From Candidatus Melainabacteria bacterium (lineage in GTDB: Bacteria > Cyanobacteriota > Vampirovibrionia > 2-02-FULL-35-15), in contig JAHFBF010000004.1 in the NCBI GenBank assembly GCA_023250195.1, forward strand, positions 5,675-69,674: a stretch of DNA of 64,000 nt. Direction: 5' to 3'. The position numbers were made by a program, and so were the translations under genes. Shown one piece after another: positions 1 to 64,000 of this stretch. Numbering within the stretch: position 1 is the stretch's first letter; every line of letters starts with the position of its first letter. Under the pieces are notes generated by a model. That model was not told the DNA's origin, ran no database searches, and was given only the letters and a program-made list of their open reading frames with translations.

Positions 1-480
1 GATCTTCTAATCTTCTTCTGATTTCTTCTTCCTCTTCCTTAGAATACACTTCTTGGGCTTGTTCAGGGATGATTTTTTCAAAAACCAAATACTCAATTAT
101 TTCCTTTGCATTTTCTTTTGGATTATCTTTCAGGCTTAAATCTAAATCACAAAGTAGATCTTTAACATCGCCTATGTTTATTTGTAAATAATTTGAATAG
201 TTTTTCTTAACCGTTTTTCTGTCTTCGACTGAAGCATTAGGTGAGATTATTAGGACAAAAACTCCATTTCGATGTAGTAAATTTCCTAAGAAACCTAATC
301 TATCTGTAAATGTAACTTTGTCTTCCGGTGTATCTTTTAGACCGCGTCCCAAAAGCTCACGAATTTCACTTTCAACGATAAGCTCTACATAATTATCCCG
401 GTTAATTAATTCTTCACCTACAAATTCAGCAATTGTAGTTAAGGTTTCTTCTTTGTTTCCGCAAAACCAGATAGTTTTCA
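1..480 (-). CDS. APS-kinase-like domain protein with a degenerate P-loop; 5' part only, the gene runs off the window start
   Basis: Hand translation of the minus strand from ATG at 478-480 gives MKTIWFCGNKEETLTTIAEF...RLGFLGNLLHRNGVFVLIISPNASVEDRKTV. This aligns block by block with adenylylsulfate kinase (WFTGLSGSGKST / ENIRRVGEVA...VVLTAFISP..R), but the GSGKS P-loop and DGD motif are replaced. There is no stop before position 1. The start sits 6 nt after the stop of the upstream gene. Confidence 0.4.
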
Positions 481-485
481 TAATG

Positions 486-1919
486 TTATCCCCGTAGAGG
501 CGTTGCATTCAACGCCTCTACGATTGATTTTCCCTGCATATCACTAGGTATATTAATACCCAACAAATTCAAAACTGTTGGTGCTATATCCATCAAATGC
601 TGTTTGTCATTTCTTTTTCCGTTGAAGTTATGAGCTGGATTATATAGCATGTACATTCCTTCCTGAGCATGATTGGCATCATCTGGACCGGTATCGTTTT
701 CATAAGTATAAATTGAATGTAAGGGCATGCCATGGCGTGTCCCTACACTGCCAACTGATCTCCACCTTAACTCATCAAAAATTACAATTAAATCAGGGGG
801 AATCCTTTTTACATCTTTATAGGTCTCTTCTGGAATATAAGCAACAGTGGCTAATTTTCTGCCCTGCTCATCTTTTATATTTTCAATTTTTTCTTTTAAT
901 TCAGCTCTAAACTTTTTATATTCACTGGCAGGAATCTGTCCATTTGGTTCTCTTCCTTGAATATTTAGAAAAATACGCGCATAATAGCCACCCGAACCCC
1001 AGACTTTTGTTTTCTCCCAGTCGATTTGTAATTTTTCAATCGGAGTAAATGTCTTTGGATATTCTTTTAGTGTTAATAAACCTTCTTTTATTAACCATTC
1101 ATTTATGCAGATCCCACCAAGCATTGCTTTTGCACCATGATCAGAAACTACCATTACTGCAGTTTCATTTAAATCAACTAATTTAAGAGTTTCAGCCAGT
1201 TCATTGTCCAGATAGTTATAATATTCAGGAATAACATTTTCATATTTATTTCCTTTTTCATATTTTGGATGAGTTGGATCTAAAAACTTCCAGAAACTGT
1301 GATGAATACGATCAGTTCCCATTTCAACAATCATTGCAAAATCCCATTCTTTGTTTTTTAAAAGATGCCTGAATGTTTTAAATCTTATTTTTGTAGCTTC
1401 ATAAATTTGTTTTAAAATAGAATCCCTGTCTTCAGTTCTGAAGTGTTTTACATCAGGAATATACTCACCAATATTTTTTTCTATTTCATCTCTCAATTCA
1501 TTTGGATAAGTGTATTGAGATTTTATGCTTGGGGTTAGAAAACAGGTAACCATGTGTCCGTTTATTGGCCTTGGTGGGTAAGTCTGTGGAACACCGACAA
1601 GAATCGATTTTTTATTATTTTTTCCTAAGATATCCCAAACAGCAGGTTCTAAAATATCGGCACCGTTTGAAAAGTACTGACCGTCATAGCTATAATCTTT
1701 TCTGTTTCTAAAACCGTAAACCCCAAGTTGTCCTGGATCTTTGCTTGTTAACATGCATTGCCATGCGGGGACTGTAATTGGTGGAATAGTACTTCTTAAA
1801 TTTCCATATAAACCTTTTTTTAGAAGAGATTTTAAAGTAGGTAAATCATCGATCCATTTGTCGAAAACCCAGTCTGGTGGTGCACAGTCCCAACCAATAA
1901 TTAATACTTGTTTTGCCAT
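486..1919 (-). CDS. alkaline-phosphatase-superfamily protein (type I phosphodiesterase / nucleotide pyrophosphatase family)
   Basis: 477-aa ORF. The N-terminus KQVLIIGWDCAPPDWV is typical of the PF01663-like metal-binding core. Further motifs are VVSDHG and an HG-containing C-terminal region. Confidence 0.6.
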   Translation of the reverse strand: MAKQVLIIGWDCAPPDWVFDKWIDDLPTLKSLLKKGLYGNLRSTIPPITVPAWQCMLTSKDPGQLGVYGFRNRKDYSYDGQYFSNGADILEPAVWDILGKNNKKSILVGVPQTYPPRPINGHMVTCFLTPSIKSQYTYPNELRDEIEKNIGEYIPDVKHFRTEDRDSILKQIYEATKIRFKTFRHLLKNKEWDFAMIVEMGTDRIHHSFWKFLDPTHPKYEKGNKYENVIPEYYNYLDNELAETLKLVDLNETAVMVVSDHGAKAMLGGICINEWLIKEGLLTLKEYPKTFTPIEKLQIDWEKTKVWGSGGYYARIFLNIQGREPNGQIPASEYKKFRAELKEKIENIKDEQGRKLATVAYIPEETYKDVKRIPPDLIVIFDELRWRSVGSVGTRHGMPLHSIYTYENDTGPDDANHAQEGMYMLYNPAHNFNGKRNDKQHLMDIAPTVLNLLGINIPSDMQGKSIVEALNATPLRG

Positions 1920-1925
1920 TTTTTA

Positions 1926-2035
1926 TTAGCTCCAGACAAGCTGGAGCTTTCCTCTCGATTGCTTTAAGTTTGATCGAATTTGCCGGATAAACCGGACAAA
2001 TCCTTTCAGTTGCAATGCGTAAGAAATCTTACCTG
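1926..2035. repeat. MITE-like dispersed repeat, family A (GGATTTGYC hairpin family)
   Basis: ttagctccagacaagctggagct...ccggataaaccggacaaatcc. Related copies lie at 5030, 7729, 17714, 26028, 36641, 40797 and 52588. Confidence 0.6.
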
Positions 2036-2104
2036 AATTATGATAACAGATTGATCGAAATTGTTTGTTGTAGCGACGCGATTAATAAGGGTTGCTACTT
2101 ATGG

Positions 2105-3889
2105 TTATTTTAAAGTACTTCCTATCAATATCCCGTTTGCATAGTAATTGCCGCTTGGTGAGTCAGGCAGGATGTCATAAGTGTGACTGTAAATATAAGG
2201 TATAAGCTTGGCTTCAACTACAAGGCGTTCACCCAGAAGATCTCCCATTTTTAAATCTTTAAATATTTTTCCATCTGCTGTAGGATGCCCTGGGCTTATT
2301 TCAAGTATTGTTCCGTCATTAAATGTAACTTTCAAAACTTTGTGATTTTTAACAGGGGTTTTGCTTACTTTTTTTACTTTTACGATTTTCCCATTATCAG
2401 TAAGCACAAGCTCTCCTTCTCTTATATCGGCAATTCTTTTTTGTTCACCATTAGTTTTAATCCTTGTATCTGGTGAACAGCAGATAGGAACAGGGCATCC
2501 CAGAGGATAGCAGCCATAAGCAGGTAAACCACTGCATTCTGTTCCTTCTGGGCATGAAAGTTCCTGTCCGTTTTCTCCACGGCAATTTCCTTTTGGGCTG
2601 CAATCTTTAATTTCACCTGAGCTTGATGAAACAGTCCTGCAGCCCAGGAAGTCAGGACTGCAGGTAGTGCTATTTAAACACTCTTTTACTTCGCAGGTTT
2701 CATTTTCTTTACAGCAGAATGAGCCGCATTTATTTTTACAAACATCTCTCGGGCAGTTCTTTAATGGGCTTAGCTTCTTTGCTGAAAAAGTTTGATCATT
2801 GTCAGTTGAAATAAGCAAATGTTTTTTATCAGTTAACTTTAAATTTAATTCTTTAGTTAAAGCATTTTCATTTTTAATGGTTATAGAAACCTCGTTATTT
2901 GAAATTATATTTTGTGAGTCTATAATTCCATTTTCAATATCCCCCACAATATTAACCATTCCTTCTAAATTGTTATTTTTAACGCAGAGCTTTAATGTAA
3001 TTGCTTTTAAGCCATCACATTTTTCACAATGACCACATTTGTGACATGTTTGAGGAATAAATGTAAAACCTTTAGTACAAAGAATTGCAATTTGTGGACA
3101 GAGAATGCAGTCAGGTCCTTCATCATTAGGACTTATACCAGCACCATTACAGTCTAATGATTTGCCTCTCCATATCCCGGAGAAATCTTTATTTAAAGTA
3201 ATTGAACTTCCAGAGCTTGATTGTGAAAATTGACATGGATCAGCAAAGTAAAATATCTGATTACATTTTCCGTTTGAACAAGAATAATTTTTAAATGTAC
3301 CGCTGCTTGAACAAATGCCTGAAGGACAATCATCATCAGTAGAACAACTTAAATCTCCAGAACTTGAAGAATTGCATTCCCCTTCAGTGACTTTTTTAAT
3401 ACCAATGGCACTTGCAAAGCATTTGTTGCTGTAAGTTATACCATCACAGCCACAGACAGGTGCAAATTCTAAAGTACAGGCAATATCATCTCCACCTTTA
3501 ACGCAGGTATTTGTATCAAACCTAAAACCTTTTTGACATTTACATTTGGTTTCGATGTCTCCAGAAGAACTTGATGATAGGCAGACACACTTGCAGATTC
3601 TCGGATCATAAGTTCCAAATTTTGATTTACATCCGGCAGGTTCACCAGCACAATCAGTTTGTATTTGCGGGCAGTCAGAGGGTATACAATGAGCACATTC
3701 ATTGCATGTTTGTGGAACAGCAACTTCATTGCTGGAGCAATTAGGAATTTCTTGAATACAAGGTATACATTCAGCTGGGCTGCTTGATGAGCTTGAACTT
3801 ATCTGCCCATTACTTTTTTCTAAAGATAAAAAAGTAATGCTTGTAAGCAGTATAAAAAGAATAAATGTAACTAAGCTTATTTTTTTCAT
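2105..3889 (-). CDS. secreted Cys-rich protein with a Kazal-type inhibitor domain and a C-terminal Hint (bacterial intein-like) domain
   Basis: Signal peptide MKKISLVTFILFILLTSITFLS; poly-Ser linkers; more than 60 Cys. The Kazal signature is CTLEFAPVCGCDGITYSNKCFASAIGIKKVTEGEC. The repeated motif QTC.(E/K)C(A/G)HC occurs. The C-terminus CCSPDTRIKTNGEQKRIADIREGELVLTDNG...ISPGHPTADGK...YDILPDSPSGNYYANGILIGS matches Hint blocks A, B (TxxH-like) and F/G, but lacks the terminal HN. Confidence 0.6.
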   Translation of the reverse strand: MKKISLVTFILFILLTSITFLSLEKSNGQISSSSSSSPAECIPCIQEIPNCSSNEVAVPQTCNECAHCIPSDCPQIQTDCAGEPAGCKSKFGTYDPRICKCVCLSSSSSGDIETKCKCQKGFRFDTNTCVKGGDDIACTLEFAPVCGCDGITYSNKCFASAIGIKKVTEGECNSSSSGDLSCSTDDDCPSGICSSSGTFKNYSCSNGKCNQIFYFADPCQFSQSSSGSSITLNKDFSGIWRGKSLDCNGAGISPNDEGPDCILCPQIAILCTKGFTFIPQTCHKCGHCEKCDGLKAITLKLCVKNNNLEGMVNIVGDIENGIIDSQNIISNNEVSITIKNENALTKELNLKLTDKKHLLISTDNDQTFSAKKLSPLKNCPRDVCKNKCGSFCCKENETCEVKECLNSTTCSPDFLGCRTVSSSSGEIKDCSPKGNCRGENGQELSCPEGTECSGLPAYGCYPLGCPVPICCSPDTRIKTNGEQKRIADIREGELVLTDNGKIVKVKKVSKTPVKNHKVLKVTFNDGTILEISPGHPTADGKIFKDLKMGDLLGERLVVEAKLIPYIYSHTYDILPDSPSGNYYANGILIGSTLK

Positions 3890-4040
3890 CTACTTCATTT
3901 TACACGCAAATAAAACCCCCAGAGCTTAATTCTCTGGAATTTATTGCCTGCTCAATCAGTAACATAATAAGTAAGAACACACATTGTCTAATTAAAATAA
4001 GATTTTATTTTAGGAGGATGACTTATATTATCTATCATTA

Positions 4041-4829
4041 CTAGAAACAATTAAATGGAGAGTTGGACTTTCTTCCATCAAAACTAATACCATATGAAAA
4101 GGTTCCACTTAATTTTTTATTTCCCGTGAGTTGAAGTATTAGCGTAGCCGGCCCCCCGTTTTTATCCTGCAAATTTAAAAACACTACACTATCAGTAAAT
4201 ATTGTTTGGGAAATTATTGTTCCACTGTCTAAAATACCGGGATGATCTACTGTACCTTTTAATTGTCCATCACTTATACAAAGATTTAAAGTGATTGTTT
4301 TAGATGCTTTTACACAGTGAGCGCACTTTGTACAAATTTTTGGTAAAAATACTTGACCTTCCTTGCAACTAGAATTCTGGTTGGAGCAGTTTTGAATTTC
4401 CGGGCAATTGATTAAGCTGTTTGGATTAACATTAGTTCTTAAATCAGTCCCTTTCCAGATGCCTACAAAATTTGGGTTTAAGTTTGATGATCCTGAAGAA
4501 CTTGCTGGAGTAATAACTCCTGAGGAAGTGCTGGAACTGGAAGATGTAGAGCTGCAGAAATCAGCATCAGGATCTGAAGAGGTACCAGTTACACATACTG
4601 ATGTACATTCTCCACTTAGAGATACGCACTTTGGGGTACCTTTATCTGCAGGACATTTCACTGGTCGTGAATTACTGCAGATAGGTTTACTGTTGCCAGA
4701 GTTACAATTATTGCAAAATGGAGAGTCAGTTTGACCAGACATTTTATTAAAACTTAAAAAGTTAAAACATAAAACTAAAATCGAGATCAAAATCAAAAGT
4801 CTAATCTTAATAACATTTATTTTTTTCAT
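4041..4829 (-). CDS. secreted Cys-rich protein, paralog of the middle region of the Kazal/Hint protein
   Basis: Signal peptide and Ser-rich linker. The region FVGIWKGTDLR...KICTKCAHCVKASKTITLNLCISDGQLKGTVDHPGILDSGTIISQTIF aligns with FSGIWRGKSLD...QTCHKCGHCEKCDGLKAITLKLCVKNNNLEGMVNIVGDIENGIIDSQNII of ORF 2105..3889. Confidence 0.55.
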   Translation of the reverse strand: MKKINVIKIRLLILISILVLCFNFLSFNKMSGQTDSPFCNNCNSGNSKPICSNSRPVKCPADKGTPKCVSLSGECTSVCVTGTSSDPDADFCSSTSSSSSTSSGVITPASSSGSSNLNPNFVGIWKGTDLRTNVNPNSLINCPEIQNCSNQNSSCKEGQVFLPKICTKCAHCVKASKTITLNLCISDGQLKGTVDHPGILDSGTIISQTIFTDSVVFLNLQDKNGGPATLILQLTGNKKLSGTFSYGISFDGRKSNSPFNCF

Positions 4830-5029
4830 AGAAGCTGCCTTTTAAGAACCTTATGAATAATGTTAAATATTAGCATTTACAGGCTTTAAACTTTTATATC
4901 TTTACAGGAGCTACTTGGTAGAATAATGAGGTATTCTGAAAATCATTATTTTGTTTGTTCTTACTTTAATGCTAAATGACGAGTGTATACTGAAAATAAG
5001 AATTCTAACTTTATTGCAAGTAAAGGTTT

Positions 5030-5245
5030 TGTCCAATTTATTTGGCAAAACCGATCAATCAAAAAGTGAGGCAGCTAAATAGCGAGGAGTCTGCATAGCA
5101 GCTCCGAAGCGTTATAAAATAAAAAGTAGATATTCTTCCTCACGATTATAGGATTTGTCTGGTTTATCCAGCAAATCCGATCCAGCGAAAAGTGAGAAAG
5201 CTAAAAGCGAAGGAGTCATCGTAGTTCCTCAAGTGAAAATTAAAA
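5030..5245. repeat. two tandem family-A MITE-like repeat units immediately 5' of tRNA-Ser
   Basis: Unit 1 is gtccaatttatttggcaaaacc...gcagctccgaagcgttataaaat. Unit 2 is gatttgtctggtttatccagcaaatcc...gcgactgagcgttataagg. Confidence 0.6.
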
Positions 5246-5272
5246 AAACGAAGATGCGACTGAGCGTTATAA

Positions 5273-5362
5273 GGAGAGGTGGCTGAGTGGTCGAAAGCGG
5301 CATCCTGCTAAGATGTTGTAGGGTCAAAAGCTCTACCGAGGGTTCGAATCCCTCCCTCTCCG
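5273..5362 (+). tRNA. tRNA-Ser (anticodon GCU)
   Basis: GGAGAGGTGGCTGAGTGGTCGAAAGCGGCATCCTGCTAAGATG...GGTTCGAATCCCTCCCTCTCCG. The cloverleaf has a 7-bp acceptor stem, a long variable arm, an anticodon loop CTGCTAA and a GTTCGAATCC T-arm. Confidence 0.9.
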
Positions 5363-5489
5363 AGTTTTTATATAGTGCTCCGCATTTCATAATGAAATGC
5401 TTCACTTTTTTCGGGCTCATTTAACTACGTTCCGATTTTTCGTATACAGAAAAATCTCCACTTGAGATTTTGTTAGACAAAATTAGTGA

Positions 5490-6050
5490 CTAGTTATCAT
5501 AAAACTTAATTCCTCTAAAATTTTTTAGGTCATTTATTTCTTTATCAGCTACATAAAATCCAATTTTTCTTTTCGGTTTTACTTCAGGCTCTGTTAAATG
5601 TTTTAGAGCTTCAAATACAACTTGGAATTGTTTGTCATACTTTCTCTCAATTTCTTCAATTTTTTTTCTTAAGTCTTTATTGGTTTCAATCATTTCTCTG
5701 AACTTAGTAAATGTACGCATAATTTGAATATTTACCATTACTGCTCTTTTACTGTTAAGTACACTAGAAAGCATTGCCACACCTTGTTCTGTAAAAGCAT
5801 AAGGTAAATGCCCTCCTAGACTTTGTTTTGAAGGTATCACAAAATGTGATACCATGCTTTCTACTTCTTCACTTGTAAGCTGAAACATAAAATCGTCAGG
5901 AAAGCGCTCTTTGTTTCTTTTAACTTGTTGCCTTAAAGCTATAGGTTTAACTTTATAAAGTTCAGCTAGAGTACTATCCAGCATAATTTTCTTTCCTCTA
6001 ATAAGATAAATTTTACTTTCTACTTTTTCTGCCAGAATTAAATTTGTCAT
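5490..6050 (-). CDS. ORF6N (KilA-N-like) domain protein, Rha/antirepressor-type
   Basis: IYLIRGKKIMLDSTLAELYKVKPIALRQQVKRNKERFPDDFMFQLTSEE...SKQSLGGHLPYAFTEQGVAMLSSVLNSKRAVMVNIQIM is the ORF6N domain signature. It lies next to a tRNA. Confidence 0.6.
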   Translation of the reverse strand: MTNLILAEKVESKIYLIRGKKIMLDSTLAELYKVKPIALRQQVKRNKERFPDDFMFQLTSEEVESMVSHFVIPSKQSLGGHLPYAFTEQGVAMLSSVLNSKRAVMVNIQIMRTFTKFREMIETNKDLRKKIEEIERKYDKQFQVVFEALKHLTEPEVKPKRKIGFYVADKEINDLKNFRGIKFYDN

Positions 6051-6361
6051 GCAGAGATTGAATCACAACTGATCAATATCATAGTTAAGATGTCACCTAC
6101 GGTTACACTTTCATAACAGATGTAACCCTGGGTTACATAAGATTTTTTAATTTGGAAAACCCTACAGTTGCTAGAACAATAATTTGTTATACCAAATTTC
6201 AACTAGGATGAAAATCATTTTGAAATGTCCTTGACTAGAGCATTTTCTTTAATGTTTTGAAAGTTTTTACAAGAAATACCAAATAAATTTAATGTATTTT
6301 TTTATGCGTGTTAGAATATTTTGACGGTTTAATAAAAGTAAGTTATTTAAGGAGAATAATA

Positions 6362-6790
6362 ATGAAAGCAAGAGGACCATTGGGAACACCAGGTGAAAGT
6401 AGTGGTGGTAGCAGAAATGCTAAGTTAGCTGATGCAAGAGCTTTAATAAGAGAATATGATTTGGCTTCTATAGATGGTATTGAAGCTAAAGTTTTAAAAT
6501 TATTAAATAGGTTTAATGTAGAAGAAGTAGAAACAATAATTGCAGCTAGAGCAGTAGTAAATGAATCTGGAAATGGGAAAGTTGGTTTGGGTAAAGTTGC
6601 TAATTTTGTTGAAGCATTTGGTTTAACAGCTGATGCTTCTGATGAAATTGCAGGAACGTTAATATCATTACAGGAACAAGCTAATGAAGGAAGTAGAAAA
6701 TATAATTTTAATGACCTTATAGATGCGTTGATCCATATTTCAACCAGATATGAGGGTCTTTCGCCTGACGCATGTTTAGCATACCTTTAA
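6362..6790 (+). CDS. hypothetical protein
   Basis: The ORF has a strong RBS (aaggagaataataATG at 6362). The ATG listed in the track at 6308 lacks an RBS. No recognisable domain. Confidence 0.45.
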   Translation: MKARGPLGTPGESSGGSRNAKLADARALIREYDLASIDGIEAKVLKLLNRFNVEEVETIIAARAVVNESGNGKVGLGKVANFVEAFGLTADASDEIAGTLISLQEQANEGSRKYNFNDLIDALIHISTRYEGLSPDACLAYL

Positions 6791-6923
6791 TTTAGCTTAT
6801 GAGAAAATAGATTAAGATGCATAAGGCAATTTTACTGCTCGTGTCTTTTACTAGATAGCTTTTTTCTTTTATTTTAATTTCACTGGAGTTTACAAATATA
6901 CATTGTAAAATTAGATCTGTATC

Positions 6924-7697
6924 ATGCCAAAACAATTTATTGATATTTCAATGCCGTTGGAAAATGATGTGGTCTCTGATCCGGAAGGCTATAGACCGCA
7001 AATTACTTATATTAATCATAATCAAAGTGTTAATCAGGTCTTAGATTTTTTCCCCGGATTAAAGAAAGAAGATTTACCTGATGGTGAAGCATGGGCAATT
7101 GAATATGTTTCACTAATTACACACAATGGCACTCATTTAGATGCCCCATATCACTTTCACTCTACTATGAATAAAGGAGAGCGCTCTATCACTATTGATG
7201 AAGTCCCGCTTGAATGGTGCTTTCAGCCAGGAGTAAAACTTGACTTTAGACATTTTCCTGATGGATACGTAGTTCAAAAAAGAGATGTAGAAAAAGAATT
7301 AGAAAGAATTGAACATAAGCTTAAACCGCTTGAAATTATTCTGGTTAATACAAGAGCCGGGAAACGTTATGGACATAATGACTATGTTTCAAGTGGCTGT
7401 GGAATGGGGAGAGAAGCAACCTTATTTCTTTTAGAACAGGGAGTAAGACTTACTGGCACTGATGCCTGGAGTTGGGATGCCCCTTTTGGACATACTAAAG
7501 AAAAATTTGAAAAAACAAAAAATGCTTCTCTAATCTGGGAAGGACATAAAGTCGGGAAAGATATTGGATATTGTCACCTGGAAAAATTACATAATCTTGA
7601 AGCACTTCCTTCAAACAGATTTATTGTTAGCTGCTTTCCTGTAAAGATAAAAGGTGCTTCAGCAGGCTGGACTAGAGCAGTTGCTATTTTGAACTAA
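6924..7697 (+). CDS. cyclase-family protein (kynurenine formamidase-like, PF04199-type)
   Basis: The HNGTHLDAPYHF motif and a downstream TGTDAWSWD match the putative cyclase fold. Confidence 0.65.
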   Translation: MPKQFIDISMPLENDVVSDPEGYRPQITYINHNQSVNQVLDFFPGLKKEDLPDGEAWAIEYVSLITHNGTHLDAPYHFHSTMNKGERSITIDEVPLEWCFQPGVKLDFRHFPDGYVVQKRDVEKELERIEHKLKPLEIILVNTRAGKRYGHNDYVSSGCGMGREATLFLLEQGVRLTGTDAWSWDAPFGHTKEKFEKTKNASLIWEGHKVGKDIGYCHLEKLHNLEALPSNRFIVSCFPVKIKGASAGWTRAVAILN

Positions 7698-7728
7698 AAG
7701 ACAAGTTAAAGTAATCGTACTTGCAATT

Positions 7729-7815
7729 ATCGGATTTGTCTCATTTATTGAGCAAATCTGATCAAGCGAAAGGAAGCAATTGATGGAAGCTTCAGCTTGT
7801 CTGAAGCACTATAAA
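7729..7815. repeat. family-A MITE-like repeat
   Basis: atcggatttgtctcatttattgagcaaatctgatcaagcgaaag...gaagcactataaa is related to the 5030-5245 units. Confidence 0.55.
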
Positions 7816-7849
7816 GTAGTAAAATTGCATGAAGGCTATTTAAATCATT

Positions 7850-9466
7850 ATGTCTACAAATGTAAATCAAATGTCAAATACAGATCACTATACCGATAGA
7901 AACATTGAGTTTTTTGATTCTGTAATTGTTTTAGATTTTGGATCACAATATTCAGAACTAATTGCAAGAAGAATAAGAGAATTGAATGTTTATTCTGAAC
8001 TTGTTTCTTACAGAACGACACCTGAACAAATTAAAAAGCTCTCACCAAAAGGAATTATCTTATCCGGTGGTCCAAACAGTGTTTACGATAAGGGTGCACC
8101 AGGCTGTGACCCGAAAATATTTGAACTTGGTATTCCCATTCTTGGAGTATGTTATGGCATGCAGCTTATGTCAAAAACTCTGGGTGGAAATGTTATTAAA
8201 GCTGACAAACATGAGTATGGAAAAGCGGTGCTGGAAGTAGATCCGAAAGATAAATTATTTCTGGATCTTGAAAGTAAGTTTGTAAGCTGGATGAGCCATG
8301 GAGACAGTGTTACTAATCTGCCAGATGGATTTACTATAAGTGCAAAAACAAAAAATACCCCCTGTGCTGCCATATCAAACCACGATAAAAAACTTTATGG
8401 TGTTCAATTTCATCCTGAAGTTATCCATACAATGAACGGGCTTGAGGTCCTGAGAAACTTTGTAATAAATATTTGTTTGGCTAGACCATCATGGACAATG
8501 GATAAATTTATCGAGGATGCAATAAGTCAGATTTGTGCAAAGGTCGGTGATAAGAGGGTTTTACTGGCACTATCCGGTGGAGTTGACAGCTCTACACTTG
8601 CATTTCTATTACACAAAGCTATTCCTGAAAAGTTAACCTGCATGTTTATAGATCAGGGGTTTATGAGAAAAGGAGAACCTGAAAGACTAACTACTACTTT
8701 TCAAAATGAATTTTCCATTAAGCTTCATTATGTAAATGCTAAAGAAAGATTTGTTTCTGCTCTAAAAGGTATAATTGATCCTGAAGAGAAAAGAAAAATT
8801 ATCGGTAGAGAGTTTATAAGGGTTTTTGAAGAAGAGTCTAAAAAGGTCGGCCCATTTGATTATTTAGCACAAGGGACCTTATATCCTGATGTAATTGAAT
8901 CAGCAGATTCAAACGTTGATCCAAAGACCGGAGAACGTGTAGCCGTAAAAATAAAATCCCATCACAATGTCGGCGGACTTCCAAAAGATCTTCAGTTTAA
9001 ATTAATTGAACCGTTTAGGAAACTTTTTAAGGATGAAGTCAGAAAAGTAGCCAGGCAGCTTGCTGTTCCAAAAAGAATCATTGAGCGACATCCTTTTCCC
9101 GGGCCCGGTCTTGCCATAAGAATCATTGGAGAAGTTGATGAAGAAAAGCTTCATAGGCTTAGAGAAGCCGACTCAATAATTAGAGATGAAATAAATAAAT
9201 CCGGCTTATACAATTCTATCTGGCAGGTGTTTGGAGTACTGTTACCCATTCAAAGCGTTGGCGTAATGGGAGATAAAAGAACTTATTCAAACCCAATTGT
9301 ACTTAGGGCAGTAACCAGTGAAGACGGCATGACAGCGGACTGGGCAAAGCTGCCTTATGAAGTTTTAGAAAAAATTAGCACGCGTTTAGTGAATGAAGTT
9401 CCTGGAATTAATAGAGTAGTCTATGACATCACATCTAAACCACCGGCTACCATTGAGTGGGAGTAA
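7850..9466 (+). CDS. guaA: GMP synthase (glutamine-hydrolysing)
   Basis: GATase1 N-domain ([27 protein letters not shown]), ATP-PPase SGGVDSS motif, and a C-terminal dimerisation domain ending PATIEWE. Confidence 0.95.
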
Positions 9467-9754
9467 AATAACCTCTCCACTATTTGGAGGATAAAAGTAA
9501 CTACTCAGCTAGTGTAACTTAACCTACAATAATAAATTAAGGGATACTCTGCAAAGCCCGCCAAGCAACTTAGGAGGAAGGATGGTGGTGAATAATTACG
9601 GATAAAAACTCTAAATTTCTAATTAACTGGTGTGATAAATCTCATAAAAAGACATTAAATCTGGATAATTTAACCTGAGATTAACTTAACTCTGGTTAGT
9701 TTTTTAATGGTTTTGTCTATATAGTAGTTGGTCACCTTGTAAGGAGATTTCAAT

Positions 9755-10009
9755 ATGCTAAATGTAATTAAAGCATTTTTGGTAACAGTTTTAGTTTTTT
9801 CTATTTGCAGTCTAAGCTCATATGCAACTTCACCGGAAGAATACTGTAAAATCCATGAAGATAGTGGTGCCCCCGGTGTATGCACTACCCGTGGAAACTG
9901 TGTAGTACTAACCACAAATCTTGGGATAGACGAGTGCAAATTGTGTACTGATGGTGGCTGCGAATTAGTTGATAATTGTGACCAATGTCCTGAATCTGAA
10001 CCTGAATAA
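9755..10009 (+). CDS. small secreted Cys-rich peptide (84 aa, about 10 Cys)
   Basis: RBS taaggagatttcaatATG; signal peptide MLNVIKAFLVTVLVFSICSLSSYA; mature region CKIHEDSGAPGVCTTRGNCVV...CKLCTDGGCELVDNCDQCPESEPE. Confidence 0.5.
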   Translation: MLNVIKAFLVTVLVFSICSLSSYATSPEEYCKIHEDSGAPGVCTTRGNCVVLTTNLGIDECKLCTDGGCELVDNCDQCPESEPE

Positions 10010-10023
10010 AACAAGTCTTAAAA

Positions 10024-10320
10024 ATGAATTTTTTATTTCATATCATTTTGCTAATTATGCTTTGCATGGTACTTAATCCTGTGTTTGCAAATGATCCGGA
10101 TGCTCCTGATATAAATGTGGAAGATAATGCTTTAAGCTCTGATGAACAAAATGATGAAATAACTGATGATGAAGACCAGGACAAAGAATCTTCTTTTAAA
10201 GAGAGAAAAAAACATAAGAAGAAAAAAGAAAAGAAAGTAAATCATGCAAGTCTAAGACCAGGACAGGATAGCGATAAAGATATTATTTTAGAGCTAGATG
10301 AAAAACTAATTGACAATTAA
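10024..10320 (+). CDS. secreted acidic/lysine-rich low-complexity protein
   Basis: A signal peptide, then DPDAPDINVEDNALSSDEQNDEITDDEDQDKE...KKHKKKKEKK. The RBS is weak. Confidence 0.35.
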   Translation: MNFLFHIILLIMLCMVLNPVFANDPDAPDINVEDNALSSDEQNDEITDDEDQDKESSFKERKKHKKKKEKKVNHASLRPGQDSDKDIILELDEKLIDN

Positions 10321-10352
10321 AGAATTTTTATAATTCTCAACTATCAATTTTA

Positions 10353-11042
10353 TTAGTCTCTATTCCTGCTTCCAAATAAAATCATTGCCCAGCGAATAAT
10401 TTCAATCAAGCTAAACAGCGCAGCTGCAATATAGGTAAAAGCACATGCCTGTAAAATTTTCTTTGCATTTTCTTTCTCATCTGAAGAAATATAACCAGAG
10501 CCCTCCAGCACTGGTACAGCGCGGGCAAAGCTTGCATCAAGCTCAACAGGTAACGTTATTACCTGAAAAAAGAAAATACCAATGTACATAAACAACCCAA
10601 TCATTGCTGTTAATTTCCAGATTGGACTTGCTAAAAATGCAGTAAGCATTATGCTAAACATAAGCAACATTGGACCAAACTGACAAATTTGAATAACTGG
10701 AGCAACTGCAGTTCTCAATCTCATAAACCCATAATTTTCAGCATCCTGAATAGCATGACCACATTCATGTGCAGCAACAGTTACTGCAGCAAGTGATGTT
10801 CCATTATAAAAATTTTCAGATAATCTTACTGACTTACTCTGTGGATCATAATGGTCACCTTGACTTGTCGCTTCAACGGTAACTGCATTAAGTCCGTGTC
10901 TGTTTAATATTTCCTTTGCAATTTCTGCACCGGTTCTTCCAATTGAGGAAGGTTCATTTGAATATTTATTTAAGATACTTCTAACCCATAGTTGAGGAAG
11001 AATTATTAAAGCTATTCCAGTTATCCATAATAATGTCAGCAT
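10353..11042 (-). CDS. membrane zinc metallopeptidase (YugP-like, PF04298-type)
   Basis: HExxH motif AAHECGHAIQ, TM segments at both ends, and overall YugP-like architecture. Confidence 0.65.
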   Translation of the reverse strand: MLTLLWITGIALIILPQLWVRSILNKYSNEPSSIGRTGAEIAKEILNRHGLNAVTVEATSQGDHYDPQSKSVRLSENFYNGTSLAAVTVAAHECGHAIQDAENYGFMRLRTAVAPVIQICQFGPMLLMFSIMLTAFLASPIWKLTAMIGLFMYIGIFFFQVITLPVELDASFARAVPVLEGSGYISSDEKENAKKILQACAFTYIAAALFSLIEIIRWAMILFGSRNRD

Positions 11043-11082
11043 TTTTGTGAACCTCCATAGTTATATTATACGCAATAACATG

Positions 11083-12036
11083 TCATTCAAACCTGTCCCC
11101 AATTTTTATTCTGGCCCCATTCACCCAATCTTTAGCATTAATGATTTCTTTGTTTTCTGATTGTAATTTGTATATGTTTATGAAATCGTCACTTGTTTTT
11201 ACCTTTAGAGAATTAGAAATTTCTACAATCGTTCCGGGAGGAATATTTTGTGAATTCGCCACAGTAGAGTCGTTGCATGCAACGACTCTACTATCCCAAA
11301 TCTTTATTACCTTCCCATTGAAATGTGTAAACGCTGAAGGCCATGGCTGCAGTCCGCGAATTTGATTGTGAATTTTTTCTGAATTTTGATTCCAGTCTAT
11401 CAATCCAAGTTCTTTTTTTAACATTGGTGCTTTTGTTGCTTTTGAGTTGTCCTGTGGAATAAATTTTGCTTTTTTATCTCTTACAAGTTCAAGTGCTTTA
11501 ATAAGAGCACCTGCTCCAAGTAGACTTAAATTTTTTGACAGATCGATTGAAGTTTCATTTTCATCTATATTATATTTTTCCTGAAGAATTACAGGGCCTG
11601 AATCTAAACCAAGTTCTGTTTTCATAATTGATATGCCTGTTTCTTTTTCACCATTTAAAATTGCCCAGTTGATTGGAGCTGCCCCCCTGTATTTTGGTAA
11701 AAGAGATGCATGAACATTAATAGCTCCATCCGGAGTAATATTTAAGATTTCTTCGGATAATATTTGTCCAAATGCACAAGTTATTAAAACATCCGGCTTT
11801 AGTTCTTTTATTTTTTGTATAACTTCTGATTCTTTTGAAATTCTCCTGCACTGCAAAATTGGTAAGCTCTTTTGAAGCGCTAATTTTTTTATTGGTGGCT
11901 CCTGTACTTTTTTCCCACGACCAGCTTCTTTGTCAGTTTGAGTACAGATAGCAAGCACCTGAACCCATGGGGTTTTTAATAAAGTTTCTAACGGAGCAAC
12001 TGCAAACTCTGGTGTACCTAAAAAAATTGTTTTCAT
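11083..12036 (-). CDS. fmt: methionyl-tRNA formyltransferase
   Basis: MKTIFLGTPEFAVAPLETLL N-terminus, formyltransferase core HASLLPKYRGAAPINWAI, and a C-terminal Fmt domain. Confidence 0.9.
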   Translation of the reverse strand: MKTIFLGTPEFAVAPLETLLKTPWVQVLAICTQTDKEAGRGKKVQEPPIKKLALQKSLPILQCRRISKESEVIQKIKELKPDVLITCAFGQILSEEILNITPDGAINVHASLLPKYRGAAPINWAILNGEKETGISIMKTELGLDSGPVILQEKYNIDENETSIDLSKNLSLLGAGALIKALELVRDKKAKFIPQDNSKATKAPMLKKELGLIDWNQNSEKIHNQIRGLQPWPSAFTHFNGKVIKIWDSRVVACNDSTVANSQNIPPGTIVEISNSLKVKTSDDFINIYKLQSENKEIINAKDWVNGARIKIGDRFE

Positions 12037-12252
12037 TTCAAATTCCTTAACCCAAGGTCTTAATTATAGATTTACTTATCACAATGTGCAAACTTTGAAG
12101 AAATGTTAACAAAAGAGAAGGTTAAATATTATTTTTTCATAAATTTACTTATTTAAAATGCCCTCCTACAAAGATAATAAGTACTAATTAGACAAGCGGA
12201 AACAATTTCAGAAATCAATATATTTTTGGAGATTTAATAAGCATTTAAAATT

Positions 12253-13332
12253 ATGTCACCATCTACAGCTATTGGTTCAGGGATAAGAGGAGCTCCTCCC
12301 GGGACTTCAAATGGCCTTGTATCACAAAGAGATAATTTCAAAGAAGGAGAAGTTCTTCATAAACCCCTTCAGAAATTTTTTAAAGAGGTAAATGGAGCAC
12401 CGCTTAAAGTTACAAAAGCTGTTTGGGGACTGACTCCTATCATTCAGGCAATTGGACTTGTAAATGAAAGTGCCGGGAAATTAGCAAGGGCTTTTTATGG
12501 TGTTTGCTGGGCAATTGTTTACTCATGTTACAGACCATGGGCTGATGACAGACATTCATTGCCTGAACATGGCGGGTTAGAAAAAATTCCAGAAGGTTAT
12601 AGGACTCTTTATAATGCAAATGAACATTTCAGAGTAGGGATGGGAACCGCTGTCAGCGCTGTATATGGAGGCGGTGCACTTGGAATGCTGTATTCATGGT
12701 TTAAAGGTGATGATGATCTTTTTGATAAATCTGCCAATGTCTATCAGATGGGGATGCTTAATCAAAACCAGGTATTTGCTTCTATGAATTTTACAGAAGT
12801 TCTAAGAAGAAAATTTATCCATCCTGATCATTTGAAAGACTTTGAAAAAAGTGATAAAAACGCAAAAGCAAAAGTAGAAAAAATTGACTCTTATTTATTT
12901 ATTCCAAGTATTATTACAAGAGGTCTGGATACATGCAGATTATTTGGAGCAGAGTTTGGTGAAAACACTCAGAAGATTATAAATGTTTTCTCATATGCAG
13001 GTTATGGTACGTGGGCAACAAGGTTTGGATTACTTAAACAAACTGAAGACAAAGGTGTTAAAGGGGTTTTACTAGATGAACCAAATCCGGATTTACAGGG
13101 CAGTGTAAAAAAAGCTGATGATATTCTTTATAACACTCAAAAATACGGAGCAAAAGTTTTTCATACAGTTTTACCAGGACTTTCATGGTTATCAGCAGGG
13201 GCAGAATTATTTGGATTTAGAGAATTTGCAGAAAAATCATTCAAACTGGAAGGAATACTTGAGAGATTAAATCCTGCAATTGCCTCATGGTGTGTTAGAA
13301 ATACATGGATAAGATTGTTTGAGAAGAAATGA
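12253..13332 (+). CDS. hypothetical soluble protein
   Basis: 359-aa ORF with no signal peptide and no recognisable motif. It is followed by a perfect hairpin. Confidence 0.45.
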   Translation: MSPSTAIGSGIRGAPPGTSNGLVSQRDNFKEGEVLHKPLQKFFKEVNGAPLKVTKAVWGLTPIIQAIGLVNESAGKLARAFYGVCWAIVYSCYRPWADDRHSLPEHGGLEKIPEGYRTLYNANEHFRVGMGTAVSAVYGGGALGMLYSWFKGDDDLFDKSANVYQMGMLNQNQVFASMNFTEVLRRKFIHPDHLKDFEKSDKNAKAKVEKIDSYLFIPSIITRGLDTCRLFGAEFGENTQKIINVFSYAGYGTWATRFGLLKQTEDKGVKGVLLDEPNPDLQGSVKKADDILYNTQKYGAKVFHTVLPGLSWLSAGAELFGFREFAEKSFKLEGILERLNPAIASWCVRNTWIRLFEKK

Positions 13333-13337
13333 TAATT

Positions 13338-13370
13338 GTAGTAGAGACGAGGTAACCTCGTCTCTACTAC
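13338..13370. repeat. perfect palindrome GTAGTAGAGACGAGGTAACCTCGTCTCTACTAC (terminator-like hairpin; a copy of the small palindromic element)
   Basis: 15-bp stem, 2-nt loop, no T-tract. The 19-bp core agacgaggtaacctcgtct recurs inside the CDS at 14942-14968. Confidence 0.6.
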
Positions 13371-13420
13371 AGACCGTTGTATAATGTTTTTAAATGATCA
13401 ATCAATCTGGATATTAAACT

Positions 13421-14446
13421 GTGATAAAAAAAGAAATAGAAGAGATAATAAATAAAACAAATATAACAAAACCAGAAGATATTGATATTGAGATTTTAAA
13501 AAAGAGAGATTTTAAGTGGAGTAGAAAAAGTCTTCTATCCACCAGAGATTTACTAAAAGAAGAAATTGATCTTATTGTTACGAGTGCAAAGTCTTTTTCT
13601 GAAATTCTTGCAAGATCTGTTAAAAAAGTACCTACGCTTCGGGGCAAAGTAATAATTAATTTGTTTTATGAAAACAGTACAAGAACAAGATCCAGCTTTG
13701 AACTTGCAGGAAAATATTTATCTGGAGATGTGACAAATTTTTCTGTTTCTACTTCATCAGTAAAAAAAGGCGAAACTCTTCAGGATACTGCTCAGACACT
13801 TATACAAATGGGTGCAGATGCAGTAATTATCAGACATCAGCACTCAGGAATTCCATTTCAGCTTGCAAAATTAATGCCTGACAACATCTCACTGATAAAC
13901 GCCGGTGACGGAACAAACGAACATCCTACACAGGCTCTTTTAGATTTATACACAATAAAAGAAGTTTTAGATAATTTAAGCGGAAGAAAAATCGTAATTG
14001 TCGGGGATATTTTACACAGTAGAGTAGCCAGATCAAATATATGGCTTTTACAAAAAATGGGAATGGATATTCATGTGTGTGGTCCATCAACCCTTCTGCC
14101 AAAAAGTTTTGCAGATTATGGTGTAAAAGTCCACTGGAATTTAAAAGATGCTATTAAGGATGCAGACATAGTAATGGTGCTCAGGCTGCAGATAGAAAGA
14201 CAGACTAAAGGTTTAATTCCATCACTTGATGAATATCACAGATTGTTTGGACTTGATCATGAAAAGATAAAATTAGCCAGCAAGAACGTCAAGCTTTTAC
14301 ATCCTGGACCAATGAATAGAGGAGTAGAAATTACTTCAGAGCTTGCAGATGATGAGAACTATTCTTTAATTAACAAACAGGTTTCAAACGGGGTATCAAT
14401 CAGAATGGCTCTTTTATATCTGTTAATATTTGCGGCAGGGAGATAA
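13421..14446 (+). CDS. pyrB: aspartate carbamoyltransferase catalytic subunit
   Basis: STRTRSSFE, HPTQALLD and HPGP motifs. GTG start with an N-terminal extension of about 25 aa. Confidence 0.9.
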   Translation: MIKKEIEEIINKTNITKPEDIDIEILKKRDFKWSRKSLLSTRDLLKEEIDLIVTSAKSFSEILARSVKKVPTLRGKVIINLFYENSTRTRSSFELAGKYLSGDVTNFSVSTSSVKKGETLQDTAQTLIQMGADAVIIRHQHSGIPFQLAKLMPDNISLINAGDGTNEHPTQALLDLYTIKEVLDNLSGRKIVIVGDILHSRVARSNIWLLQKMGMDIHVCGPSTLLPKSFADYGVKVHWNLKDAIKDADIVMVLRLQIERQTKGLIPSLDEYHRLFGLDHEKIKLASKNVKLLHPGPMNRGVEITSELADDENYSLINKQVSNGVSIRMALLYLLIFAAGR

Positions 14447-16011
14447 TGTCTACTTACGAATCCTACGCTGAATACTACCACGATCAAACCAAATACACTC
14501 CTGAAGGTATTGCATCAAATCAGCACAGGCTGGACTTTGACAAACAGCCGACTCCATTTAAAGAATATAGAAATAAAAAAATAATTGATGTCTCTCATCT
14601 CTTGCCAATTGAAAGAAATCCTTTTTCAGATGTTGGGATAAAAAATCCAACCGAATTTAGTGATCTGGAAAAATCCTTAGCTGAATTATCCAAGATTTTA
14701 TATTTTTCAAACGGAATCACGGCAATGATACCGTATAATGAAACACCATTTTATATGCGTGCAAACCCATCTGCAGGCGGACTTTATCCCACGGAGATTT
14801 ATGTTTTAGCCAATGGCTATAAAGGGCTTGAAGACGGTCTTTATAACTATCAGGTCTTGAAGCAGGGACTTGCATTAATCCAAAAAGGTGATTTAAAGAA
14901 AAAATTAATTGAAGCTACGTTTGATCACCCGGTACTTGCTGGTAAAGACGAGGTAACCTCGTCTTTACAATTAATTTTGACAGGAGTATTCTTCAGGAGT
15001 TCCTGGAGATATCAAGACAGAGCTTATAGAAGGATTTGTCTGGATACAGGACATATTTTAGGGAATATTGATTTGCTTAGTTTCCCAAGTAATTTTAAAG
15101 CAGTTTTAATTGGTGGGTTTAATGACAAACTGGTAAATGAGATTTTATGTCTTGAAGAAGACGAAGAACAAGCGCTTGCAGTTATTGCATTAATCGATAA
15201 AAATATCGGAGGGAATTGTCGCGACAATTCCCTGCACCCAGCGGCATTGCCTTCAAAGCTTGATAATCACGATATCAAAACTCCTGAGGGAGGAAGGCTT
15301 TTACAACTTCACAACAGATCAAAGATAGAAAACTTTGTAAAAGTACCGAATATAGCGCTTGTAGATATTGAAGAAAAATTTAAGTTCTCTTCAAAAGTAC
15401 CGCTTGAAGAAAAAATACATGAACATAGATGGCATGAAACACTCTTACCAACAATTTTAAAGCGCAGATCTACCAGAGCTTTTTCAGGTGAGCCTCTTAC
15501 AAAAGAGGAGCTAAATGCAATTTTAGATTTTACATATCATCCGGAATCGTTTTATGCTGATGGACTAGATCCAGATCCAATGTATTTTGACCTTTCATTA
15601 ATTGAAACTTTTATAGCAGTAAATGATGTAGATGGGCTTGAAGAAGGCTGTTATTATTATTCAAAAAAAGGCAGATATTTAAGACAGGTCAGATTTAAAA
15701 ATTTTAGAGAGGAAGTTTACTACTTATGTTTAGGTCAGGAACTTGGATATAAAGCAAGTGCTGTAATTTTTCATACGTGTGATTTACCAAAGTCAATATT
15801 TAAATATGGAGAAAGAGCCTATCGTTATATACACATGGATGCAGGACATCTTGGTCAGAGGATTAACCTTGCAGCAATTAATTTAAGCCTTGGGGTAAGC
15901 GGAATAGGTGGATTTTTTGATGATAATGTAAATGAAATTTTAGGAATTCCTGAAGATGAAGCAGTTGTTTATATAACCACTCTGGGGATACCAGCAAAGC
16001 CCTCCAGTTAA
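14446..16011 (+). CDS. SagB/ThcOx-type tandem nitroreductase-domain oxidoreductase
   Basis: The N-terminus YHDQTKYTPEG...LDFDKQPTPFKEY is characteristic of the SagB-type dehydrogenase family. There are two nitroreductase-like halves. The start ATG overlaps the pyrB stop (ATAATG). Confidence 0.55.
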   Translation: MSTYESYAEYYHDQTKYTPEGIASNQHRLDFDKQPTPFKEYRNKKIIDVSHLLPIERNPFSDVGIKNPTEFSDLEKSLAELSKILYFSNGITAMIPYNETPFYMRANPSAGGLYPTEIYVLANGYKGLEDGLYNYQVLKQGLALIQKGDLKKKLIEATFDHPVLAGKDEVTSSLQLILTGVFFRSSWRYQDRAYRRICLDTGHILGNIDLLSFPSNFKAVLIGGFNDKLVNEILCLEEDEEQALAVIALIDKNIGGNCRDNSLHPAALPSKLDNHDIKTPEGGRLLQLHNRSKIENFVKVPNIALVDIEEKFKFSSKVPLEEKIHEHRWHETLLPTILKRRSTRAFSGEPLTKEELNAILDFTYHPESFYADGLDPDPMYFDLSLIETFIAVNDVDGLEEGCYYYSKKGRYLRQVRFKNFREEVYYLCLGQELGYKASAVIFHTCDLPKSIFKYGERAYRYIHMDAGHLGQRINLAAINLSLGVSGIGGFFDDNVNEILGIPEDEAVVYITTLGIPAKPSS

Positions 16012-16082
16012 AATGCTAAGACAAAATAATAGACTATTCGTAATTTATCGGTTATAGTATTTCTTCATAGAAGATAAAATCT

Positions 16083-17495
16083 ATGGAAACATTAGCAAAA
16101 AAATCAAAACCTGAAATCAGCAAATCAAAATTTGAAACTTTTATGAGGCCCATACCATATCTGCCACATACAAATGAAGATCGCAGACAAATGCTTGATT
16201 TTCTTGGCATTAATTCAATGGATGATTTGCTAAAAAGCATCCCTAAAGAATTGAGGGATTTTGAACTTAATCTACCAAACGGGAAATCAGAAATTGAAAT
16301 TACTGAAGAGTTTCGTAAACTTTCCAATAAAAATGTATCTCTAACAGAACAGATCTCATTCTGTGGTGGAGGTGTATACCACCGGTACATTCCAAGTGTT
16401 GTCGGAGAAATACTTTCAAAAGGTGAGTTTTATACAGCTTATACACCTTATCAGCCTGAAGTTAGTCAGGGGACTTTACAGGCTATATATGAATTTCAAA
16501 GTTTAATTTGTAATCTTACCGGAATGGATGCAGCAAATGCTTCTGTATATGATGGTTCAACTGCTGTTATCGAAGCTGCACTAATGTCCTGTAGAATAAC
16601 AAAAAGGAAGAAAATTCTTGTAGCAAAAAACATTAATCCTGAAGCCCTCCAAGTTTGCAGAACATACTCGTGGGGCTTAAATCTTGAATTGAAGTTTGTT
16701 GATTTTAATAATGGAGTTGTTGATTTGGAAAAATTAAAATCACAGGTAGATGAAGAAACCGCATGTCTTGTAATTTCATATCCTAACTTTGCAGGTTGTA
16801 TTGAACCAGTTTCCAAAATTGCTGAGATTGTTCACAACAAAGGTGCTTTACTTGTATCTAATATCGAGCTTATAAGTCTGGCAATATTAAAATCCCCAAG
16901 AGATTTAGGTATAGATATAGCTGTAGGAGATGGACAAGCGTTAGGAAATTTTTCTAATTATGGAGGACCTCATGTAGGTTTTATAAGTTGTTTAAAAGAT
17001 CTGGTCAGGCAATTACCTGGAAGAATTGTTGGGCTTACAAAGGATGTTGAGGGAAAAAGAGCATTTACCCTGACTTTACAAACCCGAGAACAACACATAA
17101 GACGTGAACATGCTACAAGTAATATTTGTACGAATCAATCCCTTAATGCTTTGGCTGTATTGGTTTATCTGGCATATATGGGACCGCATGGTTTAAAGAG
17201 GGTAGCTGAAATCTCATTAAATCGAGCTCATTATTTAGCTGAAAAGCTTACTAAAAATATTAAAAACTGCAAACTTGCATTTAATACGCCGTTCTTTAAT
17301 GAATTTGTGCTTGAAATACCCATAAATACATCAAAGTTAATAGATGCTTTATCAAAAGAAAATATACTGCCGGGGCTTGACTTAAATGGAATTGATGGAT
17401 ATAAAACAAACCAGGTACTTATATCGGTTACTGAGATGAATAGTATGGAACAAGTAGATTATTTTGTAGAGAGATTAAAAAAATTATTTTTATAG
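16083..17495 (+). CDS. gcvPA: glycine dehydrogenase (decarboxylating) subunit 1 (P-protein N-terminal subunit)
   Basis: IPYLPHTNEDRRQMLDFLGINSMDDLL...IPKELR N-terminus and a PLP-fold core. About 470 aa, typical of the split P-protein. Confidence 0.85.
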   Translation: METLAKKSKPEISKSKFETFMRPIPYLPHTNEDRRQMLDFLGINSMDDLLKSIPKELRDFELNLPNGKSEIEITEEFRKLSNKNVSLTEQISFCGGGVYHRYIPSVVGEILSKGEFYTAYTPYQPEVSQGTLQAIYEFQSLICNLTGMDAANASVYDGSTAVIEAALMSCRITKRKKILVAKNINPEALQVCRTYSWGLNLELKFVDFNNGVVDLEKLKSQVDEETACLVISYPNFAGCIEPVSKIAEIVHNKGALLVSNIELISLAILKSPRDLGIDIAVGDGQALGNFSNYGGPHVGFISCLKDLVRQLPGRIVGLTKDVEGKRAFTLTLQTREQHIRREHATSNICTNQSLNALAVLVYLAYMGPHGLKRVAEISLNRAHYLAEKLTKNIKNCKLAFNTPFFNEFVLEIPINTSKLIDALSKENILPGLDLNGIDGYKTNQVLISVTEMNSMEQVDYFVERLKKLFL

Positions 17496-17506
17496 TGGAG
17501 GATTAA

Positions 17507-17713
17507 ATGGGGATAAGCAAAACAAATATTGTGGATATAGCATCTGACTGGTCTCTTGAATCAGGTGAATTAAAAAATGCAATTGGTCGTGCACTTATGG
17601 CAATTAGCGATGCGATAGATTCTATGGAAGCACAGAATGATGATGACATAGTGGATGGGCTGGAAGAAATTGCAAGTGAATTGTTTGAGTTAGTGGAAGA
17701 GCAGGAAGAGTAA
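17507..17713 (+). CDS. small acidic hypothetical protein (68 aa)
   Basis: Strong RBS agtggaggattaaATG. Very acidic C-terminus. The last 17 nt are duplicated after the adjacent repeat. Confidence 0.45.
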   Translation: MGISKTNIVDIASDWSLESGELKNAIGRALMAISDAIDSMEAQNDDDIVDGLEEIASELFELVEEQEE

Positions 17714-17823
17714 GTTATAGTAAGGATTCTAAGCGAGGATTTTCATAACCGAAAATCCGAGTGCGTAAGATAAGACTCTAATAGCTAAGGAATCTGTGTA
17801 GCAGTTCCGAAGCATTATAAATA
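17714..17823. repeat. family-A MITE-like element flanked by a 17-bp direct duplication (AAGAGCAGGAAGAGTAA)
   Basis: The direct repeat lies at 17697-17713 and 17824-17840. The intervening 110 bp matches the 5080-5130 repeat unit (gcagttccgaagcattataaat). Confidence 0.6.
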
Positions 17824-17842
17824 AAGAGCAGGAAGAGTAAAT

Positions 17843-18421
17843 TTAAATTGGTTTCTTATTTGCCAGTCTTGTCAGCAGAATCATTCCAATTAAATTATTT
17901 ACAAAGTGTGCTGTAATAGGCAGCCACAGAGAATTTGATAGAAAGAAAAGATATGCAAACACTGCTGCAGAGCCAGTTGCCCATACTGCATAAATCCAGT
18001 ATCTTTTCCCGGGAAAATGTAAAGCACCAAACGCAAGACTGGATAAAATGATTCCAACTTTTGGAAAAATAAGTCCTCTAAAAAACACTTCTTCATTAAA
18101 TCCTGATATAAATGATAATAATACAAGATCTATTAATTTTAAATTTTTAAATGTCGGGGAAAGAACCTGCTCAAACAGCTCAACTGCTTCATAAAATTTT
18201 TTAGTTTTCTTTGCAAAATAATAAAATCCATAACCAGCCAAAGCGAATCCAAGACCTGTTAATAAACCTTCTAATAGAATTAGAAAACTAAAGTTAAAAT
18301 ATTTGGAAACATTGTCCTTTGGAAAAAAGAAAATCCATAATGTTGAGATCAATAATAGTGCTATCTGAGGAGTTATAACCATCCAGAGTGTTTTTTTTCT
18401 TGTAAGTTCAGGTCTATGCAT
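17843..18421 (-). CDS. CPBP-family intramembrane metalloprotease (CAAX protease/Abi family)
   Basis: Motifs GFNEEVFFRGLIF and HFVNN, and multiple TM segments. Confidence 0.7.
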   Translation of the reverse strand: MHRPELTRKKTLWMVITPQIALLLISTLWIFFFPKDNVSKYFNFSFLILLEGLLTGLGFALAGYGFYYFAKKTKKFYEAVELFEQVLSPTFKNLKLIDLVLLSFISGFNEEVFFRGLIFPKVGIILSSLAFGALHFPGKRYWIYAVWATGSAAVFAYLFFLSNSLWLPITAHFVNNLIGMILLTRLANKKPI

Positions 18422-19328
18422 AGAGTATTTTTTTTGGTTTAAGCATGCAGTTCTCTGTTAACAAACCAATACCGATTAATCTATCATTGTTATCCAATAT
18501 TTGTAAGTTTTTGTTTATGCTTGTCATAAAAGAGGATGAAATCTTTATCTCCCGACCATGAACTATCTCAATTATTTGCTCAGAATCTATGGATAATTTT
18601 TCAAGTCCTAATATTTCTTGAGGCAAAATTAAATGCTTAGAGATATTGCTGCTATTTATTAATTCAGGACTTATACTAGTCTCAATTAAAAGTTTATTTC
18701 CAATTTTTATTCTTTCAAGTTTTGATAACATTGCACAGGTATTAAGAATATTTCCAAGATCTCGTGCAATTGATCTTATATATGTACCGCTTGAACAATG
18801 GATTTTCAACTGTAGGTATCGGTCTTGACTAGCACCTACAGTAATTGAATAAATCTCAACTTCACGTTTTTTAAGATCATCAGTTGAAAGTTGGTTTTCA
18901 CGAGCTAATTTATATGCCCTTGTACCATTAATATTTATTGCTGAAAATGCCGGTGGCTTTTGTTTTATTTTCCCGATAAAGTGTTTTAATTTTTCCGTTA
19001 TTTCATTAATTGATGGGATATATTCCGATTTTTTTATAACTTTGCCAGTAATATCATCTGTATCAGTCCCAATTCCAAAGGTAACTTCAGCTAAATAAAC
19101 TTTATCTGAAGGTAAATACTCAAATAACCTTGTAGCATTACCAATACCAATTAATAAAACCCCGGTTGCAAATGGATCAAGTGTACCGCTGTGTCCTATT
19201 TTTTTAATGCCAAGAGATTTGCGCAGCATCGCAACAACGTCATGGGAAGTACAGTCAGCAGGTTTGTTTATGTTTAGGAATCCAAAGAAATCTAGCATAA
19301 AATTTATTATAGTACTTGTCATTCCCAA
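18414..19328 (-). CDS. truB: tRNA pseudouridine(55) synthase
   Basis: GFLNINKPADCTSHDVVAMLRK...GHSGTLDPFATGVLLIGIGNATR. The true start is probably the internal Met at about 19298, because 19318-19396 is a MITE. Confidence 0.9.
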   Translation of the reverse strand: MGMTSTIINFMLDFFGFLNINKPADCTSHDVVAMLRKSLGIKKIGHSGTLDPFATGVLLIGIGNATRLFEYLPSDKVYLAEVTFGIGTDTDDITGKVIKKSEYIPSINEITEKLKHFIGKIKQKPPAFSAININGTRAYKLARENQLSTDDLKKREVEIYSITVGASQDRYLQLKIHCSSGTYIRSIARDLGNILNTCAMLSKLERIKIGNKLLIETSISPELINSSNISKHLILPQEILGLEKLSIDSEQIIEIVHGREIKISSSFMTSINKNLQILDNNDRLIGIGLLTENCMLKPKKILYA

Positions 19329-19396
19329 CTTGATTGGGAATCCAGATTATGAATTAAACGTAACACATACTGGATTCTCGCTTCCGCGGGAATGAC
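19318..19396. repeat. MITE-like repeat family D (GTCATTCCC...GGGAATGAC with sub-hairpins)
   Basis: gtcattcccaacttgattgggaatccag...ctggattctcgcttccgcgggaatgac. Confidence 0.65.
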
Positions 19397-19404
19397 AAGA
19401 AATA

Positions 19405-19764
19405 TTACAATTCATCCCGCTTAATCTTTTCAAGCAATTCAGTAATCCTGTTTCCACGCTCTAATGAATCATCCAGGGCAAAAGTAAGTTCCGGAGCAAA
19501 TCTTATTCCTAATCTTCGACAAATTTCTCCCCTTAAGAAACCGGCAGCACTCTCAAGCGCAGCAAGAGTACCAACTCTCTGAGCCTCTTCTCCATAAACA
19601 CTAAAATAAACCTTTACATTACGCAAATCACCGGACACTTCAACATCAGTTATAGATACTAATCCACCAATTCTGTCATCCTTAATTTCATTTCTTTGAA
19701 TTATTTCGGAAAGCTCTCTTTTGATTTGTTGACTGATTCTGTCAGAACGATTATATGATTTCAT
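19405..19764 (-). CDS. rbfA: ribosome-binding factor A
   Basis: RISQQIKRELSEII...VSITDVEVSGDLRNVKVYFSVYG is RbfA-typical. Confidence 0.9.
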   Translation of the reverse strand: MKSYNRSDRISQQIKRELSEIIQRNEIKDDRIGGLVSITDVEVSGDLRNVKVYFSVYGEEAQRVGTLAALESAAGFLRGEICRRLGIRFAPELTFALDDSLERGNRITELLEKIKRDEL

Positions 19765-19789
19765 TTTTAAATCCTCTTCAATATTCTAT

Positions 19790-19896
19790 GTCATTCTGAA
19801 TCCATTCACTTTGCTCAGGATAAACTCCGTGAAGAATCTCTGTTGACTGATAACATTTGGCTGAGATTCTTCGTCATTACATTCCTCAGAATGACA
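19790..19896. repeat. MITE-like repeat family B (GTCATTCTGA...TCAGAATGAC with an internal GAAGAATCTC/GAGATTCTTC inverted repeat)
   Basis: Seen in the sequence. Sister copies lie at 27109, 32628 and 62835. Confidence 0.65.
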
Positions 19897-19903
19897 TAAT
19901 CAT

Positions 19904-22414
19904 CTAATCCAAACTCGTTCTCTCCTTTTCAATAATAGTGGAACACTCAATTTGATCTCCTTCTTCAAGAGCTTGAAACTGATCAAATGAAATACCGCAT
20001 TCAAACCCGGTCTGAACTTCACGAGCATCGTCCTTAAATCGTTTTAAACCATCAACCTTTCCTTCAAAAACAATTTTTCCACCACGTTTAACTTTTGCAA
20101 TCTGGTTTCTCTGTATTTTTCCTTCTATCACATAACAACCGGCTATTTTACTTCCTTTTCCATAAGTAAATATTTTACGTACTTCAGCAACACCAAGCTT
20201 AACTTCTTCTCTTTCTGGTTCAAGTAAACCTAAAACAGCTTTTTCCAGATCCTCGGTTATTTTATAAATGATTTCATAAAGCCTTATATCAACACCCTGA
20301 TCTACAGCAGCTTTTTGAGCATTTGCATCTGCACTTACATGAAATCCAATAACAATTGCATTTGTGCTTGCTGCAAGATTAATATCGTTTTCAGAAATAT
20401 TGCCACTGCCTACATGTACTGGTCTTACAAGAACATCTTTTGTAGAAAGATTTACTATTTCTTTAGCCACTGCTTCTGCAGAACCATGTACATCTGCTTT
20501 TAGAATAATTTTTAGCTCATGAACCTGACCTTCTCTAACCTTTGAAGCAAAATCCATCAGACCAAAAGTTCTGTGCTTTTCCTGCTCTTTTAATAATCTC
20601 TGGCTGGCAACTTCTTTTGCTTCCTGATAAGTCTTATAAACTTGAAAAGTATCTCCTGCATTTGGAACATCCGGTAACCCAATAATTTCTACAGGCATTG
20701 ATGGTGGAGCTTCATCTACTTCCTTGCCATGATCATCAAACATTGCTCTTACACGTCCTGCCACTTTCCCTGCAACCAGGCAGTCTCCTTTTTTTAAAGT
20801 CCCATTTTGTACTAAAAGATGGGCAATAGGTCCTCTTTCTTTTGAAAGCTGTGCTTCAATAACTGCTCCTGCTGCAATTGTATTTGGATTTGCTCGAAGT
20901 TTACTTGTAAGCTCTGCATCAGCTACAAGAGTAATTTTTGTTAAAAGATCATCCAGATTTAATCTTTTCTTTGCGCTGATTTTTGAGCAAACGGTTTTAC
21001 CTCCATAATCTTCAACTAAAAGATCATGCTCAGTTAATTGTCCAAGAACTTTATCTGGCTGAGCTTCAGGCTTATCAATCTTATTTAATGCAATTACAAT
21101 AGGTACACCGGCAGCTTTTGCATGATTAATAGCTTCAAGTGTCTGCGGCATAACACCATCATCAGCAGCTACAACAAGAATAGCAATATCTGTAACCTGA
21201 GCACCACGTGCTCTCATTGCAGTAAATGCTTCGTGACCAGGAGTATCCAAGAATGTTATTTCCCTTTTTCTTCCATCATAATCTAAAATTTCAACCTGAT
21301 ATGCTCCAATGTGCTGAGTAATGCCACCTGATTCCTGCTCTGTGATTTTAAACTTTGTTTCCCTAATAGCATCAAGCAAAGATGTCTTGCCATGATCAAC
21401 GTGACCCATAATAGTTACAACAGGAGGTCTTGGCATTAAATCTGCCTCAGCTTCAAGTGAAATATCTGCCTGTAAATTTTTTCCTTCTTTTTCTTCTACT
21501 TCTGTAAGAACTTCGTAGCCAAGAGATTTTGCACACTCTACAGCTACTTCAAATTCAACGGTCTGATTTAATGTTTTTATTACTCCTTTTGCAAATAAGT
21601 TTTTCACTACTTCAGTTTCCGGTAAAAGCAATCGGACTGCAAGTTCTTTTACTGTTAGTGCCTGAGATATAACTACTGTAGCCGGTTTAGCTATGGTAGT
21701 AACTACTTCAGGTTCTTTTTCTCTCTTTCCTTTTTGTTGAGATGTTCTGCTTGAAGGTCTTTTGGTCCTGCCCATCATCGATGGGACCATTGTTGGTTTT
21801 GCAACGCGGAATGGCTGAATTGGTAAGCTTGTAAGGGATTCCTGTCTTCTTTGTTCAGTGTGTTTTTTTATAGTCGGTGAAGCTGGTTTTGGTTCATCTT
21901 TCTTTGGTAATATACGTGGAACTACAGACTGGCTGATTATAGGTTCTGGTTTAACAATTTTAACCAGACTGGAGTCGGTAGCTTGAGATGGTTTATTTTC
22001 CTGCAATTCACCAGGGGCTGATTCTGGTGGCTTTTCATCTGTAATCGCAGCCGGCTTAATTCTTCTTATGATTTTTAATTGTTTTTTAACGGGTAGAACT
22101 GGCTCCTGAACTGCTTCGAGCTCTTTGGAGGCTTTAGTCTTAGTTTTTTTTTCCTGTGGATGTTCTTTAAGTTCACGAGCTATATTTTCAACACTTATAT
22201 TAATACCTCTTCTCTGCAAAGCAGTTACAATTTTTTCAATTAAAGTATCATCTATAGAACTGGATGCACTTTTTATGTGATAGCCAAGATCCTCGCATAT
22301 AGAAATGATTTGTTTGGTTAAATCAGTCTGTTTCTGTTTGCGGATCTTTTGATCCGGCTCATCTGATGTAACAATCCGAGTAATATCATAAATACGGGCT
22401 TTCGTGATGGTCAT
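19904..22414 (-). CDS. infB: translation initiation factor IF-2
   Basis: The G-domain GHVDHGKTSLLD, DTPGHEAF and NKID, and a long low-complexity N-terminus. Confidence 0.95.
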   Translation of the reverse strand: MTITKARIYDITRIVTSDEPDQKIRKQKQTDLTKQIISICEDLGYHIKSASSSIDDTLIEKIVTALQRRGINISVENIARELKEHPQEKKTKTKASKELEAVQEPVLPVKKQLKIIRRIKPAAITDEKPPESAPGELQENKPSQATDSSLVKIVKPEPIISQSVVPRILPKKDEPKPASPTIKKHTEQRRQESLTSLPIQPFRVAKPTMVPSMMGRTKRPSSRTSQQKGKREKEPEVVTTIAKPATVVISQALTVKELAVRLLLPETEVVKNLFAKGVIKTLNQTVEFEVAVECAKSLGYEVLTEVEEKEGKNLQADISLEAEADLMPRPPVVTIMGHVDHGKTSLLDAIRETKFKITEQESGGITQHIGAYQVEILDYDGRKREITFLDTPGHEAFTAMRARGAQVTDIAILVVAADDGVMPQTLEAINHAKAAGVPIVIALNKIDKPEAQPDKVLGQLTEHDLLVEDYGGKTVCSKISAKKRLNLDDLLTKITLVADAELTSKLRANPNTIAAGAVIEAQLSKERGPIAHLLVQNGTLKKGDCLVAGKVAGRVRAMFDDHGKEVDEAPPSMPVEIIGLPDVPNAGDTFQVYKTYQEAKEVASQRLLKEQEKHRTFGLMDFASKVREGQVHELKIILKADVHGSAEAVAKEIVNLSTKDVLVRPVHVGSGNISENDINLAASTNAIVIGFHVSADANAQKAAVDQGVDIRLYEIIYKITEDLEKAVLGLLEPEREEVKLGVAEVRKIFTYGKGSKIAGCYVIEGKIQRNQIAKVKRGGKIVFEGKVDGLKRFKDDAREVQTGFECGISFDQFQALEEGDQIECSTIIEKERTSLD

Positions 22415-22710
22415 TTTGCTATCACCGCCTTTCCTGTAGAAAATTCTTCCAGTTTAGGAATAATTGTTTCTAAACCACTTAATGAAACCCTAAGCATTTT
22501 TGGAATCTTTTTTTCTTTTATTGCCAGGTTTATACAACTTGCTGATTTACACAGATAAACTGATCGACCAAACTGAAGTCTGCTTGGATTTAAAACTACT
22601 TCACAAGAAGCAGAAATCGGACTTGGGACTTTAGTTAAACGAAGAAATCCATCTCGTGATAACTGATTCCGACATGAAATGCATTGTCTTATTGGAAGTT
22701 TTTTATTAAT
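22411..22710 (-). CDS. ylxR: YlxR/DUF448-family RNA-binding protein, apparent AUU start
   Basis: Hand translation gives (I)NKKLPIRQCISCRNQLSRDGFLRLTKV...GRSVYLCKSASC, matching the YlxR RxCxxCR...GRGxYxC pattern. There is no in-frame ATG/GTG/TTG. ATT at 22710-22708 sits 6 nt after the AAGGAGGG in the nusA 3' end. The stop overlaps the infB start (ATGA). Absent from the ORF track. Confidence 0.5.
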   Translation of the reverse strand: MNKKLPIRQCISCRNQLSRDGFLRLTKVPSPISASCEVVLNPSRLQFGRSVYLCKSASCINLAIKEKKIPKMLRVSLSGLETIIPKLEEFSTGKAVIAK

Positions 22711-22712
22711 TT

Positions 22713-23960
22713 TTATCCCTCCTTCTCTGCTGTTTCTTTTTGTGGTTCATCTTTTATTTCTTCAGACTTTGCTTCTTCAGATTTTATTTCTTCAGAAGGA
22801 GTTTCGGTCTGCTTTTCGGTTTTTTCTTTGTCTTTTTGTTCAAGAACTACTGTAGTAGTAGCACCAACACCAAAAGGCTGACCTTTAATCTGACTTTCGC
22901 TTCTTATATCAATTTTCCACTCTGTCAGCTTTGCTGCAAGTCTGACATTCTGTCCATTTCTTCCTATTGCAAGACTAAGCTGATCATCAGGAACTATAAC
23001 CTCAGTTCTCCTGCCTGCAGGATCGTCATATAAAGCAACAGTTGTAATACGTGCCGGACTTAAAGCATTGGAAATAAAGTCGATTGGATCCGGTGACCAG
23101 CGAATCACATCAATTTTTTCATTCTTTAATTCGCTGACTACATTTTGAATTCTTGCACCTCTGCTTCCAATACAGGCACCAACAGGATCAATATCAGCAT
23201 CGTTTGAATGAACTGCAATCTTAGTTCTGTATCCTGCTTCTCGGGCAATAGCTTTTATTTCAACAGTACCATCATCAATTTCCGGTACTTCCAGTTCAAA
23301 CATTTCCCGGACAAGTTCTTCATTTGTATGAGAAACAATAACTGTAGGTATTCTTCCGGATTCTCTAAGCTCCTTCACATAGACTCTAATTCTTGAGCCT
23401 ACTTTATAGGTTTCACCCGGCAATTGTTCTCTTGGTGGAATATGTCCTTCAAAACGTCCAAGGTCTACTACAACATTTGGTTTACCATTATTCAGAATTT
23501 CAATTCTTTTAATCTGACCAGTCATCATCGTTCCCTGACGACCGACAAATTCCTGTTTAATTAAATCCTTCTCAGCTTCTCTCAAACGCTGAGTCATAAT
23601 TTGTTTTGCTGCCTGTGCTGCAATTCTTCCATACTCTGCAAAATCATCAGGGGTAACATCAAGTTCAAGAATTTCACCCAACTCTACATCCGGTAAAAGC
23701 TCTTTTGCTTCGGCAATTGCAATTTCACGGTATTCATTTGTAACTAGCTCAACGATTGTTTTAGGAGCAAATATTCCTATTTCTCCTGTAACTTCATCAA
23801 ACTGGGTATGAACCCCATCAACGTTGTGATCAGGTACTTTCCTTTTATATGCAGCAAGAATCGCATCACAAATAGCATTTATAAAAACCTGCTTTGGGAT
23901 GTTTCTTTCACTTTCAAGTTGTTCTGCTGCTTCAAGCAACTGGCTTCCTATTTTATACAT
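22713..23960 (-). CDS. nusA: transcription termination/antitermination factor NusA
   Basis: NusA N-domain, S1 and two KH domains (GACIGSRGARIQNV, LAIGRNGQNVRLAAKLT), and an acidic tail. Confidence 0.95.
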   Translation of the reverse strand: MYKIGSQLLEAAEQLESERNIPKQVFINAICDAILAAYKRKVPDHNVDGVHTQFDEVTGEIGIFAPKTIVELVTNEYREIAIAEAKELLPDVELGEILELDVTPDDFAEYGRIAAQAAKQIMTQRLREAEKDLIKQEFVGRQGTMMTGQIKRIEILNNGKPNVVVDLGRFEGHIPPREQLPGETYKVGSRIRVYVKELRESGRIPTVIVSHTNEELVREMFELEVPEIDDGTVEIKAIAREAGYRTKIAVHSNDADIDPVGACIGSRGARIQNVVSELKNEKIDVIRWSPDPIDFISNALSPARITTVALYDDPAGRRTEVIVPDDQLSLAIGRNGQNVRLAAKLTEWKIDIRSESQIKGQPFGVGATTTVVLEQKDKEKTEKQTETPSEEIKSEEAKSEEIKDEPQKETAEKEG

Positions 23961-23974
23961 AGGTCATTTTCCTC

Positions 23975-24391
23975 CTAAGATCTTACCGTTAAACCGATTT
24001 TTTCCAAAACAAATTCATGTTCTAAATTCTGTACAGTGTCTTCATCAATACCTTTACTTTGAATTTCAAGTACATATTGAAATGGTATTAAATTTGAAGA
24101 ATCTAATTCTTTCCCTACATTCCTGCTGATAATTTCACAGTCATTAGTAGAAATGGGGTGCTCATCATGCATAACTGTTAATCTTAAGTAATTTGTCTGG
24201 TTCTCACTTGTAAAAGAGATTTCAAGTAAATGAAACCCTAAACCCATTACAATTTTTTCAATCATAGGTTGAACTAAACTTATGCACTTGCTAAATTCAG
24301 CAGGATTTATTAATGGTCTATTTTTTCTATTTTTCTTTTGCTTCATTGTTCTATAACGCTTAGTGACTGCTATATTGATAATTAGAATCAT
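23975..24391 (-). CDS. rimP: ribosome maturation factor RimP
   Basis: YVLEIQSKGID matches the RimP motif YxLEVSSPGLDRPL. The position upstream of nusA supports the call. The true start is probably the internal Met (MKQKK). Confidence 0.75.
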   Translation of the reverse strand: MILIINIAVTKRYRTMKQKKNRKNRPLINPAEFSKCISLVQPMIEKIVMGLGFHLLEISFTSENQTNYLRLTVMHDEHPISTNDCEIISRNVGKELDSSNLIPFQYVLEIQSKGIDEDTVQNLEHEFVLEKIGLTVRS

Positions 24392-24868
24392 CCTCTTTAA
24401 AACTAAAAAAGCTGGAAGTTTTAAGAACTCCAGCCTAGATGGCTTTTTGATTTACGAAGTTATTATACCATCGAAAATACGTTCTATAACGCTAAAGACC
24501 CTTGGAATGCGGGTTATCTTAACGTTTTTCTTGCTAAATTAAAGCCTGTTTTAATCCATTGGTAAAAGAATAAGCCCTGAAAAAATAACGGAAAGACAGA
24601 TAAAAAAAAATCTTTAAAATTACTTTTATCCCAATTTAAAATCGTCTTAAAAGACTCGTTTTTTTTAGCCAAATAAAAAGTCAGAGGTAAAATATTATGA
24701 ATGACCTCTTTTTTTTTATGTACAAATAGCTTTTCAAACTCTTTTAAAGAAGAATAAACTTTCCTGCTGTTTAAAACAAGCAAAACGCAAAATGCTATTA
24801 AAATCCAACTGTAGAAAAGTAAAAATAGTTTTGCTATAAAATAAAGATTTATCTGCATGAAAAGATTA

Positions 24869-25435
24869 TCATAATTTTGCAATCTGATCGAATTGTAATT
24901 CAACAGGAGTGGATCTTCCAAAGATACTTACAAGAGCTTTAACAGTTTCTCTTTCTTCATTGATTTCAGTGATTTCACCAATAAAGTCTTCAAAAGGACC
25001 AGACTGAATTTTTACTGATTCACCAACAACAACATCAATAACTTTTTTACCTTCTTTTGTCTTGGTAAATACCTGGCTTTTTCTAAGTATTCTTCGTACT
25101 TCTGAAGGTGGGACAGGAAGTGGCTGCTTATTTGCACCTATGAACCTTGTTACTCCCGGAGTGTCTTTTACAATCCTCCAGGCAACATCATCCATTATCA
25201 TTTCTATTAACACATATCCCGGAAATTCTCTTTCTTTCTTTTCTACTCTTTTACCATCATGGATTTTAGTAACTTCTTTTTCAGGGACAATAACGTTAAA
25301 AATCTTATCGTCTGCATTTAAAGTTTTAATGCGCTTTTCAATATGCTCCTTGACTTTGTTTTCATGTCCTGAAGCAGTCTGGACCACATACCAACTTCTT
25401 GTTTGTACTTTTTGTGCTTGTTTTGTTTTTGGCAT
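24869..25435 (-). CDS. nusG: transcription antitermination factor NusG
   Basis: WYVVQTASGHENKVKEHIEKR, FPGYVLIEM and a C-terminal KOW domain. Confidence 0.9.
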   Translation of the reverse strand: MPKTKQAQKVQTRSWYVVQTASGHENKVKEHIEKRIKTLNADDKIFNVIVPEKEVTKIHDGKRVEKKEREFPGYVLIEMIMDDVAWRIVKDTPGVTRFIGANKQPLPVPPSEVRRILRKSQVFTKTKEGKKVIDVVVGESVKIQSGPFEDFIGEITEINEERETVKALVSIFGRSTPVELQFDQIAKL

Positions 25436-25448
25436 TGTTTAATTTATC

Positions 25449-25745
25449 CTAGAAAAGTCCACCATTAAAGAAATTAACAACGAATTCAAATACTTTATCC
25501 AATAAAAAGATTATACCCGTAAGTACAAAAACCAATAACACTACTGAAATAAACTCTCTCATCACCTGTTCTCTGGAAGGCCAGCTTATTTTGAGAAATT
25601 CAGTTCTAACCTCTTTTAAGAACTGGACAATGCTTACAGCCTTGGGCTCTTCATTGTTTTCAATCTTAGAAGGAGGATTATTATAATTTCCTAACTCTAT
25701 TTGTGTTGGTGACATACTTTTATATAGTGCTCGTGTTTTTAACAA
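25449..25745 (-). CDS. secE: preprotein translocase subunit SecE
   Basis: FLKEVRTEFLKISWPSREQV followed by a single TM helix. It sits immediately upstream of nusG. Confidence 0.7.
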   Translation of the reverse strand: MLKTRALYKSMSPTQIELGNYNNPPSKIENNEEPKAVSIVQFLKEVRTEFLKISWPSREQVMREFISVVLLVFVLTGIIFLLDKVFEFVVNFFNGGLF

Positions 25746-25939
25746 AACACTTTGCTTTTCTCGGCCTTATTGATTCGACGTTCCGGTTTGTTGGTTAGAC
25801 AAACCTACACTTTGATCCTCAAATGTTATTTGTCTAGCTTAGCCTTAGTATATTCTAATCTATATACCAGAAATTAGGAAATAAAAATAAGAAGAGCAAT
25901 GTAAATATCAAATTAGTAAAGTATAATCAAATGCGAAAT

Positions 25940-26012
25940 GCGCCCTTAGTTCAGTTGGTAGAACGTTGGTCTCCAAAACCAAATGTCGTGGGTTCAAGTC
26001 CTACAGGGCGCG
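25940..26012 (+). tRNA. tRNA-Trp (anticodon CCA)
   Basis: GCGCCCTTAGTTCAGTTGGTAGAACGTTGGTCTCCAAAACCAAATGTCGTGGGTTCAAGTCCTACAGGGCGCG has an anticodon loop CTCCAAA and a T-arm GGTTCAAGTCC. Confidence 0.85.
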
Positions 26013-26027
26013 AGTTTTTATATAGGT

Positions 26028-26093
26028 TTAGACAAGCTGAAACTTCCGTCGGTTAACTACTTACACAGGATTGGATTTGTTCACCTTAGGCCG
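26028..26093. repeat. family-A MITE-like repeat just 3' of tRNA-Trp
   Basis: tagacaagctgaaacttcc...ggatttgttcaccttaggccgaacaaatcc. Confidence 0.55.
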
Positions 26094-26103
26094 AACAAAT
26101 CCT

Positions 26104-27042
26104 TCATACTAAAATAGGTCTCTTCAATTCACTCATATCAGGAAGCTTAAAATTTACATTCTCTTCTTTCAACTTCAATATCTCAACGGGTGCACTAAGT
26201 TTATTAATCAAAGCTTCTACAAGTGTTTCAGGAGCAGAAGCTCCGGAACTTACTCCTACAATTTTTCCATAAAGTTCTTTTGGTACTTTATAAGTATATG
26301 GATCAGGCACAAGCTCTGCAGGCGTACCGGCAAGTTTAGCTACTTCCACAAGGCGGCATGAATTTGAAGAATTTTTTGATCCGATAATTAAAATATAGTC
26401 TGTAACTTTTGCCAGTTCCTTAACTGCATCCTGACGATTTTGTGTAGCATAGCAGATATCCTGGGCTCCAGGAAGTAAAACTTCTTTATATTTCCCCTTT
26501 AAGGATTCAATAATTTCTTTTGTATCATCTACTGACAATGTAGTTTGTGTAGCGATAAAAACCTTTCCAAGATCAGGCGAAAGCTTATCTACGTCTTCAA
26601 CAGATCCGACCAGAAAACAAGAATTATTCGGCAGATTACTCATAGCACCGATAACTTCCTGATGATCTTTATGTCCAATATAAATAACCTTGTAACCTTT
26701 TTTCCAGGCACCCACCATTTCAAGATGAACCTTAATTACAAGTGGACAGGTAGCATCAACTACTGCCAGATTTCTTTGGTTTGCTTCTTTAAAAACTCTT
26801 ATTTCTGATCCATGAGCAGAAAGTATTACACAGTTTCCATCAGGTACTTCATTTAACTCATCTACGAAAATCACTCCACGGGATTCAAAATCTTTTTTTA
26901 TATGTTCATTATGGACTATTTCATGCCTTACATAAATTGGCGAACCGAGCTTTTCCAAGGCAAGATTTACAATATCAATTGCTCTTATTACCCCGGCACA
27001 AAAGCCTCTTAGAGATGCTAAAACGATTTTTGTGACCATCAA
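26104..27042 (-). CDS. ispH: 4-hydroxy-3-methylbut-2-enyl diphosphate reductase
   Basis: ASLRGFCAGVIRAIDIV N-terminus, conserved Cys ligands and the LytB fold. Confidence 0.9.
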   Translation of the reverse strand: MMVTKIVLASLRGFCAGVIRAIDIVNLALEKLGSPIYVRHEIVHNEHIKKDFESRGVIFVDELNEVPDGNCVILSAHGSEIRVFKEANQRNLAVVDATCPLVIKVHLEMVGAWKKGYKVIYIGHKDHQEVIGAMSNLPNNSCFLVGSVEDVDKLSPDLGKVFIATQTTLSVDDTKEIIESLKGKYKEVLLPGAQDICYATQNRQDAVKELAKVTDYILIIGSKNSSNSCRLVEVAKLAGTPAELVPDPYTYKVPKELYGKIVGVSSGASAPETLVEALINKLSAPVEILKLKEENVNFKLPDMSELKRPILV

Positions 27043-27108
27043 GTTTACCTTCGTCGTGATATTTTAACATTAAATGGGTCTGTAAAAGATTCGAGGATAA
27101 AGCCTCTT

Positions 27109-27184
27109 GTCATTCTGAATGAAATGAAGAATCTCATTAGGTGATAGCAGTTTTGTGAGATTCTTCGCTGATGCTCAGAATGAC
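27109..27184. repeat. family-B MITE-like repeat
   Basis: gtcattctgaatgaaatgaagaatctc...gagattcttcgctgatgctcagaatgac. Confidence 0.65.
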
Positions 27185-27230
27185 ATCTTCGAATTCTTTT
27201 CACCCCCCCATAACGCAATAAGTTATTATC

Positions 27231-27268
27231 CAGGGACAGGTTTGCATTTATAGCAAACCTGTCCCTGG
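27231..27268. repeat. perfect 15-bp-stem hairpin CCAGGGACAGGTTTGCatttatagcGCAAACCTGTCCCTGG
   Basis: Seen in the sequence. It lies downstream of ispH on the minus strand. Confidence 0.55.
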
Positions 27269-27492
27269 TTATGAGCTGCATAGAAACAGCGAAATAATCT
27301 GCGTAGCAGTTATTTCGCGTTTTAGAAAGTTCCCATTTGTTAGGGAGAATTTACCTTGGATTAGTTGAGTTTTTAACCATTTTCGCTCTAGAAATAAATA
27401 ACTTTATAAACATGCTTGCATTGTTTTTTATGATGATATACTACTTCTTTGTAAAAAAGTTCTTTTCGGTAAGACTTTATAAGGAGTAAAAT

Positions 27493-27891
27493 ATGAAGAA
27501 GAATTTGTTTTTATTTTTACTAGTTGTTAGCTTCTTGTTTCCAATGACCACAATACAAGCTAAAGCTGATGGCGAACATGTCCTTAAACAAACTACAGGG
27601 GTTGTTTTAGGAGTTGGGATAGGACCAGTTGTCGGTGCAATGAGAGGCTTTGTAAAAGGCTGGCTTTGGGGCACAGATGCAACTGCTGAAGCACTTGGAA
27701 ATAAAGATGGTACCCCACATAAAATAATTGGATTTGCAACTGGTGGTGTACTTGGTGCAGCAGCTGGTGGAGTATCAGGCGTATTAATGGGTGCATATGA
27801 TGGCATCAAATACGGCTGGGACAAACCATGGTCAGCAGAAAACTTTAGCTGGGCAGGTAAGTTTACTGATTATGATCCATTCAAATGGTAA
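27493..27891 (+). CDS. secreted glycine-zipper (GxxxG-rich) small protein
   Basis: RBS ataaggagtaaaatATG; signal peptide; GVVLGVGIGPVVGAMRG...GFATGGVLGAAAGGVSGVLMGAYDG. Confidence 0.5.
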   Translation: MKKNLFLFLLVVSFLFPMTTIQAKADGEHVLKQTTGVVLGVGIGPVVGAMRGFVKGWLWGTDATAEALGNKDGTPHKIIGFATGGVLGAAAGGVSGVLMGAYDGIKYGWDKPWSAENFSWAGKFTDYDPFKW

Positions 27892-27949
27892 TAATTAGGG
27901 GTAGGTTTCAAACCTGCTTCTACTAGTAAATAAGAACTAAAGAAAAAAA

Positions 27950-27977
27950 AGCAAGCTGAAAGGCTTGCTTTTTTTAT
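27950..27977 (+). terminator. rho-independent terminator
   Basis: aagcaagcTGAAAGGcttgcttttttt has a GC-containing stem followed by a T-run. Confidence 0.7.
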
Positions 27978-27985
27978 TGCACCCG

Positions 27986-28040
27986 AGAAAAAAACTCTGT
28001 GAGCTTTGTTCCAGAGATAGTTGATTTGAAGTGAGGCTTT
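27986..28040. repeat. about 55-bp dispersed repeat (second copy at 56228-56275)
   Basis: aaaaactctgtgagcttgYtccagagatagttgatttgaagKgagg appears at both loci. Confidence 0.55.
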
Positions 28041-28184
28041 TAGAAGATCATCTTTCTATTATAGGATAATGATCTCGGATTTATATCTCTTGAGCAATTT
28101 AAAGGGTTTAAGATTTTTTAAAAAGACCGAATATATAGTTTAGACAGAAGGCTAATAATTAAAAATAAGTGTGGAGGTTTTTTT

Positions 28185-28784
28185 ATGATAAGAAATTCAA
28201 TTTTTTTAATTGCTGTTATATCTTTACTTGTTCTGTATTCATCTAAAGACATTGCTGCTCAAGCAGCAGCCACTGTTCCTGTCAACGTTACTGTAAATGG
28301 AGCTTTGGTTATAACAGATGCTTCAAATGATTCAATGGCGGGTGCAAATCCAACTATAAATGTCAATTTATCAGTTACTCCTGATCTTGGTGCAGCTACT
28401 GTTACTGGTCAAGCAAACTTCAGAGTCCGTACAAATAGAAATGCATGGAGACTTACAGCTCAAAGGACTGTCTCTAATGCCGGTGGCACTGGACTTGCAG
28501 ATACAGACGTATCCTTAACGGTTGCAAAATCCGCTGGCTCAACAGGAAATGCAAATGCAGGAGCACTGGTGGCACCATTTACAGCCTCGACTACCTTGAA
28601 TAGTATTCCAACTGCAACCAGTGTAGATGTAGTAAGTGGAACTGCAAAAACATCAACTGCAAAAGATGGTGCAAACACAAATAATTATTTTCAGGTAAAC
28701 ACAACCTATGGAGTAGCACCAGACTTTTTCTACACACCGGGTACGTATAGTACAACAATTACATATAATTTAGTCTCACCATAG
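28185..28784 (+). CDS. secreted pilin-like protein, paralog 1 of 5 (putative fibre subunit)
   Basis: Signal peptide. Conserved blocks ATVPVNVTVNG.LVI.DA.ND, NFRVRTNRN.WRLTAQRT and C-terminal PDFFY.PGTYSTTITYNLVSP, the last resembling the G-Y-x-T-h-T-V terminal beta-strand of Csu/spore-coat-U-type pilins. Confidence 0.5.
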   Translation: MIRNSIFLIAVISLLVLYSSKDIAAQAAATVPVNVTVNGALVITDASNDSMAGANPTINVNLSVTPDLGAATVTGQANFRVRTNRNAWRLTAQRTVSNAGGTGLADTDVSLTVAKSAGSTGNANAGALVAPFTASTTLNSIPTATSVDVVSGTAKTSTAKDGANTNNYFQVNTTYGVAPDFFYTPGTYSTTITYNLVSP

Positions 28785-28865
28785 AAATAAATTCCTATTT
28801 ACTATCATTTTAGATCTCCGAAGTATTAAGACAGGAGCAAATCATCATAAGATTGGAGGTCTGAA

Positions 28866-28895
28866 ATGAAGATGATTGTTTTTCTATGGCTAGGA
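28866..28895 (+). promoter_or_regulatory. conserved motif copy 1 (GAAGATGATTGTTTTTCTATGGCTAGGAAA), possible leader peptide or regulatory site
   Basis: It is preceded by GGAGG at 7-nt spacing and could encode MKMIVFLWLGNN. Copies occur at 31909-31937 (direct) and 33664-33688 (inverted). Confidence 0.4.
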
Positions 28896-29061
28896 AACAA
28901 TTAATATCCACCCAGGATTTGCTCCTTGCTTTTAAGTTCAGGTGTTATTCCTAAATAAAAGAGTTTAGTACTAATATCCCTTTTTGTTTTAAAAATCTTT
29001 TTTAATAAGAAATCTGTGGAATGTAATTAAAGATCAGGTAACTGTTTCTAATTATTTTCCT

Positions 29062-31812
29062 ATGAAATCTTCTTTACAAAGAAAATATATTTCATTTGTT
29101 TTGTCTTTATTGACAAGCATTTGGTTTGTTTATGTTTTACCGGCCGCTTCCCAGCTTATATCAACCCCGGTAAAAAATAATTTACAGAATCAGGGGACAG
29201 GTCAAAATCCAGATGAGCAGAATGACAATAACAAAGCAACGCCTCTACTTGAACCACCGGAAGTTATACTCAATAATCAAAAAATAATATTTAACAGAAA
29301 ACCAATTTTTGATAATGAGGTATGGCTTTTCCCTCTTGAAGAAATTGCTATGAAATTACAGGATAAAGTAATCACAGATCTTGTAAGCGGGACAATTACA
29401 ATTCAAAGATCCAGGGGGAAATCAACTGTTCAGTTAAACATTAGAAATGGAATAGTAACCATAAATAACAGACCATTTAAGACATTGTTTGGATATAACA
29501 GAATAATTCCAGGAGCTGATTCACAAATGGTTCCAACAAGTGCACTTGTTATGCTTCTTGGTTTAACGTCAAAAGACAACGAAGAAGGGAAATTAATTTT
29601 AGTTAACACTGTTGGAGAAAGTAGTAATGCTGTTGGCACAGTACAACCGCTTCCCAGAAAAAATGTAAAAGATTTATTAGTAGATTACTTAACAATTACA
29701 AATTCATTTGATTGGCTGCAGAGCCAATCATTTTATACAAAAAAAACAGAGATAAACAGTGGCTTTCACAATGACAACTATGCAATAACTTCTGATTTTC
29801 TGGTAAAGTCAGGGACTAATACCCCATTAATTAATTTTGATACCGGTAATTTTTCATATTATAAAAATGCTTCTCCATTTCAAGTACATGTTGGTGATAA
29901 ACCCTTAAGTTTAGTAAAGTCACCTCTTATAGGTGGGGTTGTTATGCGTGGTCTACAGATTCAGACTGGAGGTCCATTATTAAAAGACAGCAAATTTGTA
30001 TTTGGAACCGGGTTTTTACCAACAAATGGAAAAATTTTAGGTAGAAATCTTTCATTTGTAAAATATGGAAGACTTGCAGAAGTTGCAGAATGGTCAACTT
30101 CACCAAATAAGCCATGGCAGTTTTCAATTGGGGAAGCTATTTACAACGATTCTATAATAAATCAACTTGTCAGATCAAAACAAAGTGGTGGCTTATTTGC
30201 ATTAAGTGCTACAAAAACAGGAAAATTTTTTGAAGGAGACTCTAACCTGGCATTTGGAATTACAAGTGACAAGGTTACAGGAAAAGCAAGTCAGGGTCCT
30301 GGTGGAGATATTTTAGTAAGACTAAAACCAAAAGACTGGATAAGCTTTTTTTCAAAAGGTGCCTATTACTCGCCCGGGTTCTTTTCATTATCAGGAAATC
30401 CTTTTTATCACGATAGAAACGAAGCAACCTTTGGATTAAATGTCGCTCCTCCAAGATCAAATATCGGAGTCAGTCATTCAGTAGGAAAATATAACTTAAA
30501 TTCCCAGAAACCAAACAACTATAGTGTTACAAATGTTTTTGCTTCAGCAACACCATTCAAAAATGGTCCAACCATATTATCAAGTTATTCAAAGAATGAT
30601 TCACAGGTGTCTTCCACAAGAGCTATTGACAACATACTATTCCCAATAAACATGACAAACATTTCTACAGTTGATTTCGAAACTTTAATCGAAAGAAGAA
30701 CCAATTCATTTTTTAGAACAAGCTTAATGAAAAACTGGAGAACTGTAAACTTTTCTTCCAGTGTAAATTATTTTACTTTTGCCGATGATAAACCTTTAAA
30801 ACTGACTGCGGTGGGAGGGCAGACGGTAACAAAATTCCTGACATATGATTTAAATATAAACAAATCAATTAATAGATTTGTTGGATTGCAGACATATCTG
30901 CAAGGAAGTAAATTATATAAGCAGGTAAGATTTGGAGTAAATGTTGGACCTCTTTTAGATAATAAATTAAACTTTTTATTGCAGACGGGTGCTCTTTTGC
31001 CGGAACAGGAAAGCCCCAGTTCACTTTATAGTTTGAATTTGAATTATCAAGTAAACAAAAAAACCCAGCTTAGTATGCGGTATGATAAAACAAAATTTTT
31101 GACATCTCTTTCAGGCATCTACCAATATAACCTGCGCGGAAAAAGTCCAGGTGCACTGTCTGAAATTAGAGAAGCACAGACTATTGGCAGAATAAAAGGG
31201 AGAGTTCTGGTACTTGAGGAAAATCCGAGAAAATCAACTGAGCAAAATAAAATTATCCTGCCTGGAACAACCAGAGAAAGAGGTGCTGAAAATATAAGAA
31301 TTCACCTCGGAAACTATACCATTACCACAAACAAAGACGGAACATTTGAATTCCCAAGTCTTACTCCGGATATTCATAGAGTTAGGATTGAATTCTCTGA
31401 CTTGCCTTCTTATCTAACATCAATTACTCCTGAAGCTGTAGATATAAAAGTAGAGGCCGGAAAAGAAACTAATTTTGATTTTATTCTTGCTTACTTTGGA
31501 ACACTGAGTGGAAAACTTCAGCTGGCTAATGAGCCTACAATGAAGCTGGAAGAAGAACCGGAGCTTCAGGATATCAGGGTTTACCTGGAAGGGACTGATT
31601 TTGAGACTCTAACAAATGTGGATGGTTCATTTGTCCTGGGAGATGTTAAACCAGGGAAATATAAATTAAAGGTTGACTCTGATTTCCTTCCAAAAGAATT
31701 GGAGATTGCTCCAAAAGATCTGGAAATTGAGGTTCGCGGTAAAGAAAAGGTAGAAAATGTACAACTTCCAATTAAATACAAAACCAAATCAGAAGAAATA
31801 AAAGTATTTTAG
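29062..31812 (+). CDS. large secreted beta-rich outer-membrane protein, putative usher-like pore with C-terminal carboxypeptidase-regulatory-like beta-sandwich domains
   Basis: 916 aa with a signal peptide. The long central region has alternating-hydrophobic beta-strand patterning (N/S/T/Y/F-rich), typical of an OM beta-barrel. C-terminal modules such as GRIKGRVLVLEEN..., YLEGTDFETLTNVDGSFVLGDVKPGKYKLKVDSD look like CarbopepD_reg/Cna-B-like folds. Confidence 0.35.
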   Translation: MKSSLQRKYISFVLSLLTSIWFVYVLPAASQLISTPVKNNLQNQGTGQNPDEQNDNNKATPLLEPPEVILNNQKIIFNRKPIFDNEVWLFPLEEIAMKLQDKVITDLVSGTITIQRSRGKSTVQLNIRNGIVTINNRPFKTLFGYNRIIPGADSQMVPTSALVMLLGLTSKDNEEGKLILVNTVGESSNAVGTVQPLPRKNVKDLLVDYLTITNSFDWLQSQSFYTKKTEINSGFHNDNYAITSDFLVKSGTNTPLINFDTGNFSYYKNASPFQVHVGDKPLSLVKSPLIGGVVMRGLQIQTGGPLLKDSKFVFGTGFLPTNGKILGRNLSFVKYGRLAEVAEWSTSPNKPWQFSIGEAIYNDSIINQLVRSKQSGGLFALSATKTGKFFEGDSNLAFGITSDKVTGKASQGPGGDILVRLKPKDWISFFSKGAYYSPGFFSLSGNPFYHDRNEATFGLNVAPPRSNIGVSHSVGKYNLNSQKPNNYSVTNVFASATPFKNGPTILSSYSKNDSQVSSTRAIDNILFPINMTNISTVDFETLIERRTNSFFRTSLMKNWRTVNFSSSVNYFTFADDKPLKLTAVGGQTVTKFLTYDLNINKSINRFVGLQTYLQGSKLYKQVRFGVNVGPLLDNKLNFLLQTGALLPEQESPSSLYSLNLNYQVNKKTQLSMRYDKTKFLTSLSGIYQYNLRGKSPGALSEIREAQTIGRIKGRVLVLEENPRKSTEQNKIILPGTTRERGAENIRIHLGNYTITTNKDGTFEFPSLTPDIHRVRIEFSDLPSYLTSITPEAVDIKVEAGKETNFDFILAYFGTLSGKLQLANEPTMKLEEEPELQDIRVYLEGTDFETLTNVDGSFVLGDVKPGKYKLKVDSDFLPKELEIAPKDLEIEVRGKEKVENVQLPIKYKTKSEEIKVF

Positions 31813-32017
31813 TACTAGGAGTAAGATTCTAATTTTTACTGTCTAGATATTTAATACCGATAGTACTTCTTGGTAACCAAAAAGGATTATTGAAAATAAC
31901 GGTCAATGATTTAGAAGATGATTTTTTCTTATGGCTAGGAAAAAGTTTACATTCAATTTATTTCTAAATCGAAATCTTTGTTTTAAATAACTTTTGGGTT
32001 TCTGAAAGGAAAACAAT

Positions 32018-32617
32018 ATGTTAAAACAAACGCGAGGTTTATTACTAGTATTACTTTTACTTTGTGCAAATTCAGTAGAATTGCCAGAGGTAAAAGCAGC
32101 AGCTTCTGTACCATTGGCTGTTACAGTTAACGGTTCACTCGTTATTTCTGATGCTGACAATGATGCAATGGCTGGAGTAAATCCTACAAAGAATGTTAAT
32201 TTGACTGTAACGCCTGATCTTGGACAGACAATACAAAGTGGAAATGCCAACTTTAGGGTAAGGTCAAATCGTTCAACTTGGAGGCTTACAGCTCAGAGGA
32301 CAGCTTCTGATGCTGGTGGTACGGGTATTACCGATGCGGATTTGCTGGTTGACATTGCAAAATCAGCCGGTTCAAATGCAAATGCAAATGCTGGTACATT
32401 AGTATCTCCATTTACCGGGCAAACCAACTTGTCAAGTATTACCACTGTAGCTGCTGTAGATGTTGTTAACGGAACTGCCAAAACATCATCTGCAAAAGAC
32501 AATGCTAATGCCAACAACTGGTTTCAGGTAAGCACTACATACAGCATCCAACCTGACTTTTTCTATGCACCGGGAACGTTTAGTTCTACAGTAACTTACA
32601 ACCTGGTTTCTCCATAG
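32018..32617 (+). CDS. secreted pilin-like protein, paralog 2
   Basis: Same conserved blocks as 28185..28784, with C-terminus TVTYNLVSP. Confidence 0.5.
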   Translation: MLKQTRGLLLVLLLLCANSVELPEVKAAASVPLAVTVNGSLVISDADNDAMAGVNPTKNVNLTVTPDLGQTIQSGNANFRVRSNRSTWRLTAQRTASDAGGTGITDADLLVDIAKSAGSNANANAGTLVSPFTGQTNLSSITTVAAVDVVNGTAKTSSAKDNANANNWFQVSTTYSIQPDFFYAPGTFSSTVTYNLVSP

Positions 32618-32627
32618 AAGTTGTTTT

Positions 32628-32706
32628 GTCATTCTGAACGAAGTGAAGAATCTCTGATTAATCGATAGCGGTTTATGAGATTCTTCGCCTTCGGCTCAGA
32701 ATGACA
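32628..32706. repeat. family-B MITE-like repeat between pilin paralogs 2 and 3
   Basis: gtcattctgaacgaagtgaagaatctc...gagattcttcgccttcggctcagaatgac. Confidence 0.65.
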
Positions 32707-32818
32707 TTTAGATCTATTGAAATATTTATACCAGTACATTATTTCAGTACTAAATTACCAGATAAATTTCAGAAACTTGTGGAAAATAAATATATGGAAC
32801 TAGCCTTAGAAAACATCA

Positions 32819-33421
32819 ATGAGATTAAACAAATCTTTTATCTTCACATTAATTGTGCTGTTGATTTTATTTACAGTACCAATAAAAACGTTTTCCCAAT
32901 CAGCAACAGTACCAATAAATATAAATGTTAACGGAACACTTACAATTTCTGATGCCTCAAATGATTCAAGCGCAGGTAAAAATCCAACCATAAACGTAAA
33001 TCTCTCTATAACGCCGGATCTTGGAGCTGCACCTGCTACAGGAAATGCAAACTTCAGGATAAGAACAAATAGATCTAACTGGAGACTCACTGCACAAAGG
33101 ACTTCTGAAGTTGATACAGGCCCAACAAACATTGTGGCAATGGACATAGCATTATTAGTTACTACTCAAGCCGGGACAAATGCAAATGCAATGGCTGGAA
33201 CACTTGTAGCTCCATTTACCGCAACAACAGACTTAAGCAACATATCAACAGCTGCACCGGTAGATGTAGTCAGCGGTACAGCTAAAACATCAACAGCAAG
33301 AGATAATACAAATACAAACAATTACTTCCAGATTAATACTCAATACAGCATTCTTCCTGACTTCTTCTTCCAGCCAGGGACCTGGAGAACAACCATAACC
33401 TATAATCTGGTTAGCCCTTAG
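32819..33421 (+). CDS. secreted pilin-like protein, paralog 3
   Basis: Conserved blocks, with C-terminus TTITYNLVSP. Confidence 0.5.
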   Translation: MRLNKSFIFTLIVLLILFTVPIKTFSQSATVPININVNGTLTISDASNDSSAGKNPTINVNLSITPDLGAAPATGNANFRIRTNRSNWRLTAQRTSEVDTGPTNIVAMDIALLVTTQAGTNANAMAGTLVAPFTATTDLSNISTAAPVDVVSGTAKTSTARDNTNTNNYFQINTQYSILPDFFFQPGTWRTTITYNLVSP

Positions 33422-33440
33422 AGAAGAAATAACTACATGC

Positions 33441-33517
33441 GTCATTGCGAGCCCGAAGCAATCTCCCTAACTTATTCACATTTGTGAGATTGCTTCGTCG
33501 CTAATGCTCCTCGCAAG
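33441..33517. repeat. family-C MITE-like repeat (GTCATTGCGAG...CTCGCAAGA) between paralogs 3 and 4
   Basis: gtcattgcgagcccgaagcaatctc...gagattgcttcgtcgctaatgctcctcgcaagaac. Confidence 0.6.
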
Positions 33518-33692
33518 AACATAATGTGTTTTATCCCCAAGGGTTTTCCTTAGACTTTTTAAATCAGCTACCCTTCTTAACTAAATATTATTTGAATACT
33601 GCAAAAATTGACGATGGTAGTATCTATGAACTAGACTTAAAAGACTATACTTTAAGTGTAGATTCCTAGCCAAAACAATCATCTTCCATTTC

Positions 33693-34307
33693 ATGACCAC
33701 TCAAAAAAACACAACAAGTTTTTTCTTAGTACTTATAGTCTCTTGTTGTGTTTTTTTTATTTCAGGTGATTTAACTGCAAGCTCAAATCAGGCTACCGTA
33801 CCCATTAATATCACTGTTGCCGGCAAACTAATTATTACTGATGCTGAAAATGATAATAACTCCAGTGCTAATCCAACCCTGAATGTGAATTTAAAATTAG
33901 TCCCTGATTTAAGCAATTCAACTGTTTCAGGTTCATCTTCAGTCAGAATAAGAACAAATCTGAATTCATGGAAGCTGACTGCTCAGAGAAGTAATTTAGC
34001 TGACCCACTGGTTAACATAGATCCCAGAGATATTGCACTAAATTTTACAACTCAGGCTGGGTCAAAAGCAAATCCAAATGCAGGAAAATTATTATCTCCA
34101 TTTAATAAAGCTGCTGATTTAAGCTACATATCAACAAACAGCCCTACAGATGTTTTAATCGGAGTAAGTAAAACCTCCCTTGATAAAGATCCTGAAAATA
34201 GAAACAACTGGTTTCAGCTTACATCAAACTACAGCGTTTCACCGGATTTCTTCTACGAAATCGGAGAATGGAATACAACTGTCAGCTATAGTTTAGTTAG
34301 TCCGTAG
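33693..34307 (+). CDS. secreted pilin-like protein, paralog 4
   Basis: Conserved blocks; more divergent; C-terminus TVSYSLVSP. Confidence 0.5.
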   Translation: MTTQKNTTSFFLVLIVSCCVFFISGDLTASSNQATVPINITVAGKLIITDAENDNNSSANPTLNVNLKLVPDLSNSTVSGSSSVRIRTNLNSWKLTAQRSNLADPLVNIDPRDIALNFTTQAGSKANPNAGKLLSPFNKAADLSYISTNSPTDVLIGVSKTSLDKDPENRNNWFQLTSNYSVSPDFFYEIGEWNTTVSYSLVSP

Positions 34308-34312
34308 ATTAT

Positions 34313-34466
34313 GTCATTGGAGGATATCTCAAAACTCTGTCTATGGAGATTAGCTATTTTTCTGACAAAATAGAAAGAGTGAAAGTAGCTTGTCATTCCC
34401 GCGAAAGCGGGAATCCAGTATCGGTAGCAGTCTTGTCTGGATTCCCTGGTCGAGCCAGGGAATGAC
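34313..34466. repeat. compound MITE (E unit plus D unit) between paralogs 4 and 5
   Basis: gtcattggaggatatctcaaaactctgtctatgg...gtcattcccgcgaaagcgggaatccag...ctggattccctggtcgagccagggaatgac. Its reverse complement matches 48759-48912. Confidence 0.7.
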
Positions 34467-34506
34467 ATTTATATTCAGCCATCATTCAAAGACTTATAAT
34501 TAACAT

Positions 34507-35061
34507 ATGACCTTTCCAAGAATTCTTTTTCTGTTTATATTTATTTTTTTAATCCTAGTATTTCCAATAAATTCATTGGCCTGTTTATCAATTACAGATG
34601 ATTTAAATACTCCAAACCCAATTATAAATGCAAGTTTTAGTTTTCAGCCTGATATAAATCCTTTTACTGATTGCTGGTCAGGTGCAATGAGAATTCGCAG
34701 TGATAAAAATGGCTGGAGACTTGTAGCCACGAGAGTTGGACCAAGTTCTTCAAATGCAGAAGGGAACTCTCAGGATAACGTTATGGCAAATGATATAACA
34801 CTTAATATATCAGTTCAGGCATTTGGGCAGGCAGATTCAAATGGTGCGATCTTAGTCTCTCCCTTTTCTTCACAGACAGAGTTATCTTCAATCCAATCCG
34901 GAACTTTTATAATATCGGGAGTTAAAAAATCAAGCAATAGTTGCTCTTCGTTCAATCCAAGCTACTACAAAGTTACCAAAAAACTTTGTTTGTTCCGGGA
35001 TTTTATCTTTAACCCCGGAGCATATAATGGTCAGGTATCTTATATTCTTATTAATCCATAA
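34507..35061 (+). CDS. secreted pilin-like protein, paralog 5 (most divergent, 4 Cys)
   Basis: It shares W.GAMRIRSDKNGWRLVATR and a C-terminal NPGAYNGQVSYILINP with the family. Confidence 0.45.
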   Translation: MTFPRILFLFIFIFLILVFPINSLACLSITDDLNTPNPIINASFSFQPDINPFTDCWSGAMRIRSDKNGWRLVATRVGPSSSNAEGNSQDNVMANDITLNISVQAFGQADSNGAILVSPFSSQTELSSIQSGTFIISGVKKSSNSCSSFNPSYYKVTKKLCLFRDFIFNPGAYNGQVSYILINP

Positions 35062-35098
35062 ACTAACAATGAGGGATATTAAATTTAAACTTAAAACT

Positions 35099-36079
35099 AT
35101 GAATAATTTAAACTTAAAGTTGTTTTCTTTATTAGCCAGCCTGATTATTATTTCTATATTTTGTGATCAGGCATTGGCCTGGACTGTTTCACCGGTCAGG
35201 TTTGAAGTAAAAGCACAAAAAGGGAAAGAGTACACTTTAACTTTTGCAGTTTTAAATGAAAGTCAGCTCTATCAAAAAAGGTTTGAGATTCAGACTGATG
35301 ACTGGATTATAAACAAAAATAATGACTTCCTTCGAAAAGCATTTACTGAGGGGGTCGAAAATAAACATTCAGCAACATCCTGGATAAAAGTTACACCAAT
35401 GCAGTTTGTAGTGCCGCCGGGAGAAACAAAAAATATAAGGTTTACTATTTCTGTCCCAAATGATGTTTCTGCAGATGGAGATTATACAGCAGGAATTTTT
35501 GTTGGGGAAAAAAATATTGAAAAGCCGCCAAAAGGGGAAAAAATAGTTCACATAAAGCAGGATACATTTATTGGAGTCATTGCCTATGTACAAATTGGGG
35601 AAGAAAAACATTCTGTCATTCTAAAAAATTTGAAAGTAAAATCAAAGTCGATTTCCAAAGGGTTAAACAAAGTTACAATCCTGCCTACTTATGAAAGTCA
35701 GGGGAATGTTCATGCAAGAGGACAAATACAAATAAAACTGGAGCCACTTTCAAAGATTGAGATAAAAGAAACAAAAGCAGAAGTTGAAAAGAGTAATGAT
35801 CAGGTAAATTTAAAAAACACAAATGCAATGTCTGTTGAACCTGCTCCAGAGGAAGAAGATAAGATAAAAGAACTTAATGCCGGTGAAGTAGTGATTCTTC
35901 GAGAATCAGAGGTTACCTACCCAATTGATTTTCCTTTCCCGGTTCCAGAAAACAGTGAATGGAAAATTACAGTAAAAACTGATTTTGGAGATTATGCTCC
36001 TGTTTTGGTTGGGACAAAAACTTATAAGGTGCCTTTGGCTGAAATGCCGGTAATATCGCCTAAAGAAAAGAAGAAGTAA
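35099..36079 (+). CDS. putative PapD-like periplasmic pilus chaperone with a C-terminal extension
   Basis: Signal peptide MNNLNLKLFSLLASLIIISIFCDQALA. VSPVRFEVKAQKGKEYTLTFAVLNESQ...WIKVTPMQFVVPPGETKNIRFTISVP resembles the PapD N-domain (VTPPxFRLxPGxxQxxRI). The listed track start at 35027 overlaps paralog 5. Confidence 0.4.
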   Translation: MNNLNLKLFSLLASLIIISIFCDQALAWTVSPVRFEVKAQKGKEYTLTFAVLNESQLYQKRFEIQTDDWIINKNNDFLRKAFTEGVENKHSATSWIKVTPMQFVVPPGETKNIRFTISVPNDVSADGDYTAGIFVGEKNIEKPPKGEKIVHIKQDTFIGVIAYVQIGEEKHSVILKNLKVKSKSISKGLNKVTILPTYESQGNVHARGQIQIKLEPLSKIEIKETKAEVEKSNDQVNLKNTNAMSVEPAPEEEDKIKELNAGEVVILRESEVTYPIDFPFPVPENSEWKITVKTDFGDYAPVLVGTKTYKVPLAEMPVISPKEKKK

Positions 36080-36140
36080 AAGCAGGTTTTAAATCTGCTT
36101 CAATAGAAAAAGAAATAAAGAAAATTTAGGCAGAAATTAT

Positions 36141-36620
36141 TTACACCCACAAATTTCCTAAATATTCTAATTTGCTAAACCCTTCGTTATATGCTTTTAT
36201 GATTTTATCTGCAACAGGAGGATAAAGAGTGATTTTTTCTAACTCAAGAATAGGTTTGTAAGCTGCGTCAGCTAACATGGGTTCATCACCTACTTTTAAT
36301 TCACCACCAAGAACTTCACCGGTTGCATAAATATTTATTATATGCCTGCTTCTGTCCGGTGCAATTGCTTCTGATAAAAATACAACTTTTCCAAATTTAA
36401 TATCCAGATTTGTTTCTTCTTTTAATTCTCTGACACCACAGGTTGCAAAGTCTTCACCATATTCAATTCGCCCACCTGGTAAAACCCAGTAATATCTATT
36501 TGCTTTTTTATGCTGAACAAGCAGTATTTCTTTTTTTTCATTAACAATAATTACTGAAACCCTGAAATTAGGTCTCTGCGGAAAACTTTTTCTAGTTCCA
36601 AAGTTAGGATTTGATGACAT
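36141..36620 (-). CDS. NUDIX hydrolase
   Basis: Nudix box LPGGRIEYGEDFATCGVRELKEETNLD. Confidence 0.8.
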   Translation of the reverse strand: MSSNPNFGTRKSFPQRPNFRVSVIIVNEKKEILLVQHKKANRYYWVLPGGRIEYGEDFATCGVRELKEETNLDIKFGKVVFLSEAIAPDRSRHIINIYATGEVLGGELKVGDEPMLADAAYKPILELEKITLYPPVADKIIKAYNEGFSKLEYLGNLWV

Positions 36621-36640
36621 ATTGGATTTATATTCTTAAT

Positions 36641-36726
36641 TTGCTTCGTCGGCTTTGCAAAATACCTCCGATAGATTCAATCTATCGCCATCCAGGTTTT
36701 GCCAATTTAATTGGACAAAACCTTTC
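36641..36726. repeat. family-A MITE-like repeat
   Basis: ttgcttcgtcggctttgcaaaat...ggttttgccaatttaattggacaaaacc. Confidence 0.55.
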
Positions 36727-36835
36727 TTTATGAATTTTGTTAGATTAGTCATCTTGCAAATGGGGAGAAACTGTAACTAGTAAATATTATACACGATTAA
36801 ACACTAAATTAAACAGATAAGATAACATTTTCTAC

Positions 36836-38164
36836 ATGGCAGTTTCATTCTTAAACTTATTAGACAAATTTAGACCTCATAAAGTTTATAAACCATCACC
36901 TCTTTTAGGTGTAACTCAATTTTTTGTTTTAGCTTCTTTCTGGTTTTTAATTATTTATGGAGCAACAGTAGTTACAACAATTTTATTTGCTAAGTTTATT
37001 CCGGATATTTTATACAATTTAAAACTATTTGCAATTGCAGATATAGTTTATTACCTTGCTCCTTTAATTGCAGTTATGGTTCTTATACCGGCAAATGCTA
37101 CTTTTCTTGTTTTAAATGAAAGAAAAATATTAGCATTACTTACAGTAAGATCCGGACCAAACCGTGTTGGACCAAATGGCTTTTTACAAACTGCCGCTGA
37201 TGCCGTAAAGCTTTTATTTAAAGAAGATATCACTCCGAAAGGTGCTGACAAATTGCTTTTTACCCTGGCACCAGTAATATTTTTTGCACCAAGTGTTATT
37301 GCATTTATTCCAATTTTAGCTGTTGCAACCAACAACAGTGGTCCGTTTATTTCATGTGACCTGTCTATAGGGTTACTTTTTATTCTTGCTGTTTCATCAA
37401 TTCCTGTTTTAGGACTTGTTCTTGGGGGCTGGGCTAGTAACAATAAATATTCTTTAATTGGCGGTTTGCGCAGTGCAGCGCAGGCAATAAGCTATGAAAT
37501 CCCAATGGTTCTAACAATAATAAGTATGATTGTTTTAACGGGCTCAATTAATTTAAATGAAATTGCAAACAATCAGGTTGGGGGAATTTTAAAATGGAAC
37601 TTATTTGCATTTGGTAATTTACATTTACTGCTAAATTTATTTCCACTTGGAAAGAATTCTCTTATAGGTTTATATGCACTTGTACTTTTAATGGTCTGTT
37701 TTATTTTGTTTTTTATGTATCTTGTATCTGCCTGTGCAGAGGTAAACAGAATTCCGTTTGATCTCCCGGAAGCTGAAAGCGAGCTTGTTTCAGGATACAA
37801 TACAGAGTTTACTGGAATGAAATTTGCACTTTTCTTCCTGGCTGAATACACGGCATTATTTATAATTTGCTGTCTTGCTTCAATTTTATTTCTTGGAGGA
37901 GGGCATCTGCCTGTTTCAATCGGAGATGAAAATAAAATAATTGAATCACTTGCAAATACACGCTTTGGAGATTTAAGCTGGCTTTTACCATCAACCGTAT
38001 TAATGCTGAAAGCATATGTTTTAATCTTTGTTTCTGTTTGGGTCAGAGCTACTTTGCCAAGATTACGCTATGATCAACTCATGACGTTTAGTTGGAAATT
38101 TCTAATCCCTCTGTCATTAATAAATATTTTTGTAGTAGCAGTGCTGGTAAGTTTAAAACCATGA
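36836..38164 (+). CDS. nuoH: NADH-quinone oxidoreductase subunit H with an N-terminal extension of about 50 aa
   Basis: LNERKILALLTVRSGPNRVGPNGFLQTAADAVKLLFKED is the NuoH signature. About 85 residues, including an extra hydrophobic segment, precede it, against about 35 in E. coli. Confidence 0.85.
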   Translation: MAVSFLNLLDKFRPHKVYKPSPLLGVTQFFVLASFWFLIIYGATVVTTILFAKFIPDILYNLKLFAIADIVYYLAPLIAVMVLIPANATFLVLNERKILALLTVRSGPNRVGPNGFLQTAADAVKLLFKEDITPKGADKLLFTLAPVIFFAPSVIAFIPILAVATNNSGPFISCDLSIGLLFILAVSSIPVLGLVLGGWASNNKYSLIGGLRSAAQAISYEIPMVLTIISMIVLTGSINLNEIANNQVGGILKWNLFAFGNLHLLLNLFPLGKNSLIGLYALVLLMVCFILFFMYLVSACAEVNRIPFDLPEAESELVSGYNTEFTGMKFALFFLAEYTALFIICCLASILFLGGGHLPVSIGDENKIIESLANTRFGDLSWLLPSTVLMLKAYVLIFVSVWVRATLPRLRYDQLMTFSWKFLIPLSLINIFVVAVLVSLKP

Positions 38165-38709
38165 TAAATATTTTAAAAAAAACGATTTCAGGTGTTTATA
38201 ATATTGCAGTTGGTATGCTTACCGTATTAAAGCATGTAGGCAGAAGCCCAATTACTTCATCATATCCGGATGTAATTCCTGAGCTATATCCAGCATCGCG
38301 ACACAGACTTGCACTAACAGTTAATCCTGATACAGCAGAACATCTGTGCATTGCATGTAAACAATGTGAAAGAATTTGTCCTGATACATGTATAACTGTT
38401 ATTGGCGATCCAGAAAAGAAAGGTGTTATAAAAGATTTTTATCTGGACCATGGGCTTTGTATGTTTTGTGGTTTATGTGTAGAAGTCTGTCCTACAAACT
38501 GCATTATCAATACTGTTGACTTTGAGATGAGTGAGTATACAAGGGAAGATTTAATTTATGATATTGACAGGCTGACACTTACGCAGGAACAGTCCAGATT
38601 TTATTTTGATTTCAAAGAAATGCCAAAGCCAAAACCAAAGCCAGCAAAAGTACCAGCAGCAGCAAAACCTGTAGCAGCTGGAGTTCTGGAGAAAAAAGAA
38701 TCGTTATGA
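38161..38709 (+). CDS. nuoI: NADH-quinone oxidoreductase subunit I (2x[4Fe-4S]) with a Pro/Lys/Ala-rich C-terminal tail
   Basis: CIACKQCERICP and CMFCGLCVEVCP ferredoxin motifs. The ATG at 38161 overlaps the nuoH stop (ATGA). Tail PKPKPKPAKVPAAAKPVAAG. Confidence 0.85.
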   Translation: MINILKKTISGVYNIAVGMLTVLKHVGRSPITSSYPDVIPELYPASRHRLALTVNPDTAEHLCIACKQCERICPDTCITVIGDPEKKGVIKDFYLDHGLCMFCGLCVEVCPTNCIINTVDFEMSEYTREDLIYDIDRLTLTQEQSRFYFDFKEMPKPKPKPAKVPAAAKPVAAGVLEKKESL

Positions 38710-39233
38710 TTGAAGTTTTAAAAGCAATTCTTGGTGATCCGGCATTTTTTGGACTTAGTCTGTTAGCGATAATTGGTGCACTTGGTGTAATTATGGAAGC
38801 TAACATTGTAAGAGCTGGTTTTTCACTTGTAATCTGCTTTGGTGCAATTGCAGGTACTTACTTTGCTCTTAGAGCACCATTTGTCGGTGCATCACAGATC
38901 TTGATTTACGCGGTGGGAATTATGCTGGTAATTGTTTTTGCACTTATGTTAACAAGCCAGAAACAGGATCTTTCAAAAATCAAAAATGAGCTTACAAGAA
39001 ATATCTTAAATGCAGTAGTTTCTATTGGAATCTTTGTTACTTTTTCATATGCACTTACTGGAAATAAATGGTTTTCAAGTGAAATAATAAGTTGTCCAAG
39101 AAATACCGAGGTAATAGGTTTAAAGCTGCTTGGCTATTATGCTCTGCCATTTGAATTAATTTCAGTTTTATTGCTTGCAGCATTAATTGGTGCAATTGTA
39201 ATCGCAAAACGCGACAAAAAAGAAGGGACTTAA
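38706..39233 (+). CDS. nuoJ: NADH-quinone oxidoreductase subunit J
   Basis: Hydrophobic, 175 aa, with a NuoJ-like N-terminus. Its position between nuoI and nuoK supports the call. Confidence 0.75.
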
Positions 39234-39616
39234 TGAACAAGTCTATTTTAAAAGTATTTGTAATCGGTTCTTTGCTGGGGTACTTTCTTTATCTTTCAGT
39301 AAATTTAACTTCTACCTTGGAAAGATATGTTTTGCTTTCAATTGCATTATTTAGTATTGGCATTTATGGATTAATTGCTTCAAGAAATGTGATAAGGATC
39401 CTAATGTCAATTGAACTTTTATTAAATGCAGCAAACATAAATCTTGTAGGATTTTCTACTTATATCGATCCGCTTGAGATTAAAGGACAAATCTTTGCTC
39501 TTTTTGTCATGGCCATTGCAGCAGCAGAAGCAGCCATTGCACTGGCAATTATTCTGGCTATTTACAGAAACATGTCATCAGTAGATGTAGAAGACTTTGC
39601 TAGTTTGAAGTGGTAG
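39233..39616 (+). CDS. nuoK: NADH-quinone oxidoreductase subunit K
   Basis: [39 protein letters not shown] matches NuoK. The N-terminal extension of about 25 aa may reflect an alternative TTG start near 39314. Confidence 0.8.
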
Positions 39617-39617
39617 G

Positions 39618-40787
39618 TTAAGCAGTTATAGGAACTGAGCTATTAGAATTACCATTTCCATTTTTAGTTTTATCTTCTAAGAGATCCAATCTTAAGTCAT
39701 ATGAACCCTTTAACTCTTTCACATAGTCCTCTAGTTTTACATTTTCCGGTTTAAATGCTCTAGCAATAACCTTTTCTACAATAAAATTTCTACATGGATC
39801 AAGCATAGAATCAGCAGTACTTAAAATATTCTGAAGCCACGGTTTATCATGCCCTCTGTAATTTGGAGCCCTGTGATTCGGAGTATTTTCATCAAAGATA
39901 TCTTTTGTAGATCTTCTTTTATGCAGTGTTAAAAATCTTTCAAGCCCTTTCATTGGTGCTTCACCAATAGCACCTGCAATTGACTTTGGAATATATCTGC
40001 CAAGGAAAAGAGTTGAAAGGCATCCGCTGATGGCAGATGGTATATTTCCTGGAAATACCCTTTCATTTACAACATTTGCAAGAGCTTTTGCCAGTACATT
40101 TTTATTAAACTCAGCTTTATTTTCACCATTAAATTCTTTTTTATAATCTATGCAATATCTCATTGTTTGAGATGTTATATGTGCAACCTGTTCAAATAAA
40201 GTATAGCCGGTTGTTTTTAAGAAACTTATATGCCAGGGATCTTCATAATCTAAATTCATCCCTGGAATATTTTCTTCTTCTGCGCCTTTTAAAATATAAG
40301 CACCGCCAGCAAATAAAGCTGCATTAATAGCTCCAAATCTAACAAGGTTTACCTTCTTTTCCTCTAAGCCAACAACTTTCAAACCAAAATCGACTGGTTT
40401 TTTTATACAGTTATCAAAAAACATTTCTATAGGCTTAGGTTGACTACTTCCATCAGCTGCTCTTTGTGCTTCACTGTTTTTACCATGATGTGAGGATGAC
40501 CACCAATGCATAAATGCACCAAACATTTCTCCAGGAAAATTTGCAATTTGTTCTGGAATTCCCGGGGTTAAAGTTCTCATTGTTTTTACAAATAATGAAC
40601 CTACAATTGTTTTCCAGAAAACTTCAGGACCTTCAGTTAATAAACATACTTTTGCAAGATCTACCTTATTTTGAGTTTTATCTTCCAGTGCAGCAACAGC
40701 AGCCTTAGGGAATGTACTTCCCATAGAATCAACCATGGCAGTCACACCTGTCCTAAGAAGGCTTACACCAAATGAAGATGAAGTCAT
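39618..40787 (-). CDS. hypothetical soluble protein (389 aa)
   Basis: Long ORF with no recognisable motif and no signal peptide. Confidence 0.45.
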   Translation of the reverse strand: MTSSSFGVSLLRTGVTAMVDSMGSTFPKAAVAALEDKTQNKVDLAKVCLLTEGPEVFWKTIVGSLFVKTMRTLTPGIPEQIANFPGEMFGAFMHWWSSSHHGKNSEAQRAADGSSQPKPIEMFFDNCIKKPVDFGLKVVGLEEKKVNLVRFGAINAALFAGGAYILKGAEEENIPGMNLDYEDPWHISFLKTTGYTLFEQVAHITSQTMRYCIDYKKEFNGENKAEFNKNVLAKALANVVNERVFPGNIPSAISGCLSTLFLGRYIPKSIAGAIGEAPMKGLERFLTLHKRRSTKDIFDENTPNHRAPNYRGHDKPWLQNILSTADSMLDPCRNFIVEKVIARAFKPENVKLEDYVKELKGSYDLRLDLLEDKTKNGNGNSNSSVPITA

Positions 40788-40796
40788 TTTTTATTC

Positions 40797-40890
40797 AGCT
40801 CCAGACAAACTGGAACTTCCTTCTGCCAAGCCCTTTTGCAGGATCGGATTTGCCAAATGAATCGGACAAATCCTATAATTGACACTGCGA
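40797..40890. repeat. family-A MITE-like repeat
   Basis: cagctccagacaaactggaacttcc...ggatttgccaaatgaatcggacaaatcc. Confidence 0.55.
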
Positions 40891-41130
40891 AAGAATTTTT
40901 TAGTATATGATTTCCTAAAATGAAAACCTCATAATAAACACATCAACTATAATTTGTAGAATCTTATAGTTAAGTGATTATTAACCTGGCAATTTAATCT
41001 TAGCAATACGGGTATTCTCTTAATCAAGGCCAAAAAAATATTTCTTTTTATTTTGCCAATTGAGATAGGAATAATTTACTTTAAGGTTAAGAGATTGAAT
41101 TATAAAAAAATTATAAAGAATATAGAAAGT

Positions 41131-41166
41131 TAAAGTTCAAAAGTTAAAACTTTAACTTTTGAACTT
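41131..41166. terminator. perfect 17-bp-stem palindrome AAAGTTCAAAAGTTAAAacTTTAACTTTTGAACTTT (bidirectional terminator-like)
   Basis: Seen in the sequence downstream of the minus-strand SCP2 gene. Confidence 0.5.
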
Positions 41167-41177
41167 TTGAGTTTAAA

Positions 41178-41507
41178 CTAAGCTTGTCCTGGAAACATTG
41201 ACTGCAGTTTCATTGCAAGACCCATATCACCAGCTACTCTTAGCTTACCCATCATAAATGCCATCTGACTGTTTAATTTCCCTTTTTGAATAGCAAGCCA
41301 ATCCTGATCTGAAATTGAAATTGTAACTGATGGACTACTAACTACTCCAGTTTTTAGTTCACACTTTCCACTATTTATTTCCAAAGTCCACTTCCCACCA
41401 CCAGTACCTGAAATATCAAATATATAAGTAGCATTTAAATTCCCGGCAACTTCTGGCTTAAAAGATTTATACATTTCTTTCAATGAGTCTTCACAAGTCT
41501 CTGCCAT
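41178..41507 (-). CDS. SCP2 sterol-carrier-like domain protein
   Basis: FMMGKLRVAGDMGLAMKL is the typical SCP2 C-terminal motif. About 109 aa. Confidence 0.65.
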   Translation of the reverse strand: MAETCEDSLKEMYKSFKPEVAGNLNATYIFDISGTGGGKWTLEINSGKCELKTGVVSSPSVTISISDQDWLAIQKGKLNSQMAFMMGKLRVAGDMGLAMKLQSMFPGQA

Positions 41508-41837
41508 AATTTTGTTCTCTCCTCTTTTTTACTGTGTAATTTTTTTTTCTTGAATGCATTTACTCAAATTGTAAACGTACATTTAAATTATCATTACTAA
41601 GATAACAGTTTTTATTATAAATCTACACTAAATAGTTTATTTTAAATAAAAACAATCTGATCTATCATTTGTTTGCTCTTCTTATATTAATTCTTAATTA
41701 AGTAATTGATTAAAGATGATAATTAGTTTTAAATTTGAGAAACTACCTTTATAGGTTGTACGTCAAGAAATAAATATTAAACCTTAAAACTTACATTCTT
41801 TTAATTTGATAGGATTAAACATATAAATACAAAAATT

Positions 41838-42413
41838 ATGAATAAGAATTTGATGAAGATTGCTAAAATCCTGTGTTACTCAGTGTTTCTATTTATATTA
41901 ATTTCTGCCTTGCCTTTTTGCAGCACAAACAAAAATTATGCAAATGAAATTAATCCAGTAAAAACAAACACCCTTATTGATATTACCGGTGAAAAACTAA
42001 ATTACACCTTTAAAGTATCAGACAAATTAATAGGAAGCGGAGTCATGGATCTTACTCTGGAAAAAAATAAGATAAAAGGAATAGCTACCGGTCTTGGGAG
42101 AGCCTGTCAGTGCAATGTAGATTTCAATACCAATATAGAGGGGCTCATTAACAAAGGAAATATTGATGTCACTGTCTGTGGAATAGGAGATCCTGTTGGA
42201 ATACCAATCCCCGGAAAAATTACTTTTAACGGTCCCTTAAAAGGATTTATAAGCAGCAAAGGTCTTACTTTAGTTGGCAAAGTAAATATAAAGGGTAAAT
42301 TAGCAAGTCTCGGTGGATTTAAAAACAAAGAAGATATTTTAATTGAAATCCAGGGAGCATCACTAGTTAATATTTTTAGAAAACAGATACATGAAAAATT
42401 GGCATCTTTGTAA
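41838..42413 (+). CDS. secreted hypothetical protein
   Basis: Signal peptide; Gly/Lys-rich beta-type repeats. Confidence 0.45.
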   Translation: MNKNLMKIAKILCYSVFLFILISALPFCSTNKNYANEINPVKTNTLIDITGEKLNYTFKVSDKLIGSGVMDLTLEKNKIKGIATGLGRACQCNVDFNTNIEGLINKGNIDVTVCGIGDPVGIPIPGKITFNGPLKGFISSKGLTLVGKVNIKGKLASLGGFKNKEDILIEIQGASLVNIFRKQIHEKLASL

Positions 42414-42447
42414 CGCTGCATTATCTTAAATAAGCTCAAATTATCAG

Positions 42448-42475
42448 TAAGGACGCGATTAATCGCGTCCTTACG
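42448..42475. terminator. hairpin GTAAGGACGCGATTAATCGCGTCCTTAC (core CGCGATTAATCGCG shared with 62285-62308)
   Basis: Perfect 12-bp stem with no T-tract, downstream of 41838..42413. Confidence 0.45.
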
Positions 42476-42585
42476 TGAGTGTCTTTACGAACGATTAAAA
42501 TATACATTTTTAGGGTCTATAAAGCCTAAAGATAGGCACAAAAGCTCTTCATTGTTACTATTAAGTAAAAGGGAAATCAAAATTA

Positions 42586-45222
42586 ATGTTTGAGAGATTT
42601 ACAGAAAAAGCAATAAAAGTAATCATGTTGGCCCAGGAAGAAGCAAGAAGACTTGGACATAATTTTGTTGGTACAGAACAAATTTTACTTGGCTTAATTG
42701 GTGAGGGCACAGGGATTGCTGCCAAAACTTTAAAGTCAATGGGAGTAAATTTAAAGGATGCAAGAATTGAAGTAGAAAAAATTATCGGACGTGGCAGTGG
42801 TTTTGTAGCAGTTGAAATCCCATTTACTCCAAGGGCAAAAAGAGTGCTTGAACTTTCATGGGAAGAAGCCAGACAACTTGGACATAATTATATAGGAACA
42901 GAACATTTATTATTAGGATTAATAAGGGAAGGAGAAGGGGTTGCTGCAAGGGTACTGGAAAACCTTGGTGTTGATCTCACAAAAGTCAGACAACACATTA
43001 TCAGACTCCTTGGTGAAACAGGAGCTACTGGTGTACAGGCAGGTGGTACAGGCACTGGAAGATCTAAAACTCCTACACTTGATGAATTTGGAATTAATCT
43101 GACTCAGTCTGCAACTGAAGGAAGACTTGATCCTGTAGTTGGTCGTGAGAAAGAGATTGAAAGAGTAATTCAAATATTAGGAAGAAGAACAAAAAACAAT
43201 CCTGTTTTAATCGGTGAGCCAGGGGTAGGAAAAACTGCAATTGCAGAAGGACTTGCTCAAAAAATTGCAGTTGGAGATATACCGGATATTTTACAGGAAA
43301 AAAGAATTGTTCAGCTTGACATTGGGCTATTAGTAGCAGGTACAAAATACCGCGGTGAATTTGAAGAGAGATTAAAAAAAATAATGGATGAAATTCGTGG
43401 TGCAGGTAATGTAATTATTGTTATAGATGAGTTGCACACATTAATTGGTGCTGGTGCAGCTGAAGGAGCTATTGATGCTGCAAACATTTTGAAACCTGCT
43501 TTATCACGCGGTGAACTACAGTGCATTGGTGCAACAACACTGGATGAATACAGAAAACATATTGAAAGAGATGCTGCACTTGAGCGCAGATTCCAGCCGG
43601 TAATGGTAGATGCACCGTCAGTAGAGGAGTCTATTGAAATATTACGAGGCTTAAGACCAAAATATGAAGAACATCACAAGCTTTTAATTTCAGATGCGGC
43701 ACTAATCGCAGCAGCTACATTGTCTGATAGATATATTAGTGACAGATACTTGCCTGATAAAGCAATTGATCTGGTTGATGAATCAAGCTCACGTGTCAGG
43801 CTTCGTGCAAGCTCTCTCCCTCCGGAAGGAAAAGAACTGGAAAAAGAACTTCGTGCAATAAGCAGACAAAAAGAGCAGTCAATTCGTTCTCAAGAATTTG
43901 AAAAAGCAAGTCAGCTTAGAGATAAAGAAGCAGAATTAAAAGATCAGATTAAGGAGATTCAAGCAAAATGGAAAGAGACCCAGGATAAAAATAGGCCTGT
44001 GGTTACTGATGAGGAAATTGCTCACATAGTAAGTTCGTGGACTGGAATTCCAGTTGGTGATCTTACACAGGGGGAAACAGAAAAACTACAAAAACTTGAA
44101 CAGATTTTACATGAACGTGTAATTGGTCAGGATGTAGCAGTAACCGCTGTTGCACGGTCTATTAAACGTGCACGTGTAGGGCTTAAAAATCCTCAAAAAC
44201 CAATTGGTACATTTATGTTCTCAGGTCCAACTGGTGTTGGTAAAACTGAGCTTGCAAAAGCACTTGCATCTTTCTTTTTCGGTACTGAAGAAAATATTAT
44301 CAGGGTTGATATGTCAGAGTACATGGAAAAACATACTGTCAGTAAACTCATTGGTTCACCACCGGGTTATGTAGGATATGGTGAAGGTGGTCAACTTACT
44401 GAAGCAGTGCGCAGAAGACCATATAGTGTGGTTTTATTTGATGAAATTGAAAAAGCACATCCAGATGTATTTAATATCTTATTGCAAATGCTGGATGATG
44501 GTCGTTTGACTGATTCTAAAGGTCGTGTTGTAGACTTTAAAAATACAATTATTGTAATGACCAGCAATGTCGGTGCAAGAAATATAGAGTCTCTGCAGCC
44601 ACTTGGTTTTTCAACAGAAATATCCCAGGATCCAGAAGCTATATATAAACGAATTAAATCAACAGTTACAGATGAAATGAAAAAGACATTTAGACCAGAG
44701 TTTTTAAATAGGCTTGATGACATTATTATCTTTAAACACCTTACAAAAGATGAATTACATAAGATATTGGATTTGATGGCAAAAGAGCTAAGCAAACGTG
44801 TTAATGAAAAGAACATGGATTTAGAACTCTCACCGGAAGTAAAAGACAAGCTCGTGAAAGATGGATACAGCCAGGCTTATGGTGCTCGTCCGTTGAGAAG
44901 AACATTACAAAAATTAATAGAAGATGCACTTGCTGAAGAAATACTTGCAGGGAGATTTAAAGAAGGTGACAAAATTAGAGCAGTTGCAAAACCAAAAGAT
45001 CAAGTACCAGAAGGAGCAGCAATATTTAAAGATGATGCTTCAATAACAGTAGCCATGACAGGTGATAAAAACAAAAAAGATGATGGTCTTGTAATTATCT
45101 TTGAAAAATGTGGCACTATGGAAATTAAAAACAAATACGAAAAGAAAAATGATATCCCACCTAAAATAGAAATAGTTCCTAAGGAAGAGCCTCCGAAAGA
45201 AACCGCTAAAGCCGGGTCTTAG
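42586..45222 (+). CDS. clpC: ATP-dependent Clp protease ATP-binding subunit ClpC, with a C-terminal extension of about 60 aa
   Basis: Two Clp_N repeats, two AAA+ modules ([16 protein letters not shown]), a UVR-like linker, then a tail ...[31 protein letters not shown]. Confidence 0.9.
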
Positions 45223-45226
45223 CCTC

Positions 45227-46069
45227 TTATAGATTATGTATTCTCACAATATCAACCCCATTTTTAATTACTAATTTAATCATCTCTTTTGATTTTTTTT
45301 CAATATCTTCTTCAGGAAACAGTGTTTTAATAAATGATTTTCTTGATGGACCTGCTAAAATCGGAAATCCAAGCAATTTAAGTTCTTTTAAATTCTCAAG
45401 TAATAATAAATCTTCTTCTGGTGTTTTCCCAAAACCAATTCCAGGATCAATGATTATGTTTTCTTTTTTAATACCGTTATCAATAGCGTATTGAGTTTGC
45501 TTTTGCAGCCAAGCATAGACTTCTTGAATAATAAGAGATGAGAGGTGAGAGATGGGAGATGGGAATTTTTTTTCCATTCTGATCCATGATCTCTGATCTC
45601 TAATCTCTGGTTTTGTAGCCGGTATTCCTTTATTATGCATAATCACAATTGGGCAATTGCTCTTTACTGCAACATTTACCATATCAGGGTCCATTGTTAA
45701 TCCTGAAACATCATTTATCATTTTTGCCCCTGCATTTAAGGCGAGCTGTGCAACGTTTGCTTTATAGGTATCAATTGAAATAAAAATATCCGGATATCTT
45801 TTTTTTAATTCATAAATTACAGGAATAACTCTTTTTAATTCTTCTTCTTCTGAAAGGAGCTCTGCTCCAGGTCTTGTAGACTCACCGCCAATATCAATAA
45901 TATCTGCACCACCATTAGTTAACTTATCAACATGTTTAACAGCATCTTCAATCTGAAAACATTTGCCACCATCTGAAAAAGAATCAGGTGTGACATTAAG
46001 AATACTCATAAGGACAGGTTTTTTAGAGTTAAGTAAGCTATTTATATTGTTTGATGTTTGAGCTTTCAC
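45227..46069 (-). CDS. folP: dihydropteroate synthase carrying an in-frame insertion of a repetitive element
   Basis: LMSILNVTPDSFSDGG, DIGGESTRPG and DPGIGFGK. The nucleotides at 45532-45610 are a GAGAT-rich imperfect palindrome encoding PEIRDQRSWIRMEKKFPSPISHLSSLI, about 18-20 aa longer than the E. coli FolP loop. Confidence 0.85.
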   Translation of the reverse strand: MKAQTSNNINSLLNSKKPVLMSILNVTPDSFSDGGKCFQIEDAVKHVDKLTNGGADIIDIGGESTRPGAELLSEEEELKRVIPVIYELKKRYPDIFISIDTYKANVAQLALNAGAKMINDVSGLTMDPDMVNVAVKSNCPIVIMHNKGIPATKPEIRDQRSWIRMEKKFPSPISHLSSLIIQEVYAWLQKQTQYAIDNGIKKENIIIDPGIGFGKTPEEDLLLLENLKELKLLGFPILAGPSRKSFIKTLFPEEDIEKKSKEMIKLVIKNGVDIVRIHNL

Positions 46070-46074
46070 AAAGC

Positions 46075-47124
46075 CTACACCGGTAAACCGTTTTCTTTTC
46101 CTAATAATTTCTTAAGTTCTTGTTTTAGTACAGGGACAACCTTAAAAAGATCGTCCACTATTCCATAATCACATTTTTTAAATATAGGAGCATTTGGATC
46201 TTTATTTATAGCTACTATAACCTTTGAACTTCCCATTCCTGCAAAGTGCTGAATAGCACCTGAAATGCCGCAGGCTATATAAAGCTTTGGTGAAACTGTT
46301 TTCCCCGTCTGTCCAACCTGCATACTGTGCGGTGCATAGCCAGAATCTACTGCGGCACGTGAAGCCCCAACTGCAGCACCACCTAAGACTTCAGCAGTTT
46401 CAAACAATATTTTGTAATTATCCCAATTTCCCATTGCACGGCCACCAGAAATAATTATGCCTGCTTCTGTAAGTGAAACCTCTTTTGACTGTGATTTCAC
46501 AACCTCTTTAATTTTCTGCTTGACTGAACTTTGATCAATGGTTACTTTTTCACTTATTATTTCAGTTGTTTTTGGTAAGATCTCTTTTGGTATCAGTGTA
46601 TTTGGTCTAAATGTTGCCAGCTTTGGTTTAAAATGATCATTAAATTTAACTTTTACAATTATTTTATTAGAGTACATTGTTCTGGAGACATTTAGTGTTG
46701 AACCATCTAAATGGACTTCTGTACAGTCCATTGCAAGTCCACCATTTGTATGAAATGAAGCAGCAGAGAAAAGATCCATTCCAATCAACGAATTAATTCC
46801 AAAGATGAAATCAGGATTTTGATCTTTTATTATTTTTATAAACAGTTTTGTGTAAATATCAGGATTATAATTTTCCAGTAAAGCATCATCTATTAAAACA
46901 GCTTTATCTACACCACATTGACCAAATTGTTCTTTTGCTTTTTCAGTATTTAAACCACTGCCAATTAATGCAGCAATTAAATTCCCTTTGGTTTGATCTG
47001 CTAAATAGCGTGCAGTTTTTAAAACCTGAATTGAAGGTTTGGTTAAATCTTTATCTTCATGTATCTCTGCTAAAACTAAAACATTTGACATAATTGTTCT
47101 CATTATATAATAAAGGAATGACAA
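46075..47124 (-). CDS. etfA: electron transfer flavoprotein subunit alpha
   Basis: C-terminal FAD-binding region [35 protein letters not shown]. Confidence 0.85.
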
Positions 47125-47235
47125 GTATACAAACAGGGATTATTATTACGTTTGGAGTCATAATTTTTAATTTGATTATATTTTCCTTAATCCCACTAGT
47201 CATTAAAAAATTATCTTCCAGACACCGTTAAATAA

Positions 47236-48018
47236 ATGAACATTATAGTAATCATAAGACAAACTCCAGACACTGAAACTAAAATCAAACTAGATTCAGA
47301 AGGCAAAAAAATTGATACTGCCGGAATTACCTGGATTATAAATCCTTATGATGAATTTGCAATTGAAAAAGCATTAAAAATAAAAGAAAAAACAAATGCT
47401 GGAGAAGTGATTTTATTTGCATGTGGACCATCACGAACTGAAGATGCCATACGACAGGGGCTTGCAATGGGAGCAGACAGAGCAGTTTTTATTAAAAATG
47501 ATGCTCTTGAAAATGCTGATCCGTTTATAATTTCAAAATTAATTTCCAGCGAATTAAAAAATATGCCATTTGATCTTGTCTTATCCGGTAAAAAGGTTAT
47601 AGATCTGGAGTCTACTCAAATCCCAATCTTTATAGCAGAAGAGCTTGGCTTAACACATGTAAGTTTTGTAATGAAGTTTAATGAAGTTGACTCAGTAAAA
47701 AAAACAGTTCTCTGTGACAGGGAAGCAGATGGTTCTCATGAAATAATTGAAGTTCAGTTACCTGCTTTAATTACCTGTGATCGCGGGGAAGATCACCCGC
47801 GATATGCCTCTATAACAGGTATTATGAAAGCAAAGAAAAAAGAAATTAAAGAAATTATCCCTTCAAAAGATATTATTAATCAAATTGGAGAAAGAACAGG
47901 CATTGTAGAAATGGAACTTCCTCCATCACGTAAAGAAGTAAAAATCTTTGAAGGAGAGGTTCCTGAAAAGGTAGCGGGACTTGTAAAAGCCTTACGGGAA
48001 GAGGCTAAAGTTATCTAA
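47236..48018 (+). CDS. etfB: electron transfer flavoprotein subunit beta
   Basis: MNIIVIIRQTPDTETKIKLD...NPYDEFAIEKALKIKE is EtfB-typical. Confidence 0.85.
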   Translation: MNIIVIIRQTPDTETKIKLDSEGKKIDTAGITWIINPYDEFAIEKALKIKEKTNAGEVILFACGPSRTEDAIRQGLAMGADRAVFIKNDALENADPFIISKLISSELKNMPFDLVLSGKKVIDLESTQIPIFIAEELGLTHVSFVMKFNEVDSVKKTVLCDREADGSHEIIEVQLPALITCDRGEDHPRYASITGIMKAKKKEIKEIIPSKDIINQIGERTGIVEMELPPSRKEVKIFEGEVPEKVAGLVKALREEAKVI

Positions 48019-48022
48019 ATTG

Positions 48023-48556
48023 TTAAAACATCACAAGACTAATCCCAGCAATGGTTTTAGCATCTCTGATTTCACCATCTTTAATCATTTGCCAGGCATG
48101 CTTTAAATCAAATACTTTCATTGCAATATTTTCATCAGGATCCGGTTCTGGTTCATCATCAATTAAATCAGTAGCTTTAAAGAAATATAAAACCTCTGAA
48201 CTATAACCAGGCAAAGGATAGACAATTCCCATTGGCTCTAATGTCTTTGCAATATATCCGGTTTCTTCTTTTAATTCTCTTTTTGCTGCAAGGATCGGAT
48301 TTTCATTCTTATTCAATGTTCCTGCAGGTAATTCCCAAAACACTTTTCCAATTGCATATCTGAATTGTTTAACCATAACAATTTTATTTGGCTCAGGTAA
48401 AGCAACAATGGTTACTCCACCGTTATGAAGGATAACTTCACGAACTGATTCTTTGCCACCTGGTAAACGAATTTTATCTACTGTATAAGTCAGTATTCTT
48501 CCTTCGTGTATTGTTTGTGAGCTTATTTTTTCTTCTTTAAATTCTCTAGTTGTCAT
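48023..48556 (-). CDS. NUDIX hydrolase (ADP-ribose pyrophosphatase-like)
   Basis: Nudix box ELPAGTLNKNENPILAAKRELKEETGY. Confidence 0.8.
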   Translation of the reverse strand: MTTREFKEEKISSQTIHEGRILTYTVDKIRLPGGKESVREVILHNGGVTIVALPEPNKIVMVKQFRYAIGKVFWELPAGTLNKNENPILAAKRELKEETGYIAKTLEPMGIVYPLPGYSSEVLYFFKATDLIDDEPEPDPDENIAMKVFDLKHAWQMIKDGEIRDAKTIAGISLVMF

Positions 48557-48582
48557 CTAGTTTATTTTAGCAAACAATTAAC

Positions 48583-48912
48583 GTCATTGCGAGCCGAGCA
48601 AAGTGAGGTGTGGCAATCCCAAACTATTTACATGAAAACGATCGGGATTGCTTCGTCGCTGACCGCCACGCTTCGCTCGCGGCTTCCGCTCCTCGCAAGA
48701 GGCTATCTCAAAACTACCACTATGGAAATGCAACATTTTTCAGCATAAAGTCAACAATGTCATTCCCTGGCTCGACCAGGGAATCCAGACAAGACTGGTA
48801 CCGATACTGGATTCCCGCTTTCGCGGGAATGACAAGTTACTTTCACTCTTTCTATTTTGTCAGAAAAATAGCTAATCCCATAGACAGAGTTTTGAGATGA
48901 GCTCCAATGACA
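48583..48912. repeat. compound MITE array (C unit, E unit, D unit, E unit)
   Basis: cgtcattgcgagccgagc...ctcctcgcaaga; gtcattccctggctcgaccagggaatccag...ctggattcccgctttcgcgggaatgac; ...ccaatgac. It translates to the spurious WIPAFAGMT ORF. Confidence 0.7.
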
Positions 48913-48919
48913 TAGCAAA

Positions 48920-50404
48920 TCAGATATATTCCTTAATTGCCTGTGGAAGATAACTAATCAAATCCTGTGGCAGCAGAGAAAATACGGTTTTATCTCTAGT
49001 AACCATTTCAGCTGTTTTACCATGAATATACACTCCAACACAGGCAGCTAAAGATGGTTTTAATCCTTGAGCAATAAGTCCACCAATAAAACCTGCTAAA
49101 ACATCCCCTGTTCCACCCTTTGCAAGTGCTGAATTACTAAAAGGCGATACATAAATATTTCCTTCTTTAGTTCCAATAATTGTAGCTGGCCCTTTTAAAA
49201 CAATTGTACAGCTTAGTTCTTTTGCACTGGATCTTACAAGTTCAATTTTATTATTTAAGACCTCATCAATATTAATTCCTAAAAGTTTCGCAAACTCTTT
49301 TGGGTGAGGAGTTAAAACAATTTCATTCTTTACTTTTTTTATAATTTCTTTTTGTCCTGCTAAAACATTGATTCCATCTGCATCCAGAACAATTGGAATT
49401 GATGCTTGTAAAATTAAAGCTTCAACAGTTTCTTTGATCTCGGGTTCAGTTGTTAATCCCGGTCCAATAACAAGTACACTTGATTTTAAACTTTCTTCTA
49501 AAATCGTTTTTAAATCAAACTCTACATTAATTACTTCAGGTGTTACTGCTGCAATCCTGATAAACACTTCTAACGAGCTGGCTAACATAGTTAGACCGGA
49601 TCCTATGGAAGAAGCTGCCTTGCTGGCTAACAATGCAGCACCAGGATATTTTTTGCTGCCACATACTAAGAGGGTCCTGCCAAAACTGCCTTTATTGCTT
49701 TCATCATCTCTATTTGGAAGATTTTCTTTTAAAAAATCATCGTCTAATAAAAATAGATTTGTTTCAATATCAGGAAGCCCTATATCAATTGTCCTGATTT
49801 TTCCACTGTATCTTTTACCGGGATAAACAAGTAACCCAATTTTTTGATAGCCAAATGTTACCGTCACTTTTGCTTTGACTGTAACGTCACATACATTTCC
49901 ACTATCCGGGTTTATACCTGTAGGAATATCACATGCTATAACAACTTTGTGTGAGGTGTTTATTGATTTAATAATCCACTCAAATAATGGAGAAAGTTTA
50001 CCATTTGTTCCAGTTCCTAGAAGACAGTCAATGACTGTATTTGATTCAGACAGCATTTTTGACAAATTGTTATCTTTTTCTTCTTGGATTGTAAAACATT
50101 GAACTTTATTTTTTATAAGTTCTAAATTTGCTTTTGCATCATCAGATAGTACAGATTCATCAGATGTTAAAATCAAAGAGACTTTTTCCCCGCTTGCATG
50201 CAAATATCTTGCGGCAACTATCCCATCTCCACCATTATTTCCTTTTCCACAAACAATTAAATAAGGTTCTTTATATTCTTTTGCTACATCTGCTAAGGAA
50301 GAACCCGCTTTCTCCATAAGGGTTAAAGACCATTGCGGACTTATTTTTTTGATCCACTCTGATTCAAGCGTACGTATTTGTTCAGAAGTTACCAGTTTTT
50401 GCAT
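48920..50404 (-). CDS. nnr: bifunctional NAD(P)H-hydrate repair enzyme (YjeF-N epimerase plus ADP-dependent dehydratase)
   Basis: GKGNNGGDG in the N-domain and a carbohydrate-kinase-like C-domain. Confidence 0.85.
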   Translation of the reverse strand: MQKLVTSEQIRTLESEWIKKISPQWSLTLMEKAGSSLADVAKEYKEPYLIVCGKGNNGGDGIVAARYLHASGEKVSLILTSDESVLSDDAKANLELIKNKVQCFTIQEEKDNNLSKMLSESNTVIDCLLGTGTNGKLSPLFEWIIKSINTSHKVVIACDIPTGINPDSGNVCDVTVKAKVTVTFGYQKIGLLVYPGKRYSGKIRTIDIGLPDIETNLFLLDDDFLKENLPNRDDESNKGSFGRTLLVCGSKKYPGAALLASKAASSIGSGLTMLASSLEVFIRIAAVTPEVINVEFDLKTILEESLKSSVLVIGPGLTTEPEIKETVEALILQASIPIVLDADGINVLAGQKEIIKKVKNEIVLTPHPKEFAKLLGINIDEVLNNKIELVRSSAKELSCTIVLKGPATIIGTKEGNIYVSPFSNSALAKGGTGDVLAGFIGGLIAQGLKPSLAACVGVYIHGKTAEMVTRDKTVFSLLPQDLISYLPQAIKEYI

Positions 50405-50420
50405 TACAGAACTTTCACTC

Positions 50421-50900
50421 TTATTTAGCCATTGTACTTACAGAATAATCAATTTGTGGAATATCTTTGAAAATCACCCTGTCACCAACTTTAATCATAT
50501 ATTTATCACTAAATCCACCATTTACTTCAACAACTTCACTTACTAAAGCATCTGAAGGGTAAAGAGTAGTAGTCTGATTTGGTACTGTATTTTTTGCAAT
50601 TTTGACAATCTTTCCTTTATTTATAAAAATCATATCAAGAGAGATTAAAGTCTCTTTCATCCAGAAAGTTACCTGTTTTGCTGGTCTAAAAACAAAAACC
50701 ATTCCTCGATTTTCAGCAAGATTTGGCCTATTCATTAAACCTTTTTCTTTTTCCTGTTCAGTTGCTGCAACTTCAAGAAAAACTTTTACATTTGGTTTTC
50801 TAATAAATTTTACAAAACCTTCCTGTGCTTCTGCAGAAATCAGCGATTGCAAAAGTAAGCCTGAAATTAAAGTTGAAATTATTATTAACCGTTTAATCAT
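50421..50900 (-). CDS. DUF192-family protein
   Basis: Signal peptide and MVFVFRPAKQVTFWMKETLISLDMIFI. Confidence 0.6.
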   Translation of the reverse strand: MIKRLIIISTLISGLLLQSLISAEAQEGFVKFIRKPNVKVFLEVAATEQEKEKGLMNRPNLAENRGMVFVFRPAKQVTFWMKETLISLDMIFINKGKIVKIAKNTVPNQTTTLYPSDALVSEVVEVNGGFSDKYMIKVGDRVIFKDIPQIDYSVSTMAK

Positions 50901-50978
50901 TCTTGTTTTTACCTACCGCCCTCCTCGCTCATTCTTATTAATTTATACCCTATCCTACTTTTTCCGTCTCTTCCTCTA

Positions 50979-52514
50979 TTACCATCCATACTTCGTATAA
51001 AAAGTTATCTTATTATTTGGATTCACCCAGTCAATTAATACTCCTTCATTATCCGGTAATGATCGGCTTTTAATTCCACCATTTGGTTCAATAAAAGCAG
51101 AAATTCCATTATTAGCAGCTATAATGACCGGTTTTCTGTTTTCAATTGCTCTGAATACTGCAAACGCAAGAAATTGCTGCTTTACACGAACATTAGAAAA
51201 CCAGCTTAAATCAGAAAGATTAGTTAATAATTCTGCACCCTCTATCACATGTTTTCTAACTATTGAAGGGAAAATCAATTCAAAGCAGATTGTTGTACCA
51301 ACCTTTCCAAATGAAGCATCGAACGGGATATTTTCTTCCCCTTCACCAAAACCTTCTCCTATAGAAAATGATGCCAGCTTTTTTAAAGCTTCAGGCAGAA
51401 GAAATGATAAAGGTACAAATTCTCCAAATGGTACAAGTCTTTCTTTTTCATAATATGAAAAGTTTTTTCCGGTTGAATTTGAGTAAACTGCACAATTTGT
51501 AAACTTTTCCTGATTTTTACAATAGCTTCCAAAAATCAGATCTGACTGCTTCTTTAATGCCAGGTTTTTGAACCACGCCTGGGTAATAGGATCATGGGTA
51601 AAGTTAGTCGGCAAAGCACCTTCTGGTGCAATAAATAAAGCCACTTCATTATTTTCAATTAATCCCCTGTAAGTTTTTTTTGCCAAATTTATATCGAGTT
51701 TTTCTCCACGCGTAATTTTTATAGGAAGATTTCCCTGTAAGACGCAAACTGTCTTAGAGCTTTCAGAAAATGATTCCTGATTTTTCCAGAACAGATATAG
51801 ACTAAAGGCAATACTCAAAAAAATCAAGCTGGATATAAAAGAAAAACAGACAACAATAGAAGTAAGTTTTCCCGGATCTCTTGGTATATATCGATTCCCG
51901 ATCTTTTCAATATTAAATAACCAGATAAAAAAGTCTGCAAAGGCTATATTGAAAAATACAATTAAAAAGCTTATTGAAACACTTCCAAAATATTCTGCAA
52001 TTTGAATTAAATAAAGATTCTTATACTGGCTGTACTCAATTAATGTCCATGGAACCCCAAGCAGACACTTACATGCTAAAAGCTTATTAAATACAAGGAG
52101 CCAGAGGAAAGTATTTATCAAAATGTAAAATATCCCACTTCTGTAAGGAGTGAGAGAAAATTTCTTTATAAGAAAGACGCTGGTGGCAAATAAAATAAAG
52201 AAAAATGAATTATAAAGACTGACTACAATAACAGCAAGAAAAGAAATCAGATAACTTTGAGAATCACTAAAACCTATCCAATTTAAAGGATGCATTGAAA
52301 ACAACCAGTGCAAATAGGACAGATTATACGCAAATCCAAAGAGAAAAGAATATATAACCACACCTTTTATTGTCTTTGAAGTGTTTATAATTATAAAAAG
52401 CGGGACAAGTCCAATCCAGGCAAGAAACCAGAGATCATACCCTGGTCCACTAAGCGATAAAATAAACCCACTGAGAAAAATTAAAAATGCTTTTGTAGAA
52501 GGACGATTAAACAT
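50979..52514 (-). CDS. lnt: apolipoprotein N-acyltransferase
   Basis: Polytopic N-terminal domain plus a C-terminal CN-hydrolase domain (CFELIFP). Confidence 0.8.
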   Translation of the reverse strand: MFNRPSTKAFLIFLSGFILSLSGPGYDLWFLAWIGLVPLFIIINTSKTIKGVVIYSFLFGFAYNLSYLHWLFSMHPLNWIGFSDSQSYLISFLAVIVVSLYNSFFFILFATSVFLIKKFSLTPYRSGIFYILINTFLWLLVFNKLLACKCLLGVPWTLIEYSQYKNLYLIQIAEYFGSVSISFLIVFFNIAFADFFIWLFNIEKIGNRYIPRDPGKLTSIVVCFSFISSLIFLSIAFSLYLFWKNQESFSESSKTVCVLQGNLPIKITRGEKLDINLAKKTYRGLIENNEVALFIAPEGALPTNFTHDPITQAWFKNLALKKQSDLIFGSYCKNQEKFTNCAVYSNSTGKNFSYYEKERLVPFGEFVPLSFLLPEALKKLASFSIGEGFGEGEENIPFDASFGKVGTTICFELIFPSIVRKHVIEGAELLTNLSDLSWFSNVRVKQQFLAFAVFRAIENRKPVIIAANNGISAFIEPNGGIKSRSLPDNEGVLIDWVNPNNKITFYTKYGW

Positions 52515-52587
52515 AAGTATAAGTTAACATGATTAATATTCAACCATCGTAATAATTTATCAATAATAAATTAACAAGAAAAGATTT

Positions 52588-52712
52588 TGCCGATTCATTT
52601 GGCAAAATCTGTATAATGTTATAAAAGTAGTCCGTGAGTACTTTGCAAAGCCCGATCCGCTTCGCCCGCGAAGCGAGGCGAGCAAGCGAAGAATGAGCGA
52701 GGAGGGCGGTGA
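52588..52712. repeat. family-A-related GC-rich repeat; its last 21 bp form an inverted repeat with 50917-50937 flanking lnt
   Basis: ttgccgattcatttggcaaaatc...cgcttcgcccgcgaagcg...aagaatgagcgaggagggcgg. The reverse complement ccgccctcctcgctcattctt lies at 50917-50937. Confidence 0.55.
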
Positions 52713-52725
52713 ATAACAATTTAAC

Positions 52726-53265
52726 ATGCATAATAATAAATTAGACAAAAAACAAAATAATTTGCATAGTATTAAAAAAGATAACATTATACTGGGTATT
52801 GATCCGGGAAGTACAGTAATTGGCTATGGAGTAATAAGCTATGAAGATAAAATGCGAAAGCCAAAAGCCCTTGATTACGGATATATAGACCTAAAAAACT
52901 ATCGCAGGCAGGAAGAAAAACTTTTACACTTACATCAAGATTTAAAACAAATATTTAAAAAACATAATCCGAGATATATGGCAATTGAAACTCTTTATTT
53001 CTTTAAAAATGCTAAAACTTTTACAGCAGTTTCAGAAGCAAAAGGAGTTATTCTTCTGGCTGCAGCAGAAGCTGGAATTGATATTCATGAATACACCCCT
53101 TTGCAGGTAAAGCAGACTATTTCAGGATATGGCAAAGCAGATAAAAGATTTATTGAAAAATTAATACAAAGTGCACTGGACATATGTTCTAAGATAAAGC
53201 CTGATGATTCTTCAGATGCACTGGCCATAGCACTTTGTCATTATCATCATCAGTTAAATGTCTGA
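52726..53265 (+). CDS. ruvC: crossover junction endodeoxyribonuclease RuvC
   Basis: ILGIDPGSTVIGYGVI and the catalytic acidic residues. The listed start adds about 18 aa, so the true start is uncertain. Confidence 0.8.
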   Translation: MHNNKLDKKQNNLHSIKKDNIILGIDPGSTVIGYGVISYEDKMRKPKALDYGYIDLKNYRRQEEKLLHLHQDLKQIFKKHNPRYMAIETLYFFKNAKTFTAVSEAKGVILLAAAEAGIDIHEYTPLQVKQTISGYGKADKRFIEKLIQSALDICSKIKPDDSSDALAIALCHYHHQLNV

Positions 53266-53571
53266 AAACTCTTACAATTCAGAAATAAAAATTAACAGGA
53301 AATTTTATAGTAAATAGAACCATTAAATCGTTTAATTTAGGGATAACCAGACCTTTGTTCTATATTATCCGTATGAAATAATAATAGTTTTATATTAAAT
53401 CTTAACCTAACCATGATTTTCTTAATATAGGGATAGTGTAGGTCTGGCAATCTAGACAAATAAGATGGATATAAAATTTAATCAGAATATTAGAGGGATG
53501 AGGTGATAAAAAGCGCTGTTTAAACGGGTTTAATAATAATAGGATGTCATAGACATATAAAGGGGATTCGC

Positions 53572-54492
53572 GTGAAAGAAGAAATTAATCAGCACAAATC
53601 AAAAAAAAGTTATGAGCTGGATCCATCTTTAAAGGATTTAGCTTTTACCTTACACAACAATTCAACTTCTCTTGAAAAAAAAGAAGAGTCAGCTGATCCT
53701 GATGAGGGATCAATATTTGAGAAATTATATTTAACAAGCGATGAAATCTCATTGTTTGCAAAAGAGGTTACTAACCTGCCAAAATTAAAATCAGATCACA
53801 AAGATTCTTTAAAAAAGATTGCTAAAACCTTTTCTAAAGCATTTTCAAGCCCAATATATTACGAAGAAGCAAATAGTCAGATACAGGAACTATTGATAGA
53901 AACATTTTTTCAGACGGCAAGAGCGCTGGCTGTAGCTGTCGAAACAAGAGATCCATATACAGGGGGACACTCAGAGAGGGTGTTTCAAATGGCAACAATA
54001 CTTGGTAAAAGATGTAACATAAGCACAACTGAACAGATGCATCTGGAAGCAGGCTCTCTATTGCACGATATTGGAAAGATTGGAATTAGAGATGGTGTGC
54101 TTATGAAACCTGGCCCTCTAACTGATTCTGAATATAAAGAAATGCAGCTTCATCCGATAATCGGGGCACATATGGTAGAAAAATTAAACTGTCTACATGG
54201 CTGCATCGATGCTGTATTGTTCCACCATGAACGAATGGACGGATATGGTTATCCTTATGGAATTAAAGGAGATGAAATTCCAATTATTGCAAGAATTACT
54301 TCAATTGCAGATGCCTATGATGCAATGACTACAAATCGAGTATACAGAAAAGCACTGAGTCATGAAAATGCTATAGAAGAAATTATACGCAATAGTGGCA
54401 CACAATTTGATCCTGAAATAGTTAAAGTTTTTGTCAAATGGTGGGAAAAAACTTTTCATAAAGCCGCAGGGACAAAACAACAAGTAGTTTAG
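53572..54492 (+). CDS. HD-GYP domain phosphohydrolase (probable c-di-GMP phosphodiesterase)
   Basis: TGGHSERV, LHDIGKIGI and HHERMDGYGYP motifs. Confidence 0.8.
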   Translation: MKEEINQHKSKKSYELDPSLKDLAFTLHNNSTSLEKKEESADPDEGSIFEKLYLTSDEISLFAKEVTNLPKLKSDHKDSLKKIAKTFSKAFSSPIYYEEANSQIQELLIETFFQTARALAVAVETRDPYTGGHSERVFQMATILGKRCNISTTEQMHLEAGSLLHDIGKIGIRDGVLMKPGPLTDSEYKEMQLHPIIGAHMVEKLNCLHGCIDAVLFHHERMDGYGYPYGIKGDEIPIIARITSIADAYDAMTTNRVYRKALSHENAIEEIIRNSGTQFDPEIVKVFVKWWEKTFHKAAGTKQQVV

Positions 54493-54511
54493 AGTTTAAT
54501 ATAACTACTCA

Positions 54512-54800
54512 CGTCATTGGAGCTCATCTGAAAACTCTTATAGGGTAAATTTGCATTTTTGTCACATAAATATTGATTGAAAAATAAAATGTCATTCCGG
54601 GCTTGACCCGGAATCCAGACGGTTACACAATAGCGTACTTATCTGGATTCCCATTTTCATGGGAATGACAATTGACCTTATGTTGAAAAAATCAGTTAAG
54701 CTCATAGTAGGACTTTTGAGGTGAGCTCTTGCGAGGAGTCCGACTTTGACGGACGACGAAGCAATCTCACAAACGTTAGGAGATTGCCACGCAATGACGT
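54512..54800. repeat. compound MITE array (E unit, D unit, inverted C unit)
   Basis: cgtcattggagctcatctgaaaactc...; gtcattccgggcttgacccggaatccag...ctggattcccattttcatgggaatgac; ctcttgcgag...gcaatgacg. Confidence 0.65.
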
Positions 54801-54832
54801 GGAAAGATGAAATTACTCCTTAGCAATTACAA

Positions 54833-55228
54833 TTAATACTCATCCAATCCAAGTTGTTGTGCAATAACCACTAGATAAAATCTATCTATACTTTCATTTA
54901 AGTCTTCTTCCAGGGATTTCATTAATCTGTAAATTAAAAGTTTAACTGCGGACTCTTTTACATATAAACAATGAGCTATTTTGATATTAGAAAACCCTTT
55001 TGCTACAAGTTTCAAGACATTGATTTGTTTTTGTGTAAGTCCTATTTTAACTTCATTATAATTAAATAAAATCCTTTGCCCTGTAGCAAGCTTTCTTTCA
55101 TTTAAGTAATTGTCATAGTCAAGTTTAAATTCTAATGGTGAGCTTAACTGTACTCCGTTTAACGAATGTTCTACCGATGAATGTTCCATCTCTCCCCCCT
55201 GCAAAACAGATTCCATTATCTTTTGCAA
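54833..55228 (-). CDS. LuxR-family HTH transcription regulator (no receiver domain)
   Basis: C-terminal HTH LTQKQINVLKLVAKGFSNIKIAHCLYVKESAVKLLIYRLMKSL. Confidence 0.6.
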   Translation of the reverse strand: MQKIMESVLQGGEMEHSSVEHSLNGVQLSSPLEFKLDYDNYLNERKLATGQRILFNYNEVKIGLTQKQINVLKLVAKGFSNIKIAHCLYVKESAVKLLIYRLMKSLEEDLNESIDRFYLVVIAQQLGLDEY

Positions 55229-55430
55229 TCTAAGAAAAAATAAGCAGGCAAAAGATGTATGAGGTTACAAGTTAAATTCAAAAGAAAAAATTAAAATCGA
55301 ATAAATTTCTATTGCCAACAGCAAATTGTTTTGTAAATCATAAAACTGAGAAATGAATCATCTTTTTTTAGCTTAAAGAGTCCACAGAGAAAATATTATC
55401 TCTTGACAGTTCTTTATAAAGATTTAAGGT

Positions 55431-56171
55431 TTAAAGAACTGTTTTTCCAAAGCCCAATTTTGAAGCCAATAACAATAAAACCCTTGGTCTGATCGGATGC
55501 ATACTAAATGCTTCTGCAAACTTTACTTTAACTTCGTTTACATATGACTGAACTGTTTTAATTTCAATATTTAACAGAGCTGCTATCTGATCATTTTCTT
55601 TTCCATCAGCTATATAATGCAGGATTTCTCTTTGGCGGGGAGAAAATTGAATTTGTGGAAGTTTTTCAGCAGTAAAAATTAATATTTCCTGATCATCATA
55701 AACTCTGTGAATAAATTCAGGTAACCTGCCAATAGAAATCGCCTTTTCAATATAGGCTTGCGCACCTACATCCAGACATCTATGTATTCTTGCCCAGCCA
55801 GTTTCACTTGAGAATACTATTACTTTGCAGTTTGCTATTTTTTTTAATTTACTTATGTAATTTCTTAATTCATATTTTTCATAACCGGGCATCCTAAGAT
55901 CCATAAGAACTACATTAGGCTGGACAACCGCTGCTTTTTCAAGTAATTCATCATATGACATTGCTGCACCAACAATTTTTATTTTTGGATCTTTGTTTAA
56001 GTCTGATTCTACTCCTTGAATTAAATAAGGATGATCATCAGCAATTAAAGTAAGTATGATCCCTCTTTTGGTATTGTTTTGGGCAGGATCATTGAATTTA
56101 ATTTCTCCTTGTCCAAAACTGCTTTTAGAAAAGGTATACAAATAACCCTGGCTTTGTGTAACAGAATTCAT
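55431..56171 (-). CDS. two-component response regulator, NarL/FixJ family (REC plus LuxR HTH)
   Basis: Receiver ILTLIADDHPYLIQG...VVLMDLRMPG and HTH SPRQREILHYIADGKENDQIAALLNIEIKTVQSYV. Confidence 0.75.
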   Translation of the reverse strand: MNSVTQSQGYLYTFSKSSFGQGEIKFNDPAQNNTKRGIILTLIADDHPYLIQGVESDLNKDPKIKIVGAAMSYDELLEKAAVVQPNVVLMDLRMPGYEKYELRNYISKLKKIANCKVIVFSSETGWARIHRCLDVGAQAYIEKAISIGRLPEFIHRVYDDQEILIFTAEKLPQIQFSPRQREILHYIADGKENDQIAALLNIEIKTVQSYVNEVKVKFAEAFSMHPIRPRVLLLLASKLGFGKTVL

Positions 56172-56227
56172 GTTTTTCTCTCCTCTGTAAAGTACACCTG
56201 ATCTACTTTGTATAGCTCAAACTGGCG

Positions 56228-56275
56228 AAAAACTCTGTGAGCTTGCTCCAGAGATAGTTGATTTGAAGGGAGGTG
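56228..56275. repeat. second copy of the 27986-28040 repeat
   Basis: aaaaactctgtgagcttgctccagagatagttgatttgaagggagg. Confidence 0.55.
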
Positions 56276-56478
56276 TTTTATTTTCACCATTTTATAATGA
56301 CTTCAGAAAAACAATTATTAAATTTTGAAAGAGGTAATACTTTCCCTTATCTAAAGTTAAAAGCCTTTAATTAAAATACTTAGATATTATCTACAAAATA
56401 GGGATTTCAGGTCATTTAATATAAAAAATATTTAATATTCATGAAGTCAGACTAAGATAAAATCCTACCCAGAAACAC

Positions 56479-56516
56479 GTCATTGCGAGACCTTTAAAGA
56501 AGGTCGTGGGAATGAC
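56479..56516. repeat. minimal single-hairpin MITE unit GTCATTGCGAGACC-N9-GGTCGTGGGAATGAC
   Basis: Seen in the sequence. Confidence 0.55.
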
Positions 56517-56587
56517 ATAGAGAGTTTAAATGTATTAGAATTACTACCAAGATTTTAAAATTAGATTAAAAACAAGAAGAGGTTCGC

Positions 56588-57841
56588 TTGGAAGATACAA
56601 TTACGAAAGGCCAGATTCAATCCTTAATTAATGGATTGTTTCTGCAGCCAACTCTTAAAGAAGATTCAAATATCATCTCATTGACCAGTAATGAGCTTGC
56701 CGATATATCTTTAAAAATCAGCAAGTATATAAGAACTGAACAGCAGATAGATAAATTATTGGGAAATGCAGTCAGCCTTTTAGGAAGTGCCGGCATTGCA
56801 GAAAGAGTTTTATTATTCCAGCTAAATAGCGATAATTCTAAAGCTTTGTTAACACAGTACTGGGAAAGTCCATATGTTTCCAAATTTAATCCGATTGATT
56901 TTGAATTAGATTTGCCTGACCTGCCTCTATTAAAAATATTCAATACAAACTCAAGGAATTCATTCCAGATAGAAGATGTCTCAGAATATCTTGGACTGCC
57001 AAACTACATTTTAAGAAACAAGCTTAAGGCACTATTTCTCAAACTTAAAAGCAAATCTCTATTAGTTACAACAGGAAGTTCAGACAATATTAAAATTATA
57101 CTTAATCTTCAGTTCTGTACAAGAAACATAATATGGAGCAATGAAATAGAAAAAGTTATACAATCTGTAATTAACCAGTTGGCAATTGCAATTCAAAGCC
57201 ATTCAGACAAAAAGAAAAAAGAAAATCTTCAAAGGAATATAACTGAACTTCAGGAAAGTGCGATAAAAGAACAGGAAGAGATGCTTTGCCGCTTTGCAAG
57301 CGACTTACATGATCTCCCCTGCAGCATAATTCCAAGTTTAAAGCTTGCAATTAAAAATAAAGATCTGGAAGAATGTGGAAGGCTTGTAGATGAAGTTCAC
57401 AGCAGTTTAAGACAACTTATTAATGAATATATAGTTCCTGATATAAACCTCCTTGGTTTTGTAAACACTATTTATCAGTTTATTAACGGATTTAAAAAAA
57501 CATTTAAGGGTAAAGTTATTCTTGAACTGCCTGATGAGGAAATAAACATTCCTCATAAAAAAGCTACTGAATTTTTTAAAGTAATAAGAGAATGGTTTTG
57601 TAACATAGAAAAACATTCTAATGCTGATCTTGTGGAATTCAAGCTGAAGAAACCCAATGATTATTGTTTTTTAATTACAATTTCCGACAACGGAAAAGGA
57701 TTTGACACAAACGATCCCAGAAACCTGGGTTATGGAATATTGAATATAAAAAAAAGGCTTTCAGAAACAAATTCAAAATTTGAAATTAAAAGTGAAGTAA
57801 ATAATGGGGCAACTTTAAAGATACAGACCACTATGGATTAG
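56588..57841 (+). CDS. sensor histidine kinase (HisKA_3/NarX-like, with a GAF-like N-domain)
   Basis: H-box FASDLHDLPCSII and HATPase_c ITISDNGKGF...GYGILNIKKRL. TTG start. Confidence 0.75.
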   Translation: MEDTITKGQIQSLINGLFLQPTLKEDSNIISLTSNELADISLKISKYIRTEQQIDKLLGNAVSLLGSAGIAERVLLFQLNSDNSKALLTQYWESPYVSKFNPIDFELDLPDLPLLKIFNTNSRNSFQIEDVSEYLGLPNYILRNKLKALFLKLKSKSLLVTTGSSDNIKIILNLQFCTRNIIWSNEIEKVIQSVINQLAIAIQSHSDKKKKENLQRNITELQESAIKEQEEMLCRFASDLHDLPCSIIPSLKLAIKNKDLEECGRLVDEVHSSLRQLINEYIVPDINLLGFVNTIYQFINGFKKTFKGKVILELPDEEINIPHKKATEFFKVIREWFCNIEKHSNADLVEFKLKKPNDYCFLITISDNGKGFDTNDPRNLGYGILNIKKRLSETNSKFEIKSEVNNGATLKIQTTMD

Positions 57842-57855
57842 AATTAATAAGACAT

Positions 57856-57930
57856 GTCATTCCCTGGCTCGACCAGGGAATCCAGGCAAGACGGCTACTG
57901 ATACTGGATTCCCGCGAAAGCGGGAATGAC
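57856..57930. repeat. family-D MITE-like repeat
   Basis: gtcattccctggctcgaccagggaatccag...ctggattcccgcgaaagcgggaatgac. Confidence 0.7.
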
Positions 57931-57982
57931 ACATTCTATTTAAAAATCATTTTCAAGATAATTATGTTAGAATACTTACGTT

Positions 57983-58210
57983 ATGGCATATTTTATCGTA
58001 GGAATCCAAGTATTCAGCGGAATAGCATTAATTACTCTTATACTTCTCCACGCAGCTAAAGGAGAAGGACTTGGTGGAATTGGCAGCTCTGCAAATCTAT
58101 TTACAGGAGCTTCTCAAGCTGAAGCTGGTTTAGACAAAGTTACATGGATAGCAGCAACAGTATTTATGTTTTCATCTGCACTGGTTGGCTGGGGAATTAT
58201 CAAGTTTTAG
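57983..58210 (+). CDS. secG: preprotein translocase subunit SecG
   Basis: Two TM helices and the GEGLGGIGSSANLFTGAS motif. Confidence 0.75.
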   Translation: MAYFIVGIQVFSGIALITLILLHAAKGEGLGGIGSSANLFTGASQAEAGLDKVTWIAATVFMFSSALVGWGIIKF

Positions 58211-59083
58211 GTTACTGAGATTTTTAATGAGTTCACTGCTTTCAGACAATTCTGGGTTAACAGTAATAAGAAGACTATCATTGGTGATACCATGCTTAGA
58301 AATATTCTTAAGTAATATCTCTAAGGATTCTAATTCTTGTAAATTTGCACCTCCTTCTGTTTGAGCACTTTTGCATATCTGTACTATTTTCAGGAGCTGC
58401 TGTCCTATCATTTTTTGCGTATCTTTTGATTCGAATTTTAAGAACTCAATAGCCTGTTTTACCAGATCTACTATTACAGCAATTATTTGGACTTTTTCTT
58501 CTTTTTCCAAATCTCCCGATTGTAAGTCACTTACAAATTTATTTAACAGCATCATACATCCTGAAAGTGAGCTGGCTGTAGGATGTATGAATTGGATTTT
58601 TTCTTCTTTTTTATCGAAGCACTCAATAAAACCTTTTATTAGTGAATAATTCAGAGTTGTACAAAAATCAAGCTCTACAAGTCCTTCTCTTATCATTGCA
58701 TCTATCTCTGTACAAATTTCTTTTAATTCCTTTATAAGACGTGCTAATTCTCTTTTTGAAAGAGAAAAAATACGCCCGGATAAATATAACTCTTTAATTT
58801 CATTAGCAAGTTTATTAATTAATTTCCGTACACTTGCATTTCTTATAGCCGAATCTTTTTCATCCCTCAAACCTTTTAAAAAATCTACAGCGCCAGATAA
58901 GCTAAAAAGTGAAACTCTTGAAAGAGTAAAATTAGATTCATCTTGATTTCTTCTAGGAGTAAAGCTATCAAATCTATCTGTATTCTCAGAAGAAGGTGAT
59001 ATTTGAGTATCATTTTGTCTCTGAGACAAATCAGACGCTCTATCAAAAGAATTGTTGGAAACTTCTATATTGTTAACACCCAT
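58172..59083 (-). CDS. hypothetical protein (coiled-coil-rich)
   Basis: 303-aa ORF with no recognised domain. Confidence 0.4.
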   Translation of the reverse strand: MGVNNIEVSNNSFDRASDLSQRQNDTQISPSSENTDRFDSFTPRRNQDESNFTLSRVSLFSLSGAVDFLKGLRDEKDSAIRNASVRKLINKLANEIKELYLSGRIFSLSKRELARLIKELKEICTEIDAMIREGLVELDFCTTLNYSLIKGFIECFDKKEEKIQFIHPTASSLSGCMMLLNKFVSDLQSGDLEKEEKVQIIAVIVDLVKQAIEFLKFESKDTQKMIGQQLLKIVQICKSAQTEGGANLQELESLEILLKNISKHGITNDSLLITVNPELSESSELIKNLSNLKLDNSPANQCR

Positions 59084-59153
59084 AATCCCACCTATTACTA
59101 ATACATATAAAGAAATTAAAGAATTAACTTTGACAAGGAATTATAATATTCAT

Positions 59154-59918
59154 ATGACTCTTAAACAAAGTTTAACCAAAGCAAAACTAATTGATAATGT
59201 AGAACTCGGGAAAGATTATTATGTAAGTTGGTTTCATATTCCAGAACTTACGAAAAACATAAATCCCGGTCAGTTTGTAATGATGGAGTCCGGACAATAT
59301 CTCTTAAGACCTTTCAGCGTATATGAAACAAAAGGGGATAGTGCCGGGTTCCTTTATCGGGTAATCGGTGGCGGAACCAGCTTTCTTAGTAGACTAAAAA
59401 TCGGAAATGAAGTTTTAATACATGGACCGCTTGGCAGGGGTTTTACATATCCACAGAATAAAAACAAATCAATTTTAATCGTGGCCGGCGGAATAGGAAT
59501 AGCTACTTTTCCACTTGTAGCAAGAATAGCATCTGAAAATGGGTACAAAATAAAGACTTTATTTGGGGCAAGAAGTAAAAATGATCTTGTCTGCACAGAA
59601 GAATTGAAAAAATATGGAGAAGTAGAATCTATAACTGACGATGGCAGCTCTGGAAGAAAAGGCCTTGTTACTGAACTGTTAACAACTGAATTAATTAAAA
59701 ACAAAGATCAGGAAGTTTTTGTATGCGGTCCAACCCCAATGTTAAAGAGTGTTATAAAAGTTTGTAATGAATTTGGAGTCATAGCACAGGTATCTTTTGA
59801 AGAATATATGGCCTGTGGCTATGGAGTATGCATGTCCTGTGTAATCAAAACAAACGACAAATATCTTAGAACCTGTGTTGATGGTCCTGTTATGAGGTCT
59901 GATATTGTCGCTGTGTAA
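59154..59918 (+). CDS. pyrK: dihydroorotate dehydrogenase electron-transfer subunit
   Basis: FAD/NAD-binding fold and a C-terminal 2Fe-2S motif CGYGVCMSC. ATG at 59154 fits better than the listed 59052 start. Confidence 0.75.
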   Translation: MTLKQSLTKAKLIDNVELGKDYYVSWFHIPELTKNINPGQFVMMESGQYLLRPFSVYETKGDSAGFLYRVIGGGTSFLSRLKIGNEVLIHGPLGRGFTYPQNKNKSILIVAGGIGIATFPLVARIASENGYKIKTLFGARSKNDLVCTEELKKYGEVESITDDGSSGRKGLVTELLTTELIKNKDQEVFVCGPTPMLKSVIKVCNEFGVIAQVSFEEYMACGYGVCMSCVIKTNDKYLRTCVDGPVMRSDIVAV

Positions 59919-59935
59919 AATTAACTGATGCTATG

Positions 59936-60292
59936 TCACTTCTTAGTAGCCAATTCTTTATCAATCTTCTGTAAAAACTGTTGCATTACGCTTATTAACT
60001 CGTTCAGTTCAAATATTTTTAATAAGTTATCAGATCCGTTTAAACCTTCGATTGGTTTTAAAATTTCTTTTACATTTTCATCAATTATATTTTTTGCACC
60101 AAGTGATTCAAAAGAAACTGTTTGATTGTTTTCCAGCCTAATTAATGCTGAATGCCCTACTTCCTGAACTGGATCAAGATAGTTAAACATTCCTGAAATT
60201 ACAACTTTACTACTAATGTGTTCAGCACTTAAATCAATTTCACGTCCTGAACTTAAAATATATTTTCTATTTGAAAAAATTGCTTTACGCAT
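59936..60292 (-). CDS. hypothetical protein immediately downstream of, and overlapping, the DNA methyltransferase gene (possible R-M partner)
   Basis: 118 aa with no motif. It overlaps the MTase stop by 8 nt. Confidence 0.4.
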   Translation of the reverse strand: MRKAIFSNRKYILSSGREIDLSAEHISSKVVISGMFNYLDPVQEVGHSALIRLENNQTVSFESLGAKNIIDENVKEILKPIEGLNGSDNLLKIFELNELISVMQQFLQKIDKELATKK

Positions 60293-61127
60293 AGTTAGTA
60301 TATTTTACTACAGAAGAAACACTTACTGAACAATCTGTACTGTTTTTTACTTCTTTAAACCTTTTTTTGGAGAGCTCAACATATTTCTTCTCTATATCAA
60401 TTCCTATAAATCTTCTGTTAAGCCTATAGGCAGCGATTCCAGTAGTACAACTACCGCAAAATGGATCAAGTATTAAATCTCCTTCTTTTGTACTTGCAAG
60501 GATAATTCTATTTAAGAGATCAACTGGTTTTTGAGCAGGATGTTTACCAAATTCTTTTTCATTTTTTTTTGGTGAAGTTAGTGCCCAGACAGAGCGCATT
60601 TGCATCTTTGGTCTTTTTAATTTATCTTCTGACCAGATACCATTTTTCATTAATTTATAATTAAAATAGTGCTTGGATTTCTTATCCTTTTTTGCCCATA
60701 GAAGGGTTTCATGGCTGGATGTAAAATACCTGCAGCTTATATTTGGTGGAGCATTTGGTTTAAACCAGCATATGTCATTCAGCAGCTGAAATTTCAATAA
60801 TTGCAAAACATAACCGCATAAATAAATAGAATGATAGGTACCACTAATCCATATAGTTCCTGTTGGTTTTAAAACTCTTTTGCATTCAGTAAGCCACTTT
60901 TTATGGAACTCGAAATCTTTTTCAACACCTTTGCTTATATCCCACTTCCCTTTATTTACAGATGCTCTTTTACCTGAATGACAGGTAAACCCATTATTTG
61001 AAAGAAGATAAGGGGGATCTGCAAAAATACAATCGAAGGTATTTTCATCATAGTTTTTTAGTACATCCAGACAATCTCCTAAGTAGAGTTTATATCTATC
61101 TTCAATTTCAAAAATAGGTTTATTCAT
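60285..61127 (-). CDS. DNA methyltransferase (N6-adenine/N4-cytosine, beta-class)
   Basis: Motif IV IFADPPY near the N-terminus and motif I DPFCGSCTTGIAA near the C-terminus. Confidence 0.8.
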   Translation of the reverse strand: MNKPIFEIEDRYKLYLGDCLDVLKNYDENTFDCIFADPPYLLSNNGFTCHSGKRASVNKGKWDISKGVEKDFEFHKKWLTECKRVLKPTGTIWISGTYHSIYLCGYVLQLLKFQLLNDICWFKPNAPPNISCRYFTSSHETLLWAKKDKKSKHYFNYKLMKNGIWSEDKLKRPKMQMRSVWALTSPKKNEKEFGKHPAQKPVDLLNRIILASTKEGDLILDPFCGSCTTGIAAYRLNRRFIGIDIEKKYVELSKKRFKEVKNSTDCSVSVSSVVKYTNYA

Positions 61128-61350
61128 AAGTTGATAGTTTTTAGTATATCTGATTAAGCTGTCCTGGCAATGAAGTGAAGCGAAATCATCTGTTTGGCTG
61201 ACAGGCTATCTCTATTTGGTTGCCAGACTGCAATACAGGGTACAAAGTAAGCAGGTAAATATGAGATTTAGGGATAGCTCTATTGTTGGATTTTTTGAGA
61301 ATAAGGCCGAAATAACTAATTAAGGGGATGTTCTTATCTTTGTTAAAACC

Positions 61351-62286
61351 TTGAAAGAAAGCAATTTAAAAACCAGTAATGAAATAAAAATCATTGATGA
61401 AAAATTGTTCGATGATGGTTTATCTATTGAAGTGAACGTACCCATTGATGATTCGGTTAAATTATATTTAAAAGAAATTGGAAAAGTGTCTTTGTTACGG
61501 CCGCTTGAAGAATTAGAAATTTCAAAATTAATTACTGCTGGTGGAAGTGGTGCCAACGCAGCAAAAAGAAAATTGATACAGGCAAATCTAAGACTTGTAG
61601 TTTCAATTGCCAAAAGATATTTAGGCAGAGGGCTTAATTTCCTTGATTTAATTCAGGAAGGAAATATTGGACTTATGAAAGCTGCTGAAAAATTTGATGG
61701 TGAAAGAGGTTTTAAGTTTTCAACCTATGCAACCTGGTGGATAAAACAATCTATTACAAGAGCAATTGCAGATAAAGCTCACACTATTAGAGTCCCTGTT
61801 CATATGGTAGAAAATCTTTACAGACTTCGTAGAATCAGCAATGATCTCACAAATCAATTAAACAGAAAACCTACTGATGATGAGCTTGCTGTTGCAATGA
61901 AAGTTACAAAAGACAGGCTTGATGAAATACTAAAAGCAATTAAAGAGCCAATTTCACTGGAAATGCCTGTTGGAAAAGAAGAAGATGTAAAACTCTCTGA
62001 TTTTATAGAAGATGAAACAGTCTTAAAGCCTGAAGAACATGTATTAAACGAATTTTTAAAGACTGATCTAAATAAAGCACTTGAAGAATTAAATGAAAGA
62101 GAAAGACATTTAATTAATTTACGATTTGGACTTGAAGATGGTCAGCAAAGATCTTTAGACGAAGTAAGCAGGCTTTTTCAAATACCACGCGAACGGGCCA
62201 GGCAGATAGAATTTAAAGCATTAAGAAAATTAAGACATCCTATCAGAAGCGGGAAGCTAAGAGATTATTTGGAAGATGACAAATAG
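61351..62286 (+). CDS. rpoD: RNA polymerase sigma-70 factor (short primary-type, regions 1.2-4)
   Basis: [56 protein letters not shown] (regions 2.x-3.0) and a region 4 HTH. TTG start uncertain. Confidence 0.75.
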
Positions 62287-62308
62287 AAGCGCGATTAATC
62301 GCGCTTCT
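62285..62308. terminator. hairpin AGAAGCGCGATTAATCGCGCTTCT downstream of the sigma factor
   Basis: Perfect palindrome sharing the core CGCGATTAATCGCG with 42448-42475. Confidence 0.45.
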
Positions 62309-62816
62309 ACTGATAGGCATTTACCTTAATAGACTTAAATGTTTGCCCGTCACTGTATAAAACAGTCCTAATACCTATTACACCTACATGATGTTTTTTC
62401 CTTTTATCTAACTGCATTTCATAACTTATAACACCAGGTTCAAAAAAATGACTTACAAAATGAGCATTTTTAATTTGTTTTCTGTACCTTCCACGTTCTT
62501 TCCTTGGATAAAGTATATCTGCAATAACATTCGCTTCTTTTTCTGAAGTCATCTCTTTTTTAACTTTATCTCCTCTTGGTCTTGCTGCTTCAGAAAATGA
62601 TTTGCCATCTCTGTAAATAGCCTCTACCTGCCAGCCATATAAAGGGAAATTATATGTTTTCTTACCAGAGAAATTTCTATTGCTTTCAGAAAATTGTTTT
62701 GATGATAATTCACTGCCGTATTGTCTTTGATTTTCTTTTACACTATTTCCAAGTCTTGCTTGTGCAGGGCATGCAAAAAGAAATAGAGAAACAAGAACAT
62801 AAAGAAGTAATCTCAT
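62307..62816 (-). CDS. secreted hypothetical protein
   Basis: The signal peptide MRLLLYVLVSLFLFACPAQA starts at the internal Met. The longer track ORF to 63020 runs into a MITE. Confidence 0.45.
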   Translation of the reverse strand: MRLLLYVLVSLFLFACPAQARLGNSVKENQRQYGSELSSKQFSESNRNFSGKKTYNFPLYGWQVEAIYRDGKSFSEAARPRGDKVKKEMTSEKEANVIADILYPRKERGRYRKQIKNAHFVSHFFEPGVISYEMQLDKRKKHHVGVIGIRTVLYSDGQTFKSIKVNAYQ

Positions 62817-62834
62817 AACGTTAACAGATTGCCA

Positions 62835-62942
62835 TGTTGCTGAGGAGTTTACCCTGAGCAAAGCGTGAGGGCAGCTCCTCGCAATGACGTGATTCGATAT
62901 CAATTTTGTGAGATTCTTCGTCGCTTTGCTCCTCAGAATGAC
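62835..62942. repeat. C/B hybrid MITE
   Basis: ctcctcgcaatgacg...gagattcttcgtcgctttgctcctcagaatgac. Confidence 0.6.
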
Positions 62943-62952
62943 AAATATCTCC

Positions 62953-64000
62953 TCATGCTTCATGTTTCCCTTTAGCCCAGACGCCAACACTAAAAATATA
63001 AGCATAACAAGCAAATGCAATTAACATGCCAATATACCAATTTGGTTTTTGAATTGAACCTGTGATTTCAGCTACTTTAGCAATCAATGGTCCAACTACT
63101 GCTCCTCCAATAATTGCAGTACAAAGTATTCCTGAAACTATTCCGGAATATTCTTTTTTATATGACTCAATTGCTAAACCATAAATAGATGGAAACATGA
63201 TTGAAATAAAAAAACCAATCATTGGAAATGCCCACAAAACAATCGTTAAATTTTTTGCAAATATTGCACAGGCAAGTGAAGCAGCAGCACCGGAAATATA
63301 AATTTTAATTGCTCTCTTTGTCGGTGTTCTATCTAAAACAAAGCTTCCCAATAATCTACCAAGAAGTAATCCCAGCCAGTAATTGGCAATGGTTGAATTT
63401 TTTATAGCCTCTGCATTTGTTCCTAAAACATTTGTAACTTTATGGATGTCTTCCAGGAATAAACTAATATTATTTGCAACACCTACTTCTACCCCTACAT
63501 AAAGAAAAATTGCAAGCGCATACATAATCATAATCGGATCTTTTAGAAGAATTACAAAGCTTTTCTGTGACTTCTGCTCTTTAGTGCTGGAAGCTTTTTC
63601 TTCAGGATATTTTGGAAATGCCAGACAAAACAACATTACTATCGAAACGATTGTAAAAATCCAGTAAGTATAATTCCATTCCAATCCTCTCAATTTAACA
63701 AAAGTAACTACATGAGGAGCAATATACGATCCAACTCCAAATAGCACCATAAACAAAGTAAGATTTCGTGAATATTTCTCCGGGTTGCTTACTTCTTTAA
63801 CAAGCGGGTTTGCAGAAACCTGAATAGCAGTAATGCCAACACCGCAGATAAACATTGCAATCATATTTGAATAATATCCCGGTACACTTGCAAACATTAA
63901 TACGCCAATTGTCGTAATTAAAGAACCGAAAATTAAAGTAAACTTTGTCCCGGATTTGTTTATCAAAACCCCAAATGGGACAGAAGTAAGTCCATAGGCA
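62953..64000 (-). CDS. MFS transporter; 5' end lies beyond the window
   Basis: More than 12 TM segments. The frame stays open upstream of the TTG at 63966 to the window edge (..AYGLTSVPFGVLINK..). Confidence 0.7.
   Translation of the reverse strand, partial: AYGLTSVPFGVLINKSGTKFTLIFGSLITTIGVLMFASVPGYYSNMIAMFICGVGITAIQVSANPLVKEVSNPEKYSRNLTLFMVLFGVGSYIAPHVVTFVKLRGLEWNYTYWIFTIVSIVMLFCLAFPKYPEEKASSTKEQKSQKSFVILLKDPIMIMYALAIFLYVGVEVGVANNISLFLEDIHKVTNVLGTNAEAIKNSTIANYWLGLLLGRLLGSFVLDRTPTKRAIKIYISGAAASLACAIFAKNLTIVLWAFPMIGFFISIMFPSIYGLAIESYKKEYSGIVSGILCTAIIGGAVVGPLIAKVAEITGSIQKPNWYIGMLIAFACYAYIFSVGVWAKGKHEA

Follow-up and report, generated by a model that had tools for sequence, protein, structure and literature searches.

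Organization of the Locus

The locus lies on the forward strand (+) of a 64,000-nucleotide stretch of DNA (referred to in its entirety as the window) from Candidatus Melainabacteria, non-photosynthetic relatives of cyanobacteria, in agreement with the original prediction of an AT-rich, non-proteobacterial genome. It comprises seven genes that encode five paralogous secreted proteins of ~200 aa, a 916-aa protein, and a protein of ~310 aa in its mature form. Eight co-directional genes had initially been placed between a terminator and a NUDIX gene; the shared orientation stands, while the count has to be lowered to seven, and an ORF scan of the intergenic gaps from terminator to NUDIX gene found no extra ORF of at least 60 aa. 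On the 5' side, the hairpin previously described as a clean terminator is indeed present (27944..27975, unstranded), with a 13-bp stem that contains 4 GC pairs and has an A run on one side and a T run on the other. This bidirectional, terminator-like element ends the upstream gene and sets the 5' boundary of the locus. The eighth co-directional gene is this upstream neighbor, which codes for a 132-aa Gly-zipper protein (27493-27891). The opposite flank is formed, as anticipated, by a convergent NUDIX ORF at 36141-36620. Apart from three corrections, which concern the gene count, the start of the helper protein, and paralog 5, the locus as described is confirmed.

Subunit Paralogs

Paralog 1 (28185..28784, +; 199 aa) consists of a signal peptide, the N-terminal extension AATVPVNVTVNG (aa 27-39), and an Ig-like core, with the region encoding its putative donor strand ATVPVNVTVNGAL (aa 28-40) spanning 28266..28304 (+). 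The extension is also found in paralog 2 (32018..32617, +; 199 aa), paralog 3 (32819..33421, +; 200 aa), and paralog 4 (33693..34307, +; 204 aa), which exhibit 63 %, 62 %, and 44 % identity to paralog 1, respectively, and is missing from paralog 5 (34507..35061, +; 184 aa, 34 % identity). In a full-length alignment of all five, identity to paralog 1 ranges from 33 to 63 % with 34 invariant columns. Of the three blocks proposed to be common to the five proteins (ATVP.N.TVNG.L.ITDA, NFR.RTNR..WRLTAQR, and PDFFY.PGT..TT.TYNLVSP), all could be aligned, with the sole reservation that paralog 5 lacks the N-terminal strand.

The extension directly follows the signal peptide, displays alternating Val/Ile residues (Val at every second position in paralog 1), and is conserved to the same degree as the core (0.78 in the conservation profile), and in the monomer model of paralog 1 it is not built as a strand and stays outside the modelled fold. 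The donor strand of CsuA/B is formed by alternating hydrophobic N-terminal residues (PMC4654587), and the N-terminal strand of TLP-1 (CryoSeek, PDB 9ikk), a donor-strand-exchange fibre, is likewise disordered in monomer predictions (PMC11494351). The AlphaFold model of the subunit is confident (pLDDT 90), and its closest folds are subunits of donor-strand-exchange fibres, namely the TLP-1b pond fibril, CfaB, FimG, CsuA/B, and TasA. At the level of sequence, the five paralogs match no Pfam or NCBIfam family, a Pfam scan that included 10 distant relatives gave no matches, and the subunit family profile found no pilin among PDB sequences (E up to 10). An exhaustive search with the subunit-family HMM retrieved 34 clusters only among 1.84 billion representatives, none of which has a known domain, and tblastn of one subunit against plasmids returned no match.

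Paralog 5 begins, in its mature form, with Cys-Leu-Ser-Ile-Thr-Asp-Asp and contains four Cys in the mature part. None of its seven orthologues has the extension, and each retains the Cys at the N-terminus, so that the subunit is devoid of an extension in 8/8 loci (the window and L001-L007). Orthologues of paralog 2 are present in L001 and L003-L005, and those of paralogs 3 and 4 in L001 and L003-L007. A lipoprotein nature of paralog 5 was considered and rejected, as the residues preceding the conserved Cys are unlike a lipobox and distant orthologues have an A|QC site, which fits signal peptidase I.

The 916-aa Outer-Membrane Protein

The 916-aa outer-membrane protein, a putative usher-like platform (29062..31812, +), possesses a signal peptide, a Cu_amine_oxidN1-like N-terminal domain (aa 68-182, nt 29263-29607, +; Pfam E 1.6e-7), ~22-24 long beta-strands in the model (aa 246-689, nt 29797-31128, +), and two CarboxypepD_reg beta-sandwiches (aa 709-906, nt 31186-31779, +; Pfam E 1.3e-10 and 4.1e-9), the last of these features having been correctly recognized before. 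In the structural model, which is of medium confidence (mean pLDDT 65), an N-terminal domain is followed by an outer-membrane barrel formed by these strands and by the two C-terminal beta-sandwiches; the barrel has FimD and PapC among its best matches, and a helical insert of ~35 residues (aa 513-546) is present, with no plug domain seen. Two conserved segments, aa 200-245 and 513-552, are modelled with low confidence. The protein models as a large outer-membrane barrel in usher layout. Its former designation as usher-like finds support in the arrangement of barrel and domains in the model and does not extend to the sequence: Pfam Usher (PF00577) gave no match at E up to 1, precomputed Pfam annotations of 27 homologues contain no Usher, and no usher turned up when PDB sequences were searched with the barrel family profile (E up to 10). 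Nor is the protein a TonB-dependent receptor, with no Pfam match for Plug (PF07715) or TonB_dep_Rec at E up to 1; moreover, the CarboxypepD_reg domain of SusC-type receptors is N-terminal, whereas it is C-terminal here.

The Helper Protein Is Related to WxLIP

The 3'-most gene (35150..36079, +) encodes a WxLIP-like, secreted tandem Ig-like helper of putatively chaperone-like function. Its ORF had been listed from 35027 (350 aa); the start is most likely the internal Met at nt 35150, because the conserved region of all 35 homologues begins there, the N-terminus in each of these being a signal peptide followed by AWTV(S/A)PVRFE. The most conserved segments (aa 156-167 and 176-187 of the 350-aa ORF in the conservation profile) lie within GIFVGEKNIEKPPKGEKIVHIKQDTFIGVIAY (nt 35492-35587), and the proteins in the 36-member alignment end in short tails rich in Lys, Glu, and Pro, with neither a hydrophobic stretch nor a transmembrane helix.

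The helper had been described as PapD-like. It is indeed predicted to be a secreted tandem Ig-like protein, but its family affiliation is a different one: PapD_N and PapD_C match none of the 36 family members, and the family profile found no chaperone among PDB sequences (E up to 10). PapD-like/ASH-type Ig families (OCRL-like_ASH, Cep192) are matched only below threshold, in 18-28 of the 36. Specific homology points to WxLIP instead. Pfam WxLIP_PGBD matches 33 of the 36 members (best E 1.5e-6), the window helper itself scoring 20.5 bits and thus under the 27.3-bit cut-off. As references, we used WxLIP and WxL proteins from metagenome WxL clusters that were fetched by the published DUF916 motif and validated with Pfam. 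Alignment of the helper family to true WxLIP by hhalign, using mature sequences and a broadened and cleaned helper alignment, gave a probability of 96.6 % (E 5.5e-10) over 236 columns covering both domains; an earlier domain-wise comparison with a narrow helper alignment had yielded 44 % and 2.5 % for domains 1 and 2, respectively. Judged by these profile comparisons, the helper is a homologue of Firmicute WxLIP (DUF916-DUF3324) across both Ig domains, without the membrane anchor, a link that constitutes a refinement beyond the earlier reading.

Comparison with Chaperone-Usher Systems

As a textbook case of pilus assembly, the chaperone-usher system is known almost solely from Proteobacteria and is recognized through three protein families. 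The locus shares several traits with its archaic and alternative representatives (Csu, CupE, CFA/I): several paralogous, secreted Ig-like subunits of ~150-200 aa with an alternating-hydrophobic N-terminal extension, one subunit without it, a single secreted tandem-Ig helper, and, according to the model, one large barrel with an N-terminal domain and two C-terminal beta-sandwiches. The fold matches of the subunit (CfaB, FimG, CsuA/B) and of the barrel (FimD, PapC) fall within the same systems.

The original prediction proposed an archaic (sigma, Csu/CupE-type) system, of which the locus would have to be an extremely divergent member. Such systems have been reported in Cyanobacteria and Deinococcus-Thermus (PMC4654587), and the matches to CsuA/B, FimD, and PapC as well as the sub-threshold helper matches to OCRL-like_ASH and Cep192 would suit this assignment. 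Membership is, however, not borne out by sequence, since Usher, PapD_N, PapD_C, SCPU, and Fimbrial are absent at E up to 1 from the window proteins and from the precomputed Pfam annotations of 27, 68, and 195 homologues; nor was SCPU, Fimbrial, or DUF4402 (the profiles that had been suggested as a check), or any Usher, PapD, or TonB family, matched in any locus protein by Pfam and NCBIfam. Among PDB sequences, the family profiles miss CsuC/CsuD/CsuA/B, FimC/FimD, and PapC/PapD at E up to 10. Further differences from Csu, CupE, and CFA/I concern the helper, whose affinity is specific to WxLIP, the barrel, which is flanked by Cu_amine_oxidN1 and CarboxypepD_reg rather than usher-type domains and has no detected plug, and the extension-less subunit, which comprises one domain only and lacks a lectin domain. 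We thus consider membership of the archaic family very unlikely. Our preferred reading, to which we assign an even chance, is a chaperone-usher-like surface-fibre assembly pathway with components from no described chaperone-usher family; the protein families of the locus are not known to have been linked to the chaperone-usher plan before.

Comparison with WxL Clusters and Other Fibres

The homology of the helper invites comparison with the WxL/Csc clusters of Firmicutes, in which one WxLIP is likewise grouped with several secreted paralogs of ~200-250 aa (see also PMC9772566, PMC10599100). According to published AlphaFold models, WxLIP would insert a hairpin strand into its WxL partner and thereby complete the beta-sandwich of the latter (PMC10599100). 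The locus may therefore conceivably be a diderm counterpart of the Gram-positive WxL/Csc complex, with the five small proteins as WxL-like modules that a WxLIP-like protein keeps on the envelope in a non-polymeric surface assembly and the barrel as a mere outer-membrane anchor or export pore. This is a proposal that the subunits themselves lend some color to: they contain a W-x-L (WRL) and a C-terminal Y-x-L..P (YNL) motif 106 residues apart, resembling genuine small WxL proteins, in which two W-x-L motifs are separated by 96-120 residues (mode 104), and a relaxed profile alignment of subunit against WxL is colinear through both motifs. Classification of the subunits as WxL proteins was nevertheless rejected and only the resemblance retained, as hhalign against 16 validated WxL proteins gave 0.9-4.5 %, equal to negative controls. 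Pfam WxL (PF13731) matches neither the subunits nor their relatives, and in the relatives from the metagenomic contig L041 (see below) the Trp of the first motif is replaced by Tyr. The locus also deviates from WxL clusters (DUF916-DUF3324-TM) in that its helper has no transmembrane helix, in that it lacks a large WxL protein and the LPXTG protein often present there, and in that it includes an outer-membrane barrel gene in a diderm host. Last but not least, a non-polymeric complex gives no role to the conserved extension or to its absence from exactly one paralog. All told, such a counterpart seems unlikely to us, although WxLIP proteins, as the closest characterized relatives of the helper, are parts of a non-polymeric cell-wall complex and not of a pilus, which counts against the fibre reading.

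Among known fibres, TLP-1 resembles the locus in that the N-terminal strand of the locus subunit also lies outside the monomer model. It differs in that TLP-1a/b show no sequence similarity to the subunits, the nearest predicted relatives of TLP-1 being from Flavobacteriales; TLP-1 is furthermore a homopolymer with n+4 strand donation. TasA/TapA of Bacillus and the archaeal TasA-like and cannula fibres have no sequence relationship to the locus and assemble with neither an outer-membrane platform nor a tandem-Ig helper.

Conservation and Distribution

Related genomes carry the locus: it recurs in five further Melainabacteria assemblies, where it occupies the same position on the chromosome, and L003-L007 agree with the window in gene content, order, and site. 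The retention of content and order in five other genomes argues that the locus is not a chance pattern. In L001, only the 3' part is present, because the contig ends there. An intergenic repeat is absent from the related genomes. The three-component module of subunit, helper, and barrel is conserved further afield in an unrelated metagenomic contig of 50 % GC (L041), where all three families were found (HMM E-values of 1e-12, 4.5e-23, and 3.9e-19) in the order subunit-subunit-helper-barrel-subunit. On a Deinococcus plasmid, remote helper homologues adjoin 900-1100-aa CarboxypepD_reg/SdrD_B proteins; since only the helper is detectably homologous in this cluster, it is used solely as an architectural parallel. 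In L009, a remote helper homologue likewise directly adjoins a 900-1100-aa CarboxypepD_reg/SdrD_B protein, and this neighbor matches the Pfam 'pilus formation protein N-terminal region' (E 4e-5) and, weakly, OMP_b-brl.

This distribution bears on yet another explanation, in which the 916-aa protein would be either a porin or a tether of the OmpM/SlpA type known from diderm Terrabacteria, linking the outer membrane to the peptidoglycan. The small paralogs and the Ig-like protein would then be envelope-associated or periplasmic and would neither be exported through it nor polymerize. While an N-terminal non-barrel domain precedes the barrel as in those proteins, the SLH domain is absent from the 916-aa protein, its family is inherited together with those of the subunit and the helper in different phyla and in varied gene orders, and the L009 equivalent bears the pilus-formation domain. 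In addition, the locus proteins exhibit 30-80 % identity between genomes as compared to about 80-90 % for flanking genes, a much faster divergence of the kind usually seen in surface-exposed proteins and not in housekeeping envelope proteins. A tether or porin of this kind therefore appears very unlikely.

Proposed Assembly Pathway

For the chaperone-usher-like pathway that we favor, we propose the following mechanism. All seven proteins would be exported by Sec, and the N-terminal domain and the two beta-sandwiches of the 916-aa barrel (~22-24 strands) would take the positions of the usher NTD, CTD1, and CTD2. In the periplasm, the soluble helper may capture each newly exported subunit and lend it the strand that completes its Ig-like fold; this strand would be expected to come from aa 156-187 of the 350-aa helper ORF. 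At the barrel, the extension of the next subunit, with its alternating hydrophobic residues (ATVP.N.TVNG), would then displace the helper strand, and by such donor-strand exchange the fibre would grow from its base and be pushed outward through the barrel. Lacking an extension, paralog 5 could therefore only accept a strand, so that it would be incorporated first and is a candidate for the tip subunit. Paralog 1 is the candidate major subunit because its gene is the first one and stands apart from the other subunit genes; it would constitute the main stalk, with paralogs 2-4 as adaptors or minor subunits. The resulting fibre would presumably serve in adhesion or biofilm formation.

Implications

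We know of no earlier description of such a surface fibre in Melainabacteria. If the proposed pathway exists, the chaperone-usher logic, built from other (or undetectably diverged) families, would reach deep-branching diderms. A further-reaching scenario, which we put forward tentatively and regard as rather doubtful as a whole, is that of a fourth, unrecognized chaperone-usher-type pathway in non-proteobacterial diderms that employs a WxLIP homologue as chaperone, shares common descent with WxL/WxLIP clusters, and possibly gives rise to products of the TLP-1 kind. Were this true, the fourth pathway would span Melainabacteria and the lineage to which L041 belongs and would probably extend to relatives in Deinococcus and elsewhere; the Firmicute WxL/WxLIP clusters and the locus would share one ancestral strand-complementation machine, operating without or with an outer-membrane platform; and freshwater fibres of the TLP-1 kind could come from such loci.

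In enterococci, listeriae, and lactobacilli, WxLIP/DUF916 proteins play an important part in adhesion by a mechanism that is poorly understood, and the locus suggests that they may act as strand-donating chaperones. Loci of this type furthermore provide candidates for the gene clusters behind TLP-1 and other orphan fibrils from the environment, and the co-inherited subunit, helper, and barrel families provide a searchable signature by which such loci may be found elsewhere.

Organisation of the Locus

Between a terminator-like hairpin (27944-27975) on the 5' side and a convergent NUDIX ORF (36141-36620) on the 3' side, both predicted as flanks, lie seven forward-strand ORFs rather than the eight co-directional genes originally counted. 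They encode the secreted paralog 1 (28185-28784, 199 aa), a 916-aa protein referred to here as the barrel (29062-31812), paralogs 2 (32018-32617, 199 aa), 3 (32819-33421, 200 aa), 4 (33693-34307, 204 aa), and 5 (34507-35061, 184 aa), and a helper (35027-36079, listed as 350 aa). The helper gene almost certainly starts at an internal Met (nt 35150), because the alignment of 36 homologues displays a signal peptide and then an invariant AWTV(S/A)PVRFE. The locus has the same G+C content (0.34-0.38) as the remaining window and housekeeping neighbours (ispH, nuoH/I, IF-2, NusA, GuaA, Clp ATPase, Lnt); the gene for the apolipoprotein N-acyltransferase Lnt (50979-52514, -) fits a diderm envelope that contains triacylated lipoproteins. 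The sole other co-directional gene encodes a 132-aa secreted Gly-rich protein with weak Gly-zipper/Romo1-type matches (27493-27891, +) and is separated from the locus by the terminator; it lies directly upstream in all related genomes, two of which carry two copies.

Three copies of a 30-45-nt intergenic element (core GAAGATGATT.TTT..TGGCTAGGAA) are found within the locus, namely after paralog 1 (28868-28910, +), after the barrel (31914-31955, +), and inverted just upstream of paralog 4 (33663-33694), with no copy in the rest of the window and none of the same form in related genomes; the element may have a regulatory function or be a small repeat. Additionally, a perfect 16-nt inverted repeat with a 23-nt spacer (33703-33718/33742-33757) extends over the first codons of paralog 4, in the signal-peptide region, and a second one of 17 nt, with 88 % complementarity and 10 nt separating its arms (33454-33470/33481-33497), is found just downstream of paralog 3; both could form RNA structures that set subunit stoichiometry.

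Pilin-Like Subunits

The five small proteins are indeed true paralogs, with 33-63 % identity to paralog 1 and 34 invariant columns, and the three sequence blocks previously quoted for them were all recovered in their alignment. No Pfam or NCBIfam family matched the subunits or their distant relatives, and a comparison of the family profile with PDB sequences found no pilin. The AlphaFold model (33-sequence alignment) is a confident all-beta domain (pLDDT 90), for which Foldseek returned CfaB of CFA/I pili first (E 5e-4), then TasA, CS17, cannulae, FimA/G, and CsuA/B.

In paralogs 1-4, the predicted signal-peptidase site is immediately followed by an extension of 12 residues, A(T/S)VP.N.TV.G, in which Val/Ile/Leu alternate; it is as conserved as the core (0.78) and forms no strand in the monomer model (read from secondary-structure strings). 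The predicted structure nearest to TLP-1, a donor-strand fibril from pond water, is reported to show an N-terminus that likewise is not modelled as a strand, and in the fibril the N-terminus is the donor strand.(PMC11494351) In CsuA/B, too, the donor strand consists of alternating hydrophobic N-terminal residues.(PMC4654587) The extension is missing from paralog 5 and from each of its seven orthologues; these proteins begin with a conserved Cys where the first core strand lies. Chaperone-usher tip subunits accept a strand and donate none; by analogy, paralog 5, with no extension to donate, would be a tip-type, acceptor-only subunit.

The Predicted Barrel Protein

Pfam assigned Cu_amine_oxidN1 (aa 70-176) and two CarboxypepD_reg-type domains (aa 751-809 and 832-872) to the 916-aa protein, in agreement with the predicted C-terminal domains, but no Usher, TonB plug, or TonB_dep_Rec domain. 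Its predicted strands have a beta hydrophobic moment of 1.02 as compared to 0.70 in composition-matched shuffles, and no alpha-helical transmembrane segment was found. In the AlphaFold model (mean pLDDT 65, strands mostly 70-85), an N-terminal domain is followed by a low-confidence linker, a strand region with approximately 22 long and a few short strands (aa 246-689, counted from secondary-structure strings), and two C-terminal beta-sandwiches. Ushers such as FimD and PapC follow the plan NTD-barrel-CTD1-CTD2, and the modelled order mirrors it; no plug domain is visible. As a rival reading, an OmpM/SlpA-like barrel unconnected to the export of the small proteins is improbable in our view. Two segments (aa 227-238 and aa 541-552, the latter leading from a helical insert into the next strand) are of low confidence and among the most conserved of the protein; one may speculate that they are gating elements.

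The Helper and Its Relation to WxL Systems

For the window helper, Pfam gave only sub-threshold matches, that is, to WxLIP_PGBD (DUF916, 20.5 bits), ASH, and fn3_5; WxLIP_PGBD matches 33 of the 36 family members (best E 1.5e-6). WxLIP is the DUF916 and DUF3324 (HBD) protein of Firmicute WxL clusters. The published DUF916 motif NQIDKxxxYFDLK(PMC10599100) served to draw genuine WxL clusters out of metagenomes, providing eight WxLIP and 16 small WxL proteins as a reference set, which Pfam confirmed (WxL E 1.7e-72; WxLIP_PGBD plus WxLIP_HBD). In hhalign, the narrow Melainabacteria alignment reached 80 % probability against WxLIP with the signal peptide and 44 % for domain 1 alone. Judging from the alignment broadened by three distant relatives (contigs L041 and L009, Deinococcus plasmid; mature sequences only), with cross-controls below 1 %, the helper is a WxLIP homologue. 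As for its designation as PapD-like, 18-28 of the 36 members match Ig families of the PapD-like/ASH type (OCRL-like_ASH, Cep192 domains) below threshold; family features of PapD chaperones were not found.

Unlike Firmicute WxLIP, the helper has no C-terminal transmembrane helix, a defining feature of the former. In AlphaFold complexes, a WxLIP hairpin strand is predicted to fill a gap in the WxL partner and complete its beta-sandwich,(PMC10599100) mechanistically the action of chaperone-usher chaperones. The most conserved stretch of the Melainabacteria helper family, GIFVGEKNIEKP followed by IKQDTFIGVIAY, aligns to the corresponding WxLIP region and may represent the donated strand element.

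The helper's ancestry brings up a non-polymeric WxL-type surface complex fitted to a diderm envelope, a reading that we consider rather unlikely. By eye, the subunit blocks NFRVRTNR..WRLTAQR and YSTTITYNLVSP resemble the WxL blocks NYVQVTDNRGT..GW.L.VKQ and YTT.LTW.L.D.P, respectively, with a spacing of 106 residues, where true small WxL proteins have 96-120 (mode 104). However, the subunits were not filed as WxL proteins, since profile-profile comparison gave 0.9-4.5 % probability (not above negative controls), Pfam WxL never matches them or their distant relatives, and Tyr replaces the motif Trp in the relatives on L041; the resemblance remains a lead. In the papers searched, no link of DUF916/WxLIP to diderms, outer-membrane barrels, or ushers was found.

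Conservation and Distribution

Every named homologue belongs to a metagenome-assembled genome of Candidatus Melainabacteria, in most cases one from groundwater. According to tblastn, five species-level genomes (L003-L007) share order and site with the window (ispH, 132-aa gene, [paralog 1], barrel, paralogs 2-5, helper, NUDIX, nuoH), with no match to paralog 1 above the coverage filter in L003, L006, and L007; a further contig (L001) ends within the locus and holds only its 3' part. Locus proteins are 30-80 % identical between related genomes versus approximately 80-90 % for flanking genes, as would be expected if the former are exposed on the surface. All three families are small: 5.8 billion clusters contained 195 subunit homologues (an exhaustive search of 1.84 billion representatives gave only 34 clusters at 50 % identity), and there are 27 barrel and 68 helper homologues.

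In Melainabacteria RIFCSPLOWO2_02_FULL_35_15 (MFRN01000041.1, 9357-10888), paralog 5 and the helper stand alone beside NUDIX/nuoH, with unrelated genes upstream and, per locus tags of named homologues, subunit genes on another scaffold. Either the locus has truly been split, with helper and extension-less subunit staying together, or the assembly is faulty here. L006 (CAZRTB010000001.1), entitled "uncultured Gammaproteobacteria bacterium", harbours the locus in full, and the ispH, NUDIX, and nuoH genes on either side share 78-81 % identity with their window counterparts; the bin is probably mislabelled.

On contig L041 (50 % GC), the weakest subunit relative in the exhaustive search, P0248, adjoins ECF sigma factor genes of planctomycete type. 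This contig encodes two subunit homologues (HMM E 1e-12 and 3e-8), a helper homologue (4.5e-23), an 893-aa Cu_amine_oxidN1, barrel, and CarboxypepD_reg protein (3.9e-19), and one more small protein interrupted by the contig end, in an order unlike that of the window. By homology, the three-family module thus recurs outside Melainabacteria. Distant helper homologues also directly adjoin large CarboxypepD_reg/SdrD_B proteins: a 1090-aa protein on a Deinococcus plasmid and, on L009, a 924-aa protein in which Pfam recognises the "pilus formation protein N-terminal region" and, weakly, an outer-membrane barrel, accompanied by convergent genes whose products end in G.Y...L.Y.I strands. These loci are parallels rather than proof, because detectable homology is confined to the helper on the plasmid and to the helper and the C-terminal domains of the big protein on L009. 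The unannotated plasmid cluster (Deinococcus sp. AB2017081, NZ_CP140100.1, 7851-13536) comprises genes for 293-aa secreted, WxLIP-like 272-aa, 181-aa, and 1090-aa CarboxypepD_reg proteins and may be a very divergent further version of the same kind of system.

Proposed Function

The most economical reading, to which we give about even chances, is that the locus assembles fibres according to the chaperone-usher principle. Sec would export subunits whose Ig-like fold is incomplete, these would receive a strand from the periplasmic helper, the outer-membrane barrel would serve as platform, and N-terminal strand exchange between subunits would drive polymerisation, with one acceptor-only subunit at the fibre tip. 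A true archaic chaperone-usher system, diverged past recognition, is a long shot: no family-defining sequence feature of ushers, PapD chaperones, or known pilins was found, and for this reason the locus is not the archaic Csu-like system of the original prediction. It may nonetheless well function like such a system.

Follow-up and report, generated by a model that had tools for sequence, protein, structure and literature searches.

The 64 kb window, the whole stretch of DNA analyzed here, contains a cluster of pilin-like paralogs that includes a gene for an usher-like outer-membrane protein. Paralog 1 (p1, 28185-28784, + strand) encodes a 199-residue pilin-like protein that is probably the major subunit. 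Its AF2 model (pLDDT 86) has its best fold matches in the PDB among the CfaB, CS17, FimA/G and CsuA/B pilins and TasA, with E-values from 7e-4 and TM-scores of 0.35-0.48. The usher-like protein (29062-31812, + strand, 916 residues) returned only FimD and PapC ushers as its top ten PDB matches in Foldseek (E-values of 1e-15 to 5e-11). It is followed by p2 (32018-32617, + strand), p3 (32819-33421, + strand) and p4 (33693-34307, + strand), the last a divergent pilin-like member of 204 residues that is 45% identical to p1 and is the proposed target of the regulation discussed below. The cluster resembles chaperone-usher pilus systems in that the 916-residue protein is a fold match to the FimD and PapC ushers and the paralogs to donor-strand-exchange pilins, and also in its order of major subunit, usher, several minor subunits and an Ig-like candidate chaperone. 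It differs from them in lacking Pfam or NCBIfam membership for usher, chaperone or pilins, and in the extra domains of the usher-like protein, where Pfam recognized only an N-terminal Cu_amine_oxidN1 domain and C-terminal CarboxypepD_reg domains. The homologues that carry an organism name, a minority of the matches, are all from Candidatus Melainabacteria.

Three copies of a short motif are embedded in this cluster. The first, c1 (28868-28897, + strand, located as an exact match to GAAGATGATTGTTTTTCTATGGCTAGGAAA), is composed of box A GAAGATGATT and box B GGCTAGGAA and lies in the p1-to-usher intergenic region, which is probably the p1 3' UTR, so that the p1 transcript would carry it. The second, c2 (31914-31942, + strand, GAAGATGATTTTTTCTTATGGCTAGGAAA), lies in the p2 leader, 76 nt upstream of the p2 ATG. 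The third, c3 (33663-33686, - strand, GAAGATGATTGTTTTGGCTAGGAA), is inverted, lacks 5 nt (TCTAT) found in c1, and ends 6 nt before the p4 ATG at 33693; p2 and p3 are located between c2 and c3. A reading made from the sequence alone (hereafter the sequence-only reading) had recognized all three copies but placed them 1-5 nt off, at 28866-28895, 31909-31937 and 33664-33688. A gapped pattern of the motif gave 2 matches versus 0.00 expected from 100 shuffles. When a profile HMM built from 24 copies was run over 174 kb, comprising the window and nine orthologous loci, matches were confined to the three orthologous positions. For 22 of the 24 copies E-values ranged from 1e-9 to 7e-4, and they were only ~0.08 for the two most divergent ones (c3 of locus L018 and c1 of L020), while the next-ranked matches beyond the 24 had E > 3. 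Neither the remainder of the 64 kb window nor the orthologous loci (~110 kb) contained a further copy, and the public collections scanned for the motif yielded the orthologous locus only. By these scans, the motif is not a common one. Rfam contained no family matching the motif RNA.

The motif is real and conserved in about ten species of uncultured Melainabacteria. The same three positions are occupied in nine other Melainabacteria loci, and the motif is the best-conserved stretch of its intergenic regions. c1 is present at the orthologous position in L015, L016, L017, L018, L019 and L021, and in more divergent form in L020. Orthologues of c2 occur in L007/L014, L015, L016, L017, L019, L021, L022 and L024, with 93-95% identity across the core (31920-31939) versus 40-47% downstream; L018 and L020 lack c2, leaving a clean module-sized gap. 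The spacing of c3 to the p4 ATG is constant in all nine loci that include p4, and in six of the nine c3 has an internal deletion of 5-8 nt relative to c1 and c2. c3 is never found without at least one sense copy, which is c2 only in L007, L022 and L024, and c1 only in L018. Genome-specific changes are also common to the copies: all three read GAAGATGA in the window, L017 and L021 have AAAGATGA, L016 has GAGAT together with an ATG to ATA change, L018 has TTATTG in c1 and c3, and L022 combines GGCTGG with the loss of box A from both c2 and c3. The identity of cognate c2/c3 pairs was matched or exceeded in 3 of 5040 permutations, and that of cognate c1/c3 pairs in 28 of 720. Judged by these sequence comparisons, the three copies co-evolve within a genome.

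RNAfold MFE folding predicts a hairpin at c1 (28873-28903, + strand) whose 13 bp are interrupted by one bulged U; its apex is CUA-UGGC-UAG, and UGAUUGUUUU/GAAACAAUUA form the lower stem. The seven apical pairs are preserved in 15 c1/c2 copies, where one-sided changes are of the wobble type only. MFE folding also predicts a closing stem with a 5' arm AGGAGCAAATC (28833-28843, + strand) and a 3' arm GATTTGCTCCT (28917-28927, + strand) that encloses the hairpin, a Shine-Dalgarno sequence and a mini-ORF. This closing stem was found independently in seven of seven c1-bearing loci folded, L021 not being among them. Across eight loci, cognate arms had a mean pairing energy of -22.0 kcal/mol versus -15.6 kcal/mol for non-cognate arms (4 of 20000 permutations). 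Double-sided changes were present at all 12 pairs, 88.5% of cells were paired, and the observed score, obtained with the register of the arms set by hand, was reached by none of 500 shuffles. At c2, both RNAfold and RNAalifold predict a 12-bp hairpin with a UGGC loop (31920-31947, + strand), and the MFE fold of the module (31907-31971, + strand) has a closing stem of TGATTTAGAAG (31907-31917) and TTTCTAAATCG (31961-31971). The cognate arms of this stem reach -9.5 kcal/mol versus -7.4 kcal/mol for non-cognate arms (392 of 20000 permutations), and the c2 closing stem is weakly supported. G·U pairs are far above A·C pairs in the hairpin (18 versus 3 cells) and in the closing stem (7 versus 2 cells), which fits an RNA read from the + strand. 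On the sense strand, c1 and c2 each belong to a structured RNA module that shows covariation.

The GGAGG at 28855-28859 precedes a 12-codon mini-ORF, MKMIVFLWLGNN, that contains c1 and runs from the ATG at 28866 to the TAA at 28904 (+ strand), as the sequence-only reading had described. The GGAGG is kept in seven of the eight c1-bearing loci and lies 6-12 nt ahead of an ATG in most of them. The short "MARK.." ORFs proposed to start within the motif are present, but their lengths are not conserved, and the ATG is absent from c3 and from several orthologous copies. With its frame, start and length all varying, the mini-ORF around c1 is not, as far as these alignments indicate, a conserved peptide.

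The c3 region (33661-33692, - strand) reads GATTCCTAGCCAAAACAATCATCTTCCATTTC on the + strand and covers -32 to -1 in the p4 mRNA, the stretch in which a Shine-Dalgarno sequence is usually found. Similarity between the copies extends into the p4 start codon region. A consensus scan located a promoter-like site upstream (33608-33637, + strand; TTGACG, an 18-nt spacer and TAGACT), whose -10-like ACTAGAC block is near-invariant in the eight loci aligned. This site would give p4 a 5' UTR of ~50 nt that contains c3, and that 5' UTR is predicted to be unstructured. The location of c3 inside the p4 5' UTR and start region was absent from the sequence-only reading. As c3 is inverted and lies in the p4 5' UTR and translation start, its RNA is complementary to c1 and c2.

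This complementarity is specific in energetic predictions. Across eight genomes, duplexes of c1 or c2 with the p4 start had energies of -33 to -55 kcal/mol, versus -6 to -23 kcal/mol at all other gene starts of the cluster. The net gain on cofolding with the p4 5' UTR was -14 to -45 kcal/mol compared with -1 to -10 kcal/mol for shuffled UTRs, and the cognate c1 was the best duplex partner for four of five p4 start regions. A direct comparison of cognate c1/c2 with c3 for wobble bias came out neutral, with 22 wobble-compatible versus 29 A·C-type transitions, and so the co-variation of the copies could also be due to repeats that recombine or undergo gene conversion. Within the c2 copy of the window, the GAAG of the proposed seed lies inside the closing stem and is therefore already paired, so that pairing from c2 would need this local structure to be opened.

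The motif most probably acts at the RNA level rather than as an invertible DNA switch. We propose that the three copies would form a single RNA-level regulatory device within a divergent chaperone-usher-like pilus cluster. Both c1, downstream of the major pilin gene p1 in its 3' UTR or in intergenic RNA, and c2, in the p2 leader, would be transcribed on the sense strand, and each would fold into a hairpin of 12-13 bp that has a UGGC loop and is enclosed by a longer closing stem. These RNAs would pair in the cell with the p4 translation initiation region, either in trans or, within a long operon transcript, in cis. Pairing might start at the single-stranded box A (GAAGAUGAU versus AUCAUCUUC) or at the loop (UGGC versus GCCA) and then extend over ~30-45 nt, and the resulting duplex could hide the p4 ribosome-binding site or create a target for RNase. 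On the basis of comparative sequence analysis and thermodynamic prediction, we give roughly even odds that RNA modules in the p1 3' UTR and the p2 leader pair with the p4 translation start and tune that subunit, whether by repression or by activation. If this is correct, p4 output would be coupled to the abundance of the p1 and p2 transcripts. The conserved GGAGG and start codon ahead of c1 have no clear role in the pairing model.

The leading suggestion of the sequence-only reading was an invertible segment, in which the copies are recombination sites and a recombinase, here an unlinked one, inverts 31.9-33.7 kb (c2/c3) or 28.9-33.7 kb (c1/c3) to produce minor-pilin phase variation. Invertible switches include E. 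coli fimS with FimB/FimE, those of Hin/Gin-type invertases and the R64 shufflon. Inversion of pilin genes is known from Moraxella bovis and M. lacunata, where site-specific inversion involving the piv gene switches between two pilin genes (PMC4073114). Like such switches, the present cluster contains short inverted repeats and a promoter-like site that reads outward over one of them into a pilin gene. The inverted copies bracket p2, p3 and this site, and the ancestral-type c3, as seen in L017, L022 and L024, is inverted over the full length with almost perfect identity. Every site is also a dyad, as recombinase core sites typically are, and recombination would account for copies that evolve together. 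However, Pfam scans of the 40 ORFs in the window, together with precomputed Pfam annotation of neighbouring genes, revealed no tyrosine, serine or Piv-type recombinase in the 64 kb or in any syntenic locus, in agreement with the earlier remark that none is visible in the window. A single orientation was seen in at least 13 assemblies: the gene order and orientation from the usher-like gene through p2 and p3 to p4 is identical in six independent assemblies of this species and in nine other loci, with no contig break at the repeats. The repeats are unequal in most loci owing to the 5-8 nt deletion in c3, which is conserved nonetheless, and c1 and c2 are direct repeats, recombination between which would delete the essential usher-like gene. 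Either inversion would strip p2, p3 and p4 of promoter-like sequence and turn the promoter-like site of p4 round so that it reads the usher-like gene in antisense, and the inverted states would express no alternative pilin gene. The covarying closing stems around c1 would also be left unexplained. Taken together, these observations make an invertible segment very unlikely. The other suggestion, a conserved 5' leader or attenuator peptide, is closer to the evidence, as c1 and c2 are indeed structured, covarying RNA; it is the conserved peptide that did not hold up. A translated leader peptide or attenuator at c1 that controls read-through into the usher-like gene, with the other copies as unrelated by-products, would be consistent with the spaced GGAGG, the closing stem that spans the mini-ORF and the terminator-like hairpins that follow c1 in L015, L016, L017 and L019. 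We nevertheless consider it highly improbable: L018 has a shifted frame, L016 has lost the ATG, L021 has an ORF of just two codons and L020 differs in sequence; conservation of the motif is at the nucleotide level, irrespective of frame; c2 is in another frame than c1; and c2 and c3 are unaccounted for.

Two further explanations do without peptide or inversion. The c1/c2 hairpin is equally, in DNA, a 9-bp inverted repeat with a 4-bp spacer, and a dimeric protein could bind the dyad TTTTTCTTA-TGGC-TAGGAAAAA, possibly with box A, as an operator that co-regulates the usher-like gene, p2 and p4. Each copy either precedes a gene or overlaps a 5' UTR, and such sites are indifferent to orientation. 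Yet in six of nine loci boxes A and B are spaced 5-8 bp differently in c3 than in c1/c2, leaving c3 without one half-site, and repeated coordinated substitutions across the copies of a genome, among close relatives, are unexpected for sites of a conserved regulator. Operators are an unlikely explanation also because the similarity continues into the region of the p4 start codon, because the covarying closing stems and the G·U excess favor RNA, and because the conserved cluster has no regulator gene. Alternatively, c1 and c2 could be independent RNA elements, such as stabilizing or processing hairpins or CsrA-type protein sites, with c3 reflecting ancestry and occasional gene conversion and no functional pairing. 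This would agree with their clear RNA structure, the terminator-like hairpins after c1 in the same four loci, a tandem CsrA-domain gene within the cluster of L024, and a wobble test that gave no positive sign of pairing. It is improbable, however, as it explains neither why nine of nine loci keep a hairpin-less complement at a constant distance from the ATG of p4 nor why c3 repeatedly tracks lineage-specific changes in c1 and c2, and the loop is UGGC rather than the GGA of typical CsrA sites.

The proposed pairing of c1 and c2 with p4 has counterparts in the antisense control of translation initiation by structured RNAs, exemplified by RNA-OUT/RNA-IN of IS10 and the kissing hairpins of plasmid CopA/CopT. 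Shared features are a stable hairpin RNA that is complementary to the 5' UTR and start codon region of the target over a long stretch (here ~30-45 nt), a loop or single-stranded seed open for initial pairing, and the need for regulator and target to co-evolve. In contrast to these systems, the putative regulator is not read from the opposite strand of its target: there are two sense-strand copies, located 1.7 kb and 4.8 kb farther upstream within one cluster and embedded in mRNA (3' UTR and leader), and both pairing and effect are predicted. A 2013 study, as summarized in PMC4098024, describes cross-regulation between Salmonella fimbrial operons by mRNA, through titration of the protein CsrA. 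There, as proposed here, the expression of one pilus gene would be set post-transcriptionally by a non-coding stretch in the mRNA of another, so that fimbrial components are made in a hierarchy or at a fixed ratio. Instead of CsrA titration, the prediction here is direct pairing between RNAs of a single cluster, and a CsrA-domain gene occurs in one relative only, L024. Regulators derived from 3' UTRs or embedded in mRNAs form a further class for comparison.

The motif copies lie in a gene cluster whose order is ispH, a 132-residue protein, pilin-like paralog 1 (p1, the probable major subunit), a 916-residue usher-like gene (U), paralogs 2 to 5 (p2-p5), a 350-residue protein, NUDIX and nuoH. 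This order from ispH to nuoH is kept in every related contig of sufficient length. Searches of p1-p5 against Pfam, NCBIfam and PDB sequences gave no match, and the same searches with the usher-like protein returned flanking accessory domains only and no membership in a pilus family. The paralogs have 195 homologues, most of which are unnamed in their source; all those that are named come from Candidatus Melainabacteria. An AlphaFold model of p1 (pLDDT 86) was closest to donor-strand-exchange fibre subunits, among them CfaB, CS17, CooA, FimA/G, CsuA/B and TasA; E-values start at 7e-4, and the TM-scores, at 0.35-0.48, are modest. The model of the 916-residue protein (pLDDT 65) forms a long series of up-and-down strands, and the ten PDB entries closest to it in fold are all FimD or PapC ushers (E 1e-15 to 5e-11, low TM-scores). 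Because the two models match pilins and ushers (CfaB/FimA/CsuA/B and FimD/PapC, respectively), the labels 'pilin' and 'usher-like' assigned by the sequence-only reading are reasonable at the fold level. From these models the locus (28185-36079) looks like a divergent pilus cluster of the chaperone-usher-like type that sequence profiles miss, and it would extend pili of this type to Melainabacteria in a form to which such profiles are blind. The 350-residue protein (35027-36079) has weak Ig-like matches (ASH, WxLIP, fn3) and may be the chaperone.

Matching located all three copies of the motif in the pilin locus, one of them inverted, as had been described from the sequence alone. Copy c1 was found as an exact 30-mer at 28868-28897 on the + strand, c2 as a sequence match at 31914-31942 on the same strand, and the inverted copy c3 by a gapped pattern at 33663-33686 on the - strand. 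All three copies exist as proposed, with the positions first given for them being 1-5 nt off. Copy c3 lacks five bases (TCTAT) that c1 has, and the ATG of p4 (33693) begins six bases past its end. The gapped pattern gave 2 matches against 0.00 in shuffles. We searched 174 kb, comprising the window and its nine orthologous loci, with a profile of 24 copies and found the motif at three orthologous positions only; E-values lay between 1e-9 and 7e-4 for 22 of the copies and near 0.08 for the other two, which are the most divergent (c3 of locus L018 and c1 of locus L020). Because the remaining matches in these 174 kb all had E > 3, the motif is not a common repeat within the sequence available. A gapped-motif scan of species-representative genomes returned nine stretches, about the chance expectation, among which the only orthologous locus was L007 (Melainabacteria RIFCSPLOWO2_02_FULL_35_15); the same scan of JGI metagenomes returned one stretch, L014, which is the same locus. 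The collections scanned do not include the source genome. Rfam 15 covariance models run against 26000-38000 gave nothing relevant at E <= 1.

The nine other contigs that gave orthologous loci (L007, also seen as L014, L015-L022 and L024) encode usher-like proteins 60-85% identical to that of the window. Copy c1 lies between p1 (or the 132-residue gene) and U in L015, L016, L017, L018, L019 and L021, and is divergent in L020. Copy c2 lies between U and p2 in L007, L015, L016, L017, L019, L021, L022 and L024, and is replaced by a clean, module-sized gap in L018 and L020. The c2 core (31920-31939) is 93-95% identical across species, against 40-47% just downstream. Each of the nine loci containing p4 has an inverted c3, always the same few bases away from the p4 ATG. 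At least one sense-strand copy accompanies c3 in every case: c2 only in L007, L022 and L024, and c1 only in L018.

Copies within one genome also change together, with coordinated substitutions in at least four lineages. All three copies carry GAAGATGA in the window, AAAGATGA in L017 and L021, and GAGAT in L016, where the ATG before box A (one of the two boxes of the motif) has in addition become ATA in c1 and c3. TTATTG replaces TGATTG in c1 and c3 of L018, and in L022 c2 and c3 have GGCTGG in common and both lack box A. When genomes were permuted, the identity between cognate c2 and c3 was equalled or exceeded in 3 of 5040 permutations, and that between cognate c1 and c3 in 28 of 720. A wobble-bias test of cognate sense copies against c3 was neutral (22 vs 29), speaking neither for nor against RNA pairing, and DNA-level homogenisation, or concerted evolution, could therefore also yield this co-variation.

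The arrangement of direct and inverted copies had suggested an invertible pilin segment, a reading that the comparative evidence makes highly unlikely. Segments bracketed by inverted repeats do exist, between c2(+) and c3(-) and between c1(+) and c3(-), and a promoter-like site at 33608-33637 reads across c3 into p4, so that inversion could turn p4 off. However, a Pfam search of the 40 ORFs of the window found no recombinase domain, RuvC being the only recombination protein, which bears out the sequence-only reading on this point, and no tyrosine, serine or Piv/IS110-like recombinase is found among the genes flanking any syntenic locus. A single orientation, U to p2 to p3 to p4, is seen in at least 13 independent assemblies (six of this species and nine other loci). 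Copy c3 is internally deleted by 5-8 nt in six of nine loci, yet is conserved. Copies c1 and c2 are direct repeats, so the usher-like gene would be lost if they recombined with each other; either inversion would strip p2-p4 of promoter-like sequences, and neither would express an alternative gene. Pilin inversion in Moraxella, with a nearby recombinase, is a known precedent (PMC4073114), but neither an adjacent recombinase nor both orientations were found here. Three short repeats in a pilin locus, one of them inverted, are not necessarily a phase-variation switch, and the automated calling of 'invertons' at such loci should take into account how well the repeats are conserved, where they lie relative to start codons, and whether there is covariation.

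The two sense-strand copies have features of structured RNA. On the + strand, folding predicts for each of c1 and c2 a hairpin of 12-13 bp whose loop is UGGC. Seven apical pairs of this hairpin are kept in 15 c1/c2 copies, and one-sided changes are wobble-compatible. Among hairpin cells, G·U outnumbers A·C by 18 to 3, an excess that fits an RNA made from the + strand and by which the complementary strand folds less well. In the c1 module, the hairpin, a conserved GGAGG and a mini-ORF lie inside a longer predicted stem, the closing stem, which minimum-energy folding found independently in all seven c1-bearing loci folded. Alignment of the whole c1 module with MAFFT and RNAalifold misaligned the arms of this stem by one register, and we re-registered them by hand; 88.5% of cells were then paired, 12 of 12 pairs were changed on both sides, and the covariation score was reached by none of 500 shuffles. 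This hand-registered result is backed by a register-free duplex test of the arms from eight loci, in which cognate arms had a mean of -22.0 kcal/mol vs -15.6 kcal/mol for non-cognate arms (4 of 20000 permutations). Closing-stem cells contain seven G·U and two A·C. A closing stem is also predicted around c2, with weak support (392 of 20000 permutations).

Directly 3' of the c1 closing stem, GC-rich stem-loops followed by T runs, resembling terminators, occur in L015, L016, L017 and L019. The window has no clear equivalent of this terminator-like hairpin, and no alternative pairing of the antiterminator type was identified around c1. Inspection by eye of c1 and c2 gave no convincing sigma-70 hexamer pair, and a minus-strand TTGGCT-18-TATAGT over c3, considered as a promoter, is not conserved in L015 and was rejected for that reason.

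Copy c3 occupies a different position. The promoter-like site upstream of it is TTGACG-18-TAGACT, and its -10-like block hardly varies among the eight aligned loci; with transcription from this site, c3 would sit at -32 to -1 of a p4 leader of about 50 nt. No Shine-Dalgarno sequence is found in this interval, and the leader is predicted to be almost unstructured. Read as RNA, the c3 region is complementary to c1 and c2. When the p4 leader was cofolded with either module, c1 or c2, and the cost of opening all local structure was included, the predicted gain was -14 to -45 kcal/mol, against -1 to -10 kcal/mol for shuffled leaders. Across eight genomes, predicted duplex energies were -33 to -55 kcal/mol for the start region of p4 and -6 to -23 kcal/mol for the starts of p1, U, p2, p3, p5 and the 350-residue gene. 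The best duplex partner was the cognate c1 for four of five p4 leaders.

Partial c3-like sequences adjoin the start of p3 as well. The window has CTAGCC...AAAACATCA-ATG at 32800-32818, CCCTAGCC adjoins the p3 ATG in L017 (10676-10683), and the p2-p3 intergenic region of L024 carries AGCCATAAGAAAAA-ATG at the p3 start. These sequences may mark p3 as a second, weaker target, or may be a relic of the element left from the p3/p4 duplication.

Our preferred explanation, to which we give about even credence, is that c1, in the 3' UTR of p1, and c2, in the leader of p2, are structured RNA modules that pair with the translation initiation region of p4 and tune its output. Pairing would occur in trans or inside one long transcript, and a plausible logic would be that a minor subunit is kept in a set proportion to the major subunits. 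This model has weak points: part of the seed is paired within the modules' own structure, and it assigns no clear role to the start codon and conserved GGAGG that precede c1. An operator for a DNA-binding protein, which the dyad symmetry of the copies permits, is unlikely given the varying spacing of the boxes, the coordinated substitutions in the copies, a similarity that continues into the p4 start codon, and the covariation in the RNA structures. We assign a similarly low probability to c1 and c2 being independent RNA elements without pairing, which fits these two copies but does not fit the conservation of c3 and its tracking of them.

GGAGG precedes c1 in seven of eight loci, and the motif had alternatively been read as a conserved 5' leader or attenuator peptide. 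The start, frame and length of the mini-ORF are not conserved among loci, and the leader-peptide reading was rejected on this evidence as very improbable. CsrA was also considered as the regulator, but the hairpin loop is not GGA and no homologue is encoded in the window or in any locus other than L024; CsrA was kept only within a rival explanation. In L024, a 148-residue protein with two CsrA domains (3072-3518; Pfam E 2e-12) occupies the place that p1 and c1 have in other loci.

Hairpin RNAs exert antisense control of translation start in IS10 RNA-OUT/RNA-IN and in the kissing hairpins of CopA/CopT. The mechanism proposed for c1, c2 and p4 resembles these systems in that a hairpin RNA would control translation start, and it also resembles mRNA-embedded regulators. 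It differs from known antisense and mRNA regulators in that the putative regulator is a sense-strand, duplicated copy in the same cluster, is carried by mRNA, and would act on a sibling gene. We know of no comparable regulation described in this pilus family or bacterial group. In the case of Salmonella, fimbrial mRNA cross-talk works by CsrA titration, according to the account of Sterzenbach et al. 2013 given where it is cited in PMC4098024.

The comparative signal is clear and unusual, and comes from the sequences of uncultured organisms. A broader and more tentative proposal is that Melainabacteria possess an unrecognised chaperone-usher-like pilus family with its own RNA circuit, in which two modules would pair with the Shine-Dalgarno-less start of a minor subunit, perhaps a tip or terminator subunit, the abundance of the other pilin transcripts would set the amount of that subunit, and regulator and target would have evolved in step throughout the clade. 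Should the pairing prove real, mRNA-to-mRNA regulation would here be packed into a single pilus operon, and would show how a chaperone-usher fibre can have its subunit ratios fixed post-transcriptionally with neither a small-RNA gene nor a regulator protein dedicated to the task. The motif would in that case also be a new structured RNA that Rfam lacks, found in a phylum-level group where experimental genetics hardly exists.

The intergenic regions of the cluster contain several further elements. Long palindromic repeats of the form GTCATT(C/G)...AATGAC, e.g. GTCATTCCCGCGAAAGCGGGAATCC...GGATTCCCTGGTCGAGCCAGGGAATGAC, lie just downstream of p2, p3 and p4 (32628-32705, 33441-33520 and 34392-34466), with a partial copy at 27107-27135, and the same repeat family occurs in the p1-U and p4-p5 intergenic regions of L015. 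They look like REP-like elements or terminators. Upstream of c2, the first six bases (TACCGA) of TACCGATAG (31855-31863) do not vary among nine loci, those without c2 included. The sequence (T)TGTGGAAT(G) is found upstream of both U and p3 (29014-29026 and 32776-32786), and AGTACTAA (28968-28975 and 32746-32753) stands 30-50 nt before each TGTGGAA box. These conserved boxes may be promoter or regulator sites common to the genes of the cluster. Paralog p5 has a perfect TATAAT (34495-34509 region) six bases before its ATG (34507), which leaves no room for a leader and suggests that the p5 mRNA would be leaderless; the same arrangement is present in L015, L017 and L018, and probably in L016. A small hairpin just upstream of the U start (29035-29044) reads CAGGTAACTG in the window; in L015, L016, L018 and L021 it takes the form GGG-N5-CCC, the loop bases of which vary. 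In L018, a Ser/Thr protein kinase gene on the opposite strand (9910-11010, -) is inserted after p3 and ahead of the promoter-like region of p4; the locus with this insertion is without c2 and keeps c1 and c3.

Follow-up and report, generated by a model that had tools for sequence, protein, structure and literature searches.

A heptamer quasi-palindrome in frame within a variable loop of dihydropteroate synthase from a Candidatus Melainabacteria bacterium

Over-representation of heptamers is known in bacterial genomes, and polymerase slippage has been proposed as its source (PMC4679880, PMC4692102). In Xanthomonas, 7-nt units of the type GGGAATC form arrays of about four, convergent pairs of arrays could form a stem-loop, and there are 70–75 such pairs per genome, whose position is conserved between related genomes while their length and sequence vary (PMC4692102). 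Cyanobacterial heptamer repeats, for example GGGGAYT in Nostoc, are like the repeat described here in being built of 7-nt units. The STRR repeats of Calothrix are cyanobacterial heptamer repeats as well. The element studied here lies in the folP gene of a Candidatus Melainabacteria bacterium, and it shares with the Xanthomonas and cyanobacterial type the tandem 7-nt units and the convergent arrays able to form a stem-loop. However, its unit, AGAGATN, is not G-quadruplex-forming, unlike theirs, and instead of a unit found at many loci there is a single array in the 64-kb stretch of DNA that was analysed (64,000 nucleotides, hereafter the window). Moreover, the Xanthomonas and cyanobacterial heptamers are mainly intergenic and under-represented in coding regions, whereas this element stands in frame in an essential-type gene.

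Other kinds of short palindromic DNA are close enough to be compared. Rickettsia palindromic elements (RPEs) are described as palindromic DNA in frame in unrelated housekeeping genes and compatible with the fold and function of the products (PMC10969869). The element in the window likewise sits in a housekeeping ORF without shifting its frame, at a spot where the structure is permissive, but RPEs are ~150 bp long, Rickettsia-specific and multi-copy with a conserved peptide, whereas the present element consists of 75 bp of heptamers, with no second copy in 64 kb and no related peptide. Bacterial MITEs (ERIC, QMITE1 of Coxiella and the MITEs of Anabaena) are short hairpin-forming non-coding DNA, which also occurs inside ORFs and gives in-frame fusions (PMC10969869). 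They are marked by terminal inverted repeats, a conserved interior, target-site duplications and many copies, none of which was found for the element in the window, while MITE-like examples do occupy the same folP loop (loop 5) in the relatives P0008 and P0011. REP and REPIN sequences are GC-rich palindromes of 20–40 bp with a GTAG or CGTC tag, high copy number and an associated RAYT transposase; the element in the window starts with AGAGAT, is tagged at neither end, has 40% G+C and is single-copy in 64 kb. It is a variant of two known kinds, the inverted repeat of heptamers and the palindromic insert in frame. In-frame palindromic DNA is usually seen as an oddity of Rickettsia and heptamer repeats as intergenic. 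In a literature search of incomplete coverage, no paper was found on heptamer repeats or hairpins in Chloroflexota or Melainabacteria, nor on in-frame heptamer hairpins.

The host gene folP (45227–46069, minus strand) is an intact ORF encoding a dihydropteroate synthase (DHPS) of 280 aa, as indicated by the ORF list, Pfam, PDB and a structure model. Its product covers the whole of the Pfam pterin-binding domain PF00809 (1–244 of 244, E = 1.6e-74, 251 bits), and among the solved DHPS structures that match it the enzyme of B. anthracis is the best (E = 1.9e-58), the others being weaker. All 51 of the columns that are invariant in 32 homologues are present, including D100, N119, D120, M144, H145, D208, K244, R276 and H278, and the family-conserved residues to either side of the insert are intact. 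In the alignment of these 32 homologues the insert is preceded by the conserved motif GIPATKP (45608–45628, minus strand), in which G148, I149 and P150 are invariant, and followed by the helix IQEVYxWLQKQ; the hairpin stem starts at the last base of the second Pro codon of the motif. The gene order ETF-folP-clpC is common to the window and its nearest relatives, and one of the nearest homologues (the set with 73–79% identity) is named Candidatus Melainabacteria.

The initial annotation had placed a GAGAT-rich imperfect palindromic repeat in frame within folP at 45532–45610. Inverted-repeat, tandem-repeat and fold analyses all found such an element, with computed borders of 45534–45608 instead, and the ORF translation across it (...GIPATKPEIRDQRSWIRMEKKFPSPISHLSSLIIQEV...) agrees exactly with the peptide that had been read there. 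It is a 75-bp quasi-palindromic heptamer hairpin that encodes E155 to L179 and takes in the last base of the codon for Pro154. Its two arms form an imperfect inverted repeat of 33 nt each, 9 nt apart and 73% complementary, and each arm consists of 4–5 tandem heptamers of the unit AGAGATN. Arm 1 (45534–45566) reads AGAGATG AGAGGTG AGAGATG GGAGATG GGAAT on the plus strand, where it is purine-rich (28 of 33 positions); on the mRNA it becomes (C)CATCTCC CATCTCT CACCTCT CATCTCT and encodes PSPISHLSSL. Arm 2 (45576–45608, minus strand) reads AGAGATT AGAGATC AGAGATC ATGGATC AGAAT on the mRNA, encoding EIRDQRSWIRM. Between them lies a T-rich spacer or loop of 9 nt (45567–45575, TTTTTTTCC on the plus strand), which together with adjoining arm bases appears on the mRNA as GGAAAAAAAATTCC and encodes part of EKKF. 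Two arrays of period 7 were called by Tandem Repeats Finder, at 45534–45561 (AGAGATG, 4.0 copies) and at 45578–45609 (4.6 copies). The element folds with –13.3 kcal/mol as single-stranded DNA (z = –2.6 against shuffles) and with –23.3 kcal/mol as folP mRNA (z = –2.9). The three-unit pattern AGAGATNAGAGATNAGAGAT has four matches in the window, all within the element, where 0.11 would be expected, and none of 100 shuffles reached four. With regard to composition, the 40% G+C of the element is not unusual for a window that has 34.7% overall, since 23% of 75-nt segments are at least as G+C-rich, and a foreign origin on this ground was rejected.

Comparison with other FolP sequences showed how much of this is extra. 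The six nearest FolPs (73–79% identity) lack 19 codons and have an 8-residue loop (PDKSNKNI or similar) against 27 residues in the window, and in the DNA alignment with three of them (P0002, P0003 and P0010) the window folP is longer by exactly 57 nt, so the proposed insertion of about 19 aa is borne out to the codon. Metagenome FolPs among the matches listed had at most 48% identity and none was from the clade of the window, so that they added nothing to this comparison. The 75-nt element stands in place of an AT-rich loop of ~18 nt in these three. No direct repeat flanks it as a target-site duplication in the comparison with them, which at 73–79% identity could let a decayed duplication escape. 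The loop of about 8 residues that the initial annotation had ascribed to E. coli is right for the nearest relatives and loose for E. coli, whose DHPS is 18 residues shorter than the window FolP over the aligned span; B. anthracis DHPS has 10 residues at the insert site where the window FolP has 35. It might be objected that close relatives have a loop of the same length with no repeat in it, but this objection fails because the closest relatives are without exactly these 19 codons; a repeat-free loop of equal length was not found among them. In an AlphaFold2 model built with the 32 homologues (pTM 0.83, 142 residues with pLDDT ≥90), the host FolP is modelled as a confident DHPS TIM barrel, which Foldseek aligned with the crystal structures of DHPS from B. 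anthracis, E. coli and Y. pestis at TM 0.72–0.79. The insert is placed in the model between strand 5 (residues 141–144) and helix 5, that is in loop 5, with a mean pLDDT of 48–49 over residues 151–170 and 67 over residues 171–180. It is thus predicted to be a low-confidence excursion from the confident barrel in a surface loop, as had been supposed.

Loop 5 is variable well beyond these nearest relatives. Measured from GIP to the following strand, this part of the protein is between 34 and 70 residues long in 119 homologues, and within the shallow clade around the window at least five types of insert occur at loop 5, which are unrelated in sequence and length. P0023 has a heptamer hairpin of AGTTGCA-type units with the loop GGGGAAA and inverted units (–14.6 kcal/mol), P0022 has a heptamer hairpin of CAGTGGA-type units (–21.9 kcal/mol), and P0007 has a weaker 14-nt tandem plus hairpin. 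In P0011 the loop holds a palindrome of ~110 nt (CGTCATTGTGAGGAGCGAAG...CTCCTTGCAATGACG, –24.6 kcal/mol) and in P0008 an element of ~100 nt (GTCATTCCCTGG..CCAGGGAATCCAG....CTGGATTCCCGCTTTCGCGGGAATGAC). The P0008 palindrome belongs to a MITE-like family with four copies in the window (19318–19397, 34391–34468, 48757–48834 and 57854–57931), and the P0011 family has one (62860–62945). Since these two families are dispersed, folP loop 5 accepts mobile palindromes in this clade.

The heptamer hairpins at this site have more in common than their architecture. In the window, P0022 and P0023 alike, the insert opens on the last base of the conserved Pro codon (CC|AG...) and stops just short of [A/T]ATT; each has 4–5 units per arm in the same heptamer register and a similar loop, GGAAA(A). 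The cores of their units differ, being AGAGA in the window, AGTGG in P0022 and AGTTG in P0023. The hairpin of P0007 keeps the register and the loop centre, and the Pro codon is absent there. The hairpins of P0022 and P0023 are equally long and have a common axis; 14 of their pairs are identical and six differ by compensatory double changes, among them a replacement of G by T at position 5 of every unit, which is matched by C-to-A in the opposite arm for three units out of four. This pattern means either that a resident hairpin evolved in concert or that hairpins grew repeatedly from one and the same local seed, and it does not look like the insertion of unrelated copies. The short-loop relatives P0078 and P0088 have loops starting with PEIRK, a protein-level hint of a local GAGATTAGA seed at the site.

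The window element also carries a footprint of the reading frame. When all perfect hairpins of the form (AGAGATN)4-loop-inverse were enumerated, none had an open frame on either strand. At position 7 of the unit, the frames open only when a left-hand C faces a right-hand C or T, both pairings being mismatches, and the element has C/C at this position in three units and T/C in one, which makes up four of its nine arm mismatches. When the nine mismatches are 'corrected' in the 18 possible ways, three of the corrections create stop codons (S161*, W162* and S177*). These periodic, frame-keeping mismatches argue that folP is under selection, and the 73% complementarity is at least partly the price of keeping it open.

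Taking these observations together, we consider it fairly probable that the element is a locus-resident heptamer quasi-palindrome in a variable DHPS loop, which evolves through slippage and through correction templated by the hairpin, while selection keeps the frame open. The main ground for residency is that borders, register and loop are common to the same-site hairpins of other lineages. The element would be a passenger hairpin, an inverted pair of tandem heptamer repeats in loop 5 of an otherwise normal and selected folP, and probably useless to the enzyme. As a long-lived quasi-palindrome it would grow, shrink and be homogenised in place: replication slippage would change each heptamer array, correction by template switch would act between the arms, and selection would remove variants with stop codons or frameshifts. 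On this account it would not be a recently transposed copy of a dispersed family. Some points tell against residency. In a neighbour-joining tree (without support values) six insert-free relatives stand between the window and P0022/P0023, so an ancestral resident hairpin needs several independent losses or replacements, and the common borders could instead reflect a site-specific insertion preference.

The foremost alternative, which we regard as possible but rather doubtful, is that a mobile selfish palindromic element, like a MITE, a REP or an RPE, inserted into folP and survived because it fell in frame into a permissive loop. The absence of the insert from the nearest relatives and the dispersed palindrome families in loop 5 of P0008 and P0011 speak for it, and so do hairpins of the same architecture in other phyla. 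A scan of species-representative genomes with the hairpin pattern GAGATNNGAGAT...ATCTCNNATCTC gave at least 120 stretches. Most of the matches listed are from Chloroflexota (Anaerolineae, Ardenticatenaceae and Caldilineaceae) and some from Thermoanaerobaculia, Gemmatimonadota and Bacteroidota; none of those listed is from Melainabacteria. All those listed have one architecture, GAGATNN units (mostly 2–5 per arm), a short loop and inverted units, with a median loop of ~12 nt and a median length of 58 nt, and among those listed the copies within one genome share their arms and have unrelated loops. One third of the hairpins tested (33% of 112) lie in stop-free frames of at least 200 aa, against 69% of random control positions. 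Some are clearly in real domains, namely the HHH_6 domain of DnaE, CarB, a helicase C-terminal domain, a histidine-kinase ATPase domain and DUF2298. Against the structure of T. aquaticus DnaE the insert appears as a clean gap of 19 residues, and in CarB there are 30 extra residues between residues 634 and 636 of the E. coli protein, again as a clean gap. The unit GAGATTG recurs at many loci of one Chloroflexota genome, also inside genes; thus, some mechanism spreads heptamer hairpins genome-wide in other phyla, and by analogy it could have acted at folP too.

However, the likeness of these hairpins to the element in the window is limited. The architecture is common to both, and one copy (L118, GAGATGGGAGATGGGAAATTATCCCATCTCCCATCTC) is close to arm 1 of the window. 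But the Chloroflexota and the other phyla have one unit, mostly GAGATTG, at many loci, whereas the window element is unique in the 64 kb. Furthermore, all six frames of a GAGATTG array are free of stop codons, whereas a perfect hairpin of the window unit is never open, and therefore a perfect AGAGATN copy could not insert without killing the gene. The search for further copies did not favour mobility either. A scan of the whole 64-kb window found no other period-7 array and one other long hairpin, which gives a single heptamer array against the four copies of a bona fide MITE-like family. Two-unit GAGAT patterns outside folP occur in the window at the chance rate (4 against 4.07 expected), and no heptamer array was found outside folP loop 5 in ~70 kb of related Melainabacteria DNA (L001, L003, L005, L006 and L207–L212). 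The copy number of one applies to these 64 kb, and other copies may exist elsewhere in the genome. A phmmer search with the 30-aa insert peptide against 1.84 billion protein representatives gave no match, a weak negative for a short query against cluster representatives. In addition, the 18-nt loop is replaced rather than interrupted, no target-site duplication was seen, and the borders, register and loop recur in hairpins of other lineages with different units. The reading of the initial annotation is thus supported in part. The insert forms a hairpin, keeps the frame and is tolerated, and the wider idea holds in relatives whose loop 5 accepts dispersed palindromes, while selfishness or mobility of the window copy is unsupported.

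A function is considerably less probable than not, and we think it improbable that the hairpin serves in translation pausing, RNA stability or as the site of a heptamer-binding protein, or that the loop alters the enzyme, for example its sensitivity to sulfonamides. The pairing survives six compensatory changes between P0022 and P0023, and some hairpin is present at loop 5 in many lineages. Loop 5 of TIM barrels is on the catalytic face, and DHPS is known to become sulfonamide-resistant through small insertions in its loops, both of which would suit a functional role. But compensatory change in DNA palindromes can also be explained by mutation alone, the closest relatives do with the 8-residue loop and no hairpin, the types of insert at this site have neither sequence nor length in common, and the arms of the window element are just 73% complementary. 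The sole strain variant of the window FolP differs at a single residue, P170T, which is inside the insert. RNA folding over four hairpins gave no consistent preference for the sense strand (the window element folds with –34.2 kcal/mol as antisense RNA against –23.3 as sense), and selection on mRNA structure was rejected for want of a consistent strand asymmetry. No Rfam family matches the element and no promoter or terminator signal was found at it, on which grounds a role as terminator, promoter or known RNA was also rejected. Finally, hairpins and short tandem repeats can misassemble, but an assembly or sequencing artefact is practically excluded because the same protein was assembled independently in several samples (the exact 280-aa FolP was found on six or more contigs, which come from five samples), the folP DNA of two contigs (L001 and L002) is identical to that of the window, and the frame is intact.

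With the locus-resident quasi-palindrome as the preferred reading, a wider suggestion can be made, which is speculative and in our view unlikely to be right. Heptamer hairpins might be a widespread and, to our knowledge, undescribed class that homogenises itself and occupies coding loops of essential genes across phyla; such a class may span FolP in Melainabacteria and, in Chloroflexota, DnaE, CarB, helicases and kinases. They might be made by a mechanism of their own, for example one that adds heptamers symmetrically to the two ends of a break or one that primes an array by fold-back, which would explain why arms are shared and loops unrelated within one genome. If this were true, the unit sequences would be shaped by the avoidance of stop codons, and heptamer hairpins would be a regular source of new protein loops. 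The importance of the folP case would grow if the hairpins in essential genes across phyla formed such a distinct class with a mechanism of its own.

Apart from that, hairpin DNA of five kinds or more has gathered within a shallow clade in one loop of an essential-type enzyme, and heptamer hairpins among them change all their units plus the opposite arm in concert. This makes folP a natural system for studying how hairpin DNA and simple repeats create and remodel protein loops, whether the symmetry of palindromes is kept up by mutation or by selection, and why the heptamer hairpins of Chloroflexota reach dnaE and carB. Caution is needed as well, in that DHPS loop inserts of this kind should not be read as functional or resistance-related without a test. 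The loop 5 site of folP is a sensitive marker of strain or lineage. The variation extends to a second variable loop of the enzyme: in P0028 this loop holds an octamer tandem, next to a palindrome with an 8-bp stem in loop 5, and in P0071 the protein sequence points to a likely heptamer hairpin at both variable loops.

Hairpins built of GAGAT heptamers also occur in frame in Chloroflexota genes, for example in dnaE of Ca. Leptofilum (L041:4711-4761) and in carB of Chloroflexi UBA9854 (L123:3293-3340), where the inserts form clean gaps of 19 and 30 residues, respectively, when aligned to solved structures. Further in-frame cases from this phylum are found in the loci L104, L118, L056 and L106; like the two in dnaE and carB, these hairpins sit within conserved domains of essential genes. 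The hairpins listed for the 11-Mb Chloroflexia genome OY969916.1 (loci L011, L013, L033, L056, L120 and L122) have a common arm unit (GAGATTG/A) and loops that are unrelated in sequence and length, and are therefore not plain copies from a single master element.

Loop 5 of FolP, the variable loop between strand 5 and helix 5, is occupied by other palindromic families in some homologues of the window protein. In P0008, it holds an in-frame member of a MITE-like family (pattern GTCATTCCC..CCAGGGAATCCAG..CTGGATTCCCGCTTTCGCGGGAATGAC, about 78 nt), of which the window has four copies, all apparently intergenic (19318-19397, 34391-34468, 48757-48834 and 57854-57931). In P0011, loop 5 is occupied by another palindromic family (CGTCATTG..GAGGAGC..GCAATGACG type), of which the window has an element at 62860-62945. 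This element lies inside an ORF on the minus strand (62307-63020, 237 aa), close to its N-terminus; it may be a second in-frame palindrome in the window, or the ORF may be over-called. Moreover, the peptide RHCEE(R/Q)S(D/N)EAIS, which matches this latter family, is present in P0058 and P0062, and this suggests that loop 5 of these two homologues also carries a palindrome of that type.

FolP has a second variable loop, located after VIPV..E, and inserts of 10–35 residues are present there in several further relatives, some with a 7-residue periodicity (for example P0071). In addition, the folP gene encoding P0028 (L212:10001-10840) contains an octamer tandem repeat in this loop (GCAGAGAA twice and GCAAAGAA twice).

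Two of the MITE-like copies lie one within each arm of a 160-bp inverted repeat pair (34310-34469 and 48756-48914, 96% identity between the arms). The pair flanks a 14.3-kb segment that carries the ETF genes, folP and clpC, and recombination between its arms might therefore invert this segment. In the 3' part of clpC (gene at 42586-45222, plus strand; affected region at window 44853-45016), L002, a contig from another sample, differs from the window at 24 positions within 170 nt encoding the ClpC C-terminal tail, while the two are identical across folP; either the tail varies between strains or the end of the contig is chimeric.

Elsewhere in the window, three diverged copies (65–69%) of a segment of about 0.5 kb (28261-28786, 32094-32619 and 32927-33412) are probably paralogous genes near one another. 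The sole long hairpin besides the folP element (27216-27282, core AAACCTGTCCCTGG, 30-nt arms with 22 paired) may be a terminator.
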